IMG/VR virus record: IMGVR_UViG_2563367158_000002
DNA length: 35,353 bases
Origin: a virus
Taxonomy: Duplodnaviria > Heunggongvirae > Uroviricota > Caudoviricetes
Strand: one strand, 5' to 3'
In this document: piece by piece, positions 1 through 35,353 of the stretch
How the letters are laid out: every line of letters begins with the position of its first letter
Numbering within the stretch: position 1 is the first letter of the stretch
Position numbers and translations under genes: made by a program
Notes under the pieces: model-generated
Seen by the model: only the letters and a program-made list of their open reading frames with translations
Databases searched by the model: none
Told to the model about the DNA's origin: nothing

Positions 1-1362
1 ATGTTTAAACCGGAACTCCTTTCCCCGGCGGGAACGCTGAAAAATATGCGTTACGCTTTCGCTTATGGCGCAGATGCTGTTTATGCGGGCCAGCCGCGTT
101 ACTCCCTGCGTGTACGCAACAACGAATTCAACCACGAAAATCTTCAGCTCGGCATCAATGAAGCCCACGCGCTGGGGAAAAAGTTTTATGTCGTGGTCAA
201 CATTGCACCGCACAATGCCAAGCTGAAAACCTTTATCCGTGACCTGAAACCGGTGGTGGAAATGGGGCCGGATGCGCTGATTATGTCCGATCCAGGGCTG
301 ATTATGCTGGTGCGTGAACACTTCCCGGAAATGCCAATCCACCTCTCGGTACAGGCTAACGCCGTAAACTGGGCGACGGTGAAATTCTGGCAGCAAATGG
401 GTCTGACCCGCGTGATCCTCTCTCGCGAACTGTCACTGGAAGAGATTGAAGAGATCCGCAATCAGGTGCCGGATATGGAGATCGAAATCTTCGTTCACGG
501 CGCGCTGTGCATGGCCTACTCCGGTCGCTGCCTGCTCTCTGGCTATATCAACAAGCGCGACCCGAACCAGGGCACCTGCACCAACGCCTGCCGCTGGGAG
601 TACAACGTCCAGGAAGGGAAAGAAGATGACGTCGGCAACATCGTACACAAGTACGAGCCGATTCCGGTGCAAAATGTTGAGCCGACGCTGGGTATCGGCG
701 CGCCAACCGACAAAGTGTTTATGATCGAAGAAGCCCAGCGTCCGGGCGAGTATATGACCGCGTTTGAAGATGAGCACGGCACTTACATCATGAACTCGAA
801 AGATCTGCGCGCCATCGCCCATGTTGAACGCCTGACCAAAATGGGCGTGCATTCGCTGAAAATCGAAGGCCGTACCAAATCTTTCTACTATTGCGCACGC
901 ACCGCGCAGGTTTACCGTAAAGCTATCGATGACGCCGCTGCGGGCAAACCGTTCGATACCAGCCTGCTGGAAACGCTGGAAGGTCTGGCGCATCGTGGCT
1001 ATACCGAAGGTTTCCTGCGTCGTCATACCCACGACGATTATCAGAACTACGAATACGGTTATTCGGTTTCTGACCGCCAGCAGTTTGTTGGTGAGTTTAC
1101 CGGTGAGCGCAAGGGGGAGCTCGCGGCGGTAGCGGTGAAAAATAAATTCTCCGTTGGCGACAGCCTTGAGCTGATGACGCCGCAAGGCAACATTAACTTT
1201 ACCCTTGAGCATATGGAAAACGCCAAAGGTGAAGCTATGCCGGTCGCACCAGGCGATGGTTATACTGTGTGGCTCCCGGTGCCGCAGGATCTTGAGCTAA
1301 ATTACGCGCTGCTGATGCGTAATTTCTCCGGGGAAACCACGCGTAACCCCCACGGTAAGTGA
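1..1362 (+). CDS. yegQ: Host U32-family peptidase-like protein YegQ (TrhP, tRNA hydroxylation)
   Basis: 453-aa ORF from ATG at 1 to TGA at 1360-1362; sequence recognised from memory as E. coli YegQ; ordinary host GC content. Confidence 0.9.
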   Translation: MFKPELLSPAGTLKNMRYAFAYGADAVYAGQPRYSLRVRNNEFNHENLQLGINEAHALGKKFYVVVNIAPHNAKLKTFIRDLKPVVEMGPDALIMSDPGLIMLVREHFPEMPIHLSVQANAVNWATVKFWQQMGLTRVILSRELSLEEIEEIRNQVPDMEIEIFVHGALCMAYSGRCLLSGYINKRDPNQGTCTNACRWEYNVQEGKEDDVGNIVHKYEPIPVQNVEPTLGIGAPTDKVFMIEEAQRPGEYMTAFEDEHGTYIMNSKDLRAIAHVERLTKMGVHSLKIEGRTKSFYYCARTAQVYRKAIDDAAAGKPFDTSLLETLEGLAHRGYTEGFLRRHTHDDYQNYEYGYSVSDRQQFVGEFTGERKGELAAVAVKNKFSVGDSLELMTPQGNINFTLEHMENAKGEAMPVAPGDGYTVWLPVPQDLELNYALLMRNFSGETTRNPHGK

Positions 1363-1393
1363 TTAATTTCGATTATTTTTCCCGGATGGAAAA

Positions 1394-1439
1394 TTCTTAG
1401 AAACCGATCACATACAGCTGCATTTATTAAGGTTATCAT
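1394..1439 (+). promoter_or_regulatory. cyaR promoter with CRP-like site (ttcttagaaaccgatcacatac, 1394-1415) and -10 tatcat (1434-1439)
   Basis: TCACA half-site centred about 41 nt upstream of the CyaR 5' end at 1447, the class II CRP position; CyaR is known to be CRP-cAMP activated. Motif read by eye, not scored. Confidence 0.5.
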
Positions 1440-1446
1440 CCGTTTC

Positions 1447-1533
1447 GCTGAAAAACATAACCCATAAAATGCTAGCTGTACCAGGAACCACCTCCTTAGC
1501 CTGTGTAATCTCCCTTACACGGGCTTATTTTTT
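1447..1533 (+). ncRNA. cyaR: CyaR (RyeE) Hfq-dependent small RNA
   Basis: Sequence gctgaaaaacataacccataaaatgctagctgtaccaggaaccacctccttagcctgtgtaatctcccttacacgggcttatttttt matches CyaR as I recall it; ends in a GC stem (gcctgtgtaa/ttacacgggc) plus U-tract; lies between yegQ and ogr as in E. coli K-12. Confidence 0.85.
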
Positions 1534-1534
1534 A
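1507..1534. repeat. attL core, 28-bp direct repeat (aatctcccttacacgggcttatttttta)
   Basis: Identical copy at 34681-34708; its reverse complement contains the P2 core AAAAAATAAGCCCGTGTAAGGGAGATT as I recall it; overlaps the 3' arm and U-tract of the cyaR terminator. Confidence 0.85.
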
Positions 1535-1597
1535 CGCGTAATACAATGAAATAAAAGGATTTATTTCTGGTCACGTCCACACATTGACCACATCGAC

Positions 1598-1621
1598 AAA
1601 AAAGCCCCTCGACTGAGGGGC
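1598..1621 (-). terminator. Rho-independent terminator downstream of ogr
   Basis: Minus-strand hairpin gcccctc-agtc-gaggggc followed by TTTTTT (plus-strand A-run 1598-1603), 14 nt past the ogr stop. Confidence 0.7.
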
Positions 1622-1634
1622 TTCCTGTTTGTAA

Positions 1635-1853
1635 TTACATCCACATAATTTGCTGTCCTGACGGCAACGGGTGCGGCCTTACGGCGTGGACTTCTCCCGG
1701 CTTCACAATGTATCGCTGTACCGACTCATAAGTGATGAACGTGGCGCTGCAATTCACGTTCTGGCACTGATGATAACGCTCTTTTGTCGTGTCAGTGATA
1801 TAGCGACTTGTACGCGCATGTGCGGCATGCTGGCATAAAGGACAATGAAACAT
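1635..1853 (-). CDS. ogr: Ogr, zinc-finger late-gene transcription activator (72 aa)
   Basis: MFHCPLCQHAAHARTSRYITDTTKERYHQCQNVNCSATF... with the CxxC...CxxC pattern; start taken at the internal ATG that gives the 72-aa P2 length, preceded by ggaagagg RBS; the 93-aa ORF in the track is an upstream extension. Confidence 0.9.
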   Translation of the reverse strand: MFHCPLCQHAAHARTSRYITDTTKERYHQCQNVNCSATFITYESVQRYIVKPGEVHAVRPHPLPSGQQIMWM

Positions 1854-1887
1854 CGCGAGCACCTCTTCCGGTTTTGTTGATGGTGCC

Positions 1888-1916
1888 ATTTTAGTTAATT
1901 TATCCTTATAAAACAA
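1888..1916 (-). promoter_or_regulatory. Candidate sigma70 promoter of ogr (-35 TTGTTT, 17-nt spacer, -10 TAAAAT on minus strand)
   Basis: Read by eye between the D stop and ogr start; spacing is consistent with a transcript starting just upstream of the ogr RBS. Confidence 0.45.
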
Positions 1917-1934
1917 ACAGATAAAATAAAAACA

Positions 1935-3098
1935 TCACTCATCATCTTCTGTTTCATACTCCACATCAGAAAGCCTGACCTCAAGCTCTAAGGACGTCGT
2001 GAAGCCGCTATTATTCAGAAAATGTGTCACCTTAGTGATTGTCCAGTCCTGCTCGTCTATGACGCGCTTAAAGCCTGACACTTTGACCGGTGTTTCCGTG
2101 TAAATATCTGCCCGACCGGTAGCCAGGCTGATGGAGAACTCCGCTACACCCCGTTGCAGTTTATCCCACTTCGCCTGAGCGGCGCGCATGGCCTGCGCTT
2201 TCGTGGCATATACCGTGGTCAGGGCAAAAACGTTATCAGCCTCACCGGCCATGTATTCACCTTCGCGCGCTTCCGGTACTTTAGGCGCTTTCTTCTGCCT
2301 GATCGGTTTCGCTTTCGGGTGCTCCAGTGCGCGCAGGTGTTTCTCTTTCTTTTTGCGTTTCAGTTTTACCTTCTGCTTTTGCGGCTTCGGGTCTTTGGTG
2401 TGAAGCCACTTTGCCGTTACGCCGGTATAGGCTCCACGGTCAGCAATCGCAAAATGATGACGGTCTCCGTCGCTGCGGGTGATGGTAATCTGCGGGATTT
2501 TTTTACCGCTGGATGTCACCCCCTGCCCCGCTTTGAGAAACAACAGTTTTCCCATTTTTACCGAGACCTCACCGCCGTTGCGTTCTGCAAGACGGGTCAG
2601 GAATTTCGCATCAGACTCCTGCGACTGGTCGATGTGCGGAATTTTAATTCCGGCCAGTGACGGAGCGACACTGGCTTCCAGCCTGTTACGGGAGGCTATC
2701 GCCTCAACAATCGCACCGAGCGTGGTGTCATGCCATGAGCCTTCCCGGCGGGAATTGAGCGTCCCGCGAAAATCTGCACTCCGGGCACGGATGGTGACCA
2801 CATCCGGCGCGCCCCGGTGTTCAACCTCATCAACGGTAAATTTCCCTTTGCATACCAGGGCAAAACCTTTCCAGCCGATATACACCGTCAGGACAGCGCC
2901 ACGAACCGGCAGCCCGACCTGCCCGTCGGCATCGTTCAGTTCAATATCAAGCTGGTCAGCCTCAAAGCCCCGGTTATCCGTCAGGGTCATGCTCATCAGA
3001 CGGTCGCTGATATTGCCGGTAATATCCCTGCTGTCGAGCATCAGCATGTAATCCGGCGTCAGCGTACTGCCTGCATCAAATGTCAGCGTATCCAGCAT
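1935..3098 (-). CDS. D: Tail protein D (387 aa)
   Basis: P2 gpD length and sequence (MLDTLTFDAGSTLTPDYMLMLD...); start overlaps the U stop. Confidence 0.93.
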   Translation of the reverse strand: MLDTLTFDAGSTLTPDYMLMLDSRDITGNISDRLMSMTLTDNRGFEADQLDIELNDADGQVGLPVRGAVLTVYIGWKGFALVCKGKFTVDEVEHRGAPDVVTIRARSADFRGTLNSRREGSWHDTTLGAIVEAIASRNRLEASVAPSLAGIKIPHIDQSQESDAKFLTRLAERNGGEVSVKMGKLLFLKAGQGVTSSGKKIPQITITRSDGDRHHFAIADRGAYTGVTAKWLHTKDPKPQKQKVKLKRKKKEKHLRALEHPKAKPIRQKKAPKVPEAREGEYMAGEADNVFALTTVYATKAQAMRAAQAKWDKLQRGVAEFSISLATGRADIYTETPVKVSGFKRVIDEQDWTITKVTHFLNNSGFTTSLELEVRLSDVEYETEDDE

Positions 3099-3577
3099 TA
3101 TCCCGCCCCCGTCATACCCGTGAATTTAGTTGCCATACTGCCCGCCTTACCGATGAGCGATTCCGCCTGTTTACCGATATCGCCATAAAGCGCGGCCAGT
3201 GATTCATCTACGCGGGTAAGTGACAGCGTAAAATCAATTTTCCGAGGTGTGCCGTCGGCAAAGAAAATACTCCCTGTTTCACTCACCCTGCTGATGACAT
3301 ACATGCCGTAAATCATGCCGGTGCCATCCAGCAACGGCCACGCCCGGCCTTCCTCTGCCATCAGCCTGAGCGTGGTCATCGTCAGCTTTCCGCCGGTCAG
3401 TTCGGGATAAAGCACACCGGCAAGCGTGATGTTTTCCTCGCCAACGCCGAGAAACTGGTAGGCATCCCGTTTACCGATACGGGAATTTGACGGCCAGCGA
3501 TAATCAGATTCACGCTGCATGGTCTGGTGTGGCAACGTCTGGCGCATAAAAACAAACATACCTAACGCGAGCATCAT
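3098..3577 (-). CDS. U: Tail protein U (159 aa)
   Basis: P2 gpU length and sequence; conserved position between T and D. Confidence 0.93.
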   Translation of the reverse strand: MMLALGMFVFMRQTLPHQTMQRESDYRWPSNSRIGKRDAYQFLGVGEENITLAGVLYPELTGGKLTMTTLRLMAEEGRAWPLLDGTGMIYGMYVISRVSETGSIFFADGTPRKIDFTLSLTRVDESLAALYGDIGKQAESLIGKAGSMATKFTGMTGAG

Positions 3578-3591
3578 TTTTCGTCACCTCC

Positions 3592-6039
3592 TTAACCGTC
3601 ATGCATCATGCTGGCACGGGCGCGCGCACGTTTATCCCGCTCGTATTTTTCGAGCGCATCCTGTAACTGGCGGTCAAGCTGTGTCCCCGGCGCAGTACCG
3701 CCCGTCAGGTTGATGTGATATTCGTTTTTACTCTGGTCCACATAAGAGCGACCAGCCGGTGCCGTGACCGGCTGATAAGCCTGATAGCCTGCATAAGAGC
3801 TGGTCGCCGGAATATAACCGCCGGTGCCATACGTGGCGGCATGAGTCCTTGCGGCGGTCTGGTCAAGTGTGTCTGACTCTTTGTTGATAACACCGAGTTT
3901 TTCCAGTACCCAGTCAATACCGCTGCGCAGTTTGTTGAACGCATTAAGCGGCAGCATCAGCGCGTCAGCCAGTGCCTGCCCGAACATGACGCCCGTGTCA
4001 CGGCAACGGTTCAGGGTGTCCTGGGTGGCTTTAACCGGGGCAATCAGGTTTTTAAACCACTGCCACGCGGCCTGTAACTTTTCACCCAGCCAGTCAAACA
4101 GCGGCTTAAGTGGCGTGAACAATTCCCCCACCGGCGCAAATGCCGCTTTCAGCCCTTCAACCACACCGCCAAAGAATGCGCTGACAGGCTCCCAGTATTT
4201 ACGGATAAGTAACGCTCCGGCGACAATGGCGGCCACCACGGCCACTACCGGCCAGCTAATCGCCCCGATGGCCGTCATAACGGCACTGCCAACCGTCGTG
4301 AAAATTGCCCCCATTGCGCCTGCTGCAGCGATGATGGCATTGATGCCGGTGATAACCGGCCAGGCTACAAGACCAATTGCACCGATGATGCCAGTAAGCG
4401 CCAGTGCGCCACCGGCAATGATGCCGATGGTTGACGCCAGTGATTTGTTTTTCTGGATCCAGCCGTCGAGTTTTAACACATACTTTGTGGCCGTCTGCGT
4501 GAGATTACGCAGTGCGCCTTCCTGCTGGTCAAACAGGTCTGTCCCCACCGCCTCATAAGCGGACTGAAACTCCTTAAAGTCACCTCCGAGATTGTCCTGC
4601 ATGATATTTACCAGCTCTGCAGTTTTCCCGTCTGAGGCTTTAAACGCAGCGGTCAGTTTGTCCAGCTTTCCGGTTGAGGCGGCAGTCATCAGCACGGCGG
4701 CGGCTGAACTTGCCTCCTCCCCGAAAATGGTTTTCATGTATTCAGCCTGCTGGGCAGTACCGAGCCGGTTTTTCTCAAAACTGGCCTGCATTTCTTTCAG
4801 AATGGTAAATACTGGTCGGGTGTTTCCCTTACTGTCTGAGGTTTTCACACCAAGCTCTTTGAGTGCATCCCATGCTTTTCCCGTCGGTGCCTGCAGGCGG
4901 CTTAACACGGCACGGCTTCCCGTCCCCGCCATTGAGCCTGTGATTTTTGCATCATGCAGCGCCCCGACCATTGCGGCGGTTTCTTCAATGCTGACACCGG
5001 CATTTTTTGCCACAGGTGCGGCATAGGTCAGCGCATCGCTCATGCCGTCAAAATCGGCGGCGGTTTTGTTCATCGTCATGGAGAGAACATCCCCGATATG
5101 AGCGACCTTATCGTTTGAAAGCTGAAAGGCAGATTTCATCCCCATCAGCAGGGCGGCGTTTTCTTCCATCGTGCGGCGGTTCGCCAGCGCCATATTCAGT
5201 GTAACCGGCGTTGCCGCCTGAATGGCATCAACATCCCCACCGGCTTTCGCAATGATAATCTGCGCACCGGCTGCATCATCTGCCGAGGCTGCGGTATTGT
5301 CGCCGAGCTGGCGCGCCTGTTTGCGTAATGCGGCCATTTCGGTGGAGTCTTTTGCCACTCCGAGCACAGCCTGTAATTCTGAGTTTTTCTGCGCAAACTC
5401 ATAACCGGGCATCAGCAGCTTAACTCCGGCCATCGTTCCCGCAGCAGCAATCCCCACACCGGCAGCGCCCACTGAGGCCATATTTCCGGCCAGTTCCTTT
5501 CCTGCCTGATAACGCTGTTTGACTGCGTTAAGTTTTGCCTGTTGTGCACTGACACGCGCCAGCGCGTCACGCTGACGGTTAAGCTGTGCGGTGGTTTCAC
5601 TGATACGGTTTTTCAGTCCCTGCTCATCATGTGCAAGATTGCGGGTATTAATTCCCACAACGGCCAGTTCCCGCTGCTGGCGTTTAACGGAATCCGTCAG
5701 GCGGTTATATTTCGCCTGTAAGTCCTCCGCCGCACGCTTTGCGGATTCCAGCACTTTCGCCTGAGCACGGGTCGGTCGTTCGGTATTTTTAAACTGTGTG
5801 GCAAGGGCTTCGGCTTCCTGCCGCGCCTTTTCAAGTGCATGACCAGTCACGGCGAGCTGTGCACTGGTCTTGCGGAACCCCTCAATACGGGATGCGTGAC
5901 CGTTCAGCTCGCGCAGTGATTTTTGTGTTTCCCGGATATCCCCCGACAGCGACTTGCTCGCTGTACGGATGGATTTAAACGGGCGGGATGCCTGGTCAAC
6001 AGCCCTGAGCAATACCTGTAATTTTACATTGTTACTCAT
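3592..6039 (-). CDS. T: Tail tape-measure protein T (815 aa)
   Basis: 815 aa as in P2 gpT; coiled-coil-rich N-terminal region and hydrophobic Gly/Ala-rich central segment typical of tape-measure proteins. Confidence 0.93.
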   Translation of the reverse strand: MSNNVKLQVLLRAVDQASRPFKSIRTASKSLSGDIRETQKSLRELNGHASRIEGFRKTSAQLAVTGHALEKARQEAEALATQFKNTERPTRAQAKVLESAKRAAEDLQAKYNRLTDSVKRQQRELAVVGINTRNLAHDEQGLKNRISETTAQLNRQRDALARVSAQQAKLNAVKQRYQAGKELAGNMASVGAAGVGIAAAGTMAGVKLLMPGYEFAQKNSELQAVLGVAKDSTEMAALRKQARQLGDNTAASADDAAGAQIIIAKAGGDVDAIQAATPVTLNMALANRRTMEENAALLMGMKSAFQLSNDKVAHIGDVLSMTMNKTAADFDGMSDALTYAAPVAKNAGVSIEETAAMVGALHDAKITGSMAGTGSRAVLSRLQAPTGKAWDALKELGVKTSDSKGNTRPVFTILKEMQASFEKNRLGTAQQAEYMKTIFGEEASSAAAVLMTAASTGKLDKLTAAFKASDGKTAELVNIMQDNLGGDFKEFQSAYEAVGTDLFDQQEGALRNLTQTATKYVLKLDGWIQKNKSLASTIGIIAGGALALTGIIGAIGLVAWPVITGINAIIAAAGAMGAIFTTVGSAVMTAIGAISWPVVAVVAAIVAGALLIRKYWEPVSAFFGGVVEGLKAAFAPVGELFTPLKPLFDWLGEKLQAAWQWFKNLIAPVKATQDTLNRCRDTGVMFGQALADALMLPLNAFNKLRSGIDWVLEKLGVINKESDTLDQTAARTHAATYGTGGYIPATSSYAGYQAYQPVTAPAGRSYVDQSKNEYHINLTGGTAPGTQLDRQLQDALEKYERDKRARARASMMHDG

Positions 6040-6459
6040 TCGTGTTTCCGCTTCGCCGGAGCGCCTTTTCGCGCCATGTGATGAGTTCGGTCAGACTCAT
6101 GGGATACAGTTCTGATGGCGGCCAGTGAAATATCACTGCCACATCCGCCATCAGGTCATCGACCGAGAGATTTTTCGGGAACGTTACTGCACCGAGTTCG
6201 GCGACAAAAAACCGACCACCTTACCGGCCAGCGCCACAAGGTCAGGCAGTTCCAGTGCGGCGACTTCCTGCTCGGTCAGCATCGGTGCAGTCATGCGCGG
6301 CAGCACCTTAATCAGTGCATCGACTTCTGAGTTCGCGACCGCAGCCAGACTGACACCGCGCAGCGTCCCGGCATTGGGTTTCATCAGCGTGACCTGTTCG
6401 ATGACCTGCTCACCACGCTTGACCGGATTGTCCAGGGTAATCACATTTTCTTTGTTCAT
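6032..6459 (-). CDS. E+E': E+E' tail assembly chaperone made by programmed -1 frameshift (about 142 aa)
   Basis: Slippery heptamer T TTT TTG on the minus strand (plus-strand CAAAAAA at 6205-6211); the -1 frame stays open for 57 codons (VAELGAVTFPKNL...RRSGNTNE) and stops at 6032-6034, overlapping the T start ATG. Confidence 0.85.
6184..6459 (-). CDS. E: Tail assembly chaperone E (91 aa)
   Basis: 91-aa ORF MNKENVITLDNPVKRGEQ... at the conserved position upstream of T. Confidence 0.9.
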   Translation of the reverse strand: MNKENVITLDNPVKRGEQVIEQVTLMKPNAGTLRGVSLAAVANSEVDALIKVLPRMTAPMLTEQEVAALELPDLVALAGKVVGFLSPNSVQ

Positions 6460-6515
6460 GGTTTTCTCACTTCTGAATCAGGGTTAACCGGTCAGCCTGG
6501 CTGACCGGATGAAAA

Positions 6516-7034
6516 TCACAGGCCGATATTGCGGCGGTGTTGCTCCAGCCGGTCGACGCCGTTCACCTTCTCAATCATGTTGATGGTGTCGATTTCGACC
6601 AGCTCCTTACCGTCCATCGTCAGCCGGAAATAGGTGCAGACCACGGAGATTTTCGACTCGGTATCTTCTCCCTGTTTCCCCTCGCCGGTGTCGATTTCTT
6701 TCTGACGTCCACGCATGACCACTTCGACGGCCACCGTTTCGCCGGTATCGTCACGCTGGTAAGAGCCTGCAAAACGAATCGGCACAGCATCCACACCGGT
6801 TGCGGCGTAAAGCTCCCAGATAACCGAATCCGGGAAGCCACCGAGCGACCACTCCATTGACAGCGCATCGTCATCAAGGCCGAGGTCTACCGGTGCGCTT
6901 CCGTTCATCCCCGCACCGCGATAGTTTTCGAGTTTACGGGTCAGTTTTGGCAGCGTGACGGACTTTGCAACGCCCTGATAGCTGTAGCCGTTCAGAAAGA
7001 CGTTCATTAACTTGAGTTTGCGCGGCATTGCCAT
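6516..7034 (-). CDS. FII: Tail tube protein FII (172 aa)
   Basis: P2 gpFII length and sequence. Confidence 0.93.
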   Translation of the reverse strand: MAMPRKLKLMNVFLNGYSYQGVAKSVTLPKLTRKLENYRGAGMNGSAPVDLGLDDDALSMEWSLGGFPDSVIWELYAATGVDAVPIRFAGSYQRDDTGETVAVEVVMRGRQKEIDTGEGKQGEDTESKISVVCTYFRLTMDGKELVEIDTINMIEKVNGVDRLEQHRRNIGL

Positions 7035-7046
7035 CGGTCAGGCTCC

Positions 7047-8237
7047 TTAATTGCTGTTAACCGAGGTGACCAGATTTGCCAGATATTTATCGGTGATACG
7101 CTGGCGCAGAGTCAGGTTTTCGAGAGGAGGCACCGGGGTATAGTCGTAGTCGATATACAGTTTTCCGGCCTTGAGGGTTTCCGCATCGTTGGATTCTTCG
7201 CTGAACCAGCAGGTCGCATCCACGATATAGCCGTTTGTTTTCAGCTCACGGAATTTGGCATTGATGCCGTCAACGATGTCGCGAATCAGCGTTGCGGTGA
7301 TGGGCTTGTCCACCGCCCACATGTGCGCCTCAGCCATCGTGTCGGCCATCACCTGCGCGGTGCGGGTGTAGTTTTCAAAGAGGAACAGCGGGTCATCAGA
7401 GCAGGTACGGTTACCCCAGAATCGGAAACCGTCGCGGCGAATCAGCGTAGTGACGCCTGACTCGTTAAGCAGGTCAGCATCGGTGCCGGACTCCTGCAAA
7501 TCCCAGAATACAGATGCGCTGATGCCGGTAACACCGTTTACCCCGACGTTGGACAGCGTTTTATGCCAGCCCTGCTCCTGGTCGATTTTAGCGCGCAGAC
7601 CCAGCGCACGGGCGGTGGCATACGCGGTGGCGGTGGTACTGGTGACCGTATCCCATGCGAGGAAATCCGGCCAGATGACCATCAGCTCACGCTGGCTGAA
7701 ATTCTGGCGATAGGCTTTCACCTCGGAAATGGTCTTACAGCCCCATGCGCTGATATATCCGAAAGCGCGCAGCTTCTGACAGACGGATGCCAGTGCAACA
7801 GCCACCTCTTTGGTATCCAGTCCCGGCACACCGAGAATACGCGGTTTAACACCGGTTACCGACTCCGCCGCCAGCAGGGCTTTTAGTCCGGTGTACTGAC
7901 CGTTTTCGTCGGTGGTGCCGATGATATTGGAAACGGTCTGCGCGAGTTTCGTTTCCTCGTCATCACCGGTGCCGTCTTCCACGCGCACGACAACGGTGAC
8001 CGGTTTTGACTGGTCACCGATGGCCTGCAACGATGCCGCCAGCGTGCCTTTTTTACCGGCCTTTGCAATTGCGCTCTGCACATTGGTAATCAGCACCGGT
8101 TTATTGAGGGGGAAGGTTTCCGCATCCGCATCGCTGGCCGTGCAGACCATGCCGACAATGGCAGTGGATACGGTGGAAATGACGCGGGTGCCGTCGTTAA
8201 TCTCCAGCACCTGCACGCCATGATGATAGTCACTCAT
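7047..8237 (-). CDS. FI: Tail sheath protein FI (396 aa)
   Basis: Start set at the internal ATG giving MSDYHHGVQVLEINDGTRVIS... (P2 FI N-terminus, 396 aa) with ggag RBS; the 445-aa ORF in the track is an N-terminal extension. Confidence 0.9.
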   Translation of the reverse strand: MSDYHHGVQVLEINDGTRVISTVSTAIVGMVCTASDADAETFPLNKPVLITNVQSAIAKAGKKGTLAASLQAIGDQSKPVTVVVRVEDGTGDDEETKLAQTVSNIIGTTDENGQYTGLKALLAAESVTGVKPRILGVPGLDTKEVAVALASVCQKLRAFGYISAWGCKTISEVKAYRQNFSQRELMVIWPDFLAWDTVTSTTATAYATARALGLRAKIDQEQGWHKTLSNVGVNGVTGISASVFWDLQESGTDADLLNESGVTTLIRRDGFRFWGNRTCSDDPLFLFENYTRTAQVMADTMAEAHMWAVDKPITATLIRDIVDGINAKFRELKTNGYIVDATCWFSEESNDAETLKAGKLYIDYDYTPVPPLENLTLRQRITDKYLANLVTSVNSN

Positions 8238-8342
8238 CCGTTTAACTCCGTGGTTAATGGGTGAGTGATATTTTCTGTTGTGCAGAGCATGAGACGCTAT
8301 TTGACCTGGCTGGTCAGTGGATGAAACAACAGATAAAGAAAA
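8238..8342 (-). promoter_or_regulatory. Region expected to hold the Ogr-dependent late promoter for FI-FII-E-T-U-D
   Basis: Position only, by analogy with the P2 late operon structure; I could not identify a convincing activator box by eye. Confidence 0.35.
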
Positions 8343-8361
8343 GGCGGGCAATCCGCCCGCC
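8343..8361 (-). terminator. Rho-independent terminator (GGCGGGC-loop-GCCCGCC then TTTTCTTT on minus strand)
   Basis: 7-bp GC stem with 5-nt loop followed by a T-rich run in the minus direction, between the cargo gene and the FI promoter region. Confidence 0.6.
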
Positions 8362-8551
8362 TGTCCTGATTTGTACTCACTCATTTTCCGACTGACTATT
8401 TAGATAGCCGAAACGCTATCAAATCTGACAGTCTGCTTTGAGCGAGAAGCGGAAGTCTCGGTCTTATTATGTTCTGAGACTAGAAGGTATTTCTTAAGGA
8501 TGATTATTCGTTACGCCTACATATAATAGAAACAGAAATTTAAAGTTTAAA

Positions 8552-8579
8552 TCTAGGTATCTGGCTAATGATACCTAGA
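8552..8579 (-). terminator. Perfect 10-bp inverted repeat hairpin (tctaggtatc / gatacctaga) downstream of the 455-aa cargo gene
   Basis: Perfect palindromic stem with 8-nt loop, followed on the minus strand by T-rich sequence, about 40 nt after the cargo gene stop. Confidence 0.5.
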
Positions 8580-8617
8580 TTGAATTTGAATCATATTTTG
8601 TTAGTTAACTTTAACTA

Positions 8618-9985
8618 TTATCTTTCTCCAACATCCTCTTCTAAAACATGATCTATCTTATCTACAGGAAGATTATCATACTTAGAAAAATCAAAACCAT
8701 CGGGAAGTTTATTTTTTGCTGCTTTTAATATTCTTATTGAATCGTTACCGTTTCTAGAGCGATTTCGCCAATAACATTGATTGTTTTTGTTTGCTCCTTC
8801 AAGCAGGGTTAACATTTGCTCGCTTGAGTAATTAGCCAAGTCTTTGTCAATAAATCTATCAAAATATATATCGGCTCGTTCGAAATCAGCGCTGTTTATA
8901 AAACAAGCAATTCCAAAATCGCGATACTCTGATTCCAAACCTAATTCGCTGCAAACATTTTTAAAAATTGCCAAATGTTGCTGGTTAAGAAAATTTCCAT
9001 TATCTCCGTATTTTTTGTAATATTTTTCAGATATTCTTTTTGTTACGCGATTAATGTGTTCCTCCGGCGATTCAGATATAAAAAAGGCTATTCCAAAATA
9101 AGATATGTTATCTTTTATAATAGGTTTTATGAGTTCTTTTACTGAATCATCCAAGGCGTTATATATTTCTTTCTCCATGGAAATGAACTCAATTAGTGCC
9201 TTAATTGCATCATGGTTATTGGAAATATTGGAGTAATAAGCAGTTTCTGCTTTAACCGAGTCCACCATGGCTTGCCTGTCTTTTTCAAATATCAGTTTCA
9301 TAGCTCTGATATTTATCTCTCTATTTTCTAATGGCTTAGCTTCTTCAGATCTAAACGAAAACTTCCACAACCCCTTGAATATCTTAACTAATACTTCCTT
9401 GTTTAAAGATTTGAAATATTTAACATCTAAGTATTTTTTAAGCGCGTTATCGGAAGGGAATAGGTCCTTTACCTTTTCTAGATCTGCAACAAATGTGGAA
9501 AGTATTTTTTGAGACATAAATGGCGGCTTGCTTAATATTACTTCTATACTATTCCTAATGTCACTTCTAATCATTTCCTGTGTTGGCTCGAATAACGTAT
9601 CTTCGTCACTTATTACTGGATGGGCAGATAAATGCCTGTGTTTTTGAATAAGTAAAACTTTATGGTTTGAAGCAGTGTCTAATAATTGAGTTCTTTCAAA
9701 AACTCTTTTAATAAGCTCTTTTTCCCATTTAGGAGAGTAAGGATCATCGTTTTGTAGTGCTTCAATTTCTAATAATATCTTTTCCGCAACAGCATCGTTA
9801 TGAACATCTCGCAGTTCTTGGAGCTTAAAAATAATATCACATACAACTACTGACCATAGCATCACGGTAGCAGAACGGTAACAACCATTAGCATAGCTCT
9901 TATAAACCTCTTCAAAATATTTTCTAGTTCTTCTATCATAAATTTTACTCTTCTGAGATTCTAATGAGAATATTCTAACGTCCAT
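8618..9985 (-). CDS. Cargo protein at the P2 Z/fun slot, 455 aa, with HEPN-like Rx4H motif (candidate abortive-infection or exclusion protein)
   Basis: Long ORF in an AT-rich island between G and FI; ATG with GGAG RBS; motif R117-H-L-S-A-H122 (plus strand 9620-9637) near the end of a roughly 130-aa helical N-terminal region; no Walker A motif. Whether it is a homolog of P2 Fun(Z) cannot be decided without alignment. Confidence 0.8.
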
Positions 9986-10282
9986 AATTTCTCCATGAAA
10001 AAATATTTAACTCAAGTAATTGAATATGAATCATGTAGTCATAAATACTTCAAAATTATATTTTTAGCCCACTTAAAATTCATACAAAACTTCTTTAATA
10101 AACTGATTCAGGTCTCATGCATTATGCTTTTAACAAACTATCCTAACCTTCATAGTATAAATCTTGATGTTCAATTTTACAATACGCCAAGTTTCCGTAA
10201 ATCAATGAATGCGTCGGATTTTACAATAATTTAAAAGAGATGTTGAATAGTATCCATGAAGTGTAAGGTTAATATACCCAAA

Positions 10283-10306
10283 ACGTCCGCCTCTGGCACA
10301 GAGCGG
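10283..10306 (-). terminator. Terminator-like hairpin downstream of G (gtccgcctctg / cagagcggac, then GTTTTGGG on minus strand)
   Basis: GC-rich stem with one bulge followed by a U-rich tract in the minus direction, about 65 nt after the G stop. Confidence 0.5.
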
Positions 10307-10369
10307 ACTGTCAAATTAGGCTTTACTCTGTGCCATAGATATGTAAGCTCCTACCAGAGCTCATACAAC

Positions 10370-10897
10370 TTATTGCGTCATTTCCGGCCATTCAGGATTT
10401 GTAGGATCCACACGACTGACCAGAACGCTGTAGCGTTCCCAAGCCTCCAGCCGTGTGCGCTCCTCCTCTGTTGCCATGTTCAGCCTGACAGCACGCTCTA
10501 GCGGCAAAATCACGGATTCAGCATCTGCAAGAAGTCTGGCTTTCCGGTTTTCTGCCTGCAGTTGCAATTCCTCTGCCGTATAAATTCGTTTGATCACTGT
10601 GCCATCCTTAAACATCCAGTTCCCTGAAATGTCCGCCCGTCGGTTAGCAGTAATATCCGCCACTTCAACAACACTTAATCCATCCGGTCTGATAGCTGTC
10701 ACATCCTTTTCCACATAGCGGATGATATTATCTTTGTCGTACGCTATTTTTATCGTGTCATCAGCAAAATACTTTTGTTCTTCGTACCAGTTCTTACCAT
10801 CTTCTGAAAAAAACCAGACAACATCAAAGTTCTTTGTCAATTGATATTGTTCAACCGTTTTTGGATTACCCGCCGTAATATTTTTTAAATGCTGCAT
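10370..10897 (-). CDS. G: Tail fiber assembly protein G (175 aa)
   Basis: P2 gpG length; MQHLKNI...[14 protein letters not shown] and C-terminal [11 protein letters not shown] recognised. Confidence 0.9.
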
Positions 10898-10900
10898 AAA

Positions 10901-13150
10901 TTATACCTGCGCCACGTTATACCATGTCCCGTTAATGTATTTCTGCACCGGTCTGTAATATACGCCACCAATGTTATCGGCAGAGTTTGAGCCGGTATCC
11001 TGAACAATAATGCCGGTATATACGCAACCTGACGGAGCCTGATGCGTCCATGTAGTACCATTATTTGCTGGTTTATATGTAGATGCACCGCCCAGTCGCA
11101 TGTCTCTCACATAACGTGAATCTGACTCAGCTTTGGTGTATGCACCAACATCTCCCGCTGAGGGTTTATGAGCAGTTGTATATAGTTGCGCCCATCCAGA
11201 CCAGTTAGCATCTGTGGTATCTCGTCGGGAGCGAATATATGCCGGAGCATGAGCACCGCTGGTTCCACTCCAGCCAATAAGTAACTCACCCTCTCCTACT
11301 GCGGTTACGCCAGTGAGATGAAGCACATTACCATAGGCTGTTGGGTAGCCATTGTTGTATGCCTCATACATCTGAATACCTGGTGTACCCTTTGAGCTCC
11401 CACCTAATGCAGTAACACGGTTTCTGGATACCAGTGTATTAATATTTATATCGGCAGAACCATCAAATCTGACACCATTAATATTTCTTGCGTTCGCTAA
11501 CTTCGTTGCTGTTGCAGCATTTCCTGAAAGGCTGGAAATAAATGGATGTGAGCAGTAATAACCGCGCCCATTTTTAAAATCCAGAATAGCCTGTGCGTTC
11601 GTGCTTTCTGTAGCGGGATTAGTTGCCCCCCACTTATATGTCGTTTGACCGACGACATAATCCTCTGTCGGAACAATAACCGTTAGCCCTTCCTCTGCAA
11701 GAATTTGCACAGGGAAAGCTCTGGCTTCAACATAAAAAACACTACATACATCATCATCTTTCAGGCTTGTAACAATGGAATGGATTGAACGCTCATTGGT
11801 CTGATACGTCCAGAAATAACCTGCCGCATATGAACCACGATCAGTCCATCCTCCGGGCATAACCATGCCATTAAACTCGCAGTTATTCATTACATAATCG
11901 CCGTTATAACAACCAGTGGAAATAACGACGCGGGATGCCATTTCTCCTGAAAGGCTGGCAGCACGGCGAAAGATAACGGGATACCACTTCCCGGCAACGA
12001 CATTTGCAGGGGCTGCAAACGAATACTTTCGCATTCCCTTTTTCTTATCCACTTCACCTTTGCTGTAAACATTAATGTTACTCAGGAAGCGTTCTTTATC
12101 AGGAATATCCGCACCGTTCTGATCTTTCTGAAGACGTTTTTCAGCATTGTCATTGGCAGACTTCACCGCTTTTGGTGTTGCGGCCAGCGTTTCAGAATCA
12201 CTGTTGGTGGCGCTACTTAGCTGGACAAGACCTTTTCGAGCTGTGGTGGCATCCTGTGCAGTGTATTTCCCGTTAGCAAGGTCATACGCTGTCTTAACCG
12301 CCTTTGGCGTTGCGGCCAGCGTTTCAGAATCGCTGTTGGTGGCACTACTGAGCTGAACAAGGCCTTTTCGCGCGGTGGTGGCGTCCTGCGCGGTGTATTT
12401 GCCATTAGCAAGGTCATATGCTGTCTTAACTGCCTTCGGCGTTGCTGCGAGCGTCTCAGATTCGCTGTTGATGGCACTACTTAGCTGAACAAGACCTTTT
12501 CGCCCCGTGCTGGCGTCCTGAGCGGTATATTTTCCGTTAGCAAGGTCATATGCGGCCTTTACCGCTTTCGGCGTTGCGGCCAGTGTTTCAGACGTGCTGT
12601 TGGTCGCACTGCTTAACTGAGTAAAACCTTTTGCGGTCAGCGAGGCGTCAGGGTGACGTCGTGACTGTTCGTGCTCTGCAATTTTGTCATCAACGTAATC
12701 CTGCGTCGCCATCACCGTTGTGGTGTCAATGGTCAGCTCCACTGAGGCCACACTGCTGACGATGATGACCATGCGGCAGGTCTGCGAACGCCCTGAGCCT
12801 TCGGCAAGAGCTGGCTTATAACTTTCGGCCATGTTCGCCACGGCAATTAACGTTCCCGCATCATCGTACAGGCCAAGCTCACGCATCCAGAAACCGCCCA
12901 CCTCCGGCGGAATAACCAGCTCTGCGATAATATAATTACTGTTTCGTTTGTCCTGACTGATTTTGTTCAGCGCATGTCGCCAGACTTCGTGGATAAGCCC
13001 GGTCTGTCCGGCATCCGGGACAGGCAATTTACCACCGCCATCCCCGACGGCCATCGTGGTAATGTTGACCTTCCGCCCTCCCGGTGCGGTTGCCGCTGCC
13101 AGCTTTGCTGCACCGGCAGTGGTGATAACGGTTTTGAATTTTGTGCTCAT
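10901..13150 (-). CDS. H: Tail fiber protein H (749 aa) with internal tandem repeats
   Basis: N-terminus MSTKFKTVITTAGAAKLAAAT... as in P2 H; about 80 aa longer than P2 H (669 aa as I recall) because of four 44-aa fiber repeats; Gly/Thr/Ser-rich receptor-binding C-terminus. Confidence 0.9.
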   Translation of the reverse strand: MSTKFKTVITTAGAAKLAAATAPGGRKVNITTMAVGDGGGKLPVPDAGQTGLIHEVWRHALNKISQDKRNSNYIIAELVIPPEVGGFWMRELGLYDDAGTLIAVANMAESYKPALAEGSGRSQTCRMVIIVSSVASVELTIDTTTVMATQDYVDDKIAEHEQSRRHPDASLTAKGFTQLSSATNSTSETLAATPKAVKAAYDLANGKYTAQDASTGRKGLVQLSSAINSESETLAATPKAVKTAYDLANGKYTAQDATTARKGLVQLSSATNSDSETLAATPKAVKTAYDLANGKYTAQDATTARKGLVQLSSATNSDSETLAATPKAVKSANDNAEKRLQKDQNGADIPDKERFLSNINVYSKGEVDKKKGMRKYSFAAPANVVAGKWYPVIFRRAASLSGEMASRVVISTGCYNGDYVMNNCEFNGMVMPGGWTDRGSYAAGYFWTYQTNERSIHSIVTSLKDDDVCSVFYVEARAFPVQILAEEGLTVIVPTEDYVVGQTTYKWGATNPATESTNAQAILDFKNGRGYYCSHPFISSLSGNAATATKLANARNINGVRFDGSADININTLVSRNRVTALGGSSKGTPGIQMYEAYNNGYPTAYGNVLHLTGVTAVGEGELLIGWSGTSGAHAPAYIRSRRDTTDANWSGWAQLYTTAHKPSAGDVGAYTKAESDSRYVRDMRLGGASTYKPANNGTTWTHQAPSGCVYTGIIVQDTGSNSADNIGGVYYRPVQKYINGTWYNVAQV
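12152..12646. repeat. About four tandem copies of a 132-bp (44-codon) repeat inside H
   Basis: Nucleotide repeats visible by eye; protein repeats ...RKGLVQLSSA(T/I)NS(D/E)SETLAATPKAVK(T/A)AYDLANGKYTAQDA... Confidence 0.85.
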
Positions 13151-13160
13151 TATTCCTCAC

Positions 13161-13691
13161 TTATCCGGGGTAAACCGTAATTACATCGCCGTCGTAAGCC
13201 ACACCACCGGCGAACAGGTAGCCCGGAATGTCCCGGGTAATGTTCAGGCCAATAAGGTGGCGGCTTGCAGGTTTGGCATCAGCAATCAGCCGTTCCATTT
13301 CCTGATACATTGCCTCTGTGATACCGCTTTCCAGTACACCAATATCAAGCCGGAAGGTGCCGGGCGGGTCACTGGTTTCCCACCACTCCGTCACGTTGAT
13401 GAGATAGCCGAGCGGCTCCACCACACGCCGGATTGCACCTATAGTGCCCTTATGACAGTGGATGAAATAGGCATCGCGGATAACGGCGCGTTTTGTCGCT
13501 TCCGGCCACTTTTCATCCCACCTGTCGACCGAAAACGCCCACGCCAGCCACGGCAGCAGATTTGCCGGACAGGTATCCGGGTTCCACAGCTCACGAATAC
13601 TGACCGGCGTTTTTTCAATTTCCGCACAGGCTTTTGCAGCAGCAACCTCAAGCGGTGATGAGCCGGTCGGCAGCAGGCGCGAATCACTCAT
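13161..13691 (-). CDS. I: Baseplate assembly protein I (176 aa)
   Basis: P2 gpI length and sequence. Confidence 0.93.
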   Translation of the reverse strand: MSDSRLLPTGSSPLEVAAAKACAEIEKTPVSIRELWNPDTCPANLLPWLAWAFSVDRWDEKWPEATKRAVIRDAYFIHCHKGTIGAIRRVVEPLGYLINVTEWWETSDPPGTFRLDIGVLESGITEAMYQEMERLIADAKPASRHLIGLNITRDIPGYLFAGGVAYDGDVITVYPG

Positions 13692-14592
13692 CCGAGCCTC
13701 CGGTCACGACGCTGTATTCGGTACAGAAAGACGCCTGCGTACTGTTGAGCACGATGTCGGCCAGTGGTGCAGCCAGTTCGACACGCTGCACACCTTCCAC
13801 ATGCAAAGCGGCATAAATGGCAGACAGACGGATGTCACGCCCCAGCCGGTGCTGTGCCGTGATATACGCTTCCAGTTTTTTCACGGCGGCAGCGCGGATG
13901 GGTTCGCTTTCGGGACCAGGGTAAAGGTAAAGCGTGGCGTTTATCTGGTATTCAACAATGGCGGCAGACTGCACGGTCACGCGGTCGGCCACCGGCCTGA
14001 CGTCCTCGCCATTAAGGGCGTTACGCACCACGGCCAGCAGATCTTCGGATGCGACGCCGTTATTTTCACGTGACAGCACAGAGATGGTGACGCAGGCCGG
14101 AGACGGACTGGTGACAGAGATATCCGCGACACGCCCGTCGGCACTGCGACCATGATACTGATAGGCTCCCACCGACCCGGCGACGCTTAAGCCTTCAAAC
14201 GCCTGCTGAATACGCAGCCGGTAATCGGTGTCAGACTCCATCACTGCCGGTGTCGGCGGGATAGTCGAATCATCTGCCGGGGTGATAATCAGGCGTGTGG
14301 TGTTGTAATTGGCACCAATCACATCAAGGTCATTACCGGCTGCACAGGCCAGCATCACCGCCCGTGCGGCCTCATTCACACGCTGACGCCAGATAAGCTC
14401 ACGATAAGCATTTTCCTCCAGCAGTTTGACGAGAGGTTCGGATTCCAGCGTCAGGGTACGGGCGACCGCCTCCTGCTGGTCTTCCGGGTAAAGGGAAATC
14501 AGTGTCGCCTTGCGTTCGGCAAGAATGGTTTCAAAGTCCAGCTCCTCGACCACATCCGGTGCGGGTAGCTGGTTCAGGTCGATAATCGGCAT
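13684..14592 (-). CDS. J: Baseplate assembly protein J (302 aa)
   Basis: P2 gpJ length and sequence. Confidence 0.93.
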   Translation of the reverse strand: MPIIDLNQLPAPDVVEELDFETILAERKATLISLYPEDQQEAVARTLTLESEPLVKLLEENAYRELIWRQRVNEAARAVMLACAAGNDLDVIGANYNTTRLIITPADDSTIPPTPAVMESDTDYRLRIQQAFEGLSVAGSVGAYQYHGRSADGRVADISVTSPSPACVTISVLSRENNGVASEDLLAVVRNALNGEDVRPVADRVTVQSAAIVEYQINATLYLYPGPESEPIRAAAVKKLEAYITAQHRLGRDIRLSAIYAALHVEGVQRVELAAPLADIVLNSTQASFCTEYSVVTGGSDE

Positions 14593-14596
14593 GGTT

Positions 14597-14944
14597 TCAA
14601 CTCACAGGGATGGTTAACGAAAGTGGCTGGCCGGTGTCGTTGTGCTGGCCGGTTAACGTGACCGTCATTCGCCCGTCAAAACTGCGCTCAGTGGTGACGG
14701 ATGACAGGGTGACGCGGGGTTCCCATTTCAGCACCGCCATGTAACAGGCGACCTTAATCTGCAACTCAAGCGCCGGGGTCTGCGGCTGGTCAATCATTGA
14801 CGCCAGCAACGAGCCGTAATCACGACGCATCACCCGTGAGCCGACCGGTGTGCGCAGGATATCGCCGATACTCTGGCTGATATGCTCAAGGTCAGTGACA
14901 GTCAGGCTATCACTGCGATTCATTCCGAGATAACGCGCTGTCAT
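14597..14944 (-). CDS. W: Baseplate assembly protein W (115 aa)
   Basis: P2 gpW length and sequence. Confidence 0.93.
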   Translation of the reverse strand: MTARYLGMNRSDSLTVTDLEHISQSIGDILRTPVGSRVMRRDYGSLLASMIDQPQTPALELQIKVACYMAVLKWEPRVTLSSVTTERSFDGRMTVTLTGQHNDTGQPLSLTIPVS

Positions 14945-15570
14945 AGAGGACTCCCGGTTGTGCCGCCGCTGTCGCCGGGGTGTTTATGGGTATGCAGTAC
15001 CTTACCGTTTGATGAGAGTTCACCGCCGGTGTGTTCAATGTTGCCGTGCATCGTCCCGCCCTTCTGCACTTCCAGCGTGCCGGTAATCAGCCTGTTGGTG
15101 CAGACGACCTCCGGTGTGTCCAGGGTGATGCGGGTTGACGCTTTCACCATGACCACCGGCACCGTGGCAGTAACAGAATCAGAAGCCGTCACGCTGGCCG
15201 TTTTAATTCCGCTTACCGTGAGTGCACTGGTTTCGGGGTCATACTCAATCACCGCCCCGTCAGGGAAACGGATATGCAGGGCATCCGCCGACGCAGACGG
15301 CGCGGGGTTATCGCCGGAATAAATCCCCGGCAGAACGAACGCCGTGTCGAGTTCACCGCCCACGGACAGAATCAGCACCTGTTCCCCCACGGAAGGTGCC
15401 CACCATGTGCGCGAACGACCGGCGCGCTGGGTCAGCCACTGCAGCCAGTCGGTGCACATGCCGCCGGTCTGCACACGGCAGCGACCGGCATTAAGGTCGG
15501 TTTCGACGATAATGCCAGTGCGAATCATATTGCGTATAAAGCGAAGAATTTCATTGTATTGTGCATTCAT
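14941..15570 (-). CDS. V: Baseplate spike protein V (about 209 aa)
   Basis: Start at the internal ATG giving MNAQYNEILRFIRNMI...; the 235-aa ORF in the track begins at an upstream TTG; exact start uncertain. Confidence 0.88.
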   Translation of the reverse strand: MNAQYNEILRFIRNMIRTGIIVETDLNAGRCRVQTGGMCTDWLQWLTQRAGRSRTWWAPSVGEQVLILSVGGELDTAFVLPGIYSGDNPAPSASADALHIRFPDGAVIEYDPETSALTVSGIKTASVTASDSVTATVPVVMVKASTRITLDTPEVVCTNRLITGTLEVQKGGTMHGNIEHTGGELSSNGKVLHTHKHPGDSGGTTGSPL

Positions 15571-15656
15571 TCGATAATAATGATTCTGTACAATCTCGAA
15601 GTAAATCACACCACGATTTCTGGTGCACAGAACAACAAGGGACAACAAAATCCATT
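15571..15656. promoter_or_regulatory. Divergent control region: expected late promoter for V-W-J-I-H-G (minus) and promoter of the antisense cargo gene (plus)
   Basis: Position only; contains the dyad CACCA-N7-TGGTG (15609-15625) and a TACAAT-like hexamer (15588-15593). Confidence 0.35.
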
Positions 15657-16730
15657 ATGAGTACTTACTTTTTCTCGTCAGAAACAATGAAAGAATTGTT
15701 CAAAGATTATCTGGTCTTTTTGAACACGCTGACTCCCAGCACAAACTTTGAATCAAACAGAAACAAAATAATTGCTCAAGCAATAAACTTCATTTCCGAA
15801 AACCCTGAAGATTGGGACAAAAAATCCCAGTACAACATTGCTATGATTGGCGACACCTTTAAAAGTTTCTTAAGAGAAAAGGGGGAAGATAACAACAGCA
15901 TCAACCTTATATTCACTTGCTTTTTTAGATTTATCATTGAACCAAGCATTCTCTCTCCGGAAATAGAGTCTCACTTTTCACCACTAAGAACCATCAAGGA
16001 TTTTGCTCTGTATAACTATAATGAATTCGATGAGCGGAGCAGAGCACAGATAGACTTTTCTCTTAGAGAACTGCCATTAGCAATGGTTAAAGAAGTTTTA
16101 AGCTCCAGCAATGTTGACACATATAAAAAATACATTGATAGTTTAAACGAAGGGCGTCAATTTTTCGAAAAGTGCGACTCCTTCTTAAAGGAGCAACATG
16201 CCAAAATAGAGTCAATTAAAGAGTCATTAAAAGGGTATGAGGTCGCATTTAATTTTGTTGGATTGTTTGATGGCTTTAATTCACTTGGCAAAAAGAAAGA
16301 AAGTGAAATCATGCTATCAAGAATAATTCTTATCATCTTGGCTATAATCATTCCCTCCCCACTGATATACTATGGAATGCATAAATTACCAACTCTCGAA
16401 ACGACAAATGCTGCCACATATTTTATGTCAGCACTACCTTTTGCATCAGTTACATTGATTTTCATGTATTACTTTAGAGTTGTACTGATAAATCATATAT
16501 CGTTACGAACTCAGATTATGCAAATAGAACTCAGAAAGAGCCTTTGTCAGTTCATTCAGAGTTATAGCGACTATTCCTCAGAGATAAGGAAAAACAATCC
16601 GGAAGCGCTTTCAAAATTTGAAGACGTAGTATTTTCAAACATCATGCTATCCGATGATAAGATACCATCTACATTTGATGGTATTGAACAAATAGCATCG
16701 TTAATCAACGCATTGAAAAATGGCAAGTAA
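15657..16730 (+). CDS. Cargo protein at the P2 orf30 slot, 357 aa, membrane-anchored, unknown function
   Basis: AT-rich ORF on the strand opposite to the late operons; start at the ATG (15657) downstream of the V start, since the track's 389-aa version begins at a GTG overlapping V; two hydrophobic segments (IMLSRIILIILAIIIPSPLIYY and ATYFMSALPFASVTLIFMYYF) after a roughly 230-aa soluble N-terminal region; own terminator. Confidence 0.8.
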   Translation: MSTYFFSSETMKELFKDYLVFLNTLTPSTNFESNRNKIIAQAINFISENPEDWDKKSQYNIAMIGDTFKSFLREKGEDNNSINLIFTCFFRFIIEPSILSPEIESHFSPLRTIKDFALYNYNEFDERSRAQIDFSLRELPLAMVKEVLSSSNVDTYKKYIDSLNEGRQFFEKCDSFLKEQHAKIESIKESLKGYEVAFNFVGLFDGFNSLGKKKESEIMLSRIILIILAIIIPSPLIYYGMHKLPTLETTNAATYFMSALPFASVTLIFMYYFRVVLINHISLRTQIMQIELRKSLCQFIQSYSDYSSEIRKNNPEALSKFEDVVFSNIMLSDDKIPSTFDGIEQIASLINALKNGK

Positions 16731-16734
16731 TGAT

Positions 16735-16764
16735 AAAAGGCCAATAACTGGCCTTTTATTTATT
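16735..16764. terminator. Bidirectional rho-independent terminator (aaaa-GGCCA-ataac-TGGCC-ttttatttatt)
   Basis: Hairpin flanked by an A-run and a T-run; sits between the convergent cargo gene (plus) and S (minus). Confidence 0.7.
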
Positions 16765-16833
16765 AACGTAAAGATTCAAAATAAATCATACTAAATCAAA
16801 TAATTTCATTCTTATATTCTCAGATCAATAAAG

Positions 16834-17286
16834 CTAGCGATTCAGGTGAGCCAGAATAATCTCTTCAATCATCTGCACATCCTCACCGGTAAAGCCGAGC
16901 AGAGGACGCGCCGGATAATCAATTTTCTTACCGTCTTTCCGGGTTTCTTCCGACAGACCAAACTGATGCACACTGGCGATTTTCGGTGACTTCCCGCCGT
17001 AAAATTCCATTGCTGCCTGTTCCGGGCTGGCGCGGATATGCAAAAAACGACTGGTGATAAGTTTCGCAAACATTTTTCGCTTAACGCGACCGGTCTTTTT
17101 TCTGGCGCTCTGCTGCTGGCGTGGCGCGTAGGGTGTGCCGTCCGGGGCTTTCTGTGCCATCACCCGACGCTGCTGACTCTGCCGCAGACGTTTCGCCAGT
17201 TCGGCACTCAGTCGCCGACGCCCTGACGGTGACAGCGACTCAATCAGTCCGGTCAGCCGGTCTTCAAAACGCTTAAACTCATTCAT
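16834..17286 (-). CDS. S: Tail completion protein S (150 aa)
   Basis: P2 gpS length and sequence. Confidence 0.93.
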   Translation of the reverse strand: MNEFKRFEDRLTGLIESLSPSGRRRLSAELAKRLRQSQQRRVMAQKAPDGTPYAPRQQQSARKKTGRVKRKMFAKLITSRFLHIRASPEQAAMEFYGGKSPKIASVHQFGLSEETRKDGKKIDYPARPLLGFTGEDVQMIEEIILAHLNR

Positions 17287-17746
17287 CCCACTTGCTCACC
17301 AGTTCGCCATTGATATAAAGCTCCATCGGGCGGGTGACCGGCTCCGGCGGCGGGGGTTCCGGGATATTCTTCACATGCAGTGCGCCGTCGACCTCACTGA
17401 CCAGCGTGCGCTCGGTCAGCATCAGGCTGATGCTGATATCAAAGCTGCTGTCATTGTTGATGTCTGCATAAAACGTGAAGCCCTTTTTCTGGCCTGCGTC
17501 GGTGGTCATAATGTCGGGCTGATTTTCCCGCAGCCACGCCAGCACCGGCACAATGAGCAGGTCAAAATCACCGGTAAAGTCGGTCACAATGACATTGAGC
17601 GTGTAACGCTTTTCGAATGACAGCGACGTCGCCAGTGTGGAGGCAATACTCCCGTTATCCACGAATATCCGCAGCATATCGGGGTTAGTTTTCAGCACCG
17701 TGACGGCATCAGTCAGCGCCCTGCGCAGGCTGTCGGGTTTGAGCAT
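17279..17746 (-). CDS. R: Tail completion protein R (155 aa)
   Basis: P2 gpR length and sequence. Confidence 0.93.
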   Translation of the reverse strand: MLKPDSLRRALTDAVTVLKTNPDMLRIFVDNGSIASTLATSLSFEKRYTLNVIVTDFTGDFDLLIVPVLAWLRENQPDIMTTDAGQKKGFTFYADINNDSSFDISISLMLTERTLVSEVDGALHVKNIPEPPPPEPVTRPMELYINGELVSKWDE

Positions 17747-17999
17747 CGTTTTCGTCCTGACAGTATTTAATCATTTTTACCTGGCTGGCACAGCGCGCCA
17801 GCGCGTTCTCAAGCTGCCGGATATCGGCACTTAAATCACCGTTCGTCTCCGGGTCGCTGCCCGGCATCGGGCAAAGGCTCACTTTCGGGCAGGCGTTGGG
17901 GACAATCACTGGCGTCGGTGCAGGCCGGACGCTGGTGCAACCGGCGCACAGCATCAGGCAGGTCAGCACCGTACCAGCGGCGGAAATCTTCGTTTTCAT
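17709..17999 (-). CDS. lysC: LysC, Rz1-like outer-membrane lipoprotein spanin (96 aa) nested in lysB
   Basis: MKTKISAAGTVLTCLMLCAGC lipoprotein signal and lipobox; embedded in a different frame inside lysB. Confidence 0.8.
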   Translation of the reverse strand: MKTKISAAGTVLTCLMLCAGCTSVRPAPTPVIVPNACPKVSLCPMPGSDPETNGDLSADIRQLENALARCASQVKMIKYCQDENDAQTRQPAQGAD

Positions 18000-18279
18000 T
18001 GAGTAATCTCGTGATGGTTTTCTCGCGCTGAGCTTCACGCTTCGCGGCGTTCTCCAGTTCCTGACGCAGTGCCACCTGCGCCAGCTCGTTTTTGTCTGCC
18101 CTGGTGAGCGCAACATGAAGCTGATTTTTCAGCATGGTGATGGTCGTCTGCTGCCCGCTGGCGACGTTGCTCGCCCTGTCCAGTGAGGTGCGCAGGCTGG
18201 CGTTTTCATGCTTCGCCAGAAAAAGACCTACCACCGCCAGTGATAACAACACAACCAGCACAATCATCAGCTTTGACAT
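17836..18279 (-). CDS. lysB: LysB, Rz-like inner-membrane spanin (147 aa)
   Basis: MSKLMIVLVVLLSLAVVGLFLA signal-anchor then coiled-coil; the 342-aa ORF in the track is an upstream extension across lysA and K. Confidence 0.85.
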   Translation of the reverse strand: MSKLMIVLVVLLSLAVVGLFLAKHENASLRTSLDRASNVASGQQTTITMLKNQLHVALTRADKNELAQVALRQELENAAKREAQREKTITRLLNENEDFRRWYGADLPDAVRRLHQRPACTDASDCPQRLPESEPLPDAGQRPGDER

Positions 18280-18692
18280 GGTTCCCGCCCCCCAAAACGC
18301 TGACGGCAGGCCGTACGTATCAGCCGGAAAAACAGTGACGCCACGAGATAAATCAGCGCGGTAAAAATCCATCCGGCGGCGACCAGCGAGATAAACGTCG
18401 CCACCATCACCACCAGAGCCGCTGCCCGTCTGCGCCACGGCACCGGCTGCAAAAACAGCGACGTGACAATCTTCACGGCCAGCGATTCCGGCGGAAGCTC
18501 CCGCCCGTAGCGTTCCAGTACATACTCTGTGGCATACACGCCGACACCACCGGCAACCACACAGATAACCGTCGCCAGAATCGCCCAGGCAGCGACAAAA
18601 CTGACGGCCACGCTCTGCGGGTAAATCAGGGACAGTGCCAGCATCAGCGCCAGCGACACGTTCAGCATCAGTGAAAGGGATAATTTCTTCAT
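18267..18692 (-). CDS. lysA: LysA lysis-timing membrane protein (141 aa)
   Basis: Multi-pass hydrophobic 141-aa protein at the P2 lysA position. Confidence 0.88.
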   Translation of the reverse strand: MKKLSLSLMLNVSLALMLALSLIYPQSVAVSFVAAWAILATVICVVAGGVGVYATEYVLERYGRELPPESLAVKIVTSLFLQPVPWRRRAAALVVMVATFISLVAAGWIFTALIYLVASLFFRLIRTACRQRFGGREPCQS

Positions 18693-18706
18693 GGTGTTTA
18701 CTCCGT

Positions 18707-19204
18707 TTAAGCCGGTACGCCGCCAGCGGTACGCCAGACGGTGACCAGTTTTTCCAGTGAATGCTCACGCTGACCGTAACCGGCACCCGGCAGGGACGCC
18801 CAGATATTGCGACAGCGTGAAATGGCGCGCTCAATGCGTCCCGCCCGGATGTCATCCAGTGCACCGCGTTCGCGGATCAACTGAATGGCGAGTCTGTCCT
18901 GTGACAACGGACTGAAATCCGGCAGGGCAAGCTGTTTGCGGTAATGCGGCCAGAACAGGTAAAGCTGCTGATAGCGACCGGAGGCCGTGGATTTTTCACC
19001 GCGACGGTTAAACACCTTCGCCGGTCGGCCATGCGCGAACGGGTGGTCACTGTAGTCGGTGAAAATTTCCGGCTTTCCGTCCAGTCCGGTGACTATCACG
19101 TCATAGCCCCGGTTTTTCGTCAGCGGATGATTCGCCGTCCCTTCGGACGCGGCCAGCATGTCGAGAAAGGCGGCGATATTCTGATGCGTGTTAATTACCG
19201 GCAT
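18707..19204 (-). CDS. K: Endolysin K (165 aa)
   Basis: P2 gpK length; lysozyme-like EGT motif near the N-terminus (LAASEGT). Confidence 0.92.
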   Translation of the reverse strand: MPVINTHQNIAAFLDMLAASEGTANHPLTKNRGYDVIVTGLDGKPEIFTDYSDHPFAHGRPAKVFNRRGEKSTASGRYQQLYLFWPHYRKQLALPDFSPLSQDRLAIQLIRERGALDDIRAGRIERAISRCRNIWASLPGAGYGQREHSLEKLVTVWRTAGGVPA

Positions 19205-19485
19205 TACGGTTTCCCCCTGCCCTTAAAGCGGCGCTGAATGGCAATCTCAATCACCTGATAACCGGCGATACCCAGCATGGAGCCGATGCCGCACACCGCA
19301 GGCAGTGACAGGTCAGGAAACTGCACCAGAACAACACCGGCAACCATCGAGACAAAACCACCGAGCAACATGCGCCCGATAAACAGACGCGGGGTGATGG
19401 GTTCACCACCGGCAAGCACCTTGCCGACAACAATCAGCACCCCAATCATGAAAAGCGACAGGACGCTTTTTTCTTCTGCTGTCAT
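19204..19485 (-). CDS. Y: Holin Y (93 aa)
   Basis: 93 aa, hydrophobic segments and charged C-terminus, at the P2 Y position. Confidence 0.9.
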   Translation of the reverse strand: MTAEEKSVLSLFMIGVLIVVGKVLAGGEPITPRLFIGRMLLGGFVSMVAGVVLVQFPDLSLPAVCGIGSMLGIAGYQVIEIAIQRRFKGRGKP

Positions 19486-19488
19486 GCG

Positions 19489-19692
19489 TTACTCCCACAG
19501 ATTGACAGTTTCAGCCACGGGCGCGGTCTGAACGTCGGGCAGTTCGACGGCGGTGCCATGTGGCAGCACCGCCCCCAGTTCAGCCAGTCCCGGATTTGCG
19601 GCGAGCACAGCCTCGACCACGCCCTCAGTGCGCCCGTAATACCGGACACAAATGGCGTCGAGCGTGTCGCCCTGTAGCGCAAAGGTCTTCAT
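19489..19692 (-). CDS. X: Tail protein X (67 aa)
   Basis: Start at the ATG giving MKTFALQGDTLDAICVRYYG... (67 aa); the 90-aa ORF in the track starts at an upstream GTG. Confidence 0.88.
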   Translation of the reverse strand: MKTFALQGDTLDAICVRYYGRTEGVVEAVLAANPGLAELGAVLPHGTAVELPDVQTAPVAETVNLWE

Positions 19693-20201
19693 CAGATTTG
19701 ACTCACGATGCAGCGCGGCTTGTCCTGGATGCGCGCCACTGCCCAGCGCATATCCCGCCACAGCTCATCAATGGTGCTGTCAATGCTGTCGGCCTTCTTG
19801 TCGCCTTTCGCACTGGCATCCACGCCGCGATAACGCTCATAAAGCGATGCGGTCGCCATCGCACACACGGCGCGCTCGTAGTAAAAAACTTTGATGCTTT
19901 CACCGTCGATGTCGTCCGCCGGGACGTCCGCCAGACGCGTAAAACCGGCAGCAATTTTCTGTTCGCGGTACTCGTACAGCTCCGCATTCGTCTCCGCCAT
20001 GCCTGACTTGATGGCCTCACGCAGACGGGCGGGGGCGACGGTCTGCTCAAGGCGCATACGTTCCCGGACGCGCTTCGGGTCGATATCGGGAAAAAAGAAC
20101 GTGTTTTTAATCACCGGCTCGTCGCCTGCCGGTTGCGGGATGACCACCGTACCCTCACCGGACACGGGAGCCTCCTTTCGCGGAATAATCAGCGTCATCA
20201 T
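19692..20201 (-). CDS. L: Head completion protein L (169 aa)
   Basis: Start at MMTLIIPRKEAP... giving the P2 L length; the track ORF is extended upstream. Confidence 0.9.
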   Translation of the reverse strand: MMTLIIPRKEAPVSGEGTVVIPQPAGDEPVIKNTFFFPDIDPKRVRERMRLEQTVAPARLREAIKSGMAETNAELYEYREQKIAAGFTRLADVPADDIDGESIKVFYYERAVCAMATASLYERYRGVDASAKGDKKADSIDSTIDELWRDMRWAVARIQDKPRCIVSQI

Positions 20202-20300
20202 GACTACCTCTGAAAAGTCGGGCGGTGGACGCCGGTGCAGTGTCAGGTGATTCACCCTCACTGACCGGCGTGCCGCCCTGGCGCGGGGCGCATTCGGTTG

Positions 20301-21044
20301 TTAACTGGCTTTCTTTTTCGGGCGTCCACGTTTTGCCGGTGTCGCGCTCCGGGTCTTACGCGGGGCGCAGGTGGCAGCTTTTGGCTGTGGCTCCGGCTTC
20401 GGTTTCAGTTCCCGCTCCAGTCGTTCAATCTCTTTTTTGACGCCTGCCTGACAGTCGAGCTGTGTCGCACGTTGCAGGTGCGCCAGCGCACCGGCGGCAT
20501 CACCAGCGTCACGCAGAAACAGACCGGTGATTTTGTGCAGCTTTGCGCGCACTTCATCAGGCATGTCAGCCGTGGCGGTCAGTTCGAGGGTCTCCGTCAG
20601 CAGGCGGGTATCCACAGACTCACCGGCAGCGTGAGCACGCATGGCCGCGAGCGCCACCTCCTCGGTGAACATGTACGGCGGGGTGCGGCGGTGTTTACCC
20701 GGCATGGTCAGACCGTACTTCAGGGCATAACGGGCAATCTCCAGCGCACCGGCAATATCGCCGGTATCCAGACGCCACAGCATGACCGTCATCAGAATGT
20801 CATCCTGTGCACCTTTGCCCTGCTCCAGCACGCCGTTCACCCACGGCAACCAGAACGGCAGCAGTTCGCGTTTTTTCGCGGCCTTAAGCTCTTTTGAATA
20901 AATCGCTTTCAGTGTGCGCTGGTCTGCGGCCAGCTTGACCAGCATCTGCTCATAGACAGTTGCATGTCGCAGCGGGGCGGCTTCCCGCTGCGCGGTCATC
21001 GCTGCCGAGACCCGCATCATGTGGCGCTGTGCGGGACTCGTCAT
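20301..21044 (-). CDS. M: Terminase small subunit M (247 aa)
   Basis: P2 gpM length and sequence. Confidence 0.93.
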   Translation of the reverse strand: MTSPAQRHMMRVSAAMTAQREAAPLRHATVYEQMLVKLAADQRTLKAIYSKELKAAKKRELLPFWLPWVNGVLEQGKGAQDDILMTVMLWRLDTGDIAGALEIARYALKYGLTMPGKHRRTPPYMFTEEVALAAMRAHAAGESVDTRLLTETLELTATADMPDEVRAKLHKITGLFLRDAGDAAGALAHLQRATQLDCQAGVKKEIERLERELKPKPEPQPKAATCAPRKTRSATPAKRGRPKKKAS

Positions 21045-21047
21045 CGG

Positions 21048-22121
21048 TTACGCTCCCGGCTCTGCGGTCGCTTTAGCCGGTGTGGAGAAATCACCGACCT
21101 TAATTTTTTCCACCAGGCAACCGGCGGCGTAGTCTTCCACCACGTAATCAATGTTCATTGACTCGTAGTTCTCCACGCGGTCGAGTTTCGGGTTTTCCTC
21201 AATCACGCGGCGATGGCTGTCATCCATGTAGTAGATGGACAGGTTTTCCAGCTTCGTGATGAGCATCGCATCCGCCGGGAAGTACGGGACGCGTACCGCC
21301 GGCAGGTTACCGATGCGTTTCTGGCTGATGATGACGTCAGCGGCCAGCATTTCGCTGTTGTCCTGCTCCTTGTTGACGATGGGGAAATACTTGTCCGCCA
21401 GTAGCTGACGACCCACAATTACCACAAGGTCAGGGTCTTCCTGATACCATGGTTCAATCAGGTTGTTGGTCGCATCCATCACCAGTGCGTCAAGGCTGGC
21501 ATAATCACCGCCCTTACCCACGCGGATGACCTCAGAGGTCGTGTGACCTTCCTCGTCAGTGACCTTGCTCATCACGCGCGCCGGTGCTTCATTGCGGTAT
21601 TTCTGCAGCCAGCCGACCGCCACATCCTGCAGCATCGGATTGCTGCTGCGGTCAGAGGTTTCTGCACGCTTCACGCCGTTAAAACCGGCCATGATGAAAT
21701 CAAGGGACTGGCGTTTGATAATGGCGTTACGGATACGGAGCTGGAAATCCTGATAACGCGCCCACAGGTCAAGCGTTTTGTAGCGGATATAAAAATCGAA
21801 GTTAATCTGGTCGCATTCGTACTTGTTTGACGCCAGCTTCGAGAAGTCCTTCGGCTGACGCTCGGTGCCACCGGCGGTGTCGGTGGTGCTGGCGATGGAG
21901 CCGGTGACACCAATACCAATTTTTTCCCCTTTCATTTCGCTGACCGGCACAATGTTGATGCGGGTCAGAAAGTCAGAGGACTCCTGCATGGTGTTCATCA
22001 GGGTCTGGGTGACCGACGGTTCAACGGTGAATTTTTTCGACACATCACCGGCGTCGATGCCGTTCAGTTCGGCAACACGGGACAGGTAGGCATTAAATTT
22101 AAAGCGGGTTTCCTGGCGCAT
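21048..22121 (-). CDS. N: Major capsid protein N (357 aa)
   Basis: P2 gpN length and sequence. Confidence 0.95.
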   Translation of the reverse strand: MRQETRFKFNAYLSRVAELNGIDAGDVSKKFTVEPSVTQTLMNTMQESSDFLTRINIVPVSEMKGEKIGIGVTGSIASTTDTAGGTERQPKDFSKLASNKYECDQINFDFYIRYKTLDLWARYQDFQLRIRNAIIKRQSLDFIMAGFNGVKRAETSDRSSNPMLQDVAVGWLQKYRNEAPARVMSKVTDEEGHTTSEVIRVGKGGDYASLDALVMDATNNLIEPWYQEDPDLVVIVGRQLLADKYFPIVNKEQDNSEMLAADVIISQKRIGNLPAVRVPYFPADAMLITKLENLSIYYMDDSHRRVIEENPKLDRVENYESMNIDYVVEDYAAGCLVEKIKVGDFSTPAKATAEPGA

Positions 22122-22179
22122 AGTTTTTCCTGAAATTAAGGGTTAATCGTGAAGGTTTTCCCGGACTGACTGACGCCGG

Positions 22180-23034
22180 TCAGCAGTTCGTCATCAGGGC
22201 GTCACCGCCACCACCGGTGGCCTTGCTGCGGCGCTGCTGGGTCAGACTTTCGGTGTGGTCGAGACTGTTTTTCAGGCGGGTGAATGCCTGGCTGGTTTCA
22301 TCAGCCCTGTCAGTCACCTCCTGCTTAAGTGCGGAAAAGGCAGTTTCCATCTCAGCGAGGCGCTGCTCAGTGGCGCTCAGTTTTTCCTGCACATGTTCAG
22401 CAACAGCGGTCACCGCTTCATGCACGTCATTCAGACGGGCGTCATCACTGGCCTGTTTGCGGCCAAAAATGGATTTCACCTTTTCGGTCAGGGCGGTGAA
22501 CACGGTTTCAGGCAGGTCTTCAAATTCCAGCTCAACAGGCGTTGCCACTGAAATCAGGTTTTCAGGGCTTAATTTGAAGCGGTTCAGAGGGTTGTGTTTT
22601 GCAGTGCGGCAGAATTCCAGATATTCCGTGCCGAGGCTTGCCGGGTCATCGGTGACGGCCAGCCCCACCAGATAACATTTGCCGGTGTTGGCAAAGTTCG
22701 GCTGAATTTCCATTGAGGTGTAGACCTTCTGCGCGGCCTTGTTCATCGCGATAAGGTCATCGGTCGGGGTGATTTTCGCAAACAGCGCCCATTTGCCTTT
22801 CAGCGCCGAATCGTCATCAATCTTTTCGGCCTTCAGTTCGACCACATCGCCATAACGTTTAAAAATACCGTCAGGCAGGATGCCACGCAGATGTTCCAGG
22901 TTAATGCGGCAACCGTAGACACGCGGGTCAAAGGTTTCGGCCATTTCCTGAATATCCTGCGCACTGATGACACGCCCGTCACAGGTGTCACCCTCAACGC
23001 CGATACGAAAGAATTTTGAGACTTTTTTTGCCAT
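22180..23034 (-). CDS. O: Capsid scaffolding protein O (284 aa)
   Basis: Start at MAKKVSKFFRIGVEGDTCDGR... giving the P2 gpO length; the track ORF is extended upstream. Confidence 0.92.
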   Translation of the reverse strand: MAKKVSKFFRIGVEGDTCDGRVISAQDIQEMAETFDPRVYGCRINLEHLRGILPDGIFKRYGDVVELKAEKIDDDSALKGKWALFAKITPTDDLIAMNKAAQKVYTSMEIQPNFANTGKCYLVGLAVTDDPASLGTEYLEFCRTAKHNPLNRFKLSPENLISVATPVELEFEDLPETVFTALTEKVKSIFGRKQASDDARLNDVHEAVTAVAEHVQEKLSATEQRLAEMETAFSALKQEVTDRADETSQAFTRLKNSLDHTESLTQQRRSKATGGGGDALMTNC

Positions 23035-23207
23035 TGTCAGGAGTCCTGAATAGTGATTAGAAGAGTCACATGTCGGCATCAGTTTCCCGACGATGCGCAT
23101 CCTCCGCCATCAGTCCCGGATGGCTTATCACTGACACAACAGCACCTTAGCGAATCGCGGGGCGCGACTCAGTAGCCTTGCCGTGTATTCATCACGGCGA
23201 GGTATTC
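23035..23207. promoter_or_regulatory. Divergent late promoter region for O-operon (minus) and P-Q (plus)
   Basis: Position by analogy with the divergent P2 late promoters; contains the dyad GTCGG-N10-CCGAC (about 23072-23092). Confidence 0.4.
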
Positions 23208-24980
23208 ATGACCATCACCACAGACACCACTCTTTTACACGACCCGCGTCGTCAGGCGGCGCTGCTGTACTGGCAGGGGTTTTCCGTGCCGCAGATTGCC
23301 GCCATGTTGCAGATGAAACGCCCGACGGTGCAGAGCTGGAAACAGCGCGACGGCTGGGACAGCGTTGCCCCCATCAGCCGTGTCGAAATGAGTCTGGAAG
23401 CGCGGCTGACCCAGCTCATCATCAAACCGCAGAAAACCGGCGGTGACTTCAAGGAAATTGACCTGCTGGGACGCCAGATTGAACGACTGGCACGGGTAAA
23501 CCGCTACAGTCAGACCGGCAACGAGGCAGACCTTAATCCGAACGTTGCTAACCGCAACAAAGGCGGGCGTCGCAAACCGAAAAAGAATTTTTTCAGCGAC
23601 GAAGCCATCGAAAAGCTGGAGCAGATTTTCTTTGAGCAGTCTTTCGACTATCAGTTGCACTGGTATCGTGCCGGGCTTGAGCACCGCATCCGCGATATCC
23701 TGAAATCCCGCCAGATTGGCGCGACGTTTTATTTTTCCCGTGAGGCGCTGCTGCGCGCCCTGAAAACCGGTCATAACCAGATTTTTCTGTCGGCCAGTAA
23801 AACGCAGGCGTATGTGTTCCGCGAATACATCATCGCCTTTGCCCGTCTGGTTGATGTTGACCTGACCGGTGACCCGATTGTCCTGGGCAATAACGGCGCA
23901 AAACTGATTTTTCTCGGCACCAACTCCAACACCGCGCAGAGCCATAACGGCGACCTGTACGTCGACGAGATTTTCTGGATCCCGAATTTTCAGGTACTGC
24001 GTAAAGTGGCATCAGGTATGGCCTCACAGAGTCACCTGCGCTCGACCTATTTCTCCACCCCGTCCACGCTGGCGCACGACGCCTATCCGTTCTGGTCGGG
24101 TGAACTGTTCAACCGGGGACGCGCCAGCGCCGCCGAACGCGTGGAAATCGACGTCAGTCATAACGCCCTTGCCGGAGGTCTTCTCTGTGCGGACGGCCAG
24201 TGGCGGCAGATTGTCACCATTGAGGACGCCCTGAAAGGTGGCTGCACTCTGTTCGACATTGAGCAGCTCAAACGCGAAAACAGCGCCGACGATTTTAAAA
24301 ACCTGTTCATGTGTGAATTTGTTGACGACAAGGCGTCGGTGTTCCCGTTTGAGGAGCTGCAACGCTGCATGGTCGACACGCTGGAAGAATGGGAAGACTA
24401 TGCACCGTTTGCCGCCAATCCGTTCGGCTCCCACCCGGTATGGATTGGTTACGACCCGTCACACCGTGGCGACAGCGCCGGATGCGTGGTGCTGGCACCG
24501 CCGGTGGTGGCCGGTGGCAAATTCAGAATACTTGAGCGTCACCAGTGGAAAGGCATGGACTTTGCCACCCAGGCGGAATCCATCCGCAAACTCACCGAAA
24601 AATATAACGTCGAATACATCGGGATTGATGCCACCGGCCTCGGTGTCGGCGTGTTCCAGCTCGTGCGCTCGTTCTATCCCGCCGCGCGCGATATCCGCTA
24701 CACGCCGGAAATGAAAACCGCAATGGTGCTCAAGGCAAAAGACGTTATCCGCCGTGGCTGTCTGGAATATGACGTCAGCGCCACCGACATCACCAGCTCG
24801 TTTATGGCTATCCGCAAGACCATGACCAGCAGCGGACGCAGCGCCACCTATGAGGCCAGCCGCAGCGAGGAAGCCAGCCACGCCGACCTCGCCTGGGCGA
24901 CCATGCACGCCCTGTTAAATGAGCCACTCACCGCCGGTATCAGCACCCCGCTGACATCCACCATTCTGGAGTTTTACTGA
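23208..24980 (+). CDS. P: Terminase large subunit P (590 aa)
   Basis: Start at MTITTDTTLLHDPRRQAALLYWQG...; the track ORF begins at an upstream TTG; stop TGA overlaps the Q start (TGATG). Confidence 0.93.
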   Translation: MTITTDTTLLHDPRRQAALLYWQGFSVPQIAAMLQMKRPTVQSWKQRDGWDSVAPISRVEMSLEARLTQLIIKPQKTGGDFKEIDLLGRQIERLARVNRYSQTGNEADLNPNVANRNKGGRRKPKKNFFSDEAIEKLEQIFFEQSFDYQLHWYRAGLEHRIRDILKSRQIGATFYFSREALLRALKTGHNQIFLSASKTQAYVFREYIIAFARLVDVDLTGDPIVLGNNGAKLIFLGTNSNTAQSHNGDLYVDEIFWIPNFQVLRKVASGMASQSHLRSTYFSTPSTLAHDAYPFWSGELFNRGRASAAERVEIDVSHNALAGGLLCADGQWRQIVTIEDALKGGCTLFDIEQLKRENSADDFKNLFMCEFVDDKASVFPFEELQRCMVDTLEEWEDYAPFAANPFGSHPVWIGYDPSHRGDSAGCVVLAPPVVAGGKFRILERHQWKGMDFATQAESIRKLTEKYNVEYIGIDATGLGVGVFQLVRSFYPAARDIRYTPEMKTAMVLKAKDVIRRGCLEYDVSATDITSSFMAIRKTMTSSGRSATYEASRSEEASHADLAWATMHALLNEPLTAGISTPLTSTILEFY

Positions 24981-26014
24981 TGAGCAAGAAAAAAGGGAAA
25001 ACACCGCGACCTGCGGCAAAAACAATCACCGCCAGCGCCCCGAAAATGGAAGCATTCACCTTTGGCGAGCCGGTGCCGGTACTCGACCGCCGTGACATTC
25101 TGGATTACGTCGAGTGCATCAGTAACGGCAGATGGTATGAGCCGCCGGTCAGCTTTACCGGTCTGGCAAAAAGCCTGCGTGCTGCCGTGCATCACAGCTC
25201 ACCGATTTACGTCAAACGTAATATTCTGGCTTCAACGTTTATCCCGCACCCGTGGCTTTCCCAGCAGGATTTCAGCCGTTTTGTGCTGGATTTTCTGGTG
25301 TTCGGTAATGCGTTTCTGGAAAAGCGTTACAGCACCACCGGTAAGGTCATCAGACTGGAAACCTCACCGGCTAAATATACCCGTCGTGGCGTGGAGGAGG
25401 ATGTTTACTGGTGGGTGCCGTCCTTCAACGAGCCGACAGCCTTCGCGCCCGGCTCCGTGTTTCACCTGCTGGAGCCCGATATTAATCAGGAGCTGTACGG
25501 CCTGCCGGAATATCTGAGCGCCCTTAACTCTGCCTGGCTGAATGAGTCGGCCACGCTGTTCCGCCGCAAGTATTACGAAAACGGCGCACATGCCGGATAC
25601 ATCATGTACGTCACTGATGCCGTGCAGGATCGCAACGATATCGAAATGCTTCGCGAAAACATGGTGAAGTCGAAAGGCCGCAACAACTTTAAAAACCTGT
25701 TTCTCTATGCCCCGCAGGGGAAAGCCGACGGCATTAAAATTATCCCGCTCAGTGAAGTGGCAACGAAGGACGATTTTTTTAATATCAAAAAAGCCAGCGC
25801 CGCTGACCTGCTGGACGCGCACCGCATCCCCTTTCAGTTGATGGGCGGCAAGCCGGAGAACGTCGGGTCGCTGGGCGATATTGAGAAAGTGGCAAAGGTC
25901 TTTGTCCGCAATGAGCTTATCCCGTTACAGGACAGGATCCGCGAGATAAACGGCTGGCTCGGTCAGGAGGTCATCCGCTTTAAAAACTACTCACTGGACA
26001 CTGACAACGGCTGA
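24980..26014 (+). CDS. Q: Portal protein Q (344 aa)
   Basis: P2 gpQ length and sequence. Confidence 0.93.
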   Translation: MSKKKGKTPRPAAKTITASAPKMEAFTFGEPVPVLDRRDILDYVECISNGRWYEPPVSFTGLAKSLRAAVHHSSPIYVKRNILASTFIPHPWLSQQDFSRFVLDFLVFGNAFLEKRYSTTGKVIRLETSPAKYTRRGVEEDVYWWVPSFNEPTAFAPGSVFHLLEPDINQELYGLPEYLSALNSAWLNESATLFRRKYYENGAHAGYIMYVTDAVQDRNDIEMLRENMVKSKGRNNFKNLFLYAPQGKADGIKIIPLSEVATKDDFFNIKKASAADLLDAHRIPFQLMGGKPENVGSLGDIEKVAKVFVRNELIPLQDRIREINGWLGQEVIRFKNYSLDTDNG

Positions 26015-26019
26015 ACATC

Positions 26020-26040
26020 GCCGCCTGCGGGCGGCTTTTT
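26020..26040 (+). terminator. Rho-independent terminator after Q (gccgcc-tgcg-ggcggc-ttttt)
   Basis: GC hairpin with T5 run six nucleotides after the Q stop. Confidence 0.75.
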
Positions 26041-26182
26041 CACACCCCGCCATCACGCCCTCACACGCTCATCACCGCACAAAACATCCCGCAGACACAC
26101 AACGCCCCGGCGAACAATCTAAACGCCGTCACGACGCGCTCAGACGCTGAAAAAATAAAATCAGCACCACCGCCAGCGCGCA

Positions 26183-26201
26183 GTGCTTTCCCCGCCTCGC
26201 C
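26183..26201. other. cos cohesive-end sequence (gtgctttccccgcctcgcc, reverse complement of GGCGAGGCGGGGAAAGCAC)
   Basis: Matches the 19-nt P2 cohesive end as I recall it; lies about 170 bp past the Q stop, the expected side of the packaging genes. Confidence 0.6.
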
Positions 26202-26326
26202 CGCCCGCTTCATGGGGCGGTTTTAATGCAGTTGCATGAGCCCACTATAAGTGCATTAGAACTGGCTGAATGAAGAGACAGCGCTTAATCTAGGAAGATG
26301 CAATAAAATGCAACGCAATGCACTTC

Positions 26327-27025
26327 TTACAACTTCGTCATTGCTGACTCAAATTCATCATTAAATGGCTTAATTTGAGATGATGTTAGTTTTTTTACGA
26401 ACTTTTTTGTTGTTGTTTGAACTACGATTCTACCTTCACCAAGAGCATTCCCCTGGCATTCTTTTACGAACCATTCTTGAGTTACTGATGTGGTAATACT
26501 CATTGGGATCACAAGCGTTAATATATCTCCGTAGTCTTCTAAAACATGCGGTAACTTGCCAGAGATAAGCGTCCTGGGGTTTACCAATATATTCATTGCT
26601 TTATTATTAGAAAATTGCAACACAACTGATTGAATATTACTCCTTACTTTTCTTTTGTTTGTTATGGTTATTGATATTGCTGTATCTGTAGTGCTAGGTA
26701 AGTACATTGATGGCATTAACACCATGCTATATCGAATAGCAATTTCTTCTGAATTTTCCTTTAGCGAACGGTGTGCTAACAACAATGATGTCGCAACAGC
26801 AGAAAATGCCCCCACCCCAGAAACCCAAGTACCCAACATGGTCAAAAAAGGTATTGTAATTAATTGGTATTTAGTGTCACCATTCAAACCAACACCACTA
26901 TAACCCACGTAACACCCTATAAAAAAGAATAGACAAGCCGTTATTAAAAAAAATAATAAATGCATAGAACTTATATTTTTAAATTTCAGCAACAAACCTC
27001 TTAAAATATATTTGCATCTCTTCAT
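26327..27025 (-). CDS. Cargo membrane protein B at the tin/old slot (232 aa, or 212 aa from an internal ATG), unknown function
   Basis: AT-rich ORF; basic N-terminus then two hydrophobic segments (LLFFLITACLFFFIGCYVGY and ITIPFLTMLGTWVSGVGAFSAVATSLLL) and a roughly 140-aa C-terminal domain; start uncertain (27025 or 26965). Confidence 0.7.
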   Translation of the reverse strand: MKRCKYILRGLLLKFKNISSMHLLFFLITACLFFFIGCYVGYSGVGLNGDTKYQLITIPFLTMLGTWVSGVGAFSAVATSLLLAHRSLKENSEEIAIRYSMVLMPSMYLPSTTDTAISITITNKRKVRSNIQSVVLQFSNNKAMNILVNPRTLISGKLPHVLEDYGDILTLVIPMSITTSVTQEWFVKECQGNALGEGRIVVQTTTKKFVKKLTSSQIKPFNDEFESAMTKL

Positions 27026-27123
27026 TTTCTAATCTCACATTAAAATCAGACACCAATTTTTGCTAGTCACTATTTTTATGATTGCCAGCATAAATGCTGG
27101 CATCTTTATCATTCTGGCACAGT

Positions 27124-27855
27124 TCACTCACTTATAATTGATACAACCTCACCTGTTTCTACATTGACACGCGCAGCAATCGTCTGTTTCACCACTCCGC
27201 CATAAGCATTAGTTCCGCGAAACGTGGTTTTCACAATGGCATGCGGGTCTTTATTCAAAATCAGATGATATACCGTTGACACATGTTTATAAGATGAATC
27301 ATCGTTCATATTATCTTTAATTAGTTTTTCCAATGGACGATAAGAACCATCCCAACCACTAAAATTACTCTGAAATGTATCAAGATTGATTTTATTGTTT
27401 AGTGACTTCGGGTCATTTTCATAATCATTAAAGCACCACCCAAGAACATCACCGAGTTTCAACTCATCATCTTTGGTAAATGTATACTCACTCATGCAGG
27501 CATAAAACGCATCTGACGCGGCGGCTGGAACTTCCTTAAAATCAATGTAACTATTCACAATATCGTGTCGTGTTTTCTTTGACTCGTTCCGATATTCCTT
27601 GAGTGTTTTTTCACCATATTCGAATGTTTTTTGGACTTTGTGTTCTGCAACGGTTGATGTTTCAGTTTTAGCAACTGGCTGGCTTTTTTCTGTTGGATAG
27701 AGTATTGAACCAATTATGCTCAATACAAAACCACCTCCGAGATAAACCGCACTTGCACGTTTGCGGTTTGGCATTCGCACCAGTGATGGCCTGATTAACC
27801 CGATGAAGAAAGCAACGAAAAAAGCGAGTGATAGAAAAGCGATTATAGTATCCAT
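27124..27855 (-). CDS. Cargo membrane protein A at the tin/old slot (243 aa), unknown function
   Basis: Start at the ATG with AGGA RBS (aaaaaggatagctATG); two hydrophobic segments (IIAFLSLAFFVAFFIGLI and AVYLGGGFVLSIIGSILY) separated by an RKR loop, then a roughly 180-aa soluble domain; AT-rich. Confidence 0.75.
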   Translation of the reverse strand: MDTIIAFLSLAFFVAFFIGLIRPSLVRMPNRKRASAVYLGGGFVLSIIGSILYPTEKSQPVAKTETSTVAEHKVQKTFEYGEKTLKEYRNESKKTRHDIVNSYIDFKEVPAAASDAFYACMSEYTFTKDDELKLGDVLGWCFNDYENDPKSLNNKINLDTFQSNFSGWDGSYRPLEKLIKDNMNDDSSYKHVSTVYHLILNKDPHAIVKTTFRGTNAYGGVVKQTIAARVNVETGEVVSIISE

Positions 27856-28078
27856 AGCTATCCTTTTTGCATCATCCACATAAAAAATCGACCTCATGTT
27901 AGCAACAGGATGCTTACTTTTGAATATTTGTAAGTTGTTAGCTCTCCAACCTAACTCTTTTCAACCGTCAAAAACCAGCACCAACGCAGTAAAAATATGT
28001 CTGTCAACTAACGCCTCGCTTCGCTCGTTGTTCAACCCCGCCAGCCCTGAAAACAAGTTTCACGACTGGCGGCGTTCT

Positions 28079-28285
28079 CTATCGTCTGCGTGGTGGTGGC
28101 GCAACTCTGGACTGACCGATATCGTTAAACCGTCTGTAATTATCCCGGACTATTTCGGCACACCCGACCAACTCGTCAGGCGTCAGATTTTCGTTGAGCA
28201 TAATCTGCTGTAGACGGTGAACAATGGCCATCAGTTTGATATTTTTAGTTTTATGGTGCGGTATCTCGCCTGGTATTCTGTGCAT
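28079..28285 (-). CDS. Small basic protein (68 aa), translationally coupled to the upstream ASCH-like gene
   Basis: Its ATG overlaps the stop of the preceding gene (TAATG); MHRIPGEIPHHKTKNIKLMAIVHRLQQIM...APPPRRR; no recognisable family; may be non-coding. Confidence 0.4.
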   Translation of the reverse strand: MHRIPGEIPHHKTKNIKLMAIVHRLQQIMLNENLTPDELVGCAEIVRDNYRRFNDIGQSRVAPPPRRR

Positions 28286-28740
28286 TATCCAAGCCACCCA
28301 TTTTGCTTTGCACGCTCCACCTGTTCATCTGAATAGTTCCATATCCCATCCGTAGCAACCACTGCCCCGCCAGACATCCCCGTCTCTGGTTCATACATAA
28401 CAGCAAGGCCGAGCTGATGCATAATTTCATGATTAATTCTGAATACCAGACCACGTTCACTAAGTTCTTTCCAGTTCACAATCTTATATGCGCCCGTATT
28501 AAGCAGCTCAATACTTAGCAAGACATAATCTTCCAGCCAGTCTGACAGGTCAGTAACATCTGTTATCCGGGCTTCAACCTTTCGCCCCGTAAACACACCC
28601 TGCACCCATTCATGCAAAATCAGCGTGTCCCCGCGCTCATAATTACGGTCATTTTTCCGAAACTCTGCGCGTTTCTTTCCTTCCAGCACAAGGTCAAAAT
28701 ATTTGGCGTGCAGCTTTACCTCGTGAATTTTTGCCATCAT
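28285..28740 (-). CDS. ASCH/PUA-like (DUF3850-type) domain protein with C-terminal HExxH motif (about 151 aa)
   Basis: N-terminal pattern IHEVKLHAKYFDLVLEGKKRAEFRKNDRNYERGDTLILHEW resembles ASCH/DUF3850 from memory; C-terminal HEIMH (plus strand 28417-28431); its ATG overlaps the A stop (ATGA), suggesting co-translation in the early operon. Confidence 0.7.
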   Translation of the reverse strand: MMAKIHEVKLHAKYFDLVLEGKKRAEFRKNDRNYERGDTLILHEWVQGVFTGRKVEARITDVTDLSDWLEDYVLLSIELLNTGAYKIVNWKELSERGLVFRINHEIMHQLGLAVMYEPETGMSGGAVVATDGIWNYSDEQVERAKQNGWLG

Positions 28741-31022
28741 TTCCACTCCATTACTATTGAGAATCCCGGCCACTCATCAGCGACCGGATACGTGAATTTT
28801 TTCCCGTCGTAATTTACGGTCGCGCCACGCGCCAGCGCCTCAAGCTCCCATCGCTGCGGCCTGATACCGTTCTGAGCGAGATCAACGCGGATACGGGTGA
28901 TTTGCAATCGTTCAGACCGGGTCAGTCTGGCCGATGGTGCAATTTCATGTGGTTTTAACGGGCTTCCGTTTCTTTGCTGACGATTTGGTGTTCTCAGGTC
29001 GTGTTTTAATGCCCCCCTGAGCGCCCTCACGACCTCCGTGTCGTTCCATTCGATAACACCGTCATCAACCAGATTAAGCACTGCTGCGGCGTGTTCAGAA
29101 GGTGTGGGAGCCGGTAACGAAGTATCACCACCGGTGAGCTTTCCACAGTTATTGACAGGACTCCGAGGCGCGGCGATGCCGCTTTTTAAAGTCAAAGGCT
29201 CAACGACCGGCACTTTCGGAACAATGCGCCAGTCCGTCGTTCTGGTGATATGAATATGACGCGCGCCGAGATGCGGCGCGTAAATGCCGACCACTCTCTC
29301 GACTTCTTCCTCGTACTCGTTAACTTCATCCGACGGACTACGGGCGACCCTGACAGTCTGACAATCGCGCGGGACATTTGCCCCACCCTGCGCGCTGATA
29401 TACAGCGCAAAATCACCACTGTCTGCGGCGGCGCGTGCAGCCTCGACGCGCTCGTCAAACTCATCAGCAATGCTGACGCCGCGAGGCAATTTGCGTAGTT
29501 CACGGTAAGCCCCCATTGTCGGCAGGCCAACCGTTTTAAATTGCGGAATGCGCCACGTTGACGCCCATGCGGTAACAGCCGCGGCAGTATCTTTCAGCGG
29601 TCTGCCGGTATCGTTATCGAGCTGCCCATCCAGTGCATAGCCGTCGATATTTTTTGAGATGTATTTCGCGATATACCCCGCAGCACCGCCCCGATTAAGA
29701 TGTTTTGCCTGAAAACGGTTTCGCGCAGCTCCTCTTTCGTCGCCATCCTCTTTGAGCGCGTAGCGACGCATGATTTCGATAATCTGGTTACGCTGGCGTG
29801 GATTACAAAAAAGCATCATATGCCAGTGCGGCGTTCCGTCGTGGTGTGGCTCGACGACTCGCAAACCGTAGACCTGTAAATTATTATCCTTGAATGCCGT
29901 GCGCATCAGGCTCCAGATACGGCAGAGATAACGCTGCGCATCCTTTGGATTAAATGCCTCATCGTTCCAGCCGTGATTTAGCTGGACGGTTTTACTTTCG
30001 CCTTTTCCAACCTGACGTGTCGGGTGATACTTTGACGGCGCGGTCAGCGTGATAAACATCCCCACATCACCTTCTGCGGCGGCGTAACGCTCAATACCGG
30101 CAATGGTGTTCATCAGCTCCATCCGGCGAATTTCAGGATTAGAAATACTGCCCATCACCTTACTGATAAGGTCGATGCGCTCGCCTGTTTCCCTGTTTTC
30201 GAGATCACACGATTTTAGAAATTCCAGATTTGCCTGGCGGCGTGCACGCACATCACGAATGGCATGTTTACTGGCATAAGGAGAACGGTCTTTATTGACC
30301 TCCCCGACAGCAATCAGTAACGCCTCATGCCAGCGCATACGCTGGCCTTTAAGCTGACTAATCCACCACTCATCGTTAAACAGACGGGCAATGGCAGAAT
30401 ATGCCTGCCTCGTGGTCATCTGTCCTTTACGGTATTTTTTCCAGTAGAGAGGGGAAATATTGAAAGCACGTGCAGCGCCAGCAACATGACCATAGAGGTG
30501 AGCCTGCGCCTCATCCGTAAACAGCGATTCTTTTTCGCCATGCGCATCCACCCAGGCATCGCTGAGTTCCTCATACATCATGAAAAGCTGCGATGAGATA
30601 CGGGCGGCAAACTTTTTCAGCTCCTTGTCATTCATTCCCGGCAGGCGCGCATAGTGGTCACGCTCAGCCAGAAACAGCATCGACGCGTCGGTGTTCATTT
30701 CATGGCGCTGATTCACACGCTCAATGCGCGGCCATAAACGACGCTGAAAAGTGGATGTGAGGAAATAAAACCCGTGCACCGGGCTTTTATTGCGCCGGAT
30801 GTAGTCATAGCGTGACGTAAACAGCGAGCGCAAAAAGTAAGGCAGGCGGTTAATCGTGGATAAAACACCTTGCACCTGACGCATCTCGTCACGTGTAAGG
30901 GGTCTTTCGCGCCCGACAGCCTCGCGTGGCGCGTTCCATGCATAAGCACCGGTAAACGCCTTACCGGTGCCTGCAGCAAATGCTGACGGAGGGACAAAAT
31001 GCCCGGAGGCTTTAACGGCCAT
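28737..31022 (-). CDS. A: Replication initiation protein A (rolling-circle nickase, 761 aa)
   Basis: Start at the first ATG (MAVKASGHFVPPSAFAAG...) giving the P2 gpA length; the track ORF begins at an upstream TTG. Confidence 0.93.
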   Translation of the reverse strand: MAVKASGHFVPPSAFAAGTGKAFTGAYAWNAPREAVGRERPLTRDEMRQVQGVLSTINRLPYFLRSLFTSRYDYIRRNKSPVHGFYFLTSTFQRRLWPRIERVNQRHEMNTDASMLFLAERDHYARLPGMNDKELKKFAARISSQLFMMYEELSDAWVDAHGEKESLFTDEAQAHLYGHVAGAARAFNISPLYWKKYRKGQMTTRQAYSAIARLFNDEWWISQLKGQRMRWHEALLIAVGEVNKDRSPYASKHAIRDVRARRQANLEFLKSCDLENRETGERIDLISKVMGSISNPEIRRMELMNTIAGIERYAAAEGDVGMFITLTAPSKYHPTRQVGKGESKTVQLNHGWNDEAFNPKDAQRYLCRIWSLMRTAFKDNNLQVYGLRVVEPHHDGTPHWHMMLFCNPRQRNQIIEIMRRYALKEDGDERGAARNRFQAKHLNRGGAAGYIAKYISKNIDGYALDGQLDNDTGRPLKDTAAAVTAWASTWRIPQFKTVGLPTMGAYRELRKLPRGVSIADEFDERVEAARAAADSGDFALYISAQGGANVPRDCQTVRVARSPSDEVNEYEEEVERVVGIYAPHLGARHIHITRTTDWRIVPKVPVVEPLTLKSGIAAPRSPVNNCGKLTGGDTSLPAPTPSEHAAAVLNLVDDGVIEWNDTEVVRALRGALKHDLRTPNRQQRNGSPLKPHEIAPSARLTRSERLQITRIRVDLAQNGIRPQRWELEALARGATVNYDGKKFTYPVADEWPGFSIVMEWK

Positions 31023-31287
31023 ATGAGCCAAAAGCCTCTGAACAACGCTTGCTGAGTTGCTCAACCTGCGCGTTTAAATCAGCAAAAGACTTTGCGCTTC
31101 CGGTCAGAATATCGTGATGCATCAGGCCGGAAACGAGCTGGCTTAATTTCGGATAATAACCAACCACCGCCAGCCATTCCTGACCGGCGTTTTTACCGCT
31201 TTCCGCTCTCTTTTTCTCGTGGAGAATAAACTGAAAGCTGTCACTGGTAACGACATAACGTTCGCCAATTTCAATACGAATACTCAT
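31012..31287 (-). CDS. Small early-operon protein (91 aa), positional equivalent of P2 orf83
   Basis: ATG with GGAG RBS; lies between B and A as the small ORFs do in P2; assignment by position only. Confidence 0.7.
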   Translation of the reverse strand: MSIRIEIGERYVVTSDSFQFILHEKKRAESGKNAGQEWLAVVGYYPKLSQLVSGLMHHDILTGSAKSFADLNAQVEQLSKRCSEAFGSYGR

Positions 31288-31508
31288 GCCGTTCTCCGGT
31301 AATGTTTGTTTTTTGCTTCAAAGACTGACTGGCAGGAAACACAACGCGTGGCTGACGGATAAGCCGCACGACGGGCAGCAGGTATTGGCGCGTCACACTC
31401 TTCGCAAACCAGCGCAGAAGCACCGCAATGTTTTACCCTTGCCGCGTTAATCTGGCGCTCCAGTAATTCAGCCTGTTGTTCCTGAATAAAATCTACGTTG
31501 TCCGGCAT
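31284..31508 (-). CDS. TraR/DksA-family C4 zinc-finger protein (74 aa), positional equivalent of P2 orf82
   Basis: CEECDAPIP...RCVSCQ four-cysteine motif; AAGGAG RBS. Confidence 0.8.
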   Translation of the reverse strand: MPDNVDFIQEQQAELLERQINAARVKHCGASALVCEECDAPIPAARRAAYPSATRCVSCQSVFEAKNKHYRRTA

Positions 31509-31510
31509 TA

Positions 31511-31810
31511 TCAGCTCCTTTTATCGTTAAGTTTCCTGGATACATCAGCGCAATAACTGGCAAGTTCTGTCGTTAATTTTGTCATTTCATCCACTGAGGA
31601 AATTTGCTTGTGGAATACAGCTCGTTTAACAAGTAAATTGACCACATCAGACAGGAGGTTTAATTCATTCTGATAAATCGCGATAACAGATTCAGTTATG
31701 TCGCGTTTTTCTTTATCAAGACAAAGTTGAATAAGAGATAAATCACCATTTTCCATAACGGCGATTTTTAAGGCGTTATTCAGTAATACAACTGAATGAG
31801 AGCAGGACAT
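31511..31810 (-). CDS. Small early-operon protein (about 99 aa), positional equivalent of P2 orf81
   Basis: ATG overlaps the stop of the upstream ORF (ATGA); start could instead be the internal ATG at 31756 (81 aa). Confidence 0.65.
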   Translation of the reverse strand: MSCSHSVVLLNNALKIAVMENGDLSLIQLCLDKEKRDITESVIAIYQNELNLLSDVVNLLVKRAVFHKQISSVDEMTKLTTELASYCADVSRKLNDKRS

Positions 31811-32034
31811 CAAAGCACCTCCCCGCGAGACAATCCGATATTGTGAAATTTTTCCGACTCCTGACTGAGCAGCTCGACTATCTCCACGCGGGATAACTCC
31901 GCCTTTGTGATATGGCGAATCATGGCGTCAAGATGAGAAGAAAAGCGCGTCGCAGCGTCGGCCTGTGCTTCGGTTCTGGCCTGTTGCAGCAGTAATGCGT
32001 ATTTACCGCACTGATTTTCAGAAACTGTATGCAT
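31810..32034 (-). CDS. Small early-operon protein (74 aa), positional equivalent of P2 orf80
   Basis: ATG with GGAG RBS; conserved position after B. Confidence 0.7.
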
Positions 32035-32097
32035 GACTTTCTCCAGGCAAAAAGAAGCCCCGCACGATTAAGTGCGTTAAAAACTCTGGTTAATTAT

Positions 32098-32598
32098 TTA
32101 ATGCAGATATTGCTCTGGTTTTACCGACGTCAGAATTGTCGGTGCATACTCAAACAGGCTGAATAATTCACGTAATGCACGGAATAAAGCATCACGCCAG
32201 TAACATGACTCTTCATTAATTCGCCAGTATGGCTGGTTGAATTCTTTTTCAGTCAATCCGGCATGCATAAATAAAGTACGGCGCTGACTGACAGTTAAAA
32301 AGCTAATATATGCATACTCACTTGCACCGACCTGACGGCGTTTTGAGAATGCCCCACGCAGTTCATCAATTGCACAAACCAGCCGTTCACGTTCGACGTC
32401 GTTCATTTCTTCAAAACGCATCGTTGCGTGACGTTGTTTTAACTGCGCATGAAAGCAAACTGTTAGCCGTTCGCGCTCCATCATCTGATTGTAATAATCA
32501 CATGTCTCCTGCCAGCGAGGGACGGCCAGATGCTTACCAATTATCCGGCGCATAGTTGCTGGCTGTTTTTCGACTAGATTGAGCGTCATCACTGTCAT
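32098..32598 (-). CDS. B: Replication protein B (helicase loader, 166 aa)
   Basis: P2 gpB length and sequence. Confidence 0.92.
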   Translation of the reverse strand: MTVMTLNLVEKQPATMRRIIGKHLAVPRWQETCDYYNQMMERERLTVCFHAQLKQRHATMRFEEMNDVERERLVCAIDELRGAFSKRRQVGASEYAYISFLTVSQRRTLFMHAGLTEKEFNQPYWRINEESCYWRDALFRALRELFSLFEYAPTILTSVKPEQYLH

Positions 32599-32765
32599 TT
32601 CCAGACCCTCCGGCTTTTCAGAAAGGTCAGAACCTTTTTTAACGGACTCTGTTTTTTGGTGCGGATAATGATTCCCTTACGCCCCTTACCGTGGGTGATG
32701 GTGAAGTCAATCGCCCTGGGGCTTTCGTTACGCAATAACTGAGCAATACAACGAGGCTCATTCAT
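32595..32765 (-). CDS. Small basic protein (56 aa) between cox and B, positional equivalent of P2 orf78
   Basis: ATG with AAGGAG RBS; the track ORF (64 aa) starts at an upstream GTG. Confidence 0.6.
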   Translation of the reverse strand: MNEPRCIAQLLRNESPRAIDFTITHGKGRKGIIIRTKKQSPLKKVLTFLKSRRVWK

Positions 32766-32775
32766 ACGGTTCTCC

Positions 32776-33051
32776 TTAACGTGGTTCACCGAGACCTAAC
32801 CACATCAACCAGCCGTCACGAATCTCTTTAGGACGGCTTTCATAAGCCAGTTTTAGTCCGTTATTCCATGCCGGAAGGTATACCCAATATTCACCAGCAC
32901 GCCCCGATACTGACTGAGGGTCAGTAATCTCAATAACTGGTAATTTCCCTTTCTCAATCATGCCCCTTACAGCTCTTGGAGTTTTACCAATGAGTTTTGC
33001 AAACTCCTGATAAGGCACGGCATCAGTCACGCTTACAAGCTGTCTATTCAT
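32776..33051 (-). CDS. cox: Cox (excisionase and lytic-switch repressor, 91 aa)
   Basis: P2 Cox length; first gene of the early operon, divergent from C. Confidence 0.9.
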   Translation of the reverse strand: MNRQLVSVTDAVPYQEFAKLIGKTPRAVRGMIEKGKLPVIEITDPQSVSGRAGEYWVYLPAWNNGLKLAYESRPKEIRDGWLMWLGLGEPR

Positions 33052-33172
33052 CTGCTACGATTCTCCCTTAGTGCTTCTAATGGCTCCTAATGGCTAATTA
33101 TTGCCTAAAAGGATAACTCCAGAAGCACAACATTTCACACTATCAGCAAGAAATTACGCAATCGGAGTAATT
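33052..33172. promoter_or_regulatory. Immunity switch region between cox and C, with direct repeats CTAATGGCT (33077-33085 and 33087-33095) as candidate C operator
   Basis: Two identical 9-bp direct repeats one helical turn apart between the divergent genes; P2-like C repressors bind direct repeats. Promoter hexamers not confidently assigned. Confidence 0.5.
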
Positions 33173-33472
33173 ATGTCAATAGACGTTTCGGAGAAGTTGA
33201 AGCTAATCCGTGAATCTGAAAGGTTAAACCGTAAAGAATTCAGTGAATTAACTGGTGTAGCCTACAGCTCACTTTCGAGCTATGAGAGCCGGTCAAAAAA
33301 CGCTGGAGTTGAAGCCATAATGAAGGTCTTACAACATCCTAGATTTACTAAATATACTTTGTGGTTCATGACTGATCAGGTAGCTCCAGAAGCCGGGCAA
33401 ATTGCGCCCGCTCTCGCACACTTTGGGCAAAACGAAACAACGTCGCCCCACTCCGGTCAAAAGACTGGTTAA
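33173..33472 (+). CDS. C: C immunity repressor (99 aa)
   Basis: Start at the ATG with GGAG RBS (MSIDVSEKLKLIRESE...) giving the P2 C length; helix-turn-helix-like N-terminus; the track ORF begins at an upstream TTG. Confidence 0.88.
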   Translation: MSIDVSEKLKLIRESERLNRKEFSELTGVAYSSLSSYESRSKNAGVEAIMKVLQHPRFTKYTLWFMTDQVAPEAGQIAPALAHFGQNETTSPHSGQKTG

Positions 33473-33587
33473 CAATTTATCGTGAATATATTCATCACAA
33501 GTGCCTACTATTGGTGGCTAAATTTCAGCCACCACGAAAAAAGCGATTAGTAGTAGCAAAAAAAAGTACCACTCGGAGGGTTTTCTG

Positions 33588-34601
33588 ATGGCAATCAAAA
33601 AACTCGATGATGGTCGATATGAAGTGGACATCCGCCCTACTGGACGTAACGGAAAACGCATCCGTAGGAAGTTTGATAAGAAAAGCGAAGCTGTCGCTTT
33701 CGAAAAATACACGTTGTACAACCACCACAATAAAGAATGGCTATCAAAACCAACAGACAAACGACGTCTGTCGGAACTGACACAGATCTGGTGGGATTTA
33801 AAGGGTAAACACGAAGAGCATGGGAAATCTAATCTTGGAAAAATTGAAATCTTCACAAAAATAACGAATGACCCATGCGCATTTCAAATCACGAAATCCC
33901 TTATCAGCCAGTACTGCGCCACCCGAAGAAGTCAGGGTATTAAACCTTCGAGTATCAATCGTGATTTAACATGTATTAGCGGCATGTTTACAGCCCTGAT
34001 TGAAGCGGAGTTATTCTTTGGTGAGCACCCTATCAGAGGGACAAAGAGGCTTAAGGAGGAAAAACCAGAAACAGGCTATCTCACACAGGAAGAAATTGCC
34101 TTACTGCTTGCAGCACTTGACGGCGACAATAAAAAGATTGCGATTCTTTGCCTGAGTACAGGAGCACGTTGGGGAGAAGCAGCTCGTTTGAAAGCAGAAA
34201 ATATCATCCATAACCGCGTCACGTTTGTTAAAACGAAAACAAACAAACCACGCACCGTCCCGATCTCAGAGGCTGTTGCCAAAATGATCGCGGATAACAA
34301 ACGAGGTTTTTTATTCCCTGATGCTGATTACCCTCGCTTCAGACGAACAATGAAAGCAATAAAACCGGATTTGCCAACGGGGCAAGCCACACATGCACTA
34401 AGGCACAGCTTTGCCACTCATTTCATGATTAATGGAGGAAGTATTATCACGCTACAACGGATACTAGGTCACACGCGGATTGAGCAAACTATGGTTTACG
34501 CTCATTTTGCGCCAGAGTACCTTCAGGACGCCATTTCTCTTAATCCGCTAAGAGGTGGTACTGAGGCCGAGAGTGTCCACACAGTGTCCACAGTAGAGTA
34601 A
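33588..34601 (+). CDS. int: Tyrosine integrase (337 aa)
   Basis: P2 Int length; C-terminal catalytic residues (ARWGE...HALRHSFATHF...MVYAHF); adjacent to attR. Confidence 0.93.
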   Translation: MAIKKLDDGRYEVDIRPTGRNGKRIRRKFDKKSEAVAFEKYTLYNHHNKEWLSKPTDKRRLSELTQIWWDLKGKHEEHGKSNLGKIEIFTKITNDPCAFQITKSLISQYCATRRSQGIKPSSINRDLTCISGMFTALIEAELFFGEHPIRGTKRLKEEKPETGYLTQEEIALLLAALDGDNKKIAILCLSTGARWGEAARLKAENIIHNRVTFVKTKTNKPRTVPISEAVAKMIADNKRGFLFPDADYPRFRRTMKAIKPDLPTGQATHALRHSFATHFMINGGSIITLQRILGHTRIEQTMVYAHFAPEYLQDAISLNPLRGGTEAESVHTVSTVE

Positions 34602-34680
34602 CGTTTAAGGGCTTTCAGTGGTAATTTATGCCGCTCAAACCCGCATTGTACCGTTGAAAGCCCCTACTGGTGACACCCTA

Positions 34681-34708
34681 AATCTCCCTTACACGGGCTT
34701 ATTTTTTA
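34681..34708. repeat. attR core, 28-bp direct repeat identical to 1507-1534
   Basis: Exact repeat read in the sequence; about 80 bp downstream of the int stop. Confidence 0.85.
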
Positions 34709-35035
34709 TGCATAAGCCCTATCCCTGGTCACCGTCTTCCATTGACCACATCGATAGAATCCTCCTTCATAGCACGATGCTTTTCACTTATCGACATCGT
34801 GCTCGCACAGGTTCCGGTTACGCACAGCCAGAACGCGCATGTTTGACGCTTACCAAAAAATGAACCTAAAGCATTGGAACATTTTTGACATCATTTTCTG
34901 ATGGCTGCATAAAATAAAAATTCTGCTTTAGTTTCATCTATCTGTTTGTCATTATTACTCACATTCAATAATGGTGTTGAAGAATATCCCATCACAGATA
35001 AAATAAATATGTGCATGGTAGTCTTGAATCTATTC

Positions 35036-35353
35036 TCACTCTCCACATTTGAATGTCAGACGAGCGACGCCATGTAATCCTGCACCTTCTGTCTTCAGGT
35101 CAACTATCTGCATTTTTTTGCCCTGAGTAACACAGAAATGAACTGCATCATTTTTTACTATATTTTCTGCACCAGATATTCTACCCCTGGCTAAAGAAGC
35201 TTCGGCTTCGGTGTAGTATTGGTTATCGAGTTTACGCTGAATATTACTTTTATATGCAAGGCCAAATTTACCGATACTTGTCTCATCATTATGCACAGCA
35301 CAACCAGACATAAGAAAAACACTAATTAATGATATAGCAGCTATCTTTTTCAC
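35036..35353 (-). CDS. yegR: Host lipoprotein-like protein YegR (105 aa)
   Basis: MKKIAAISLISVFLMSGC signal peptide and lipobox; recognised as YegR, which flanks the cyaR/ogrK locus in E. coli K-12; start codon is at the window edge. Confidence 0.8.
   Translation of the reverse strand: MKKIAAISLISVFLMSGCAVHNDETSIGKFGLAYKSNIQRKLDNQYYTEAEASLARGRISGAENIVKNDAVHFCVTQGKKMQIVDLKTEGAGLHGVARLTFKCGE

Follow-up and report, generated by a model that had tools for sequence, protein, structure and literature searches.

A cargo gene at the Z/fun position of a P2-like prophage encodes a protein identical to the defence ribonuclease DARNA (PD-T7-3)

Introduction

P2-like prophages carry accessory genes between their essential operons, and the question raised by the locus described here is what occupies the AT-rich gap between the tail genes G and FI of one such prophage, and what that cargo would do in an infected cell. 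The fun position is the second defence hotspot of P2-like phages and held three of the systems found by Vassallo et al. (2022, Nat Microbiol, PMC9519451). The DNA under study, called the window below, is the whole 35,353-nt stretch of IMG/VR record IMGVR_UViG_2563367158_000002 (Caudoviricetes), an essentially complete P2-like prophage lying on the minus strand. An initial annotation of the window had described the G-FI gap as an AT-rich island with a single large gene, and had read the 455-aa product as a HEPN-like RNase of the kind found in abortive-infection proteins. Our analysis followed up that reading with profile, structure, homolog and genome searches.

Results

The island and its gene

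The features of the locus are collected in Table 1. The FI-G intergenic span, from the start of FI to the stop of G, was exactly 8238-10369, and its GC content was 0.33, against 0.50 for the window, which bore out both the AT-rich island and the limits given for it. The neighbors were identified by their domains, FI by tail sheath Pfam domains and G by Caudo_TAP, and the slot is that of Z/fun in P2. One long ORF was present in the island, on the minus strand, and it corresponded to the single 455-aa gene that had been described. Two plus-strand ORFs of 79 aa (9995-10234) and 81 aa (10256-10501) were taken as chance ORFs of AT-rich DNA; they are unannotated in the records that were inspected. 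Scanning 8200-10450 in both orientations against Rfam (E <= 1) returned no match, and thus neither an RNA antitoxin nor a riboswitch.

Table 1. Coordinates of the features in the window (positions 1 to 35,353)
Feature	Position	Strand	Basis or remark
DARNA / PD-T7-3 / 'Dandelion' CDS	8618..9985	-	455 aa + stop codon; ORF list, PADLOC, PDB, AJ512676
N-terminal HEPN RNase domain, aa 1-159	9509..9985	-	
Catalytic Rx4H motif RHLSAH, codons 117-122	9620..9637	-	sole Rx4H; conserved in homologs
All-helical ssDNA-sensor domain, aa 160-455	8621..9508	-	PDB 9wwz residues 156-455; function from preprint
RBS GGAG, 5 nt before ATG	9991..9994	-	read from sequence
Predicted sigma-70-like promoter TTTACG, 16 nt, TAAAAT, ~190 nt upstream of ATG	10174..10201	-	consensus scan
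12-bp hairpin, 34 nt past stop, weak U tract	8547..8584	-	inverted repeat I2; dG -19.3, z -5.9
GC-rich intrinsic terminator, stem 8342-8362 then UUUUCUUUAU	8332..8362	-	terminator scan; dG -20.1, z -4.8
G-proximal arm of imperfect flanking inverted repeat	10270..10400	.	gapped local alignment; AJ512676 'left inverted repeat'
FI-proximal arm of flanking inverted repeat	8360..8470	.	gapped local alignment; AJ512676 repeat_region
Minimal cassette recurring outside P2-like prophages, ~99% identity	8430..10309	.	homology end points, SCZE5 + F2_407_2_2
Prophage gene order, left to right	tape measure 3592-6039, E, FII, FI 7047-8237, G 10370-10897, H 10901-13150		
Further along the same prophage	portal 24980-26014, gpA, Cox, C, integrase		
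Second-island ORFs, co-directional	26327..27025 and 27124..27897	-	232 and 257 aa
Third-island ORF, antiparallel to late genes	15561..16730	+	389 aa; phrog_9373 (unknown function), E 4e-134

Identity of the gene

The window protein matched the PADLOC model for PD-T7-3 (PDLC04108) over its full length (E = 3e-168, 558 bits), with protein residues 5-440 aligned to profile positions 3-429 of 432. In a sequence search against PDB entries, it proved identical at 455 of 455 residues to 9wxf (9wxf_A), deposited under the name 'Dandelion' with 12 chains; the companion entries 9wx2 ('Dandelion-hepn', residues 1-158) and 9wwz (residues 156-455) hold the HEPN part and the C-terminal domain. The literature searched contained no publication on the protein under the name 'Dandelion'. 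Scans of the 455-aa protein against Pfam, NCBIfam and PHROGs gave sub-threshold noise only; it is the PADLOC and PDB matches that keep the gene from passing for an orphan. RefSeq labelled it 'hypothetical protein' in all genomes that were inspected (WP_001703208.1, WP_061330190.1).

A tblastn search of phage records returned one match, 100% identical, to ORF1 of GenBank AJ512676 ('Bacteriophage P2-EC30 proviral Z-region, ORF1'). This record (2187 bp, 2003) aligned to window positions 8208-10399 with 18 mismatches in 2185 bases (~99% identity); the five differences that fall within the 455-aa ORF are silent, as the encoded protein is identical. The upstream part (10079-10399) differed by 4 mismatches and a 2-nt indel, none of them in the predicted -35 and -10 hexamers. 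The CDS annotated in AJ512676 starts 48 nt upstream of the ATG of the solved structures, an extension permitted by indels in the old record. AJ512676 belongs to the study of Nilsson et al. 2004 (Mol Biol Evol 21:1).

The strain that yielded PD-T7-3 was ECOR30 (contig QOXP01000001, RCP48690.1), with an ORF of 1368 nt and flanks of 444 and 371 nt in the cloned fragment (PMC9519451, Table S2), and the system was labelled 'HEPN' in Table S1 of the same study. It was renamed DARNA (ssDNA-Activated RNase) in a February 2026 preprint by Puteikiene, Vassallo, Laub, Sasnauskas and colleagues (bioRxiv 10.64898/2026.02.22.705581). The window protein is identical and AJ512676 comes from ECOR30, the source of PD-T7-3; on these grounds, the gene in the window is the PD-T7-3 type member, located in the prophage slot it came from. 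By the identity of its sequence, the gene is DARNA, a defence protein already published and structurally solved, and finding it here is a rediscovery.

HEPN domain and catalytic motif

The initial annotation had placed an Rx4H motif at R117-H122, and RHLSAH was indeed present there, the only Rx4H and also the only Rx4-6H motif in the 455-aa protein. A search of 5.8 billion proteins at E <= 1e-3 yielded 314 homologs, from sources that included Aeromonas, Providencia, Shewanella, Vibrio, Pseudomonas, Myxococcus and Paenibacillus. Conservation was read from an alignment of 41 sequences at 34-91% identity, in which R117 and H122 were invariant and H118, L119, S120 and A121 were at least 90% conserved. 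A fold test found the all-alpha helical bundle of a HEPN domain, in which a core helix ends in the motif; in the model, the helices reach residue 151. The helical, HEPN-like character of the N-terminal region was upheld, but its size was not, as the domain comprises about 159 aa according to the preprint, rather than about 130. The Pfam HEPN profile gave no match, and the only Pfam hit was DUF6559 at a sub-threshold E of 0.023; the domain is too diverged for sequence profiles. Its membership in the HEPN superfamily thus rests on fold, motif and solved structure, not on a Pfam profile.

The catalytic assignment of R117 and H122 agreed with the published motif R117x4H122 of the identical protein, in which H122A is inactive. 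The abortive-infection role was likewise borne out by publication, as that protein has been described as aborting infection through tRNA cleavage. A clone under its native promoter challenged with phages, the H122A mutant and a fold search, all of which had been suggested as checks, had already been published. Three outcomes had been named beforehand as refuting the HEPN reading; fold and motif conservation both came out in its favor here, and a phenotype is provided by the published work.

C-terminal sensor domain

The initial annotation saw no recognisable motif in the C-terminal ~320 aa; the last ~300 aa are by now known to be an ssDNA-sensing domain. According to the preprint (bioRxiv 10.64898/2026.02.22.705581), the domain resembles Pds5 and binds 'CT' dinucleotides via F368, D372, Q403 and W406, and inactive mutants include H122A, F368A, W406A, R98E (alone or with K201E/K204E) and the triple mutant F6A+N33A+E347A. 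The window protein carries all four 'CT'-binding residues, the RNA-binding residues R98, K201 and K204, and the other mutated residues (F6, N33, H122 and E347) at the same numbers.

In the 41-homolog alignment, Q403 was invariant, D372 was kept in 39 of 41 sequences, and F368 was F in 36 and Y in 5. W406, a residue that the E. coli protein requires and that stacks on ssDNA (same preprint), was kept in 21 of 41. Because of this partial retention, the details of ssDNA recognition might not hold family-wide; they may differ across the family, and homologs without W406 may read another ssDNA motif. At residue 406 (window 8768-8770), W was replaced by G in 10 of the 41 homologs.

Expression signals

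The RBS that had been claimed for the gene was found as GGAG just before the ATG, and the terminator hairpins as two stems 3' of the stop codon (Table 1), the GC-rich one lying just upstream of the FI promoter region. A third small hairpin (8443-8460) was not significant (z -0.87). The predicted promoter coincided with the -35 and -10 elements annotated in AJ512676 when these were mapped to the window, and it lay inside the fragment whose ECOR30 counterpart defends 'from its native promoter'. Between G and the start of DARNA (9986-10369), a scan of the minus strand found no terminator-like hairpin, whereas in P2 the V-operon terminator stands right after G. Since the gene runs in the same direction as G with no terminator between them, late V-operon transcripts could read through into it.

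Flanking repeats and copies elsewhere

The island is flanked by an imperfect inverted repeat of about 100 nt, which was found by gapped local alignment and was missed by a repeat finder with default seeds. Aligned to the reverse complement of the FI-proximal arm, the G-proximal arm scored 52, a value reached by none of 300 shuffles (19.8 +/- 3.5). Aligned as direct repeats, the two flanks scored 18, below the mean of 21 for shuffles, and such a relation was rejected.

Among 5426 complete E. coli genomes, only 14 contained at least 80% of the island. The whole span with both flanks was matched in two of them (H1 and H2), and in H1 the gene lay between tail sheath and tail fibre assembly genes; in other carriers, only the core 8430-10309 was shared. 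In four genomes (H3, H6, H7, H11), the match was split by, or adjoined, an IS3-family transposase. E. coli SCZE5 carried a copy of this core cassette in a Rac-like lambdoid region and F2_407_2_2 a copy in an island adjoining IS2; the copies spanned 3001-4902 of locus L005 (Rac-like lambdoid, flanked by IS1) and 2993-4868 of locus L006 (island adjoining IS2). The cassette ends in short inverted repeats, AGTCYGCTTTG / CARAGCRGACT, and includes its own promoter and the first hairpin, with the GC-rich terminator (8342-8362) outside it. We regard it as possible, if rather doubtful, that the ~1.9-kb DARNA cassette is autonomous and that a site-specific mechanism, using the repeat arms as recombination sites, moves it between the P2 Z/fun slot, Rac-like lambdoid prophages and IS-rich islands. 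If so, the defence hotspot would in effect be an integron-like acceptor.

Other cargo of the prophage

A second AT-rich island (26300-28000, GC 0.35-0.40) adjoined the portal gene, in the old/tin slot of P2, which is defence hotspot #1. Its 232-aa and 257-aa ORFs had no match in PADLOC, Pfam, NCBIfam or the PDB and matched only PHROGs without assigned function (phrog_23429/16957 and phrog_3403). This island may be an uncharacterised two-gene defence cargo. At its edge, just downstream of gpA, a 162-aa protein with ASCH/DUF3850 and DUF7415 domains was encoded at 28285-28773 (-). A third AT-rich island (15500-17000, GC 0.34-0.38) lay within the late region, and its 389-aa ORF likewise had no match in PADLOC, Pfam, NCBIfam or the PDB. 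The tail fibre protein H (749 aa) was longer than P2 H (2010 nt, ~669 aa) and contained three to four tandem units of ~44 aa (…KGLVQLSSATNSDSETLAATPKAVKTAYDLANGKYTAQDATTAR…).

Discussion

Our findings indicated, with very high confidence for the explanation as a whole, that the island represents defence cargo, a cassette with DARNA as its single gene that occupies the Z/fun slot of this P2-like prophage, and no observation spoke against the identification. This analysis itself showed that the sequence is identical, that the motif is present and conserved, that the N-terminal domain has a HEPN fold, and which slot and expression signals belong to the gene; the dodecamer, tRNA cleavage, activation by ssDNA and SSB, and the phage range come from the literature on the identical protein. 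In the preprint (bioRxiv 10.64898/2026.02.22.705581), DARNA protected against T3, T5, T7 and T4, escape mutations lay in the phage SSB, a protein that made DARNA toxic even on its own. Most tRNAs were cut in their anticodon loops, as mapped from RNA-seq ends. The direct activator in vitro was ssDNA, with phage SSB enhancing and E. coli SSB inhibiting activation. Cryo-EM in the same work showed a homododecamer with HEPN domains at aa 1-159 and active sites occluded by loop 81-85.

Applied to the window, these results suggest the following course of events. DARNA would be made constitutively from its own promoter and would assemble as a homododecamer, in which the N-terminal HEPN domains would pair to form six composite R117/H122 active sites, blocked at rest by loop 81-85, while the outward-projecting C-terminal helical domains would bind ssDNA bases at 'CT' dinucleotides. 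In an uninfected cell, host SSB would sequester ssDNA. Upon infection by T3, T5, T7 or T4, phage SSB would displace host SSB and present accessible ssDNA, switching on the HEPN RNase, which would then cut the anticodon loops of most host tRNAs, so that translation would stop and the infection would abort. The early region of the prophage contained no recognisable SSB, and we infer that, for want of an SSB of its own, the carrier prophage leaves its cargo untriggered.

The position of the gene invites the reading that it is a diverged homolog of P2 Fun(Z) that excludes T5 by the Fun(Z) mechanism, and the protection by DARNA against T5 would fit such a relationship, as would the shared G-FI slot. 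However, BLASTP against P2 Fun(Z) (NP_046777.1) found no similarity (best E 1.4, over 26 residues), the gene is oriented opposite to fun(Z) relative to G and FI, and its product is completely identical to a member of a different characterised family. Homology to Fun(Z), which the initial annotation had not claimed, was thus rejected, and we give it next to no credence. The slot itself was confirmed as that of Fun(Z), an equivalence of position only. As far as their sequences allow a judgment, DARNA and Fun(Z) are positional analogues, not homologs. A HEPN domain is not known to take part in the mechanism of Fun(Z).

Instead of cutting tRNA anticodon loops upon activation by ssDNA, a HEPN RNase might act on mRNA or rRNA or serve as the toxin in a toxin-antitoxin pair. 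The island speaks against this, as it holds one ORF with no partner gene and no RNA detected by Rfam, and so does the finding from RNA-seq and in vitro work that the identical protein cuts tRNA anticodon loops upon activation by ssDNA and without a protein antitoxin; we consider such an activity very improbable. It is equally improbable, in our view, that the intact gene is silent or non-functional in the prophage, a passenger without phenotype. The promoter matched only 9 of 12 consensus positions, and promoter-like sites in this AT-rich DNA (14, against 9.3 +/- 3.3 in shuffles) were barely above expectation, as would suit a silent gene. Yet the CDS product is 100% identical to an active protein, the same ~2.2 kb is covered by the cloned ECOR30 fragment, which confers protection under its native promoter, and the window is ~99% identical to the P2-EC30 Z-region of ECOR30 over the whole span. 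The 99% conservation of the cassette in unrelated contexts also points to selection. Active defence cargo encoding DARNA is the reading that we retain.

Published work on this exact protein already covers the gene and its role in defence, the catalytic residues of the HEPN domain, the structure and the mechanism of activation, and nothing about them is new here. The case has value for calibration, as fold class, catalytic residues, role and genomic logic had been correctly inferred from raw sequence without tools, and for annotation, as the label 'hypothetical protein' stands in RefSeq on a characterised defence protein. The other two AT-rich islands of the prophage are better targets for follow-up than the DARNA gene.

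Comparison with known systems

With published DARNA the window gene shares its sequence, residue numbering and slot (P2-EC30 Z-region); the flanking DNA is ~99% identical, and there are no differences at the protein level. P2 Fun(Z) resembles DARNA in occupying the inter-operon slot between G and FI, in being AT-rich, non-essential lysogenic-conversion cargo and in interfering with T5. Fun(Z) differs in length (528 vs 455 aa) and shows no sequence similarity, and fun(Z) runs antiparallel to G and FI, whereas the cargo gene of the window is parallel to both.

PrrC, ApeA, HepS, Csm6 and HepT share with DARNA an Rx4-6H HEPN dyad across a dimer interface and metal-free RNA cleavage, and several of them are abortive-infection effectors directed at tRNA anticodon loops. 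DARNA is set apart from these proteins by its dodecameric assembly and its Pds5-like helical-repeat sensor domain. Activation differs as well: the HEPN relatives respond to cyclic oligoadenylate, antitoxin loss or restriction-enzyme inhibition, whereas DARNA relies on base-specific binding of ssDNA presented by phage SSB. Retron-Eco8, Hna and AbpAB are similar to DARNA in that phage escape mutations fall in the phage SSB; unlike these systems, DARNA does not bind SSB, and its direct ligand is ssDNA, as reported in the preprint.

Follow-up and report, generated by a model that had tools for sequence, protein, structure and literature searches.

The tail fiber gene H of a P2-like prophage carries a tandem array of protein repeats that is longer than that of phage P2 itself. 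This raises the question of whether the array was expanded recently and still changes its length, or whether it was inherited in its present form. The window, i.e., the whole stretch of 35,353 nucleotides that was analyzed, was therefore compared with P2, with related prophages and with other named fibers. The results argue strongly for inheritance: H is very probably an ordinary P2-like prophage tail fiber gene, its four-unit array is an old inherited allele and the commonest state, and the two units of P2 are another state.

The prophage and its gene H

The window is a P2-like (Peduovirus) prophage that lies beside yegQ in the E. coli chromosome. The left flank (1-1500) was 100% identical to E. 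coli yegQ/trhP, and this flank (Peptidase_U32) was found with 100% identity in several E. coli genomes; we take it to be the locus of the cryptic P2 remnant of E. coli K-12. The prophage ends (1-1507 and about 34708-35353) mapped to the attP core of P2 (P2 positions 24382 and 24355). BLAST comparison with phage P2 (NC_001895) revealed colinear blocks with 96-98% nucleotide identity at 1507-8456, 12423-15534, 16828-26201, 28517-33029 and 33343-34708. The gaps between them are the classic variable slots of P2, i.e., Z/fun, orf30, tin/old, the immunity region, and the distal half of H together with G.

The contents of the other slots were also recorded. In the Z/fun slot, between G and FI, a 455-aa protein is encoded (8618-9985, minus strand), which had no Pfam domain and matched PD-T7-3 of PADLOC over its full length (E = 3e-168). 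The prophage thus carries a known defense gene in a known P2 hotspot. The orf30 slot between S and V contains a 389-aa ORF (15561-16730, plus strand), the true start of which is probably a later ATG. It had neither a Pfam nor a PADLOC match, its sole match was phrog_9373 (function unknown), and its C-terminal half looks hydrophobic by eye; it is a candidate for an uncharacterized cargo or defense gene in a P2 hotspot. It overlaps the V ORF only through the mechanically assigned starts: the latter (14941-15648, minus strand) has a TTG start and 235 aa, versus 211 aa for V of P2, and the real start of V is probably an internal ATG near 15576. The tin/old slot (26201-28517) had no homology to P2 and contains two genes (26327-27025 and 27124-27897, both minus strand) for proteins of 232 and 257 aa. 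They had no Pfam or PADLOC matches and matched phrog_23429/16957 and phrog_3403, all of unknown function, and are possibly an undescribed two-gene cargo in the old/tin hotspot. Lastly, homology to P2 was broken at 33029-33343, across the C/cox immunity region, and thus the immunity type of the prophage probably differs from that of P2.

Gene H (10901-13150, minus strand) encodes a P2-type tail fiber protein of 749 aa. It is preceded by V, W, J and I and followed by G (10370-10897, minus strand), which encodes a tail fiber assembly chaperone of 175 aa (PF02413, Caudo_TAP, E = 2.2e-32). The gene order V-W-J-I-H-G is colinear with P2, with 96-97% nucleotide identity on both sides. The first 151 aa of H (12698-13150, minus strand) form the N-terminal tail-collar or baseplate-docking domain (PF12571, E = 1.3e-58), a region with 98-100% nucleotide identity to four-unit relatives. 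The four repeats (PF03406) follow, and the distal part (aa 331-749; 10904-12160, minus strand) consists of a linker, a mosaic shaft and a predicted receptor-binding region. The PF12571 N-terminus, the position in the late operon and the PF02413 chaperone next to it identify H as a P2-type gpH, and nothing was found that contradicts this identification. By homology, H is predicted to be a trimeric virion fiber that binds a host receptor. A simple scan of 9900-10500 found no terminator after G. ORFs that cross the repeats on the opposite strand or in an alternative frame (12217-12477, and 12963-13658 of the plus strand) had no support as genes and were rejected; they were taken to result from the repeat and from the G+C-rich coding sequence.

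The first-pass annotation had proposed that H is roughly 80 aa longer than H of P2, and this holds true (749 versus 669 aa). H of P2 has two units, at aa 170 and 214, and so the two extra units account for +88 aa, while the distal part of H is 8 aa shorter. An equal number of units in P2 would have spoken against the observation, and it stands with four units versus two. P2 gpH and gpG share with H and G the gene position, the N-terminal domain and the repeat family. The first 251 aa of H were 94% identical to P2 gpH, and the last residues (YINGTWYNVAQV) are the same. In contrast, the 419 aa after the repeats were unrelated to P2 apart from 45% identity over the last 75 aa. At the nucleotide level, the homology (96.7%) runs from V (15534) into unit 2 of H and ends at 12423; from there on only repeat-level similarity was seen.

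The four repeat units of H

The array was detected by two approaches. Tandem Repeats Finder placed it at 12161-12632, with a period of 132, 3.6 copies, 85% matches, 0 indels and a score of 636, and a repeat search yielded three in-register copies of 226 nt with a spacing of 132 nt over 12143-12632. The position that had been assigned to it before, 12152-12646, was thus correct within about 10 bp. The Pfam scan confirmed the claim of about four fiber repeats of 132 bp or 44 aa, because PF03406 (Phage_fiber_2) matched H in four stretches with E = 2.3e-80 and 264.4 bits versus a cut-off of 22, which is far beyond chance. The in-frame units span 12116-12643 and start at aa 170, 214, 258 and 302, and thus the spacing is exactly 44 aa.

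All four units are encoded on the minus strand. Unit 1 (aa 170-213; 12512-12643) was 92-98% identical, at the nucleotide level, to its counterpart in other H genes with four units. Unit 2 (aa 214-257; 12380-12511; STGRKGLVQLSSAINSESE...) is an unusual variant, which had at most 87% identity to any unit of 78 related H genes; units 1, 3 and 4 had matches of 98-100%. Unit 3 (aa 258-301; 12248-12379) was 100% identical to unit 3 of phage P22H4. Unit 4 (aa 302-345; 12116-12247) retains a conserved 29-aa core, and its final 15 aa depart from the repeat pattern and enter the linker NAEKRLQKDQNGADIP.

The units had been described as near-identical, and this was overstated. Pairwise nucleotide identities were 61-86% over the full 132 nt; with the comparison restricted to the 87-nt cores, units 3 and 4 reached the maximum of 88.5%. 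For the unit pairs, the longest exact match in register was 14-23 nt, i.e., 23 nt at most. Most of the differences are synonymous: the 29 core codons of units 3 and 4 encode the same 29 aa and differ at 10 synonymous and 0 non-synonymous positions, and units 2 and 3 have 4 non-synonymous and 14 synonymous codon differences. In a comparison with 37 further H genes that have four units, units 1, 3 and 4 had 91-100% identity (mostly 95-100%) to the units at the same position. The units are thus orthologous by position, and the units within H are much less alike than same-position units of relatives.

The fold of the repeats was modeled with AlphaFold2 (single-sequence, monomer, aa 151-378 of H), and the mean pLDDT was 42 and the pTM 0.21, values too low for an informative model. 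According to a modeling paper, the Phage_fiber_2 family had no good structural template (PMC8078820).

Unit number and distal modules among related fibers

For the comparison with relatives, 80 IMG/VR loci were fetched with the N-terminal domain alone as query, and therefore the sample has no repeat-driven bias. It contained 75 complete H genes, the N-termini of which were at least 98% identical. Units were counted with an HMM built from the four units of the window, because a stricter regular expression had under-counted variant units. One unit was found in 5 genes, two in 25, three in 2, four in 35 and five in 8, and the 749-aa, four-unit architecture of H was present in 8 of the 75. The best 120 protein-database matches to the N-terminus plus repeats had four (97), five (19) or six units (4). 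In species-representative genomes of other Enterobacterales, 22 complete H-like genes were found, with one (7), two (8), three (6) or four units (1); the spacing was always 44 aa, and the first unit was always at aa 169 or 170. The copy number is thus variable across related prophages, as had been suggested, and it varies in whole 44-aa steps from one to six units. The array can be called expanded in relation to P2, but among relatives four is the modal number and P2 is a short variant. Four units are the commonest number among close relatives, and the feature is real and ordinary. A literature search on the Pfam family and on the repeats of P2 gpH retrieved no paper that describes copy-number variation of the repeat.

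The same array is present in named phages. Peduovirus P22H4 (LR595869) has four units and a fiber of 748 aa; H was 88% identical to it overall and G 93.7%. Its units 3 and 4 had 99-100% nucleotide identity to those of H, whereas its unit 2 had 85%. P2DC1 also has four units. Escherichia phage 9W (OM475431) probably has four units as well, with an ungapped match of 1643 bp at 97.6% that covers the N-terminal half of H and the whole array. Both P22H4 and 9W differ from H in that they have another sequence in place of one internal distal segment (about aa 546-660).

Part of H was matched in 1675 of 5426 complete E. coli genomes, and 64-66 of these 5426 had a match over at least 80% of H or H+G. 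The best 25 genome matches were full length with 96.7-97.7% identity, and 24 of them had no length change (2781 bp for H+G). A separate observation was made for one E. coli genome, NZ_OZ546922.1 (420712-424700), in which the match to H+G spans 3989 bp versus 2781 bp and an extra hypothetical protein and two tail fiber assembly genes are annotated; this points to inserted or duplicated sequence in the H-G region.

The distal part of H has a different set of relatives. It was 80% identical to P22H4 and 9W. Its first ~234 aa were 57-78% identical to side tail fibers of lambdoid and other coliphages (Stf-type; mEp332, 2H10, also vB_EcoS_HdSG1), which differ from H in their N-terminal attachment domains, tail type and distal tips. 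The last ~210 aa were 61.5% identical to the variable part of P1 S' (Sv'). The C-terminal tip is homologous to that of the Mu tail fiber S/S' (PDB 5yvq, 8ju3, 9ki1), with a match to chain 8ju3. Mu S has a single Phage_fiber_2 unit plus the linker NGADIP, and unit 4 of H with its linker aligned to residues 99-172 of Mu S; the linker of H is present there too, whereas the N-terminus of Mu S is different. In the Mu cryo-EM paper the model of the fiber is restricted to its N-terminus, and the text does not say whether the repeat is resolved (PMC11915804).

It had been noticed that the C-terminal part of H and G look like an exchanged host-range module. The comparison with P2 bears out the exchange, because the homology ends inside unit 2 and G was only 73.7% identical to P2 gpG, a homologous chaperone, versus 99% for I and J. 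In genes with four units, the sequence that directly follows unit 4 was either about 98% or about 66% identical to that of the window, and thus a module boundary lies just past the linker. Modular exchange of the distal parts of P2-type fibers has been textbook knowledge since the early 1990s, and the horizontal exchange of tail fiber modules was reportedly described by Haggard-Ljungquist et al. in 1992 and by Sandmeier in 1994. It is restated in PMC9594776. On the basis of these comparisons, distal H and G are a classic case of such exchange, and the distal module may affect the host range. Mu and P1 switch their distal parts via an invertible segment and an invertase, whereas H has a single fixed distal part. 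A switch of the Mu G or P1 C segment type was rejected for H because flanking inverted repeats are missing; the only inverted pair has 20 nt with 80% complementarity, which is at chance level. The locus has one copy each of H and G, and the neighboring gene is PD-T7-3 and not an invertase.

Unit number and distal region were then viewed together. In 15 of 17 distal-region clusters the copy number was uniform, and all nine members of the cluster that includes H have four units. Two clusters contained genes with a shared distal region and different unit numbers (four versus five, and one versus two). This near-fixed number per cluster would be expected if the shaft length were tuned to the depth of the receptor, so that selection acts on unit number and module jointly, beyond mere linkage, and it fits that different modules are found on shafts of one, two, four or five units. 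However, recent common descent of each allele predicts the same pattern. In addition, at least 7 different distal modules follow the same four-unit array (90-97% identical), which argues that shaft and module are freely combinable. The near-fixed number could thus reflect either shared ancestry or co-adaptation of shaft and module, which these data do not separate, and we regard co-selection as rather improbable. If it were true, the reach of the fiber would be adjusted to how deep the receptor lies beneath O-antigen or capsule, and this would account for the single fixed number in nearly every module class.

Age and dynamics of the array

The divergence of the units, with mostly synonymous differences, and their same-position orthology across relatives indicate that the array is old and was inherited as a block of four units, and that it was not expanded recently in the lineage of the window. 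The four-unit array is very probably an old allele that is kept under purifying selection on the protein. Whole units may be gained, lost or homogenized over evolutionary time by in-register unequal recombination between units, which is also the probable route of changes in unit number. The uniformity of 15 of the 17 clusters indicates that such events are rare on the sampled timescale.

It had been proposed that the repeat number can change by slippage or recombination. For relatives this seems to be correct: units 2 and 3 were 100% identical over 132 nt in one relative (L006) and 98.5% identical in another (L023), which are signs of recent duplication or conversion. For the gene in the window it is unlikely, because the low nucleotide identity between its units makes slippage or homologous unequal crossing-over improbable. 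The strongest form of the proposal would be a slippage-prone, hypermutable locus, which has expanded recently in this lineage and frequently switches the fiber length. The differences in copy number among relatives and the few relatives with identical adjacent units would fit to such a locus. However, units with 61-86% identity and runs of 23 nt at most are a poor substrate for slippage or for RecA-dependent recombination, and neither the predominance of synonymous differences nor the positional orthology across many prophages nor the constant length of H+G in 24 of the 25 best E. coli genome matches is in accord with frequent change. Features of a hypervariable (contingency) locus were not found in H, i.e., there are no long perfect repeats, and near-identical alleles did not differ in copy number, with one length of H+G (2781 bp) in 24 of the 25 best genome matches and four units in all nine members of the cluster of H. 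A hypermutable locus is therefore very unlikely. Short-read assembly can resolve 132-bp tandem repeats wrongly, but extra units by such an artefact are effectively refuted, because the four units are distinguishable at many positions, which makes collapse or expansion unlikely, and because independent records agree, i.e., the 8 IMG/VR contigs with the 749-aa architecture, the complete genomes without length change, and P22H4 and P2DC1.

The inherited four-unit array can be fitted into a simple picture of the fiber. The N-terminal domain of H would dock on the baseplate, the proximal shaft would be formed by the four 44-aa Phage_fiber_2 repeats as a trimer, and the distal mosaic region would bind the receptor and would depend for its folding on chaperone G, which is inherited with it. 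The trimeric shaft presumably becomes longer by a constant increment with each unit, and thus it is reasonable to expect that the repeat number alters the fiber length. The conserved units and the following linker may double as crossover points for swaps of distal modules between phages.

As a discovery the array carries little weight. Features of this kind are known, with a curated Pfam entry for the repeat family, and the copy number is the commonest one; dozens of complete E. coli genomes carry the allele, as do sequenced phages. For the engineering of P2/P4 particles it is of use that natural H shafts tolerate one to six units, and that the junction past the last unit (…AVK-x-NAEKRLQKDQNGADIP…), to which many different distal modules are joined, offers a natural site for fusions.

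Follow-up and report, generated by a model that had tools for sequence, protein, structure and literature searches.

An antisense cassette in the S/V slot of P2-like prophages encodes a predicted inner-membrane protein with a possible anti-phage role

What is the role of the AT-rich gene that a P2-like E. coli prophage carries between its late genes S and V, antisense to both? The gene is situated in a viral record of 35,353 nt (IMGVR_UViG_2563367158_000002), the whole of which is referred to below as the window. The late genes of this prophage are on the minus strand of the window, and in the queried 1.4 kb it is 99.7% identical to a prophage integrated between pflB and pflA in strain LR-45. 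A preliminary description of the window had presented the gene as a cargo of the orf30 slot encoding a membrane-anchored protein, and had suggested a membrane-acting exclusion or abortive-infection effector. The slot and the presence of antisense cargo in it are already known, and the family of the cargo, phrog_9373, is catalogued in PHROG as “hypothetical protein” and is uncharacterized. A literature search by accessions, by the PHROG identifier and by sequence motifs, including the DefensePredictor supplements, yielded no mention of it.

The cargo gene and its cassette

The S/V stretch has a GC content of 0.34–0.38, compared to approximately 0.57 around it, and contains one long open reading frame, on the plus strand. 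It is flanked on the left by the gene of the baseplate spike gpV, the first gene of the V operon (positions 14941..15570, minus strand), and on the right by the gene of the tail completion protein gpS, the last gene of the O operon (16834..17286, minus strand). The longest frame spans positions 15561–16730 and yields 389 aa from a GTG codon; translation from the ATG at 15657 yields 357 aa. The latter start, given in the preliminary description, is confirmed by alignments with homologs, which begin at this ATG and in which F6 is invariant, and by the RefSeq annotation of LR-45, where an identical CDS of 1074 nt is present. The cargo gene thus occupies positions 15657..16730 on the plus strand, and its product is a predicted membrane-anchored protein of 357 aa. 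As the probability of a 389-codon open frame at 35% GC, calculated arithmetically from base composition, is approximately 3e-13, and as 348 homologs of the 357-aa protein are found in databases, we consider the ORF to be a real gene. Its GC content is 0.349, compared to 0.552 in the flanks (35% vs. 55%), which, together with its plus-strand orientation against the minus-strand flanks, bears out the initial observation of an AT-rich antisense gene between the S and V operons. In comparison with the 76%-identical E. albertii-type allele, dN/dS over the whole gene is 0.24. The gene is located within the late region, approximately 1 kb from the lysis genes.

The boundaries of the exchanged segment were determined via comparison with L091, an E. 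coli P2-like prophage with an empty slot, in which S and V are separated by a 66-bp spacer with a GC-rich hairpin. Homology to L091 stops at approximately 15534, within the first 12 codons of V, and restarts at approximately 16821. The segment between these breakpoints, 15535..16821, is therefore a swapped cassette that brings, besides the cargo ORF, its own V N-terminus (the first ~12 codons) and pV region as well as the terminator and an AT-rich spacer. The dS value between two alleles is 0.60 for the cargo vs. 0.078 for the adjacent gene S, so the cassette has been exchanged independently of the phage backbone. By these sequence comparisons, the cargo is a horizontally acquired, self-contained accessory (“moron”) cassette that replaces the S–V spacer, in agreement with its initial interpretation as an antisense cargo of the orf30 slot with a terminator of its own.

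Between the convergent cargo gene and S, at 16735..16764, we observe a hairpin with T-runs on both strands, resembling a bidirectional intrinsic terminator. The hairpin itself, AAAAGGCCA-ATAAC-TGGCCTTTT, is located at 16735–16757, just downstream of the cargo stop codon; its folding energy is –16.2 kcal/mol on the plus strand (z = –5.5) and –14.3 kcal/mol on the minus strand (z = –4.7). These energies and the T-rich tails on both strands agree with the bidirectional terminator reported earlier at this place; a simple consensus terminator scanner did not flag the 16735–16757 hairpin. Other cargo alleles (L094, L088, and L001) have a different hairpin at the same place, and in the empty slot a GC-rich hairpin is found in its stead.

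On the other side of the cargo, the intergenic region between V and the cargo gene (15571..15656, minus strand) matches, by its position, the annotated activator site and the V transcription start of P2. It probably comprises an Ogr-dependent pV promoter and a facing promoter of the cargo. By eye, TGT-N12-ACA sites can be seen at the corresponding position of L007 and L040; the exact TGT-N12-ACA sequence, that is, the canonical Ogr site, is absent from the spacer between V and the cargo. No sigma-70 promoter with at least 9 of 12 matches was found upstream of the cargo on the plus strand.

The S/V junction used as a query was matched in 1572 of 5426 complete E. coli genomes, and the cargo is present in 60 of these 1572 (3.8%). 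In an evenly spaced sample of 60 E. coli records, approximately 36 slots are empty, approximately 16 contain an orf30-type antisense ORF of 786 bp, and three contain the phrog_9373 cargo, so that at least three states of the slot exist in E. coli. In the annotation of P2 the order is S, the terminator of the O operon, antisense orf30, the pV activator site, and V. The orf30 slot is one of three classical variable, horizontally acquired regions of P2-like phages (PMC3091744), and the other two, old/tin and Z/fun, are defense hotspots (PMC9122126). The Z/fun slot of the studied prophage carries PD-T7-3.

The P2 protein Orf30 resembles the cargo in several respects: its gene likewise lies between the terminator of the O operon and the activator site of pV, in the same slot and antisense to the late genes, and is an AT-rich cargo encoding a predicted membrane protein. 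Orf30 has 261 aa and three hydrophobic segments, whereas the 357-aa cargo has a C-terminal hairpin of two transmembrane (TM) segments. Kinship of the two proteins, a comparison suggested in the preliminary description, is rejected: the best BLASTP match to Orf30 (AAD03281.1) has E = 1.3 over 16 residues, and the proteins are unrelated. As the function of Orf30 is also unknown, the comparison yields no mechanism.

Predicted architecture and conservation of the protein

Kyte–Doolittle profiles with 19-residue windows have two peaks, 2.40 at aa 218–236 and 1.84 at aa 260–278, consistent with the TM helices predicted initially, and both hydrophobic segments are predicted throughout the family. A weaker hydrophobic stretch, aa 81–99, contains R91 and the invariant E95. 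The structural model places it in the core of the N-terminal domain, as a helix rather than a membrane segment. Clusters of positively charged residues flank both TM segments, KKK at positions 211–213 before TM1, and R274, R284, R293, and K294 after TM2; hence, both termini are predicted to be cytoplasmic, with approximately 12 residues in the periplasm. Thus, the cargo product is predicted to be anchored in the inner membrane, its two ends lying on the cytoplasmic side.

The AlphaFold2 model, built from an alignment of 74 sequences, is all-alpha, with mean pLDDT 83 and pTM 0.50 for the full chain. It comprises a compact N-domain (aa 1–150, pLDDT above 90), a single 80-residue helix (aa 152–231) that starts in the cytoplasm and enters the membrane, a return helix (aa 252–310), and two short C-terminal helices of low confidence; residues 330–343 are also modeled with low confidence. 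The most conserved motif sits in a low-confidence part of the model. Modeled on its own, the N-domain has pLDDT 93 and pTM 0.89.

Four parts of the protein can be distinguished, all encoded on the plus strand. The first is the all-alpha, cytoplasmic N-terminal domain (aa 1–150; positions 15657..16106), which is fast-evolving and may be involved in sensing or partner binding. It is followed by a helical stalk (aa 151–195), a coiled coil in the family architecture, and a juxtamembrane motif AFNFVGLxxGFxxLGxxK (aa 196–218), delimited by the AlphaFold2 model and column identity (16107..16310). The third part, assigned by hydropathy, is the TM hairpin, with TM1 at aa 219–241, a 12-residue outer loop, and TM2 at aa 254–280 (16311..16496). 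The last one is a conserved cytoplasmic C-terminal module, delimited by column identity and composed of the QIELRKSLCxFIQSY helix, the KFE..FSNIM segment, and the invariant PSTFDG (16497..16727). The soluble N-terminal region and two TM segments had been described correctly, whereas the C-terminal tail, initially called short, is 77 aa long and better conserved than any other part of the protein.

Conservation differs widely between these parts. The mean column identity is 0.43 in the N-domain and 0.39 in the stalk, rises to 0.67 in the juxtamembrane motif AFNFVGLxxGF, and equals 0.46 in TM1, 0.23 in the outer loop (the lowest of all regions), 0.63 in TM2, 0.78 in the post-TM2 helix QIELRKSLCxFIQSY, and 0.68 in the C-terminal tail (KFE..FSNIM...PSTFDG). 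Invariant residues are N199, F200, G206, F207, and K214 in the juxtamembrane region, and P261, Y271, and F273 in TM2, with R274 almost invariant. The dN/dS ratio is 0.37 in the N-domain vs. 0.12 in the C-module; the N-domain value, being below 1, does not demonstrate positive selection. As conservation is lowest in the outer loop, the activity of the protein probably faces the cytoplasm or the membrane rather than the periplasm.

The hairpin topology invites comparison with class II holins and pinholins, which have two TM segments and both ends in the cytoplasm. The same topology is predicted for the cargo, and, taken together with the location of the gene in the late region near the lysis genes, it could indicate an accessory to the lytic cycle of the phage itself, acting in lysis timing, in membrane docking of assembly, or to some other benefit of the phage. 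We consider this very unlikely, as the gene is antisense to all late operons and separated from them by a terminator, the slot contains no gene in most P2-like prophages of E. coli, and most family members are found outside phages. Moreover, the cargo is approximately three times larger than these holins and has a cytoplasmic region of approximately 215 aa ahead of the hairpin. Holins were expected to have approximately 70–150 aa and to be encoded in a lysis cassette, co-transcribed with an endolysin; a holin or lysis role of the 357-aa protein, encoded on the opposite strand and outside the holin–lysozyme–LysB/C block, was rejected.

Database searches placed the protein in a single family. 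The match to the phrog_9373 profile covers the full length (aa 13–356 against profile positions 7–387 of 388; E = 3e-134, 449 bits), so the cargo is a member; as the family is not annotated, the membership shows only that other phages carry the gene. No other match, and hence no high identity to a characterized protein with a non-defense function, was observed, in line with the initial expectation; the function of phrog_9373 is unknown. Among 5027 defense-protein HMMs of PADLOC-DB v2.0.0, none matched the cargo at E ≤ 1, while PD-T7-3 from the same window, serving as a positive control, was matched with E = 3e-168. The Pfam scan at E ≤ 1 yielded three matches, all of them sub-threshold noise (e.g., DUF3810 with 0.029 and Mlp with 0.067); the Pfam scan of 74 family members found no recurrent family, and the NCBIfam scan of the 357-aa protein, no match. 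The SLATT_1–5 and DUF4231 models, which are in Pfam-A, are absent both from the three Pfam matches of the protein and from the 25 commonest families of the 74 members. The sequence-profile search against PDB yielded no match, and neither did the Foldseek comparison of the model with PDB at E ≤ 1e-3. Generic coiled-coil hairpins (IpaB, tektins) retrieved by the full-length fold search were rejected as uninformative. With the tools used, neither part of the protein is assignable to a known fold family.

Membrane location suggests comparison with superinfection exclusion as well, in which the protein, residing in the inner membrane of the lysogen, would block entry of phage genomes without killing the cell, similarly to P22 SieA, T4 Imm, and HK97 gp15. 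These are inner-membrane proteins of temperate phages, as predicted for the cargo, and are expressed from the prophage. Two facts are compatible with exclusion: temperate phages of two lineages carry the cargo, and P2 Orf30, which can fill the slot instead, is likewise encoded antisense and predicted to lie in a membrane. Still, we rate this possibility as improbable: the sole periplasm-facing part is the tiny and variable outer loop, while the bulk of the protein and its conserved mass are cytoplasmic, and many copies are chromosomal. Moreover, there is no sequence match to SieA, Imm, or gp15, and no Pfam match at E ≤ 1 to Imm, SieB, and similar superinfection-exclusion families. The Imm and SieB models are included in Pfam.

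Distribution and gene neighborhood of the family

The S/V slot of other phages and prophages is occupied by homologs with 36–51% identity, in the same antisense orientation. These include Yersinia phages vB_YenM_31.17 and 06.16-2 (36–39% identity), Citrobacter prophages, and the E. albertii-type allele, whose slot also contains an IS200-type Y1 transposase gene adjoining the cargo. In the Erwinia, Pectobacterium, and Symbiopectobacterium loci the gene adjoins gpV homologs encoded on the opposite strand, and in four of them it is flanked by gpS homologs. In Enterobacter ludwigii, an intact gene is retained beside a 61-aa remnant of gpS amid chromosomal genes.

A distant branch, with 26–32% identity over the C-terminal 50–68%, retains the same architecture. 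Members of this branch are found in 224 Klebsiella plasmid records of approximately 110 kb, almost all of them predicted to be non-mobilizable, and in Klebsiella phage-plasmid records of a phage collection. In pJN2-26, an annotated example, the homolog stands alone, on the strand opposite to its neighbors.

A scan of one genome per species yielded 113 confirmed loci in Gamma- and Betaproteobacteria, Campylobacterota, relatives of Geobacter and Desulfobacter, Nitrospirales, and Bacteroidota. Many copies of the family are chromosomal and distant from any phage. The profile of the C-module retrieves 823 clusters at 50% identity, 763 of them below 1e-10, and in the full-length entries among the top 150 an N-terminal part of approximately 185–235 aa is followed by the C-module at the C-terminus; some entries are shorter and seem to be truncated. 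Given these clusters and the C-terminal position of the module, the family is sharply bounded and has one architecture.

Across 78 loci from a wide range of phyla, the cargo is more AT-rich than its flanks in 77, the median difference being –0.14. The immediate neighbors are mainly housekeeping, such as the his operon, two-component systems, and ABC transporters. In seven Pasteurellaceae loci, across genera, the gene is inserted in the his operon between hisB and hisH, and in Halobeggiatoa, Marithrix, and Thioploca, which are sulfur bacteria, it immediately follows an msbA-like ABC transporter gene. A minority of neighbors are phage V and S genes, integrases, IS200 transposases, and defense-like genes, GmrSD and SspE being among the latter. 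Among 147 immediate neighbors, the raw counts of matches to defense models are two each for HEC-06, SspE, and PDC-M55C, one for dGTPase, and others.

The lasting retention in such non-mobile contexts, together with the preponderance of housekeeping neighbors and retention of the gene after prophage decay in Enterobacter ludwigii, speaks for a membrane protein that contributes to host fitness or lysogenic conversion irrespective of phages, e.g., to envelope homeostasis or stress tolerance. On the other hand, the AT-rich, foreign signature and the patchy occurrence in E. coli, as well as the swapping of the cassette and the fast evolution of the N-domain, are more typical of conflict genes, and no pathway link was found. 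On balance, a contribution of this kind seems rather unlikely, although it is a serious candidate.

A conserved partner gene was sought across 80 loci and not found, the best neighbor cluster being present in nine of the 80. This bears on one more explanation, a selfish addiction or toxin element that stabilizes the cassette or the prophage without benefit to the host. A single, horizontally mobile gene of a membrane protein would fit it, as would the IS200-type Y1 transposase genes found next to the E. albertii-type allele and near the Pasteurellaceae homologs. However, the absence of an antitoxin partner or any conserved neighbor speaks against such an element. Moreover, purifying selection over large distances and the uniform 350-aa architecture are unlike those of type I toxin–antitoxin membrane toxins, which are shorter than 60 aa. 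Of all the explanations, we give this one the least credence.

Possible role of the cargo

A defense role, either abortive infection or exclusion, is plausible from the context and the architecture. More specifically, our leading, still tentative suggestion, to which we would give somewhat less than an even chance, is a prophage-expressed protein directed against other phages, most likely a one-protein sensor–effector abortive-infection (Abi) system. We infer the anti-phage reading from the mobile cassette, the protein architecture, published data on the variable regions and hotspots, and the presence of PD-T7-3 in the Z/fun slot. The protein made from the prophage would shield the lysogen from other phages: the variable N-domain would recognize a cytoplasmic cue of the infecting phage, whereupon the conserved module of juxtamembrane, TM, and C-terminal parts might oligomerize or rearrange, and the inner membrane would be compromised, so that the infection is aborted.

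Several observations favor defense. The slot has siblings that are defense hotspots, the cassette is mobile, the same slot is occupied in distant phages, and the module consists of a single gene. Moreover, the gene is retained beside the gpS remnant and in the his operon, the N- and C-terminal parts contrast in conservation, and some neighbors are defense genes. With single-protein or membrane-effector Abi systems of the P2/P4 hotspots (e.g., P2 Tin, Old, and Fun; PD-T7-3; TM effectors of CBASS, retrons, and DRT) the cargo shares its place in a variable prophage slot, AT-richness, patchy distribution, and the combination of a variable, putatively sensing part with a conserved membrane part. 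Unlike these systems, to which it has no homology, it lacks both a partner gene and a domain with an enzymatic or nucleotide-binding function. Against defense, there is no homology to a validated defense protein and no solved or annotated relative, no promoter of the cargo was identified, and the immediate neighbors are mostly housekeeping. The N-domain dN/dS below 1 and the low full-chain pTM of the model also count against it. A housekeeping or envelope role would account just as well for the stable vertical retention in operons of Pasteurellaceae, Halobeggiatoa, Marithrix, and Thioploca.

With still more reserve, one may extend the anti-phage reading to the family as a whole, which could be an unrecognized, widespread single-protein immune system, where the sensing domain and the PSTFDG effector module would both differ from known folds and defense domains. 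Its range would then span Gamma- and Betaproteobacteria, Campylobacterota, Desulfobacterota, Nitrospirota, and Bacteroidota, as well as P2-like phages and Klebsiella phage-plasmids.

Defense genes have already been mined in the old/tin and Z/fun regions, and our literature search found no separate analysis of the S/V (orf30) slot, both alternative membrane-protein cargos of which are without known function. The family is easily tested, being represented by one gene of approximately 1.1 kb with its own terminator and occurring in several phyla and in two lineages of temperate phages; it offers a clean and inexpensive target for experiments, though one among many such candidates. Should the cargo prove not to be defensive, it would demonstrate that a defense role should not be taken for granted in the cargo of phage hotspots. 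If it is a defense gene, it would represent a new membrane-acting immune family and provide a functional label for the third variable slot of P2.

Borders and alternative occupants of the S/V slot

The left recombination border of the cargo cassette falls within gene V, and the cargo therefore moves together with an AT-rich V N-terminus of its own (about 12 codons, window 15535–15570, reading MNAQYNEILRFI...) and likewise with its own version of the pV promoter region, in the V–cargo intergenic stretch at 15571–15656. No exact TGT-N12-ACA site for Ogr is found in this stretch of the window; such a site is present at the corresponding position in the related loci L007 and L040. The classical occupant of the slot, P2 Orf30 (positions 640–1425 of the P2 locus L084), has three strong hydrophobic segments with Kyte–Doolittle values of 2.3–2.6, and thus both alternative cargos of the slot are antisense predicted membrane proteins, although the sequences of Orf30 and the 357-aa cargo are unrelated.

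Cargo of the Z/fun and old/tin slots

In this prophage, the Z/fun slot, located between the tail fibre assembly gene G and the sheath gene FI and coinciding with an AT-rich block (8500–10500), carries a gene for a 455-aa protein (8618–9985, minus strand). This protein has no Pfam domain and is matched over its full length by PADLOC to the validated defence gene PD-T7-3 (E = 3e-168). The tail fibre gene H (10901–13150, minus strand) contains tandem repeats; its translation shows several near-identical copies of a segment of approximately 34 aa (…TAQDATTARKGLVQLSSATNSDSETLAATPKAVK…).

The old/tin slot lies between genes Q (portal) and A (replication) and includes an AT-rich block at 26500–28000. 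It is occupied by a tandem pair of minus-strand ORFs (26327–27025 and 27124–27897; 232 and 257 aa), with one transmembrane segment predicted near the N-terminus of the 232-aa product and two near that of the 257-aa product; neither has a match in PADLOC or Pfam. These two genes form a cargo of predicted membrane proteins, as yet uncharacterised, at what is the main defence hotspot of P2. In the near-identical prophage of E. coli LR-45, the slot is filled instead by a reverse transcriptase and an AAA ATPase. A 162-aa ORF adjoining the slot (28285–28773, minus strand) matches the Pfam families ASCH/DUF3850 (E = 1e-17) and DUF7415 (E = 8e-14).

Cargo homologues in other genomic contexts

In the S/V slot of the E. 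albertii type (L094/L095), the gene immediately downstream of the cargo (4157–4591) encodes an IS200-type Y1 transposase; a gene of this type is also located within approximately 2 kb of the his-operon homologue in the Pasteurellaceae loci L064, L071, L073, L075, L079, and L083. This proximity could reflect a link to mobilization, or could be coincidental.

A distant family member is found in Klebsiella phage-plasmids of roughly 110 kb (224 plasmid records), between the primase and ligase modules and on the strand opposite to its neighbours (L002, 4572–5738); it is represented by several alleles, whose N-terminal parts are no longer alignable to the query. In Enterobacter ludwigii, an intact homologue (L087, 1124–2376; also L086) adjoins a 61-aa gpS remnant amid chromosomal chemoreceptor and sucrose-utilization genes, an arrangement recurring in many assemblies (84 index blocks). 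Here, the cargo is retained after decay of the prophage.

Follow-up and report, generated by a model that had tools for sequence, protein, structure and literature searches.

Ten-base-pair-phased repeats beside cox in a P2 Hy dis-type immunity switch are best read as putative Cox sites over Pc, with the predicted C operator at Pe

The stretch of DNA analysed here, 35,353 nucleotides long and referred to below as the window, holds a P2-like (Peduovirus) prophage between yegQ (1-1362) and yegR (35036-35353). The right end of the prophage carries, in order, the genes B, orf78, cox, C and int (33588-34601), of which cox and C are divergent, and the region of interest, 33052-33172, coincides precisely with the 121-bp spacer that separates the start of cox (33051, - strand) from that of C (33173, + strand; Table 1). 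The Cox protein is identical to P2 Cox at 76 of 91 residues (84%), with the differences in the N-terminal winged-HTH half. The C protein matches P2 C at 64 of 99 residues (65%); the two proteins agree throughout the C-terminal third and diverge in the helix-turn-helix part. Of the four base-contacting positions that PMC2995052 lists as poorly conserved, two are changed there, Tyr36 to Ser and Arg41 to Ser. The first-pass annotation, which had described the N-terminus of C as divergent, is borne out by these comparisons. A look-up of protein clusters returned generic names only for C and Cox. The list of open reading frames additionally offers a TTG-started extension of C (33101-33472, 123 aa), and the GenBank entry ADT75726 from E. 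coli W is likewise 123 aa long; this longer form is probably an annotation artefact, the true start being the ATG at 33173-33175 and the product 99 aa long, as in P2 and in E. coli B REL606.

Two convergent promoters, Pc and Pe, are expected in the spacer. In P2, as annotated, the Pe -35 overlaps the start of C and the Pc -10 lies 38-43 bp from the cox ATG. A scan of 32900-33300 for consensus promoters and terminators called none, including no sigma-70 promoter in the spacer and no Pe -10, and Pc and Pe are therefore placed by homology only. An RNA element at the switch was considered and rejected, as an Rfam search of 32700-33600 gave no match. Also rejected was an 8-bp inverted repeat (33071-78 / 33121-28) as a functional hairpin or site, its right arm being polymorphic within the class to which the switch belongs.

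Table 1. Features of the switch region and of the attP end of the prophage, in window coordinates.
Feature	Position	Strand	Remarks
cox, 91 aa	32776..33051	-	ORF; Pfam Phage_Cox, E = 1.7e-42; Cox represses Pc and acts as excisionase
cox-C spacer, 121 bp, with convergent Pc (rightward) and Pe (leftward)	33052..33172	.	layout after P2 record AF063097
Fourth, weaker unit, CTTAGTGCTT	33067-33076	+	10-bp register; PWM score -0.65
Repeat copy 1, CTAATGGCT	33077..33085	+	read as a putative cox box; PWM rank 12th of ~70,700 positions; invariant in 50 loci of the class
Repeat copy 2, CTAATGGCT	33087..33095	+	read as a putative cox box; PWM rank 24th; overlaps the position homologous to the P2 Pc -10
Degenerate third phased box, ATTATTGCCT	33097..33106	+	10-bp register; PWM score 5.2
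Polymorphic 25-bp patch	33126..33150	.	between box array and Pe -10; 11/25 positions vary in 50 loci
Pe -10 (inferred), TAATTT on the - strand	33151..33156	-	17 bp from the -35; read by analogy with P2
Predicted C operator half-site, TCGGAGTA (TACTCCGA on the Pe strand)	33162..33169	+	fits Hy dis operator geometry (PMC1904268)
C immunity repressor, 99 aa, P2 Hy dis / E. coli B class	33173..33472	+	ORF; REL606 DNA identity; primer match
Pe -35, TTGACA, perfect, overlapping the C start codon	33174..33179	-	ATGTCAA motif in 9/9 classes; P2 annotated alike
Predicted C operator half-site, TCGGAGAA, one mismatch, in the first C codons	33188..33195	+	26 bp from the first half-site; matches the published 'natural mutation'
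attP arm, int stop to att core	34602..34678	.	P2-type cox-box-like sites at 34605, 34625, 34635 and 34655; 10-bp phase read by eye
Presumed P2 att core (reverse complement of AAAAAATAAGCCCGTGTAAGGGAGATT)	34679..34707	-	prophage end next to yegR

Beyond the switch, the att end and the cargo of the prophage deserve a brief description. Int arm-type sites, with TGTCCACA repeated at an 11-bp offset, lie at 34572-34593 within the last codons of int, and the attP arm that follows runs up to 34679-34707, whose reverse complement, AAAAAATAAGCCCGTGTAAGGGAGATT, we take to be the P2 att core sequence. The arm ranks with the 80-bp windows that best fit the published cox-box consensus, and its site at 34605 scores 7.9 with the PWM of Pc boxes described below; within the same arm, TAATTTATGCC (34621-34631) closely resembles TAATTATTGCC (33095-33105), the third Pc box. 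As for cargo, a 455-aa protein encoded at 8618-9985 (- strand), for which no Pfam match was obtained, matches the PADLOC model PD-T7-3 for anti-phage defence (E = 3e-168), and its gene sits between the tail sheath and tail-fibre assembly genes, the Z/fun cargo position of P2. Two adjacent ORFs on the - strand, 26327-27025 and 27124-27897 (232 and 257 aa), gave no Pfam or PADLOC match and make a candidate uncharacterised cargo pair, located as they are at the old/tin hotspot of P2, with the portal/terminase end on one side and the replication gene A on the other; the next ORF, at 28285-28773 (162 aa), has DUF3850/ASCH and DUF7415 domains. A 389-aa ORF on the opposite strand (15561-16730, +), likewise with no Pfam or PADLOC match, occupies the orf30 position of P2, between the baseplate gene V and the tail-completion genes.

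The repeat that drew attention to the spacer is the 9-mer CTAATGGCT. The first-pass annotation had placed it twice in tandem between the divergent cox and C, and both copies are indeed exact, at 33077-33085 and 33087-33095 on the + strand with a period of 10 bp; a repeat search reported the same pair as GCTTCTAATG/GCTCCTAATG. Measured from the cox start codon, the pair is at 26-44 bp; its distance from the C start is 78-96 bp, and from the inferred Pe -10 at least 56 bp. It is the sole instance in the whole 35-kb window of an exact direct repeat of at least 9 bp at a 10-bp offset and, with offsets of 9-12 allowed, the sole other repeat in the window is the Int arm-site repeat at 34572. Among 20,000 dinucleotide shuffles of the 121-bp spacer, 0.035% contained a repeat of at least 9 bp at offset 10 (P ~3.5e-4), and 0.9% did so at offsets 9-39. 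On the other hand, as a single word with at most one mismatch CTAATGGCT is found eight times in the window against 6.1 expected, and so is not special as a bare word. The non-random part is the tandem arrangement, the 9-mer itself being unremarkable, and chance is no explanation for it. Two further units, one to either side of the pair, continue the 10-bp register, the downstream one being aligned with ATAATGCCT of P2 and TTAATTGCC of other switch classes.

The switch as a whole turned out to have a close and well-studied counterpart. The 825 bp at 32776-33600 of the window extend from cox through the spacer and C into the start of int and show 100% identity to a defective P2-like prophage, that of E. 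coli B REL606, which sits at the same chromosomal site (yegQ-prophage-yegR). The prophage in the window is complete. That of REL606 (2,100,409-2,122,347) is decayed, with D, tail tube, portal and morphogenesis genes truncated, and has other cargo, namely a glycosyltransferase and an ABC-three-component system with an AAA ATPase. An identical switch combined with different cargo suggests a common immunity cassette and the exchange of cargo hotspots around it. P2 Hy dis presumably owes its immunity region to the prophage of E. coli B, and the class has been studied, and characterised biochemically, since at least 2001. Together with that presumed origin and the identity to REL606, an exact match of the P2 Hy dis primer A3-44 (CCTTTCAGATTCACGG) at 33208-33223 places the switch in the P2 Hy dis class. 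The primer was used for the Hy dis operator fragment, and the characterised immunity classes of P2-type C are P2, P2 Hy dis and WPhi (PMC1904268).

For Hy dis C, the published identity to P2 C is 63% (PMC1904268), against the 65% seen here; C is identical to WPhi C at 49 of 99 residues here against a published 44%, and the window Cox has Thr24-Pro25 where PMC3936717 gives Hy dis Cox a Thr at 25, two discrepancies that alignment differences could explain. A megablast search of a phage collection returned one near-identical phage, vB_EcoM-720R8, with P2 matching the flanks and not the centre, and the same 361 bp are present at 95% identity or more in 349 of 5426 complete E. coli genomes (~6%), the exact C and Cox proteins occurring on at least 1000 contigs. 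To judge from its sequence, the switch is of the immunity type of P2 Hy dis (E. coli B), with no detectable difference, and the repeat finding is an ordinary one, already known. P2 Hy dis is heteroimmune to P2 and WPhi in superinfection tests (PMC1904268), and the same heteroimmunity would carry over to the window through sequence identity. The recognition of the element as a P2-type switch in the first-pass annotation was correct, as was the statement that P2 half-sites lie about two helical turns apart, the distance being 22 bp (AF063097; PMC1904268). Of the distinct immunity that it proposed, the difference from P2 stands, both for C and for the operator, but the specificity is not new, being that of the P2 Hy dis class.

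Where the C operator should lie can be asked of the characterised systems. The operators of P2, Hy dis and WPhi are all at Pe near the start of C, with spacings of 22, 26 and 34 bp. In P2, O1 and O2 are two copies of ATCTAAAC that are 22 bp apart, flank the Pe -10 and adjoin the C start (AF063097), while the Hy dis operator consists of two 8-bp half-sites, 26 bp centre-to-centre, that flank the Pe -35 and contain one natural mismatch (PMC1904268). The window has one direct repeat with at least seven of eight matching positions at an offset of 15-40 bp flanking the Pe -35, and this is TCGGAGTA/TCGGAGAA. Its unique fit to the published Hy dis geometry points to an operator there, away from the CTAATGGCT repeats, and we predict the immunity operator to be TCGGAG(T/A)A at 33162/33188. 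This pair, like O1/O2, is a direct repeat that would be read by a 99-aa HTH repressor of the same family, and it is the counterpart of O1/O2 in the window; the CTAATGGCT repeats differ from O1/O2 in sequence, in spacing and in the end of the spacer that they occupy, and have no resemblance to TCGGAG(T/A)A. The CTAATGGCT pair furthermore overlies Pc, whereas the repeats of a C operator would be expected at Pe, flanking the -10 or the -35, and the pair does not co-vary with the recognition helix of C, the TAATKG boxes to which it belongs occurring with at least nine C/operator types. With the CTAATGGCT repeats over Pc and a Hy dis-type pair at Pe, the one-turn spacing that had been taken for an operator property does not characterise this immunity system.

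The nearest other C class, with a 78% identical C, is represented by two loci of the Klebsiella phage Kp4846-1 type (L055/L084), in which AAAGAGG / TCAGAGAAG flank the same TTGACA -35. This putative operator has a spacing of ~26-27 bp and an AGAG core in place of CGGAG, and it appears to be related to that of the window; the two could be a natural pair for studying a shift in C specificity.

For a comparison across the family, 80 IMG/VR loci encoding close Cox relatives were sorted into switch classes, and nine of these were aligned: that of the window, that of P2 and seven others. The cox-proximal 60 bp are alignable in all nine, with the consensus AATTGCTCTTAATGG..T.TAATTGCC, and the C-proximal half is not. 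A 10-bp-phased array of TTAATKGC boxes is present in all nine C/operator classes; in the eight classes other than that of the window, the boxes stand at offsets 5/15/25/35 in strict 10-bp phase and have the consensus TTAATTGCTT. A PWM built from the phased boxes of these eight classes, the window being left out, placed both copies of CTAATGGCT high among all positions (Table 1); equally good single sites were found in AT-rich cargo DNA, and the PWM thus supports the homology of the repeats and is no stand-alone detector. Across five classes with different C HTH, the mean identity is 80% in the cox-proximal block and 57% in the C-proximal 62 bp. Some of the five have direct repeats of their own on the C-proximal side, for example TTCCTTAT twice in L064; L078, a further class, has TAGAGAAT twice. 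P2 and L080 have a common C HTH (97%) and common ATCTAAAC operators. On these alignments, the C-proximal repeats track C, and the cox-proximal phased boxes track Cox and Pc. As the box array is kept across nine classes while the C-proximal half changes with C, cox boxes are the best reading of the repeats. WPhi is arranged in the same way, though its sequences are unrelated, with GTCCYTTCTAGG twice near cox and (G/A)GTCACCAAT twice, 34 bp apart, near C; its Cox and that of the window have 39 identical residues. The WPhi Cox site, reportedly described in 2009, is said to be an imperfect 12-nt direct repeat, and we assume that the GTCCYTTCTAGG repeats are this published site.

The published data on Cox fit this picture. 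P2 Cox protects at least 70 bp. Its cox boxes, of consensus TTAAA(G/C)NC(A/C), number six or more; they begin every 10-11 bp, with one protomer to each turn of the helix, and extend over the Pc -10 and -35. A P2 cox mutant is complemented by Hy dis Cox, which can replace P2 Cox (PMC3936717). The Apl sites of phage 186 are one helical turn apart as well (PMC7498355). Given the phasing published for Cox and Apl, one-turn spacing is a signature of a Cox site and not of a C operator. In a pairwise alignment, the CTAATGGCT repeats fall on TTTAATGTCT/TATAATGCCT of P2, the annotated Pc -10 region, and TATAAT, the annotated Pc -10 itself, stands opposite 33086-33091; the P2 Pc start is ~50 nt from the cox start, as calculated from a primer position of 155 nt minus a cDNA of 105 nt (PMC1904263). 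The array in the window has box starts 10 bp apart (33077 and 33087, with weaker units at 33067 and 33097), it overlaps the P2-homologous Pc -10 region beside the cox start, and it accompanies a P2-type Cox (Pfam Phage_Cox, 84% identical to P2 Cox) whatever the class of C. Compared with TTAAASNCM, each copy of CTAATGGCT agrees at five of the eight specified positions and has three mismatches; the same consensus gives 908 sites in the window at two mismatches or fewer, and is therefore too degenerate to discriminate.

Very probably, then, the CTAATGGCT copies belong to a putative cox-box array in 10-bp phase over a weak Pc, of which they form the two best-preserved units; that Cox binds these two boxes we infer from homology and from the published P2 data. 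The array agrees with the P2 cox boxes at Pc in position relative to cox and Pc, in direct orientation and in the 10-11 bp phasing, but the P2 boxes differ from one another (TTTAATGTC, TATAATGCC, TTTAGTGCC), whereas two adjacent boxes in the window are identical 9-mers. The Apl sites of 186, between pR and pL, and the Cox site of WPhi are likewise direct repeats on the cox- or apl-proximal side of a convergent-promoter switch, although the sequences of the sites are unrelated to those of the window and the proteins are different or distant.

Under this reading, the switch would work as follows. Once Pe fires and Cox is made, Cox monomers would bind successive boxes in 33067-33106, on one face of the helix and one per turn, with the two perfect CTAATGGCT copies as the likely nucleation point, and would form an oligomeric filament, wrapping and bending the DNA. 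Both the -10 and the -35 of Pc would then be occluded, the synthesis of C and Int would stop and the phage would be committed to lytic growth; the same Cox may bind the similar phased boxes in the att arm next to int and so direct excision. In the lysogen, dimers of C would sit at TCGGAGTA (33162) and TCGGAGAA (33188), on either side of the Pe -35, blocking Pe and setting the immunity specificity.

Variation within the class is distributed very unevenly over the spacer. Among 50 IMG/VR loci of the Hy dis class, none of the 74 positions in 33052-33125, the stretch with the box array, is variable, and the adjoining patch (33126-33150) varies at nearly half of its positions, with nine transitions, two transversions and common alleles at 33127 (A/G) and 33141 (T/C). 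The same loci vary at 3 of 300 positions in C and at 15 of 276 in cox; no other 25-bp window in the 3.26 kb examined is as polymorphic as the patch, whose variation is far above that at synonymous sites in C. The patch is probably the zone in which the Pe and Pc transcripts overlap, and relaxed constraint, transcription-associated mutation or tuning of the switch are possible causes.

Other readings of the repeats have to be weighed against Cox boxes. That the CTAATGGCT copies are C operator half-sites one helical turn apart, and define a new immunity specificity, might be argued from the binding of direct repeats by P2-family C repressors, from the divergence of C in its DNA-binding part and from repeats that are perfect and invariant within the class. 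This account, however, has to contend with three characterised operators that lie at Pe by the C start while CTAATGGCT is at the far end over Pc, and with the identity of the switch to that of the E. coli B / Hy dis type, for which the published operator stands on both sides of the Pe -35; a matching operator pair is present at 33162/33188, its TCGGAG(T/A)A is unlike CTAATGGCT, and the TAATKG type of box persists despite different helix-3 sequences of C. The idea is largely refuted already, and we hold it to be very improbable.

The repeats could also be mere core elements of Pc, with the -10-like CTAAT (TCTAAT, CCTAAT), or a neutral 10-bp slippage duplication, in either case with no dedicated binding protein. 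TCTAAT agrees with TATAAT at five of six positions, the P2 Pc -10 TATAAT aligns with the second copy, and the copies are more alike than the boxes of other classes, as a recent duplication or conversion would make them. A single hexamer, nevertheless, needs no strict 10-bp phase of three to four boxes such as all nine classes keep, and zero polymorphism over 74 bp argues against neutrality; with cox boxes published over the Pc -10 and -35 (PMC3936717), promoter and Cox site are expected to coincide and are not mutually exclusive. On balance, we consider a promoter or slippage origin alone improbable. Slimmer still is the chance that the repeats bind another factor, a host nucleoid protein such as IHF or Fis, or Int: the region is phased and has a high AT content, and the 8-bp inverted repeat at 33071-78 / 33121-28 brackets the array, but that repeat is broken by the polymorphisms at 33126-33128, the Int arm sites differ in sequence (TGTGGACA type, 34572-34593), and nothing in this analysis or in the literature examined supports another factor.

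If the repeats are Cox boxes, their homogenisation to identical 9-mers with a -10-like CTAAT invites a further thought, which we regard as rather unlikely: the two boxes could be an unusually strong Cox nucleation site and the Pc -10 at once, with Cox and RNA polymerase competing for the same bases, and this could give the switch a set-point unlike that of P2. Were this true, the rate of spontaneous induction, for example, would differ from that of P2, and the patch at 33126-33150 could tune the set-point or be a scar of head-on transcription.

Overall, the finding carries little weight as a discovery, the switch being a textbook convergent-promoter switch of the P2 family, of a known class and present in ~6% of complete E. 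coli genomes. What is gained is a corrected annotation, in which the one-turn-phased repeats near cox would be Cox sites over Pc and the wider pair near C, at Pe, the C operator. For the prediction of immunity groups from sequence, the C-proximal repeats and the recognition helix of C should be used, and not the cox-proximal array.

Follow-up and report, generated by a model that had tools for sequence, protein, structure and literature searches.

The window, by which we mean the whole 35,353-nt stretch of DNA analyzed, contains in order the gene yegQ/trhP (1–1362, at its left end), the small RNA gene cyaR (1445..1530, plus strand; full-length match to Rfam RF00112, 100.7 bits), a 33-kb P2-like prophage, and yegR, a 105-amino-acid orphan lipoprotein-like gene (35036..35353, minus strand; taken from the list of open reading frames and annotated as yegR in related genomes). 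Both junctions of the prophage are marked by the 27-nt core AATCTCCCTTACACGGGCTTATTTTTT, an exact repeat present in two copies in the window. The cyaR-side copy (1507..1533; attL in the orientation of the window) matches the attP core annotated in P2 (AF063097) and constitutes the 3′ half and the U-tail of the cyaR terminator, and the exact repeat of it at the yegR-side junction is located at 34681..34707 (attR in the same orientation). The ogr-proximal arm of the resident prophage contains an IHF-binding region (1532..1565) and an Int arm-type binding site (1569..1596). The two were placed using the protein_bind annotations of AF063097 (locus L004), where they correspond to positions 626–659 and, as "Int, P arm", 663–690, with a constant offset of 906 for the IHF region. 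The same 28-nt stretch is annotated as an Int site in P2; on its core side lies the IHF site, and on its other side are the ogr terminator and ogr. The resident Int site contains the direct repeats GTCCACA and GACCACA, which are the complement of tgTGGaCa, the consensus of the direct repeats that form P2-type arm sites (PMC3448106). At the other end of the prophage, the integrase gene (33588..34601, plus strand, from the list of open reading frames) aligns with int of AF063097, and the int-proximal arm (34567..34664; positions 487–584 of L004, offset 34080) contains two GTGTCCACA repeats, starting at 34575 and 34586, and then the Cox-binding region. In AF063097 the arm adjoining int, with the other Int site and the Cox sites, is named P′ and the ogr-proximal arm P; the preliminary description of this DNA had swapped the labels, calling the ogr-proximal arm P′.

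Several genes of the resident prophage were also noted. The product of a 455-amino-acid gene (8618–9985, minus strand) matches the anti-phage defense protein PD-T7-3 (PADLOC, E = 3e-168) and gave no match in Pfam or PHROG; this gene probably occupies a P2 cargo hotspot. Three further open reading frames (15561–16730 on the plus strand; 26327–27025 and 27124–27897 on the minus strand), which are located at the usual variable-cargo positions of P2-like phages, have only PHROG matches of "unknown function" and none in Pfam or PADLOC.

The preliminary description had pointed out that the bacterial flank to the right of attR contains a degenerate copy of the ogr-proximal arm, and this observation proved to be real, though slightly overstated. 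The flank segment GGTCACCGTCTTCCATTGACCACATCGA was correctly located at 34727–34754, while its phage counterpart GGTCACGTCCACACATTGACCACATCGA extends from 1569 to 1596 rather than to 1597. The reported agreement at about 25 of 28 positions is reached once two 1-nt gaps are allowed; without gaps the identity is 22 of 28, with a block of 6 nt and a block of 14 nt. When the 120 nt to the right of the attL core were compared with the 160 nt to the right of the attR core, the local alignment score was 46, as compared to 21.7 ± 3.9 for dinucleotide shuffles, of which 1 in 2000 reached this value. The longest exact word in common was 15 nt, as compared to a maximum of 11 nt in 500 shuffles, and the sequence ATTGACCACATCGA occurs in only two places in the 35-kb window, which are these two segments. 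As described earlier, the motif lies just beyond the core in both places, although the offsets differ: it starts 35 nt after the core on the phage side at attL and 19 nt after the core on the flank side at attR. The likeness reaches further than the motif, because it is also seen in the 8 nt directly after the core, which are ACGCGTAA in the phage and ATGCATAA in the flank, and in TATTTCTGG as compared to TATCCCTGG. Hence, the similarity starts at the core, covers the IHF region and continues up to the end of the Int site, and such phage-arm homology contiguous with the core is a property of att scars.

The alignment with the P2 attP (AF063097/NC_001895), which had been proposed as a check, identified the flank copy as a relic of the annotated Int site. 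The relic arm, delimited at 34708..34757 by the alignment statistics, the multiple alignment and the genome distribution described below, begins with ATGCATAA and keeps the same order of core, IHF-region relic and Int site as the ogr-proximal arm of P2, with the 25 gapped matches falling over the 28-nt Int footprint. It differs from the P2 arm in that the IHF region of the common allele is reduced by 16 nt, the first repeat is destroyed, and no ogr terminator or ogr comes after it. The repeats of the flank read GTCTTCC and GACCACA, where the phage has GTCCACA and GACCACA; thus, the first one (34733–34740, CGTCTTCC) is decayed, while the second (34744–34750) is intact. [quoted passage not shown] A scan of the flank for promoters and terminators gave nothing above background. 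Just after the relic arm, and within the island described below, there is a 9-bp perfect inverted repeat with a 15-nt loop (34771..34803; AGCACGATG ... CATCGTGCT), which is kept in E. coli with small changes; a simple scan called no terminator there, and no T-run follows it on either strand.

The search of 5426 complete E. coli genomes with a 754-nt query around attR showed that the flank is present in 5418 of them. The 55 nt directly to the right of the core were found in 5408 of the 5426 genomes, with an identity of 95% or more in 5254 of 5409 matching records. In 948 of the 5426 genomes, 80% or more of the 754-nt query is covered; such coverage needs the long form of the locus, which contains a 170-nt segment (34862..35031) located 4 nt 3′ of the yegR stop codon. 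Only a minority of E. coli have this segment, and in K-12 and most strains the short form instead joins AAAAAAT to ATTCTCAC. A synthetic query, in which the 3′ end of cyaR was fused to the flank and an unbroken match over 80% or more of its length was required, detected unoccupied sites with the motif directly adjoining cyaR in 4218 genomes, including Nissle 1917, which matches the synthetic empty site at 100%. The presence of the motif in unoccupied sites of strains with no P2-like history had been taken in advance as speaking against an earlier insertion. Taken literally, this is what the 4218 sites show, yet the idea stands, because these "unoccupied" sites all carry the relic, while truly virgin sites, in which yegS comes directly after cyaR, were found only outside E. 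coli and are without the motif among the loci listed.

To compare the host copies with phage arms, an alignment was made of P2, the resident phage, 12 other P2-like arms located next to cyaR in other species, and the host relics. Both repeats are recognizable in 14 of 14 phage arms, while at least the first repeat is lost in every host relic. The IHF region of E. coli YL03 retains 12 of the 16 missing nucleotides (GGATTGAT as compared to GGATTTAT), and reads ...CATAGAGACGGATTGATCC... where the phage has ...GAAATAAAAGGATTTATTTC... This minority allele, noted in YL03 (L125) and about 140 genomes in the 80–90% identity band of the search with the synthetic query, has GGTGAC for GGTCAC in addition to the 12 extra nucleotides of the IHF region. 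In strain SCPM-O-B-8794 the IHF region is of full length (ATACGTAACCAATTGAATTAAAAGATTTGTTTCTGGTTACG), and both Int repeats are lost. This strain was deposited as E. coli, but its yegQ is about 93% identical to that of the window, which makes it approximately as distant as E. whittamii. The alleles of YL03 and SCPM-O-B-8794 are thus intermediates between the phage arm and the common flank. Both SCPM-O-B-8794 and E. coli have CTT where the first repeat of the phage has CAC, which points to one common ancestral insertion. The relic contains ATCGATA, as do the Citrobacter and Enterobacter phages, where P2 has ATCGACA.

These comparisons bear on whether the host-side copy could be a functional Int arm-type site, which would be kept as an aid to the integration or excision of P2-like phages, and which the preliminary description had considered as conserved Int arm-type sites in the host. 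The intact GACCACA repeat fits the tgTGGaCa consensus, it is unchanged together with its surroundings (TTGACCACAT) in all E. coli and Shigella sequences inspected, and the high identity of the 55-nt stretch among matching records could be read in the same way. However, conservation of this stretch within E. coli is no higher than that of the neighboring flank, which is 94–97% identical, and additional changes in the motif are found in Shigella. The arm sites of P2 work as pairs of direct repeats (PMC3448106), while here the first repeat has been destroyed, the distance from the core is reduced by 16 nt, and part of the IHF region is missing. SCPM-O-B-8794, which carries the same island, has lost both repeats, and there is no obvious host reason to keep a landing aid for phages. 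Hence, a conserved functional site is unlikely, and the fossil arm, which keeps one consensus repeat but lacks its partner and a portion of the IHF site, is most likely inert and non-functional. We likewise consider it unlikely that the surviving repeat might offer Int a host-side arm contact, which could aid the marked preference of P2 for this site or bias excision, and, as a separate matter, that yegR might be domesticated cargo of the ancient phage.

The state of the locus before any insertion was examined in species-representative genomes, which were searched with a cyaR seed, yielding at least 120 loci; neither E. fergusonii nor E. marmotae is named among the loci listed, and the locus of E. 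ruysiae (L110) holds a P2-like prophage, with its 8-kb block ending before the yegR side. In E. whittamii and Escherichia sp. E1V33 the upstream region of yegS comes directly after cyaR, with yegS starting at about 100 nt, and the interval between cyaR and yegS in these two contains neither the motif nor yegR. Among the 120 species loci listed, yegS starts no more than 250 nt from cyaR in 65. The adjacency of cyaR and yegS is the ancestral state, and the absence of the motif from the unoccupied sites of related lineages (E. whittamii and E1V33) is as expected for an att scar. Relative to these sites, E. coli, Shigella (S. flexneri) and SCPM-O-B-8794 contain an extra block of 0.8–1.0 kb, which begins precisely where the core ends and includes yegR. 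This distribution within Escherichia is patchy, so that loss or transfer by recombination must be invoked.

The virgin sites are also informative about the direction of transfer, because the phage arm could in principle be host DNA that was picked up from downstream of cyaR, for instance through imprecise excision. The continuation of the likeness past the 27-nt core would fit such a capture, and phage attP sites often include the 3′ end of the gene at which the phage integrates. However, the virgin cyaR–yegS sites among the loci listed do not contain the sequence, and the degraded copies are those of the hosts. Moreover, the arm, beginning some 6 nt past the core and passing through the Int site into ogr, is 96–98% identical in P2-like phages that match only after the core; L-413C and W-phi, whose attP core differs (PMC3448106), are among the phages that have the arm with a different core. 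The tgTGGaCa repeats are also general in the arms of P2-type phages (PMC3448106). Capture of the arm from the host is therefore quite improbable.

The far end of the block is located beyond the right end of the window, and it was located at 3462–3506 of L001. The block ends in a degenerate core, which is in register with the ancestral 3′ end of cyaR and reads GAATCCCCATACCTGAACTGACTTTTT in E. coli and CTGAATCTCTCTTATGCAGACTGA in SCPM-O-B-8794. The homology to the upstream region of E. whittamii yegS resumes at CGACTTTCATCC..., and the sequence before this point is CTGAATCCCCATACCTGAACTGACTTTTTATCCTC in E. coli and CTGAATCTCTCTTATGCAGACTGACGGTTTATCCCA in SCPM-O-B-8794, as compared to GTAATCTCCCTTACGCAGGCTTATTTTTTGCCTCA at the ancestral end of cyaR. 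When the core was compared in fixed register, 0–3 of 2000 shuffles matched as well for SCPM-O-B-8794, and 15–110 of 2000 for E. coli. The int-proximal arm together with the core, compared with the terminal 200 nt of the block in E. coli, scored 47, as compared to 22.9 ± 4.1 for shuffles, of which 0–1 in 1000 reached this value. The similarity of the int-proximal arm alone to the right end in E. coli was weak or marginal (30 as compared to 20.9 ± 3.7; 28 of 1000 shuffles), and at the right end of SCPM-O-B-8794 it was not detectable. The presence of another core copy at the distal end, here a degenerate one, is a further property of att scars, and an intact core next to cyaR combined with a decayed one towards yegS is characteristic of an integrated element. 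Because the block starts at the intact core and ends in the degenerate one, the flank in the window is the left end of a P2-like scar that is found across the species.

The content of the block differs from its surroundings in base composition, with a GC content of 36.9% as compared to 49–54% in the flanking genes and 50.6% in the prophage. No phage genes or pseudogenes were recognizable in it, and a tblastx comparison with the resident prophage gave nothing beyond the arm. Distant blastn and YegR tblastn searches of a phage collection returned only two records, both of which include host flank; a PHROG match of YegR (phrog_21109) was set aside, because it probably reflects contamination of prophage records by host flank. 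YegR gave no match in a local copy of Pfam, while the protein database lists it under PF27694 (YegR), without functional annotation. It is an orphan restricted to Escherichia with few distant homologs, of which one is flanked by IS elements in Enterobacter and one is located in an unrelated chromosomal locus, neither being linked to P2. The gene may have come with the phage or on its own.

The 3′ end of cyaR was also found to be an insertion hotspot in Enterobacteriaceae, with intervals of 0.6–4.4 kb between cyaR and yegS in 28 of the 120 loci listed (L016, L063, L109 and others). A 634-nt insert is common to about a dozen Enterobacter loci. At least two of the inserts, in Citrobacter sp. Awk 4 and Enterobacter sp. 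Bisph1, start with a P2-type arm and look like short remnants. In E. albertii NBRC 107761 (L057) the P2-type arm adjoining cyaR is cut off after the first Int repeat, and it is followed by an IS3-like fragment and three open reading frames resembling cdtA, cdtB and cdtC of cytolethal distending toxin. The whole of this lies at about 100 to 3050 nt after the cyaR seed, and the locus represents another decayed P2-like insertion, in which cargo was kept. Short P2 remnants at cyaR thus occur independently in K-12, E. albertii, Citrobacter sp. Awk 4 and Enterobacter sp. Bisph1, and these four hosts indicate that decay at this site is recurrent.

A further observation concerns the cyaR terminator itself, which was compared in L025, L057, L123 and most of the loci L005–L124. 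The 3′ half of the terminator in E. coli is TTACACGGGC, identical to the P2 core, while it is TTACGCAGGC in E. whittamii, E1V33, E. albertii and many other Enterobacteriaceae among the loci listed, and TTACGCGGGC in most of the remaining ones, chiefly Klebsiella, Raoultella and Enterobacter; the terminator types can be written as ACACGGGC and ACGCAGGC. Because the E. coli terminator is equal to the P2 core and those of the other species differ, the last nucleotides of E. coli cyaR may themselves be derived from a phage by an ancient integration.

Textbooks give the cyaR site as the preferred attachment site of P2, and it is treated as plain bacterial DNA. The remnant found at this site in K-12 was reportedly described by Barreiro and Haggard-Ljungquist in 1992, and the preliminary description had likened the flank of the window to this ogrK/yegZ remnant. 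The K-12 (ogrK–D′) remnant and the fossil are alike in being decayed P2-like insertions at the cyaR core, with the core intact on the cyaR side and the other junction damaged. They differ in that the remnant is young, being nearly identical to living phages, keeps ogr (as ogrK) and part of D (the D′ fragment, yegZ), and is confined to K-12-like strains, while the fossil is located outside it, is present in nearly all E. coli, and has neither ogr nor a fragment of gene D. The alignment with the K-12 region, which had also been proposed, showed that the remnant's own arm adjoins cyaR and is 97–100% like that of the resident phage, while the degraded motif is found beyond the right end of the remnant, where it follows a partial core (CTACACGGGCTTATTTTTTT). 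These two copies are at opposite ends of the remnant, which indicates that they are separate and of different ages. The distribution together with the position in K-12 also indicates that the degraded copy is fixed on the E. coli side, independent of both the resident prophage and the K-12 remnant. Hence, the degraded copy is a species-wide fossil, older than the K-12 remnant and underlying every later insertion, and not a strain-specific remnant, as is also evident from its presence in 5408 of 5426 genomes.

A common origin of the flank and the K-12 remnant in one event, with further trimming in the window, would account for the shared locus and for the known presence of a P2 remnant in K-12. 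However, the degraded copy is found in 4218 sites without any ogr or D sequence, and K-12 has both arms, a near-perfect one by cyaR and a degraded one at the other end, so that an identity of the two is refuted by the K-12 alignment and a shared event is highly improbable. A chance resemblance, for which only the short length of the motif speaks, can be dismissed as next to impossible given the shuffle results, the length of the longest common word, and the equivalent places of both copies next to cores.

Altogether, the stretch to the right of attR is most likely what erosion has left of the ogr-proximal attachment arm of a P2-like prophage that integrated long ago. The proposal of a decayed earlier P2-like insertion is therefore upheld by the homology, the distribution, the virgin sites of the outgroups and the second degenerate core. 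We infer the following order of events. In an ancestor of E. coli, an ancient P2-like phage would have inserted at the 3′ end of cyaR, and nearly the whole prophage would then have been lost, leaving the AT-rich yegR block of 0.8–1.0 kb. The cyaR-side core would have been preserved, presumably through selection on cyaR, because this core is also the terminator of the gene, while the yegS-side core would have decayed, as there was no constraint on that copy. Later P2-like phages, including that of the window and the source of ogrK–D′ in K-12, would have used the intact core, and as a result of this re-use each new prophage would have the fossil arm as its apparent "bacterial" flank. The surviving core with the fossil arm would thus be the attB as seen by later phages, and the K-12 remnant would be a later layer, the second one at this site. 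The "empty" site of E. coli is, in the nomenclature of P2, a fossil P-O-B′ junction.

Scars at tRNA and small RNA genes, in which the att copy on the side of the gene is kept and the distal copy decays, are of a familiar kind. The locus described here resembles them in the intact core within the gene, the degenerate far repeat, the AT-rich orphan gene in between and the re-use of the site. It is unlike other att scars in the very small size and very wide distribution of the remnant, as a result of which the site is entered as empty in genome papers; cyaR was recorded there as the P2 site that holds ogr-D′ in K-12, while E. coli Crooks was given as "-" (empty) (PMC3032704). In the literature searched, outside of which were Barreiro 1992 and Yu and Haggard-Ljungquist 1993, no description was found of an older, species-wide relic or of yegR as lying between att copies.

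The cyaR fossil reveals no new mechanism, but it does show that the classic landing site of P2 is not virgin DNA, because it is one end of an older P2-like insertion. Hence, lists of "empty" cyaR sites need correction, and the similarity of phage and host past the 27-nt core is explained. The finding also places the orphan gene yegR inside a block delimited by phage sequences. For P2-like phages and their hosts, it means that an att core located in the terminator of a functional small RNA stays usable for new phages while the old prophage erodes.
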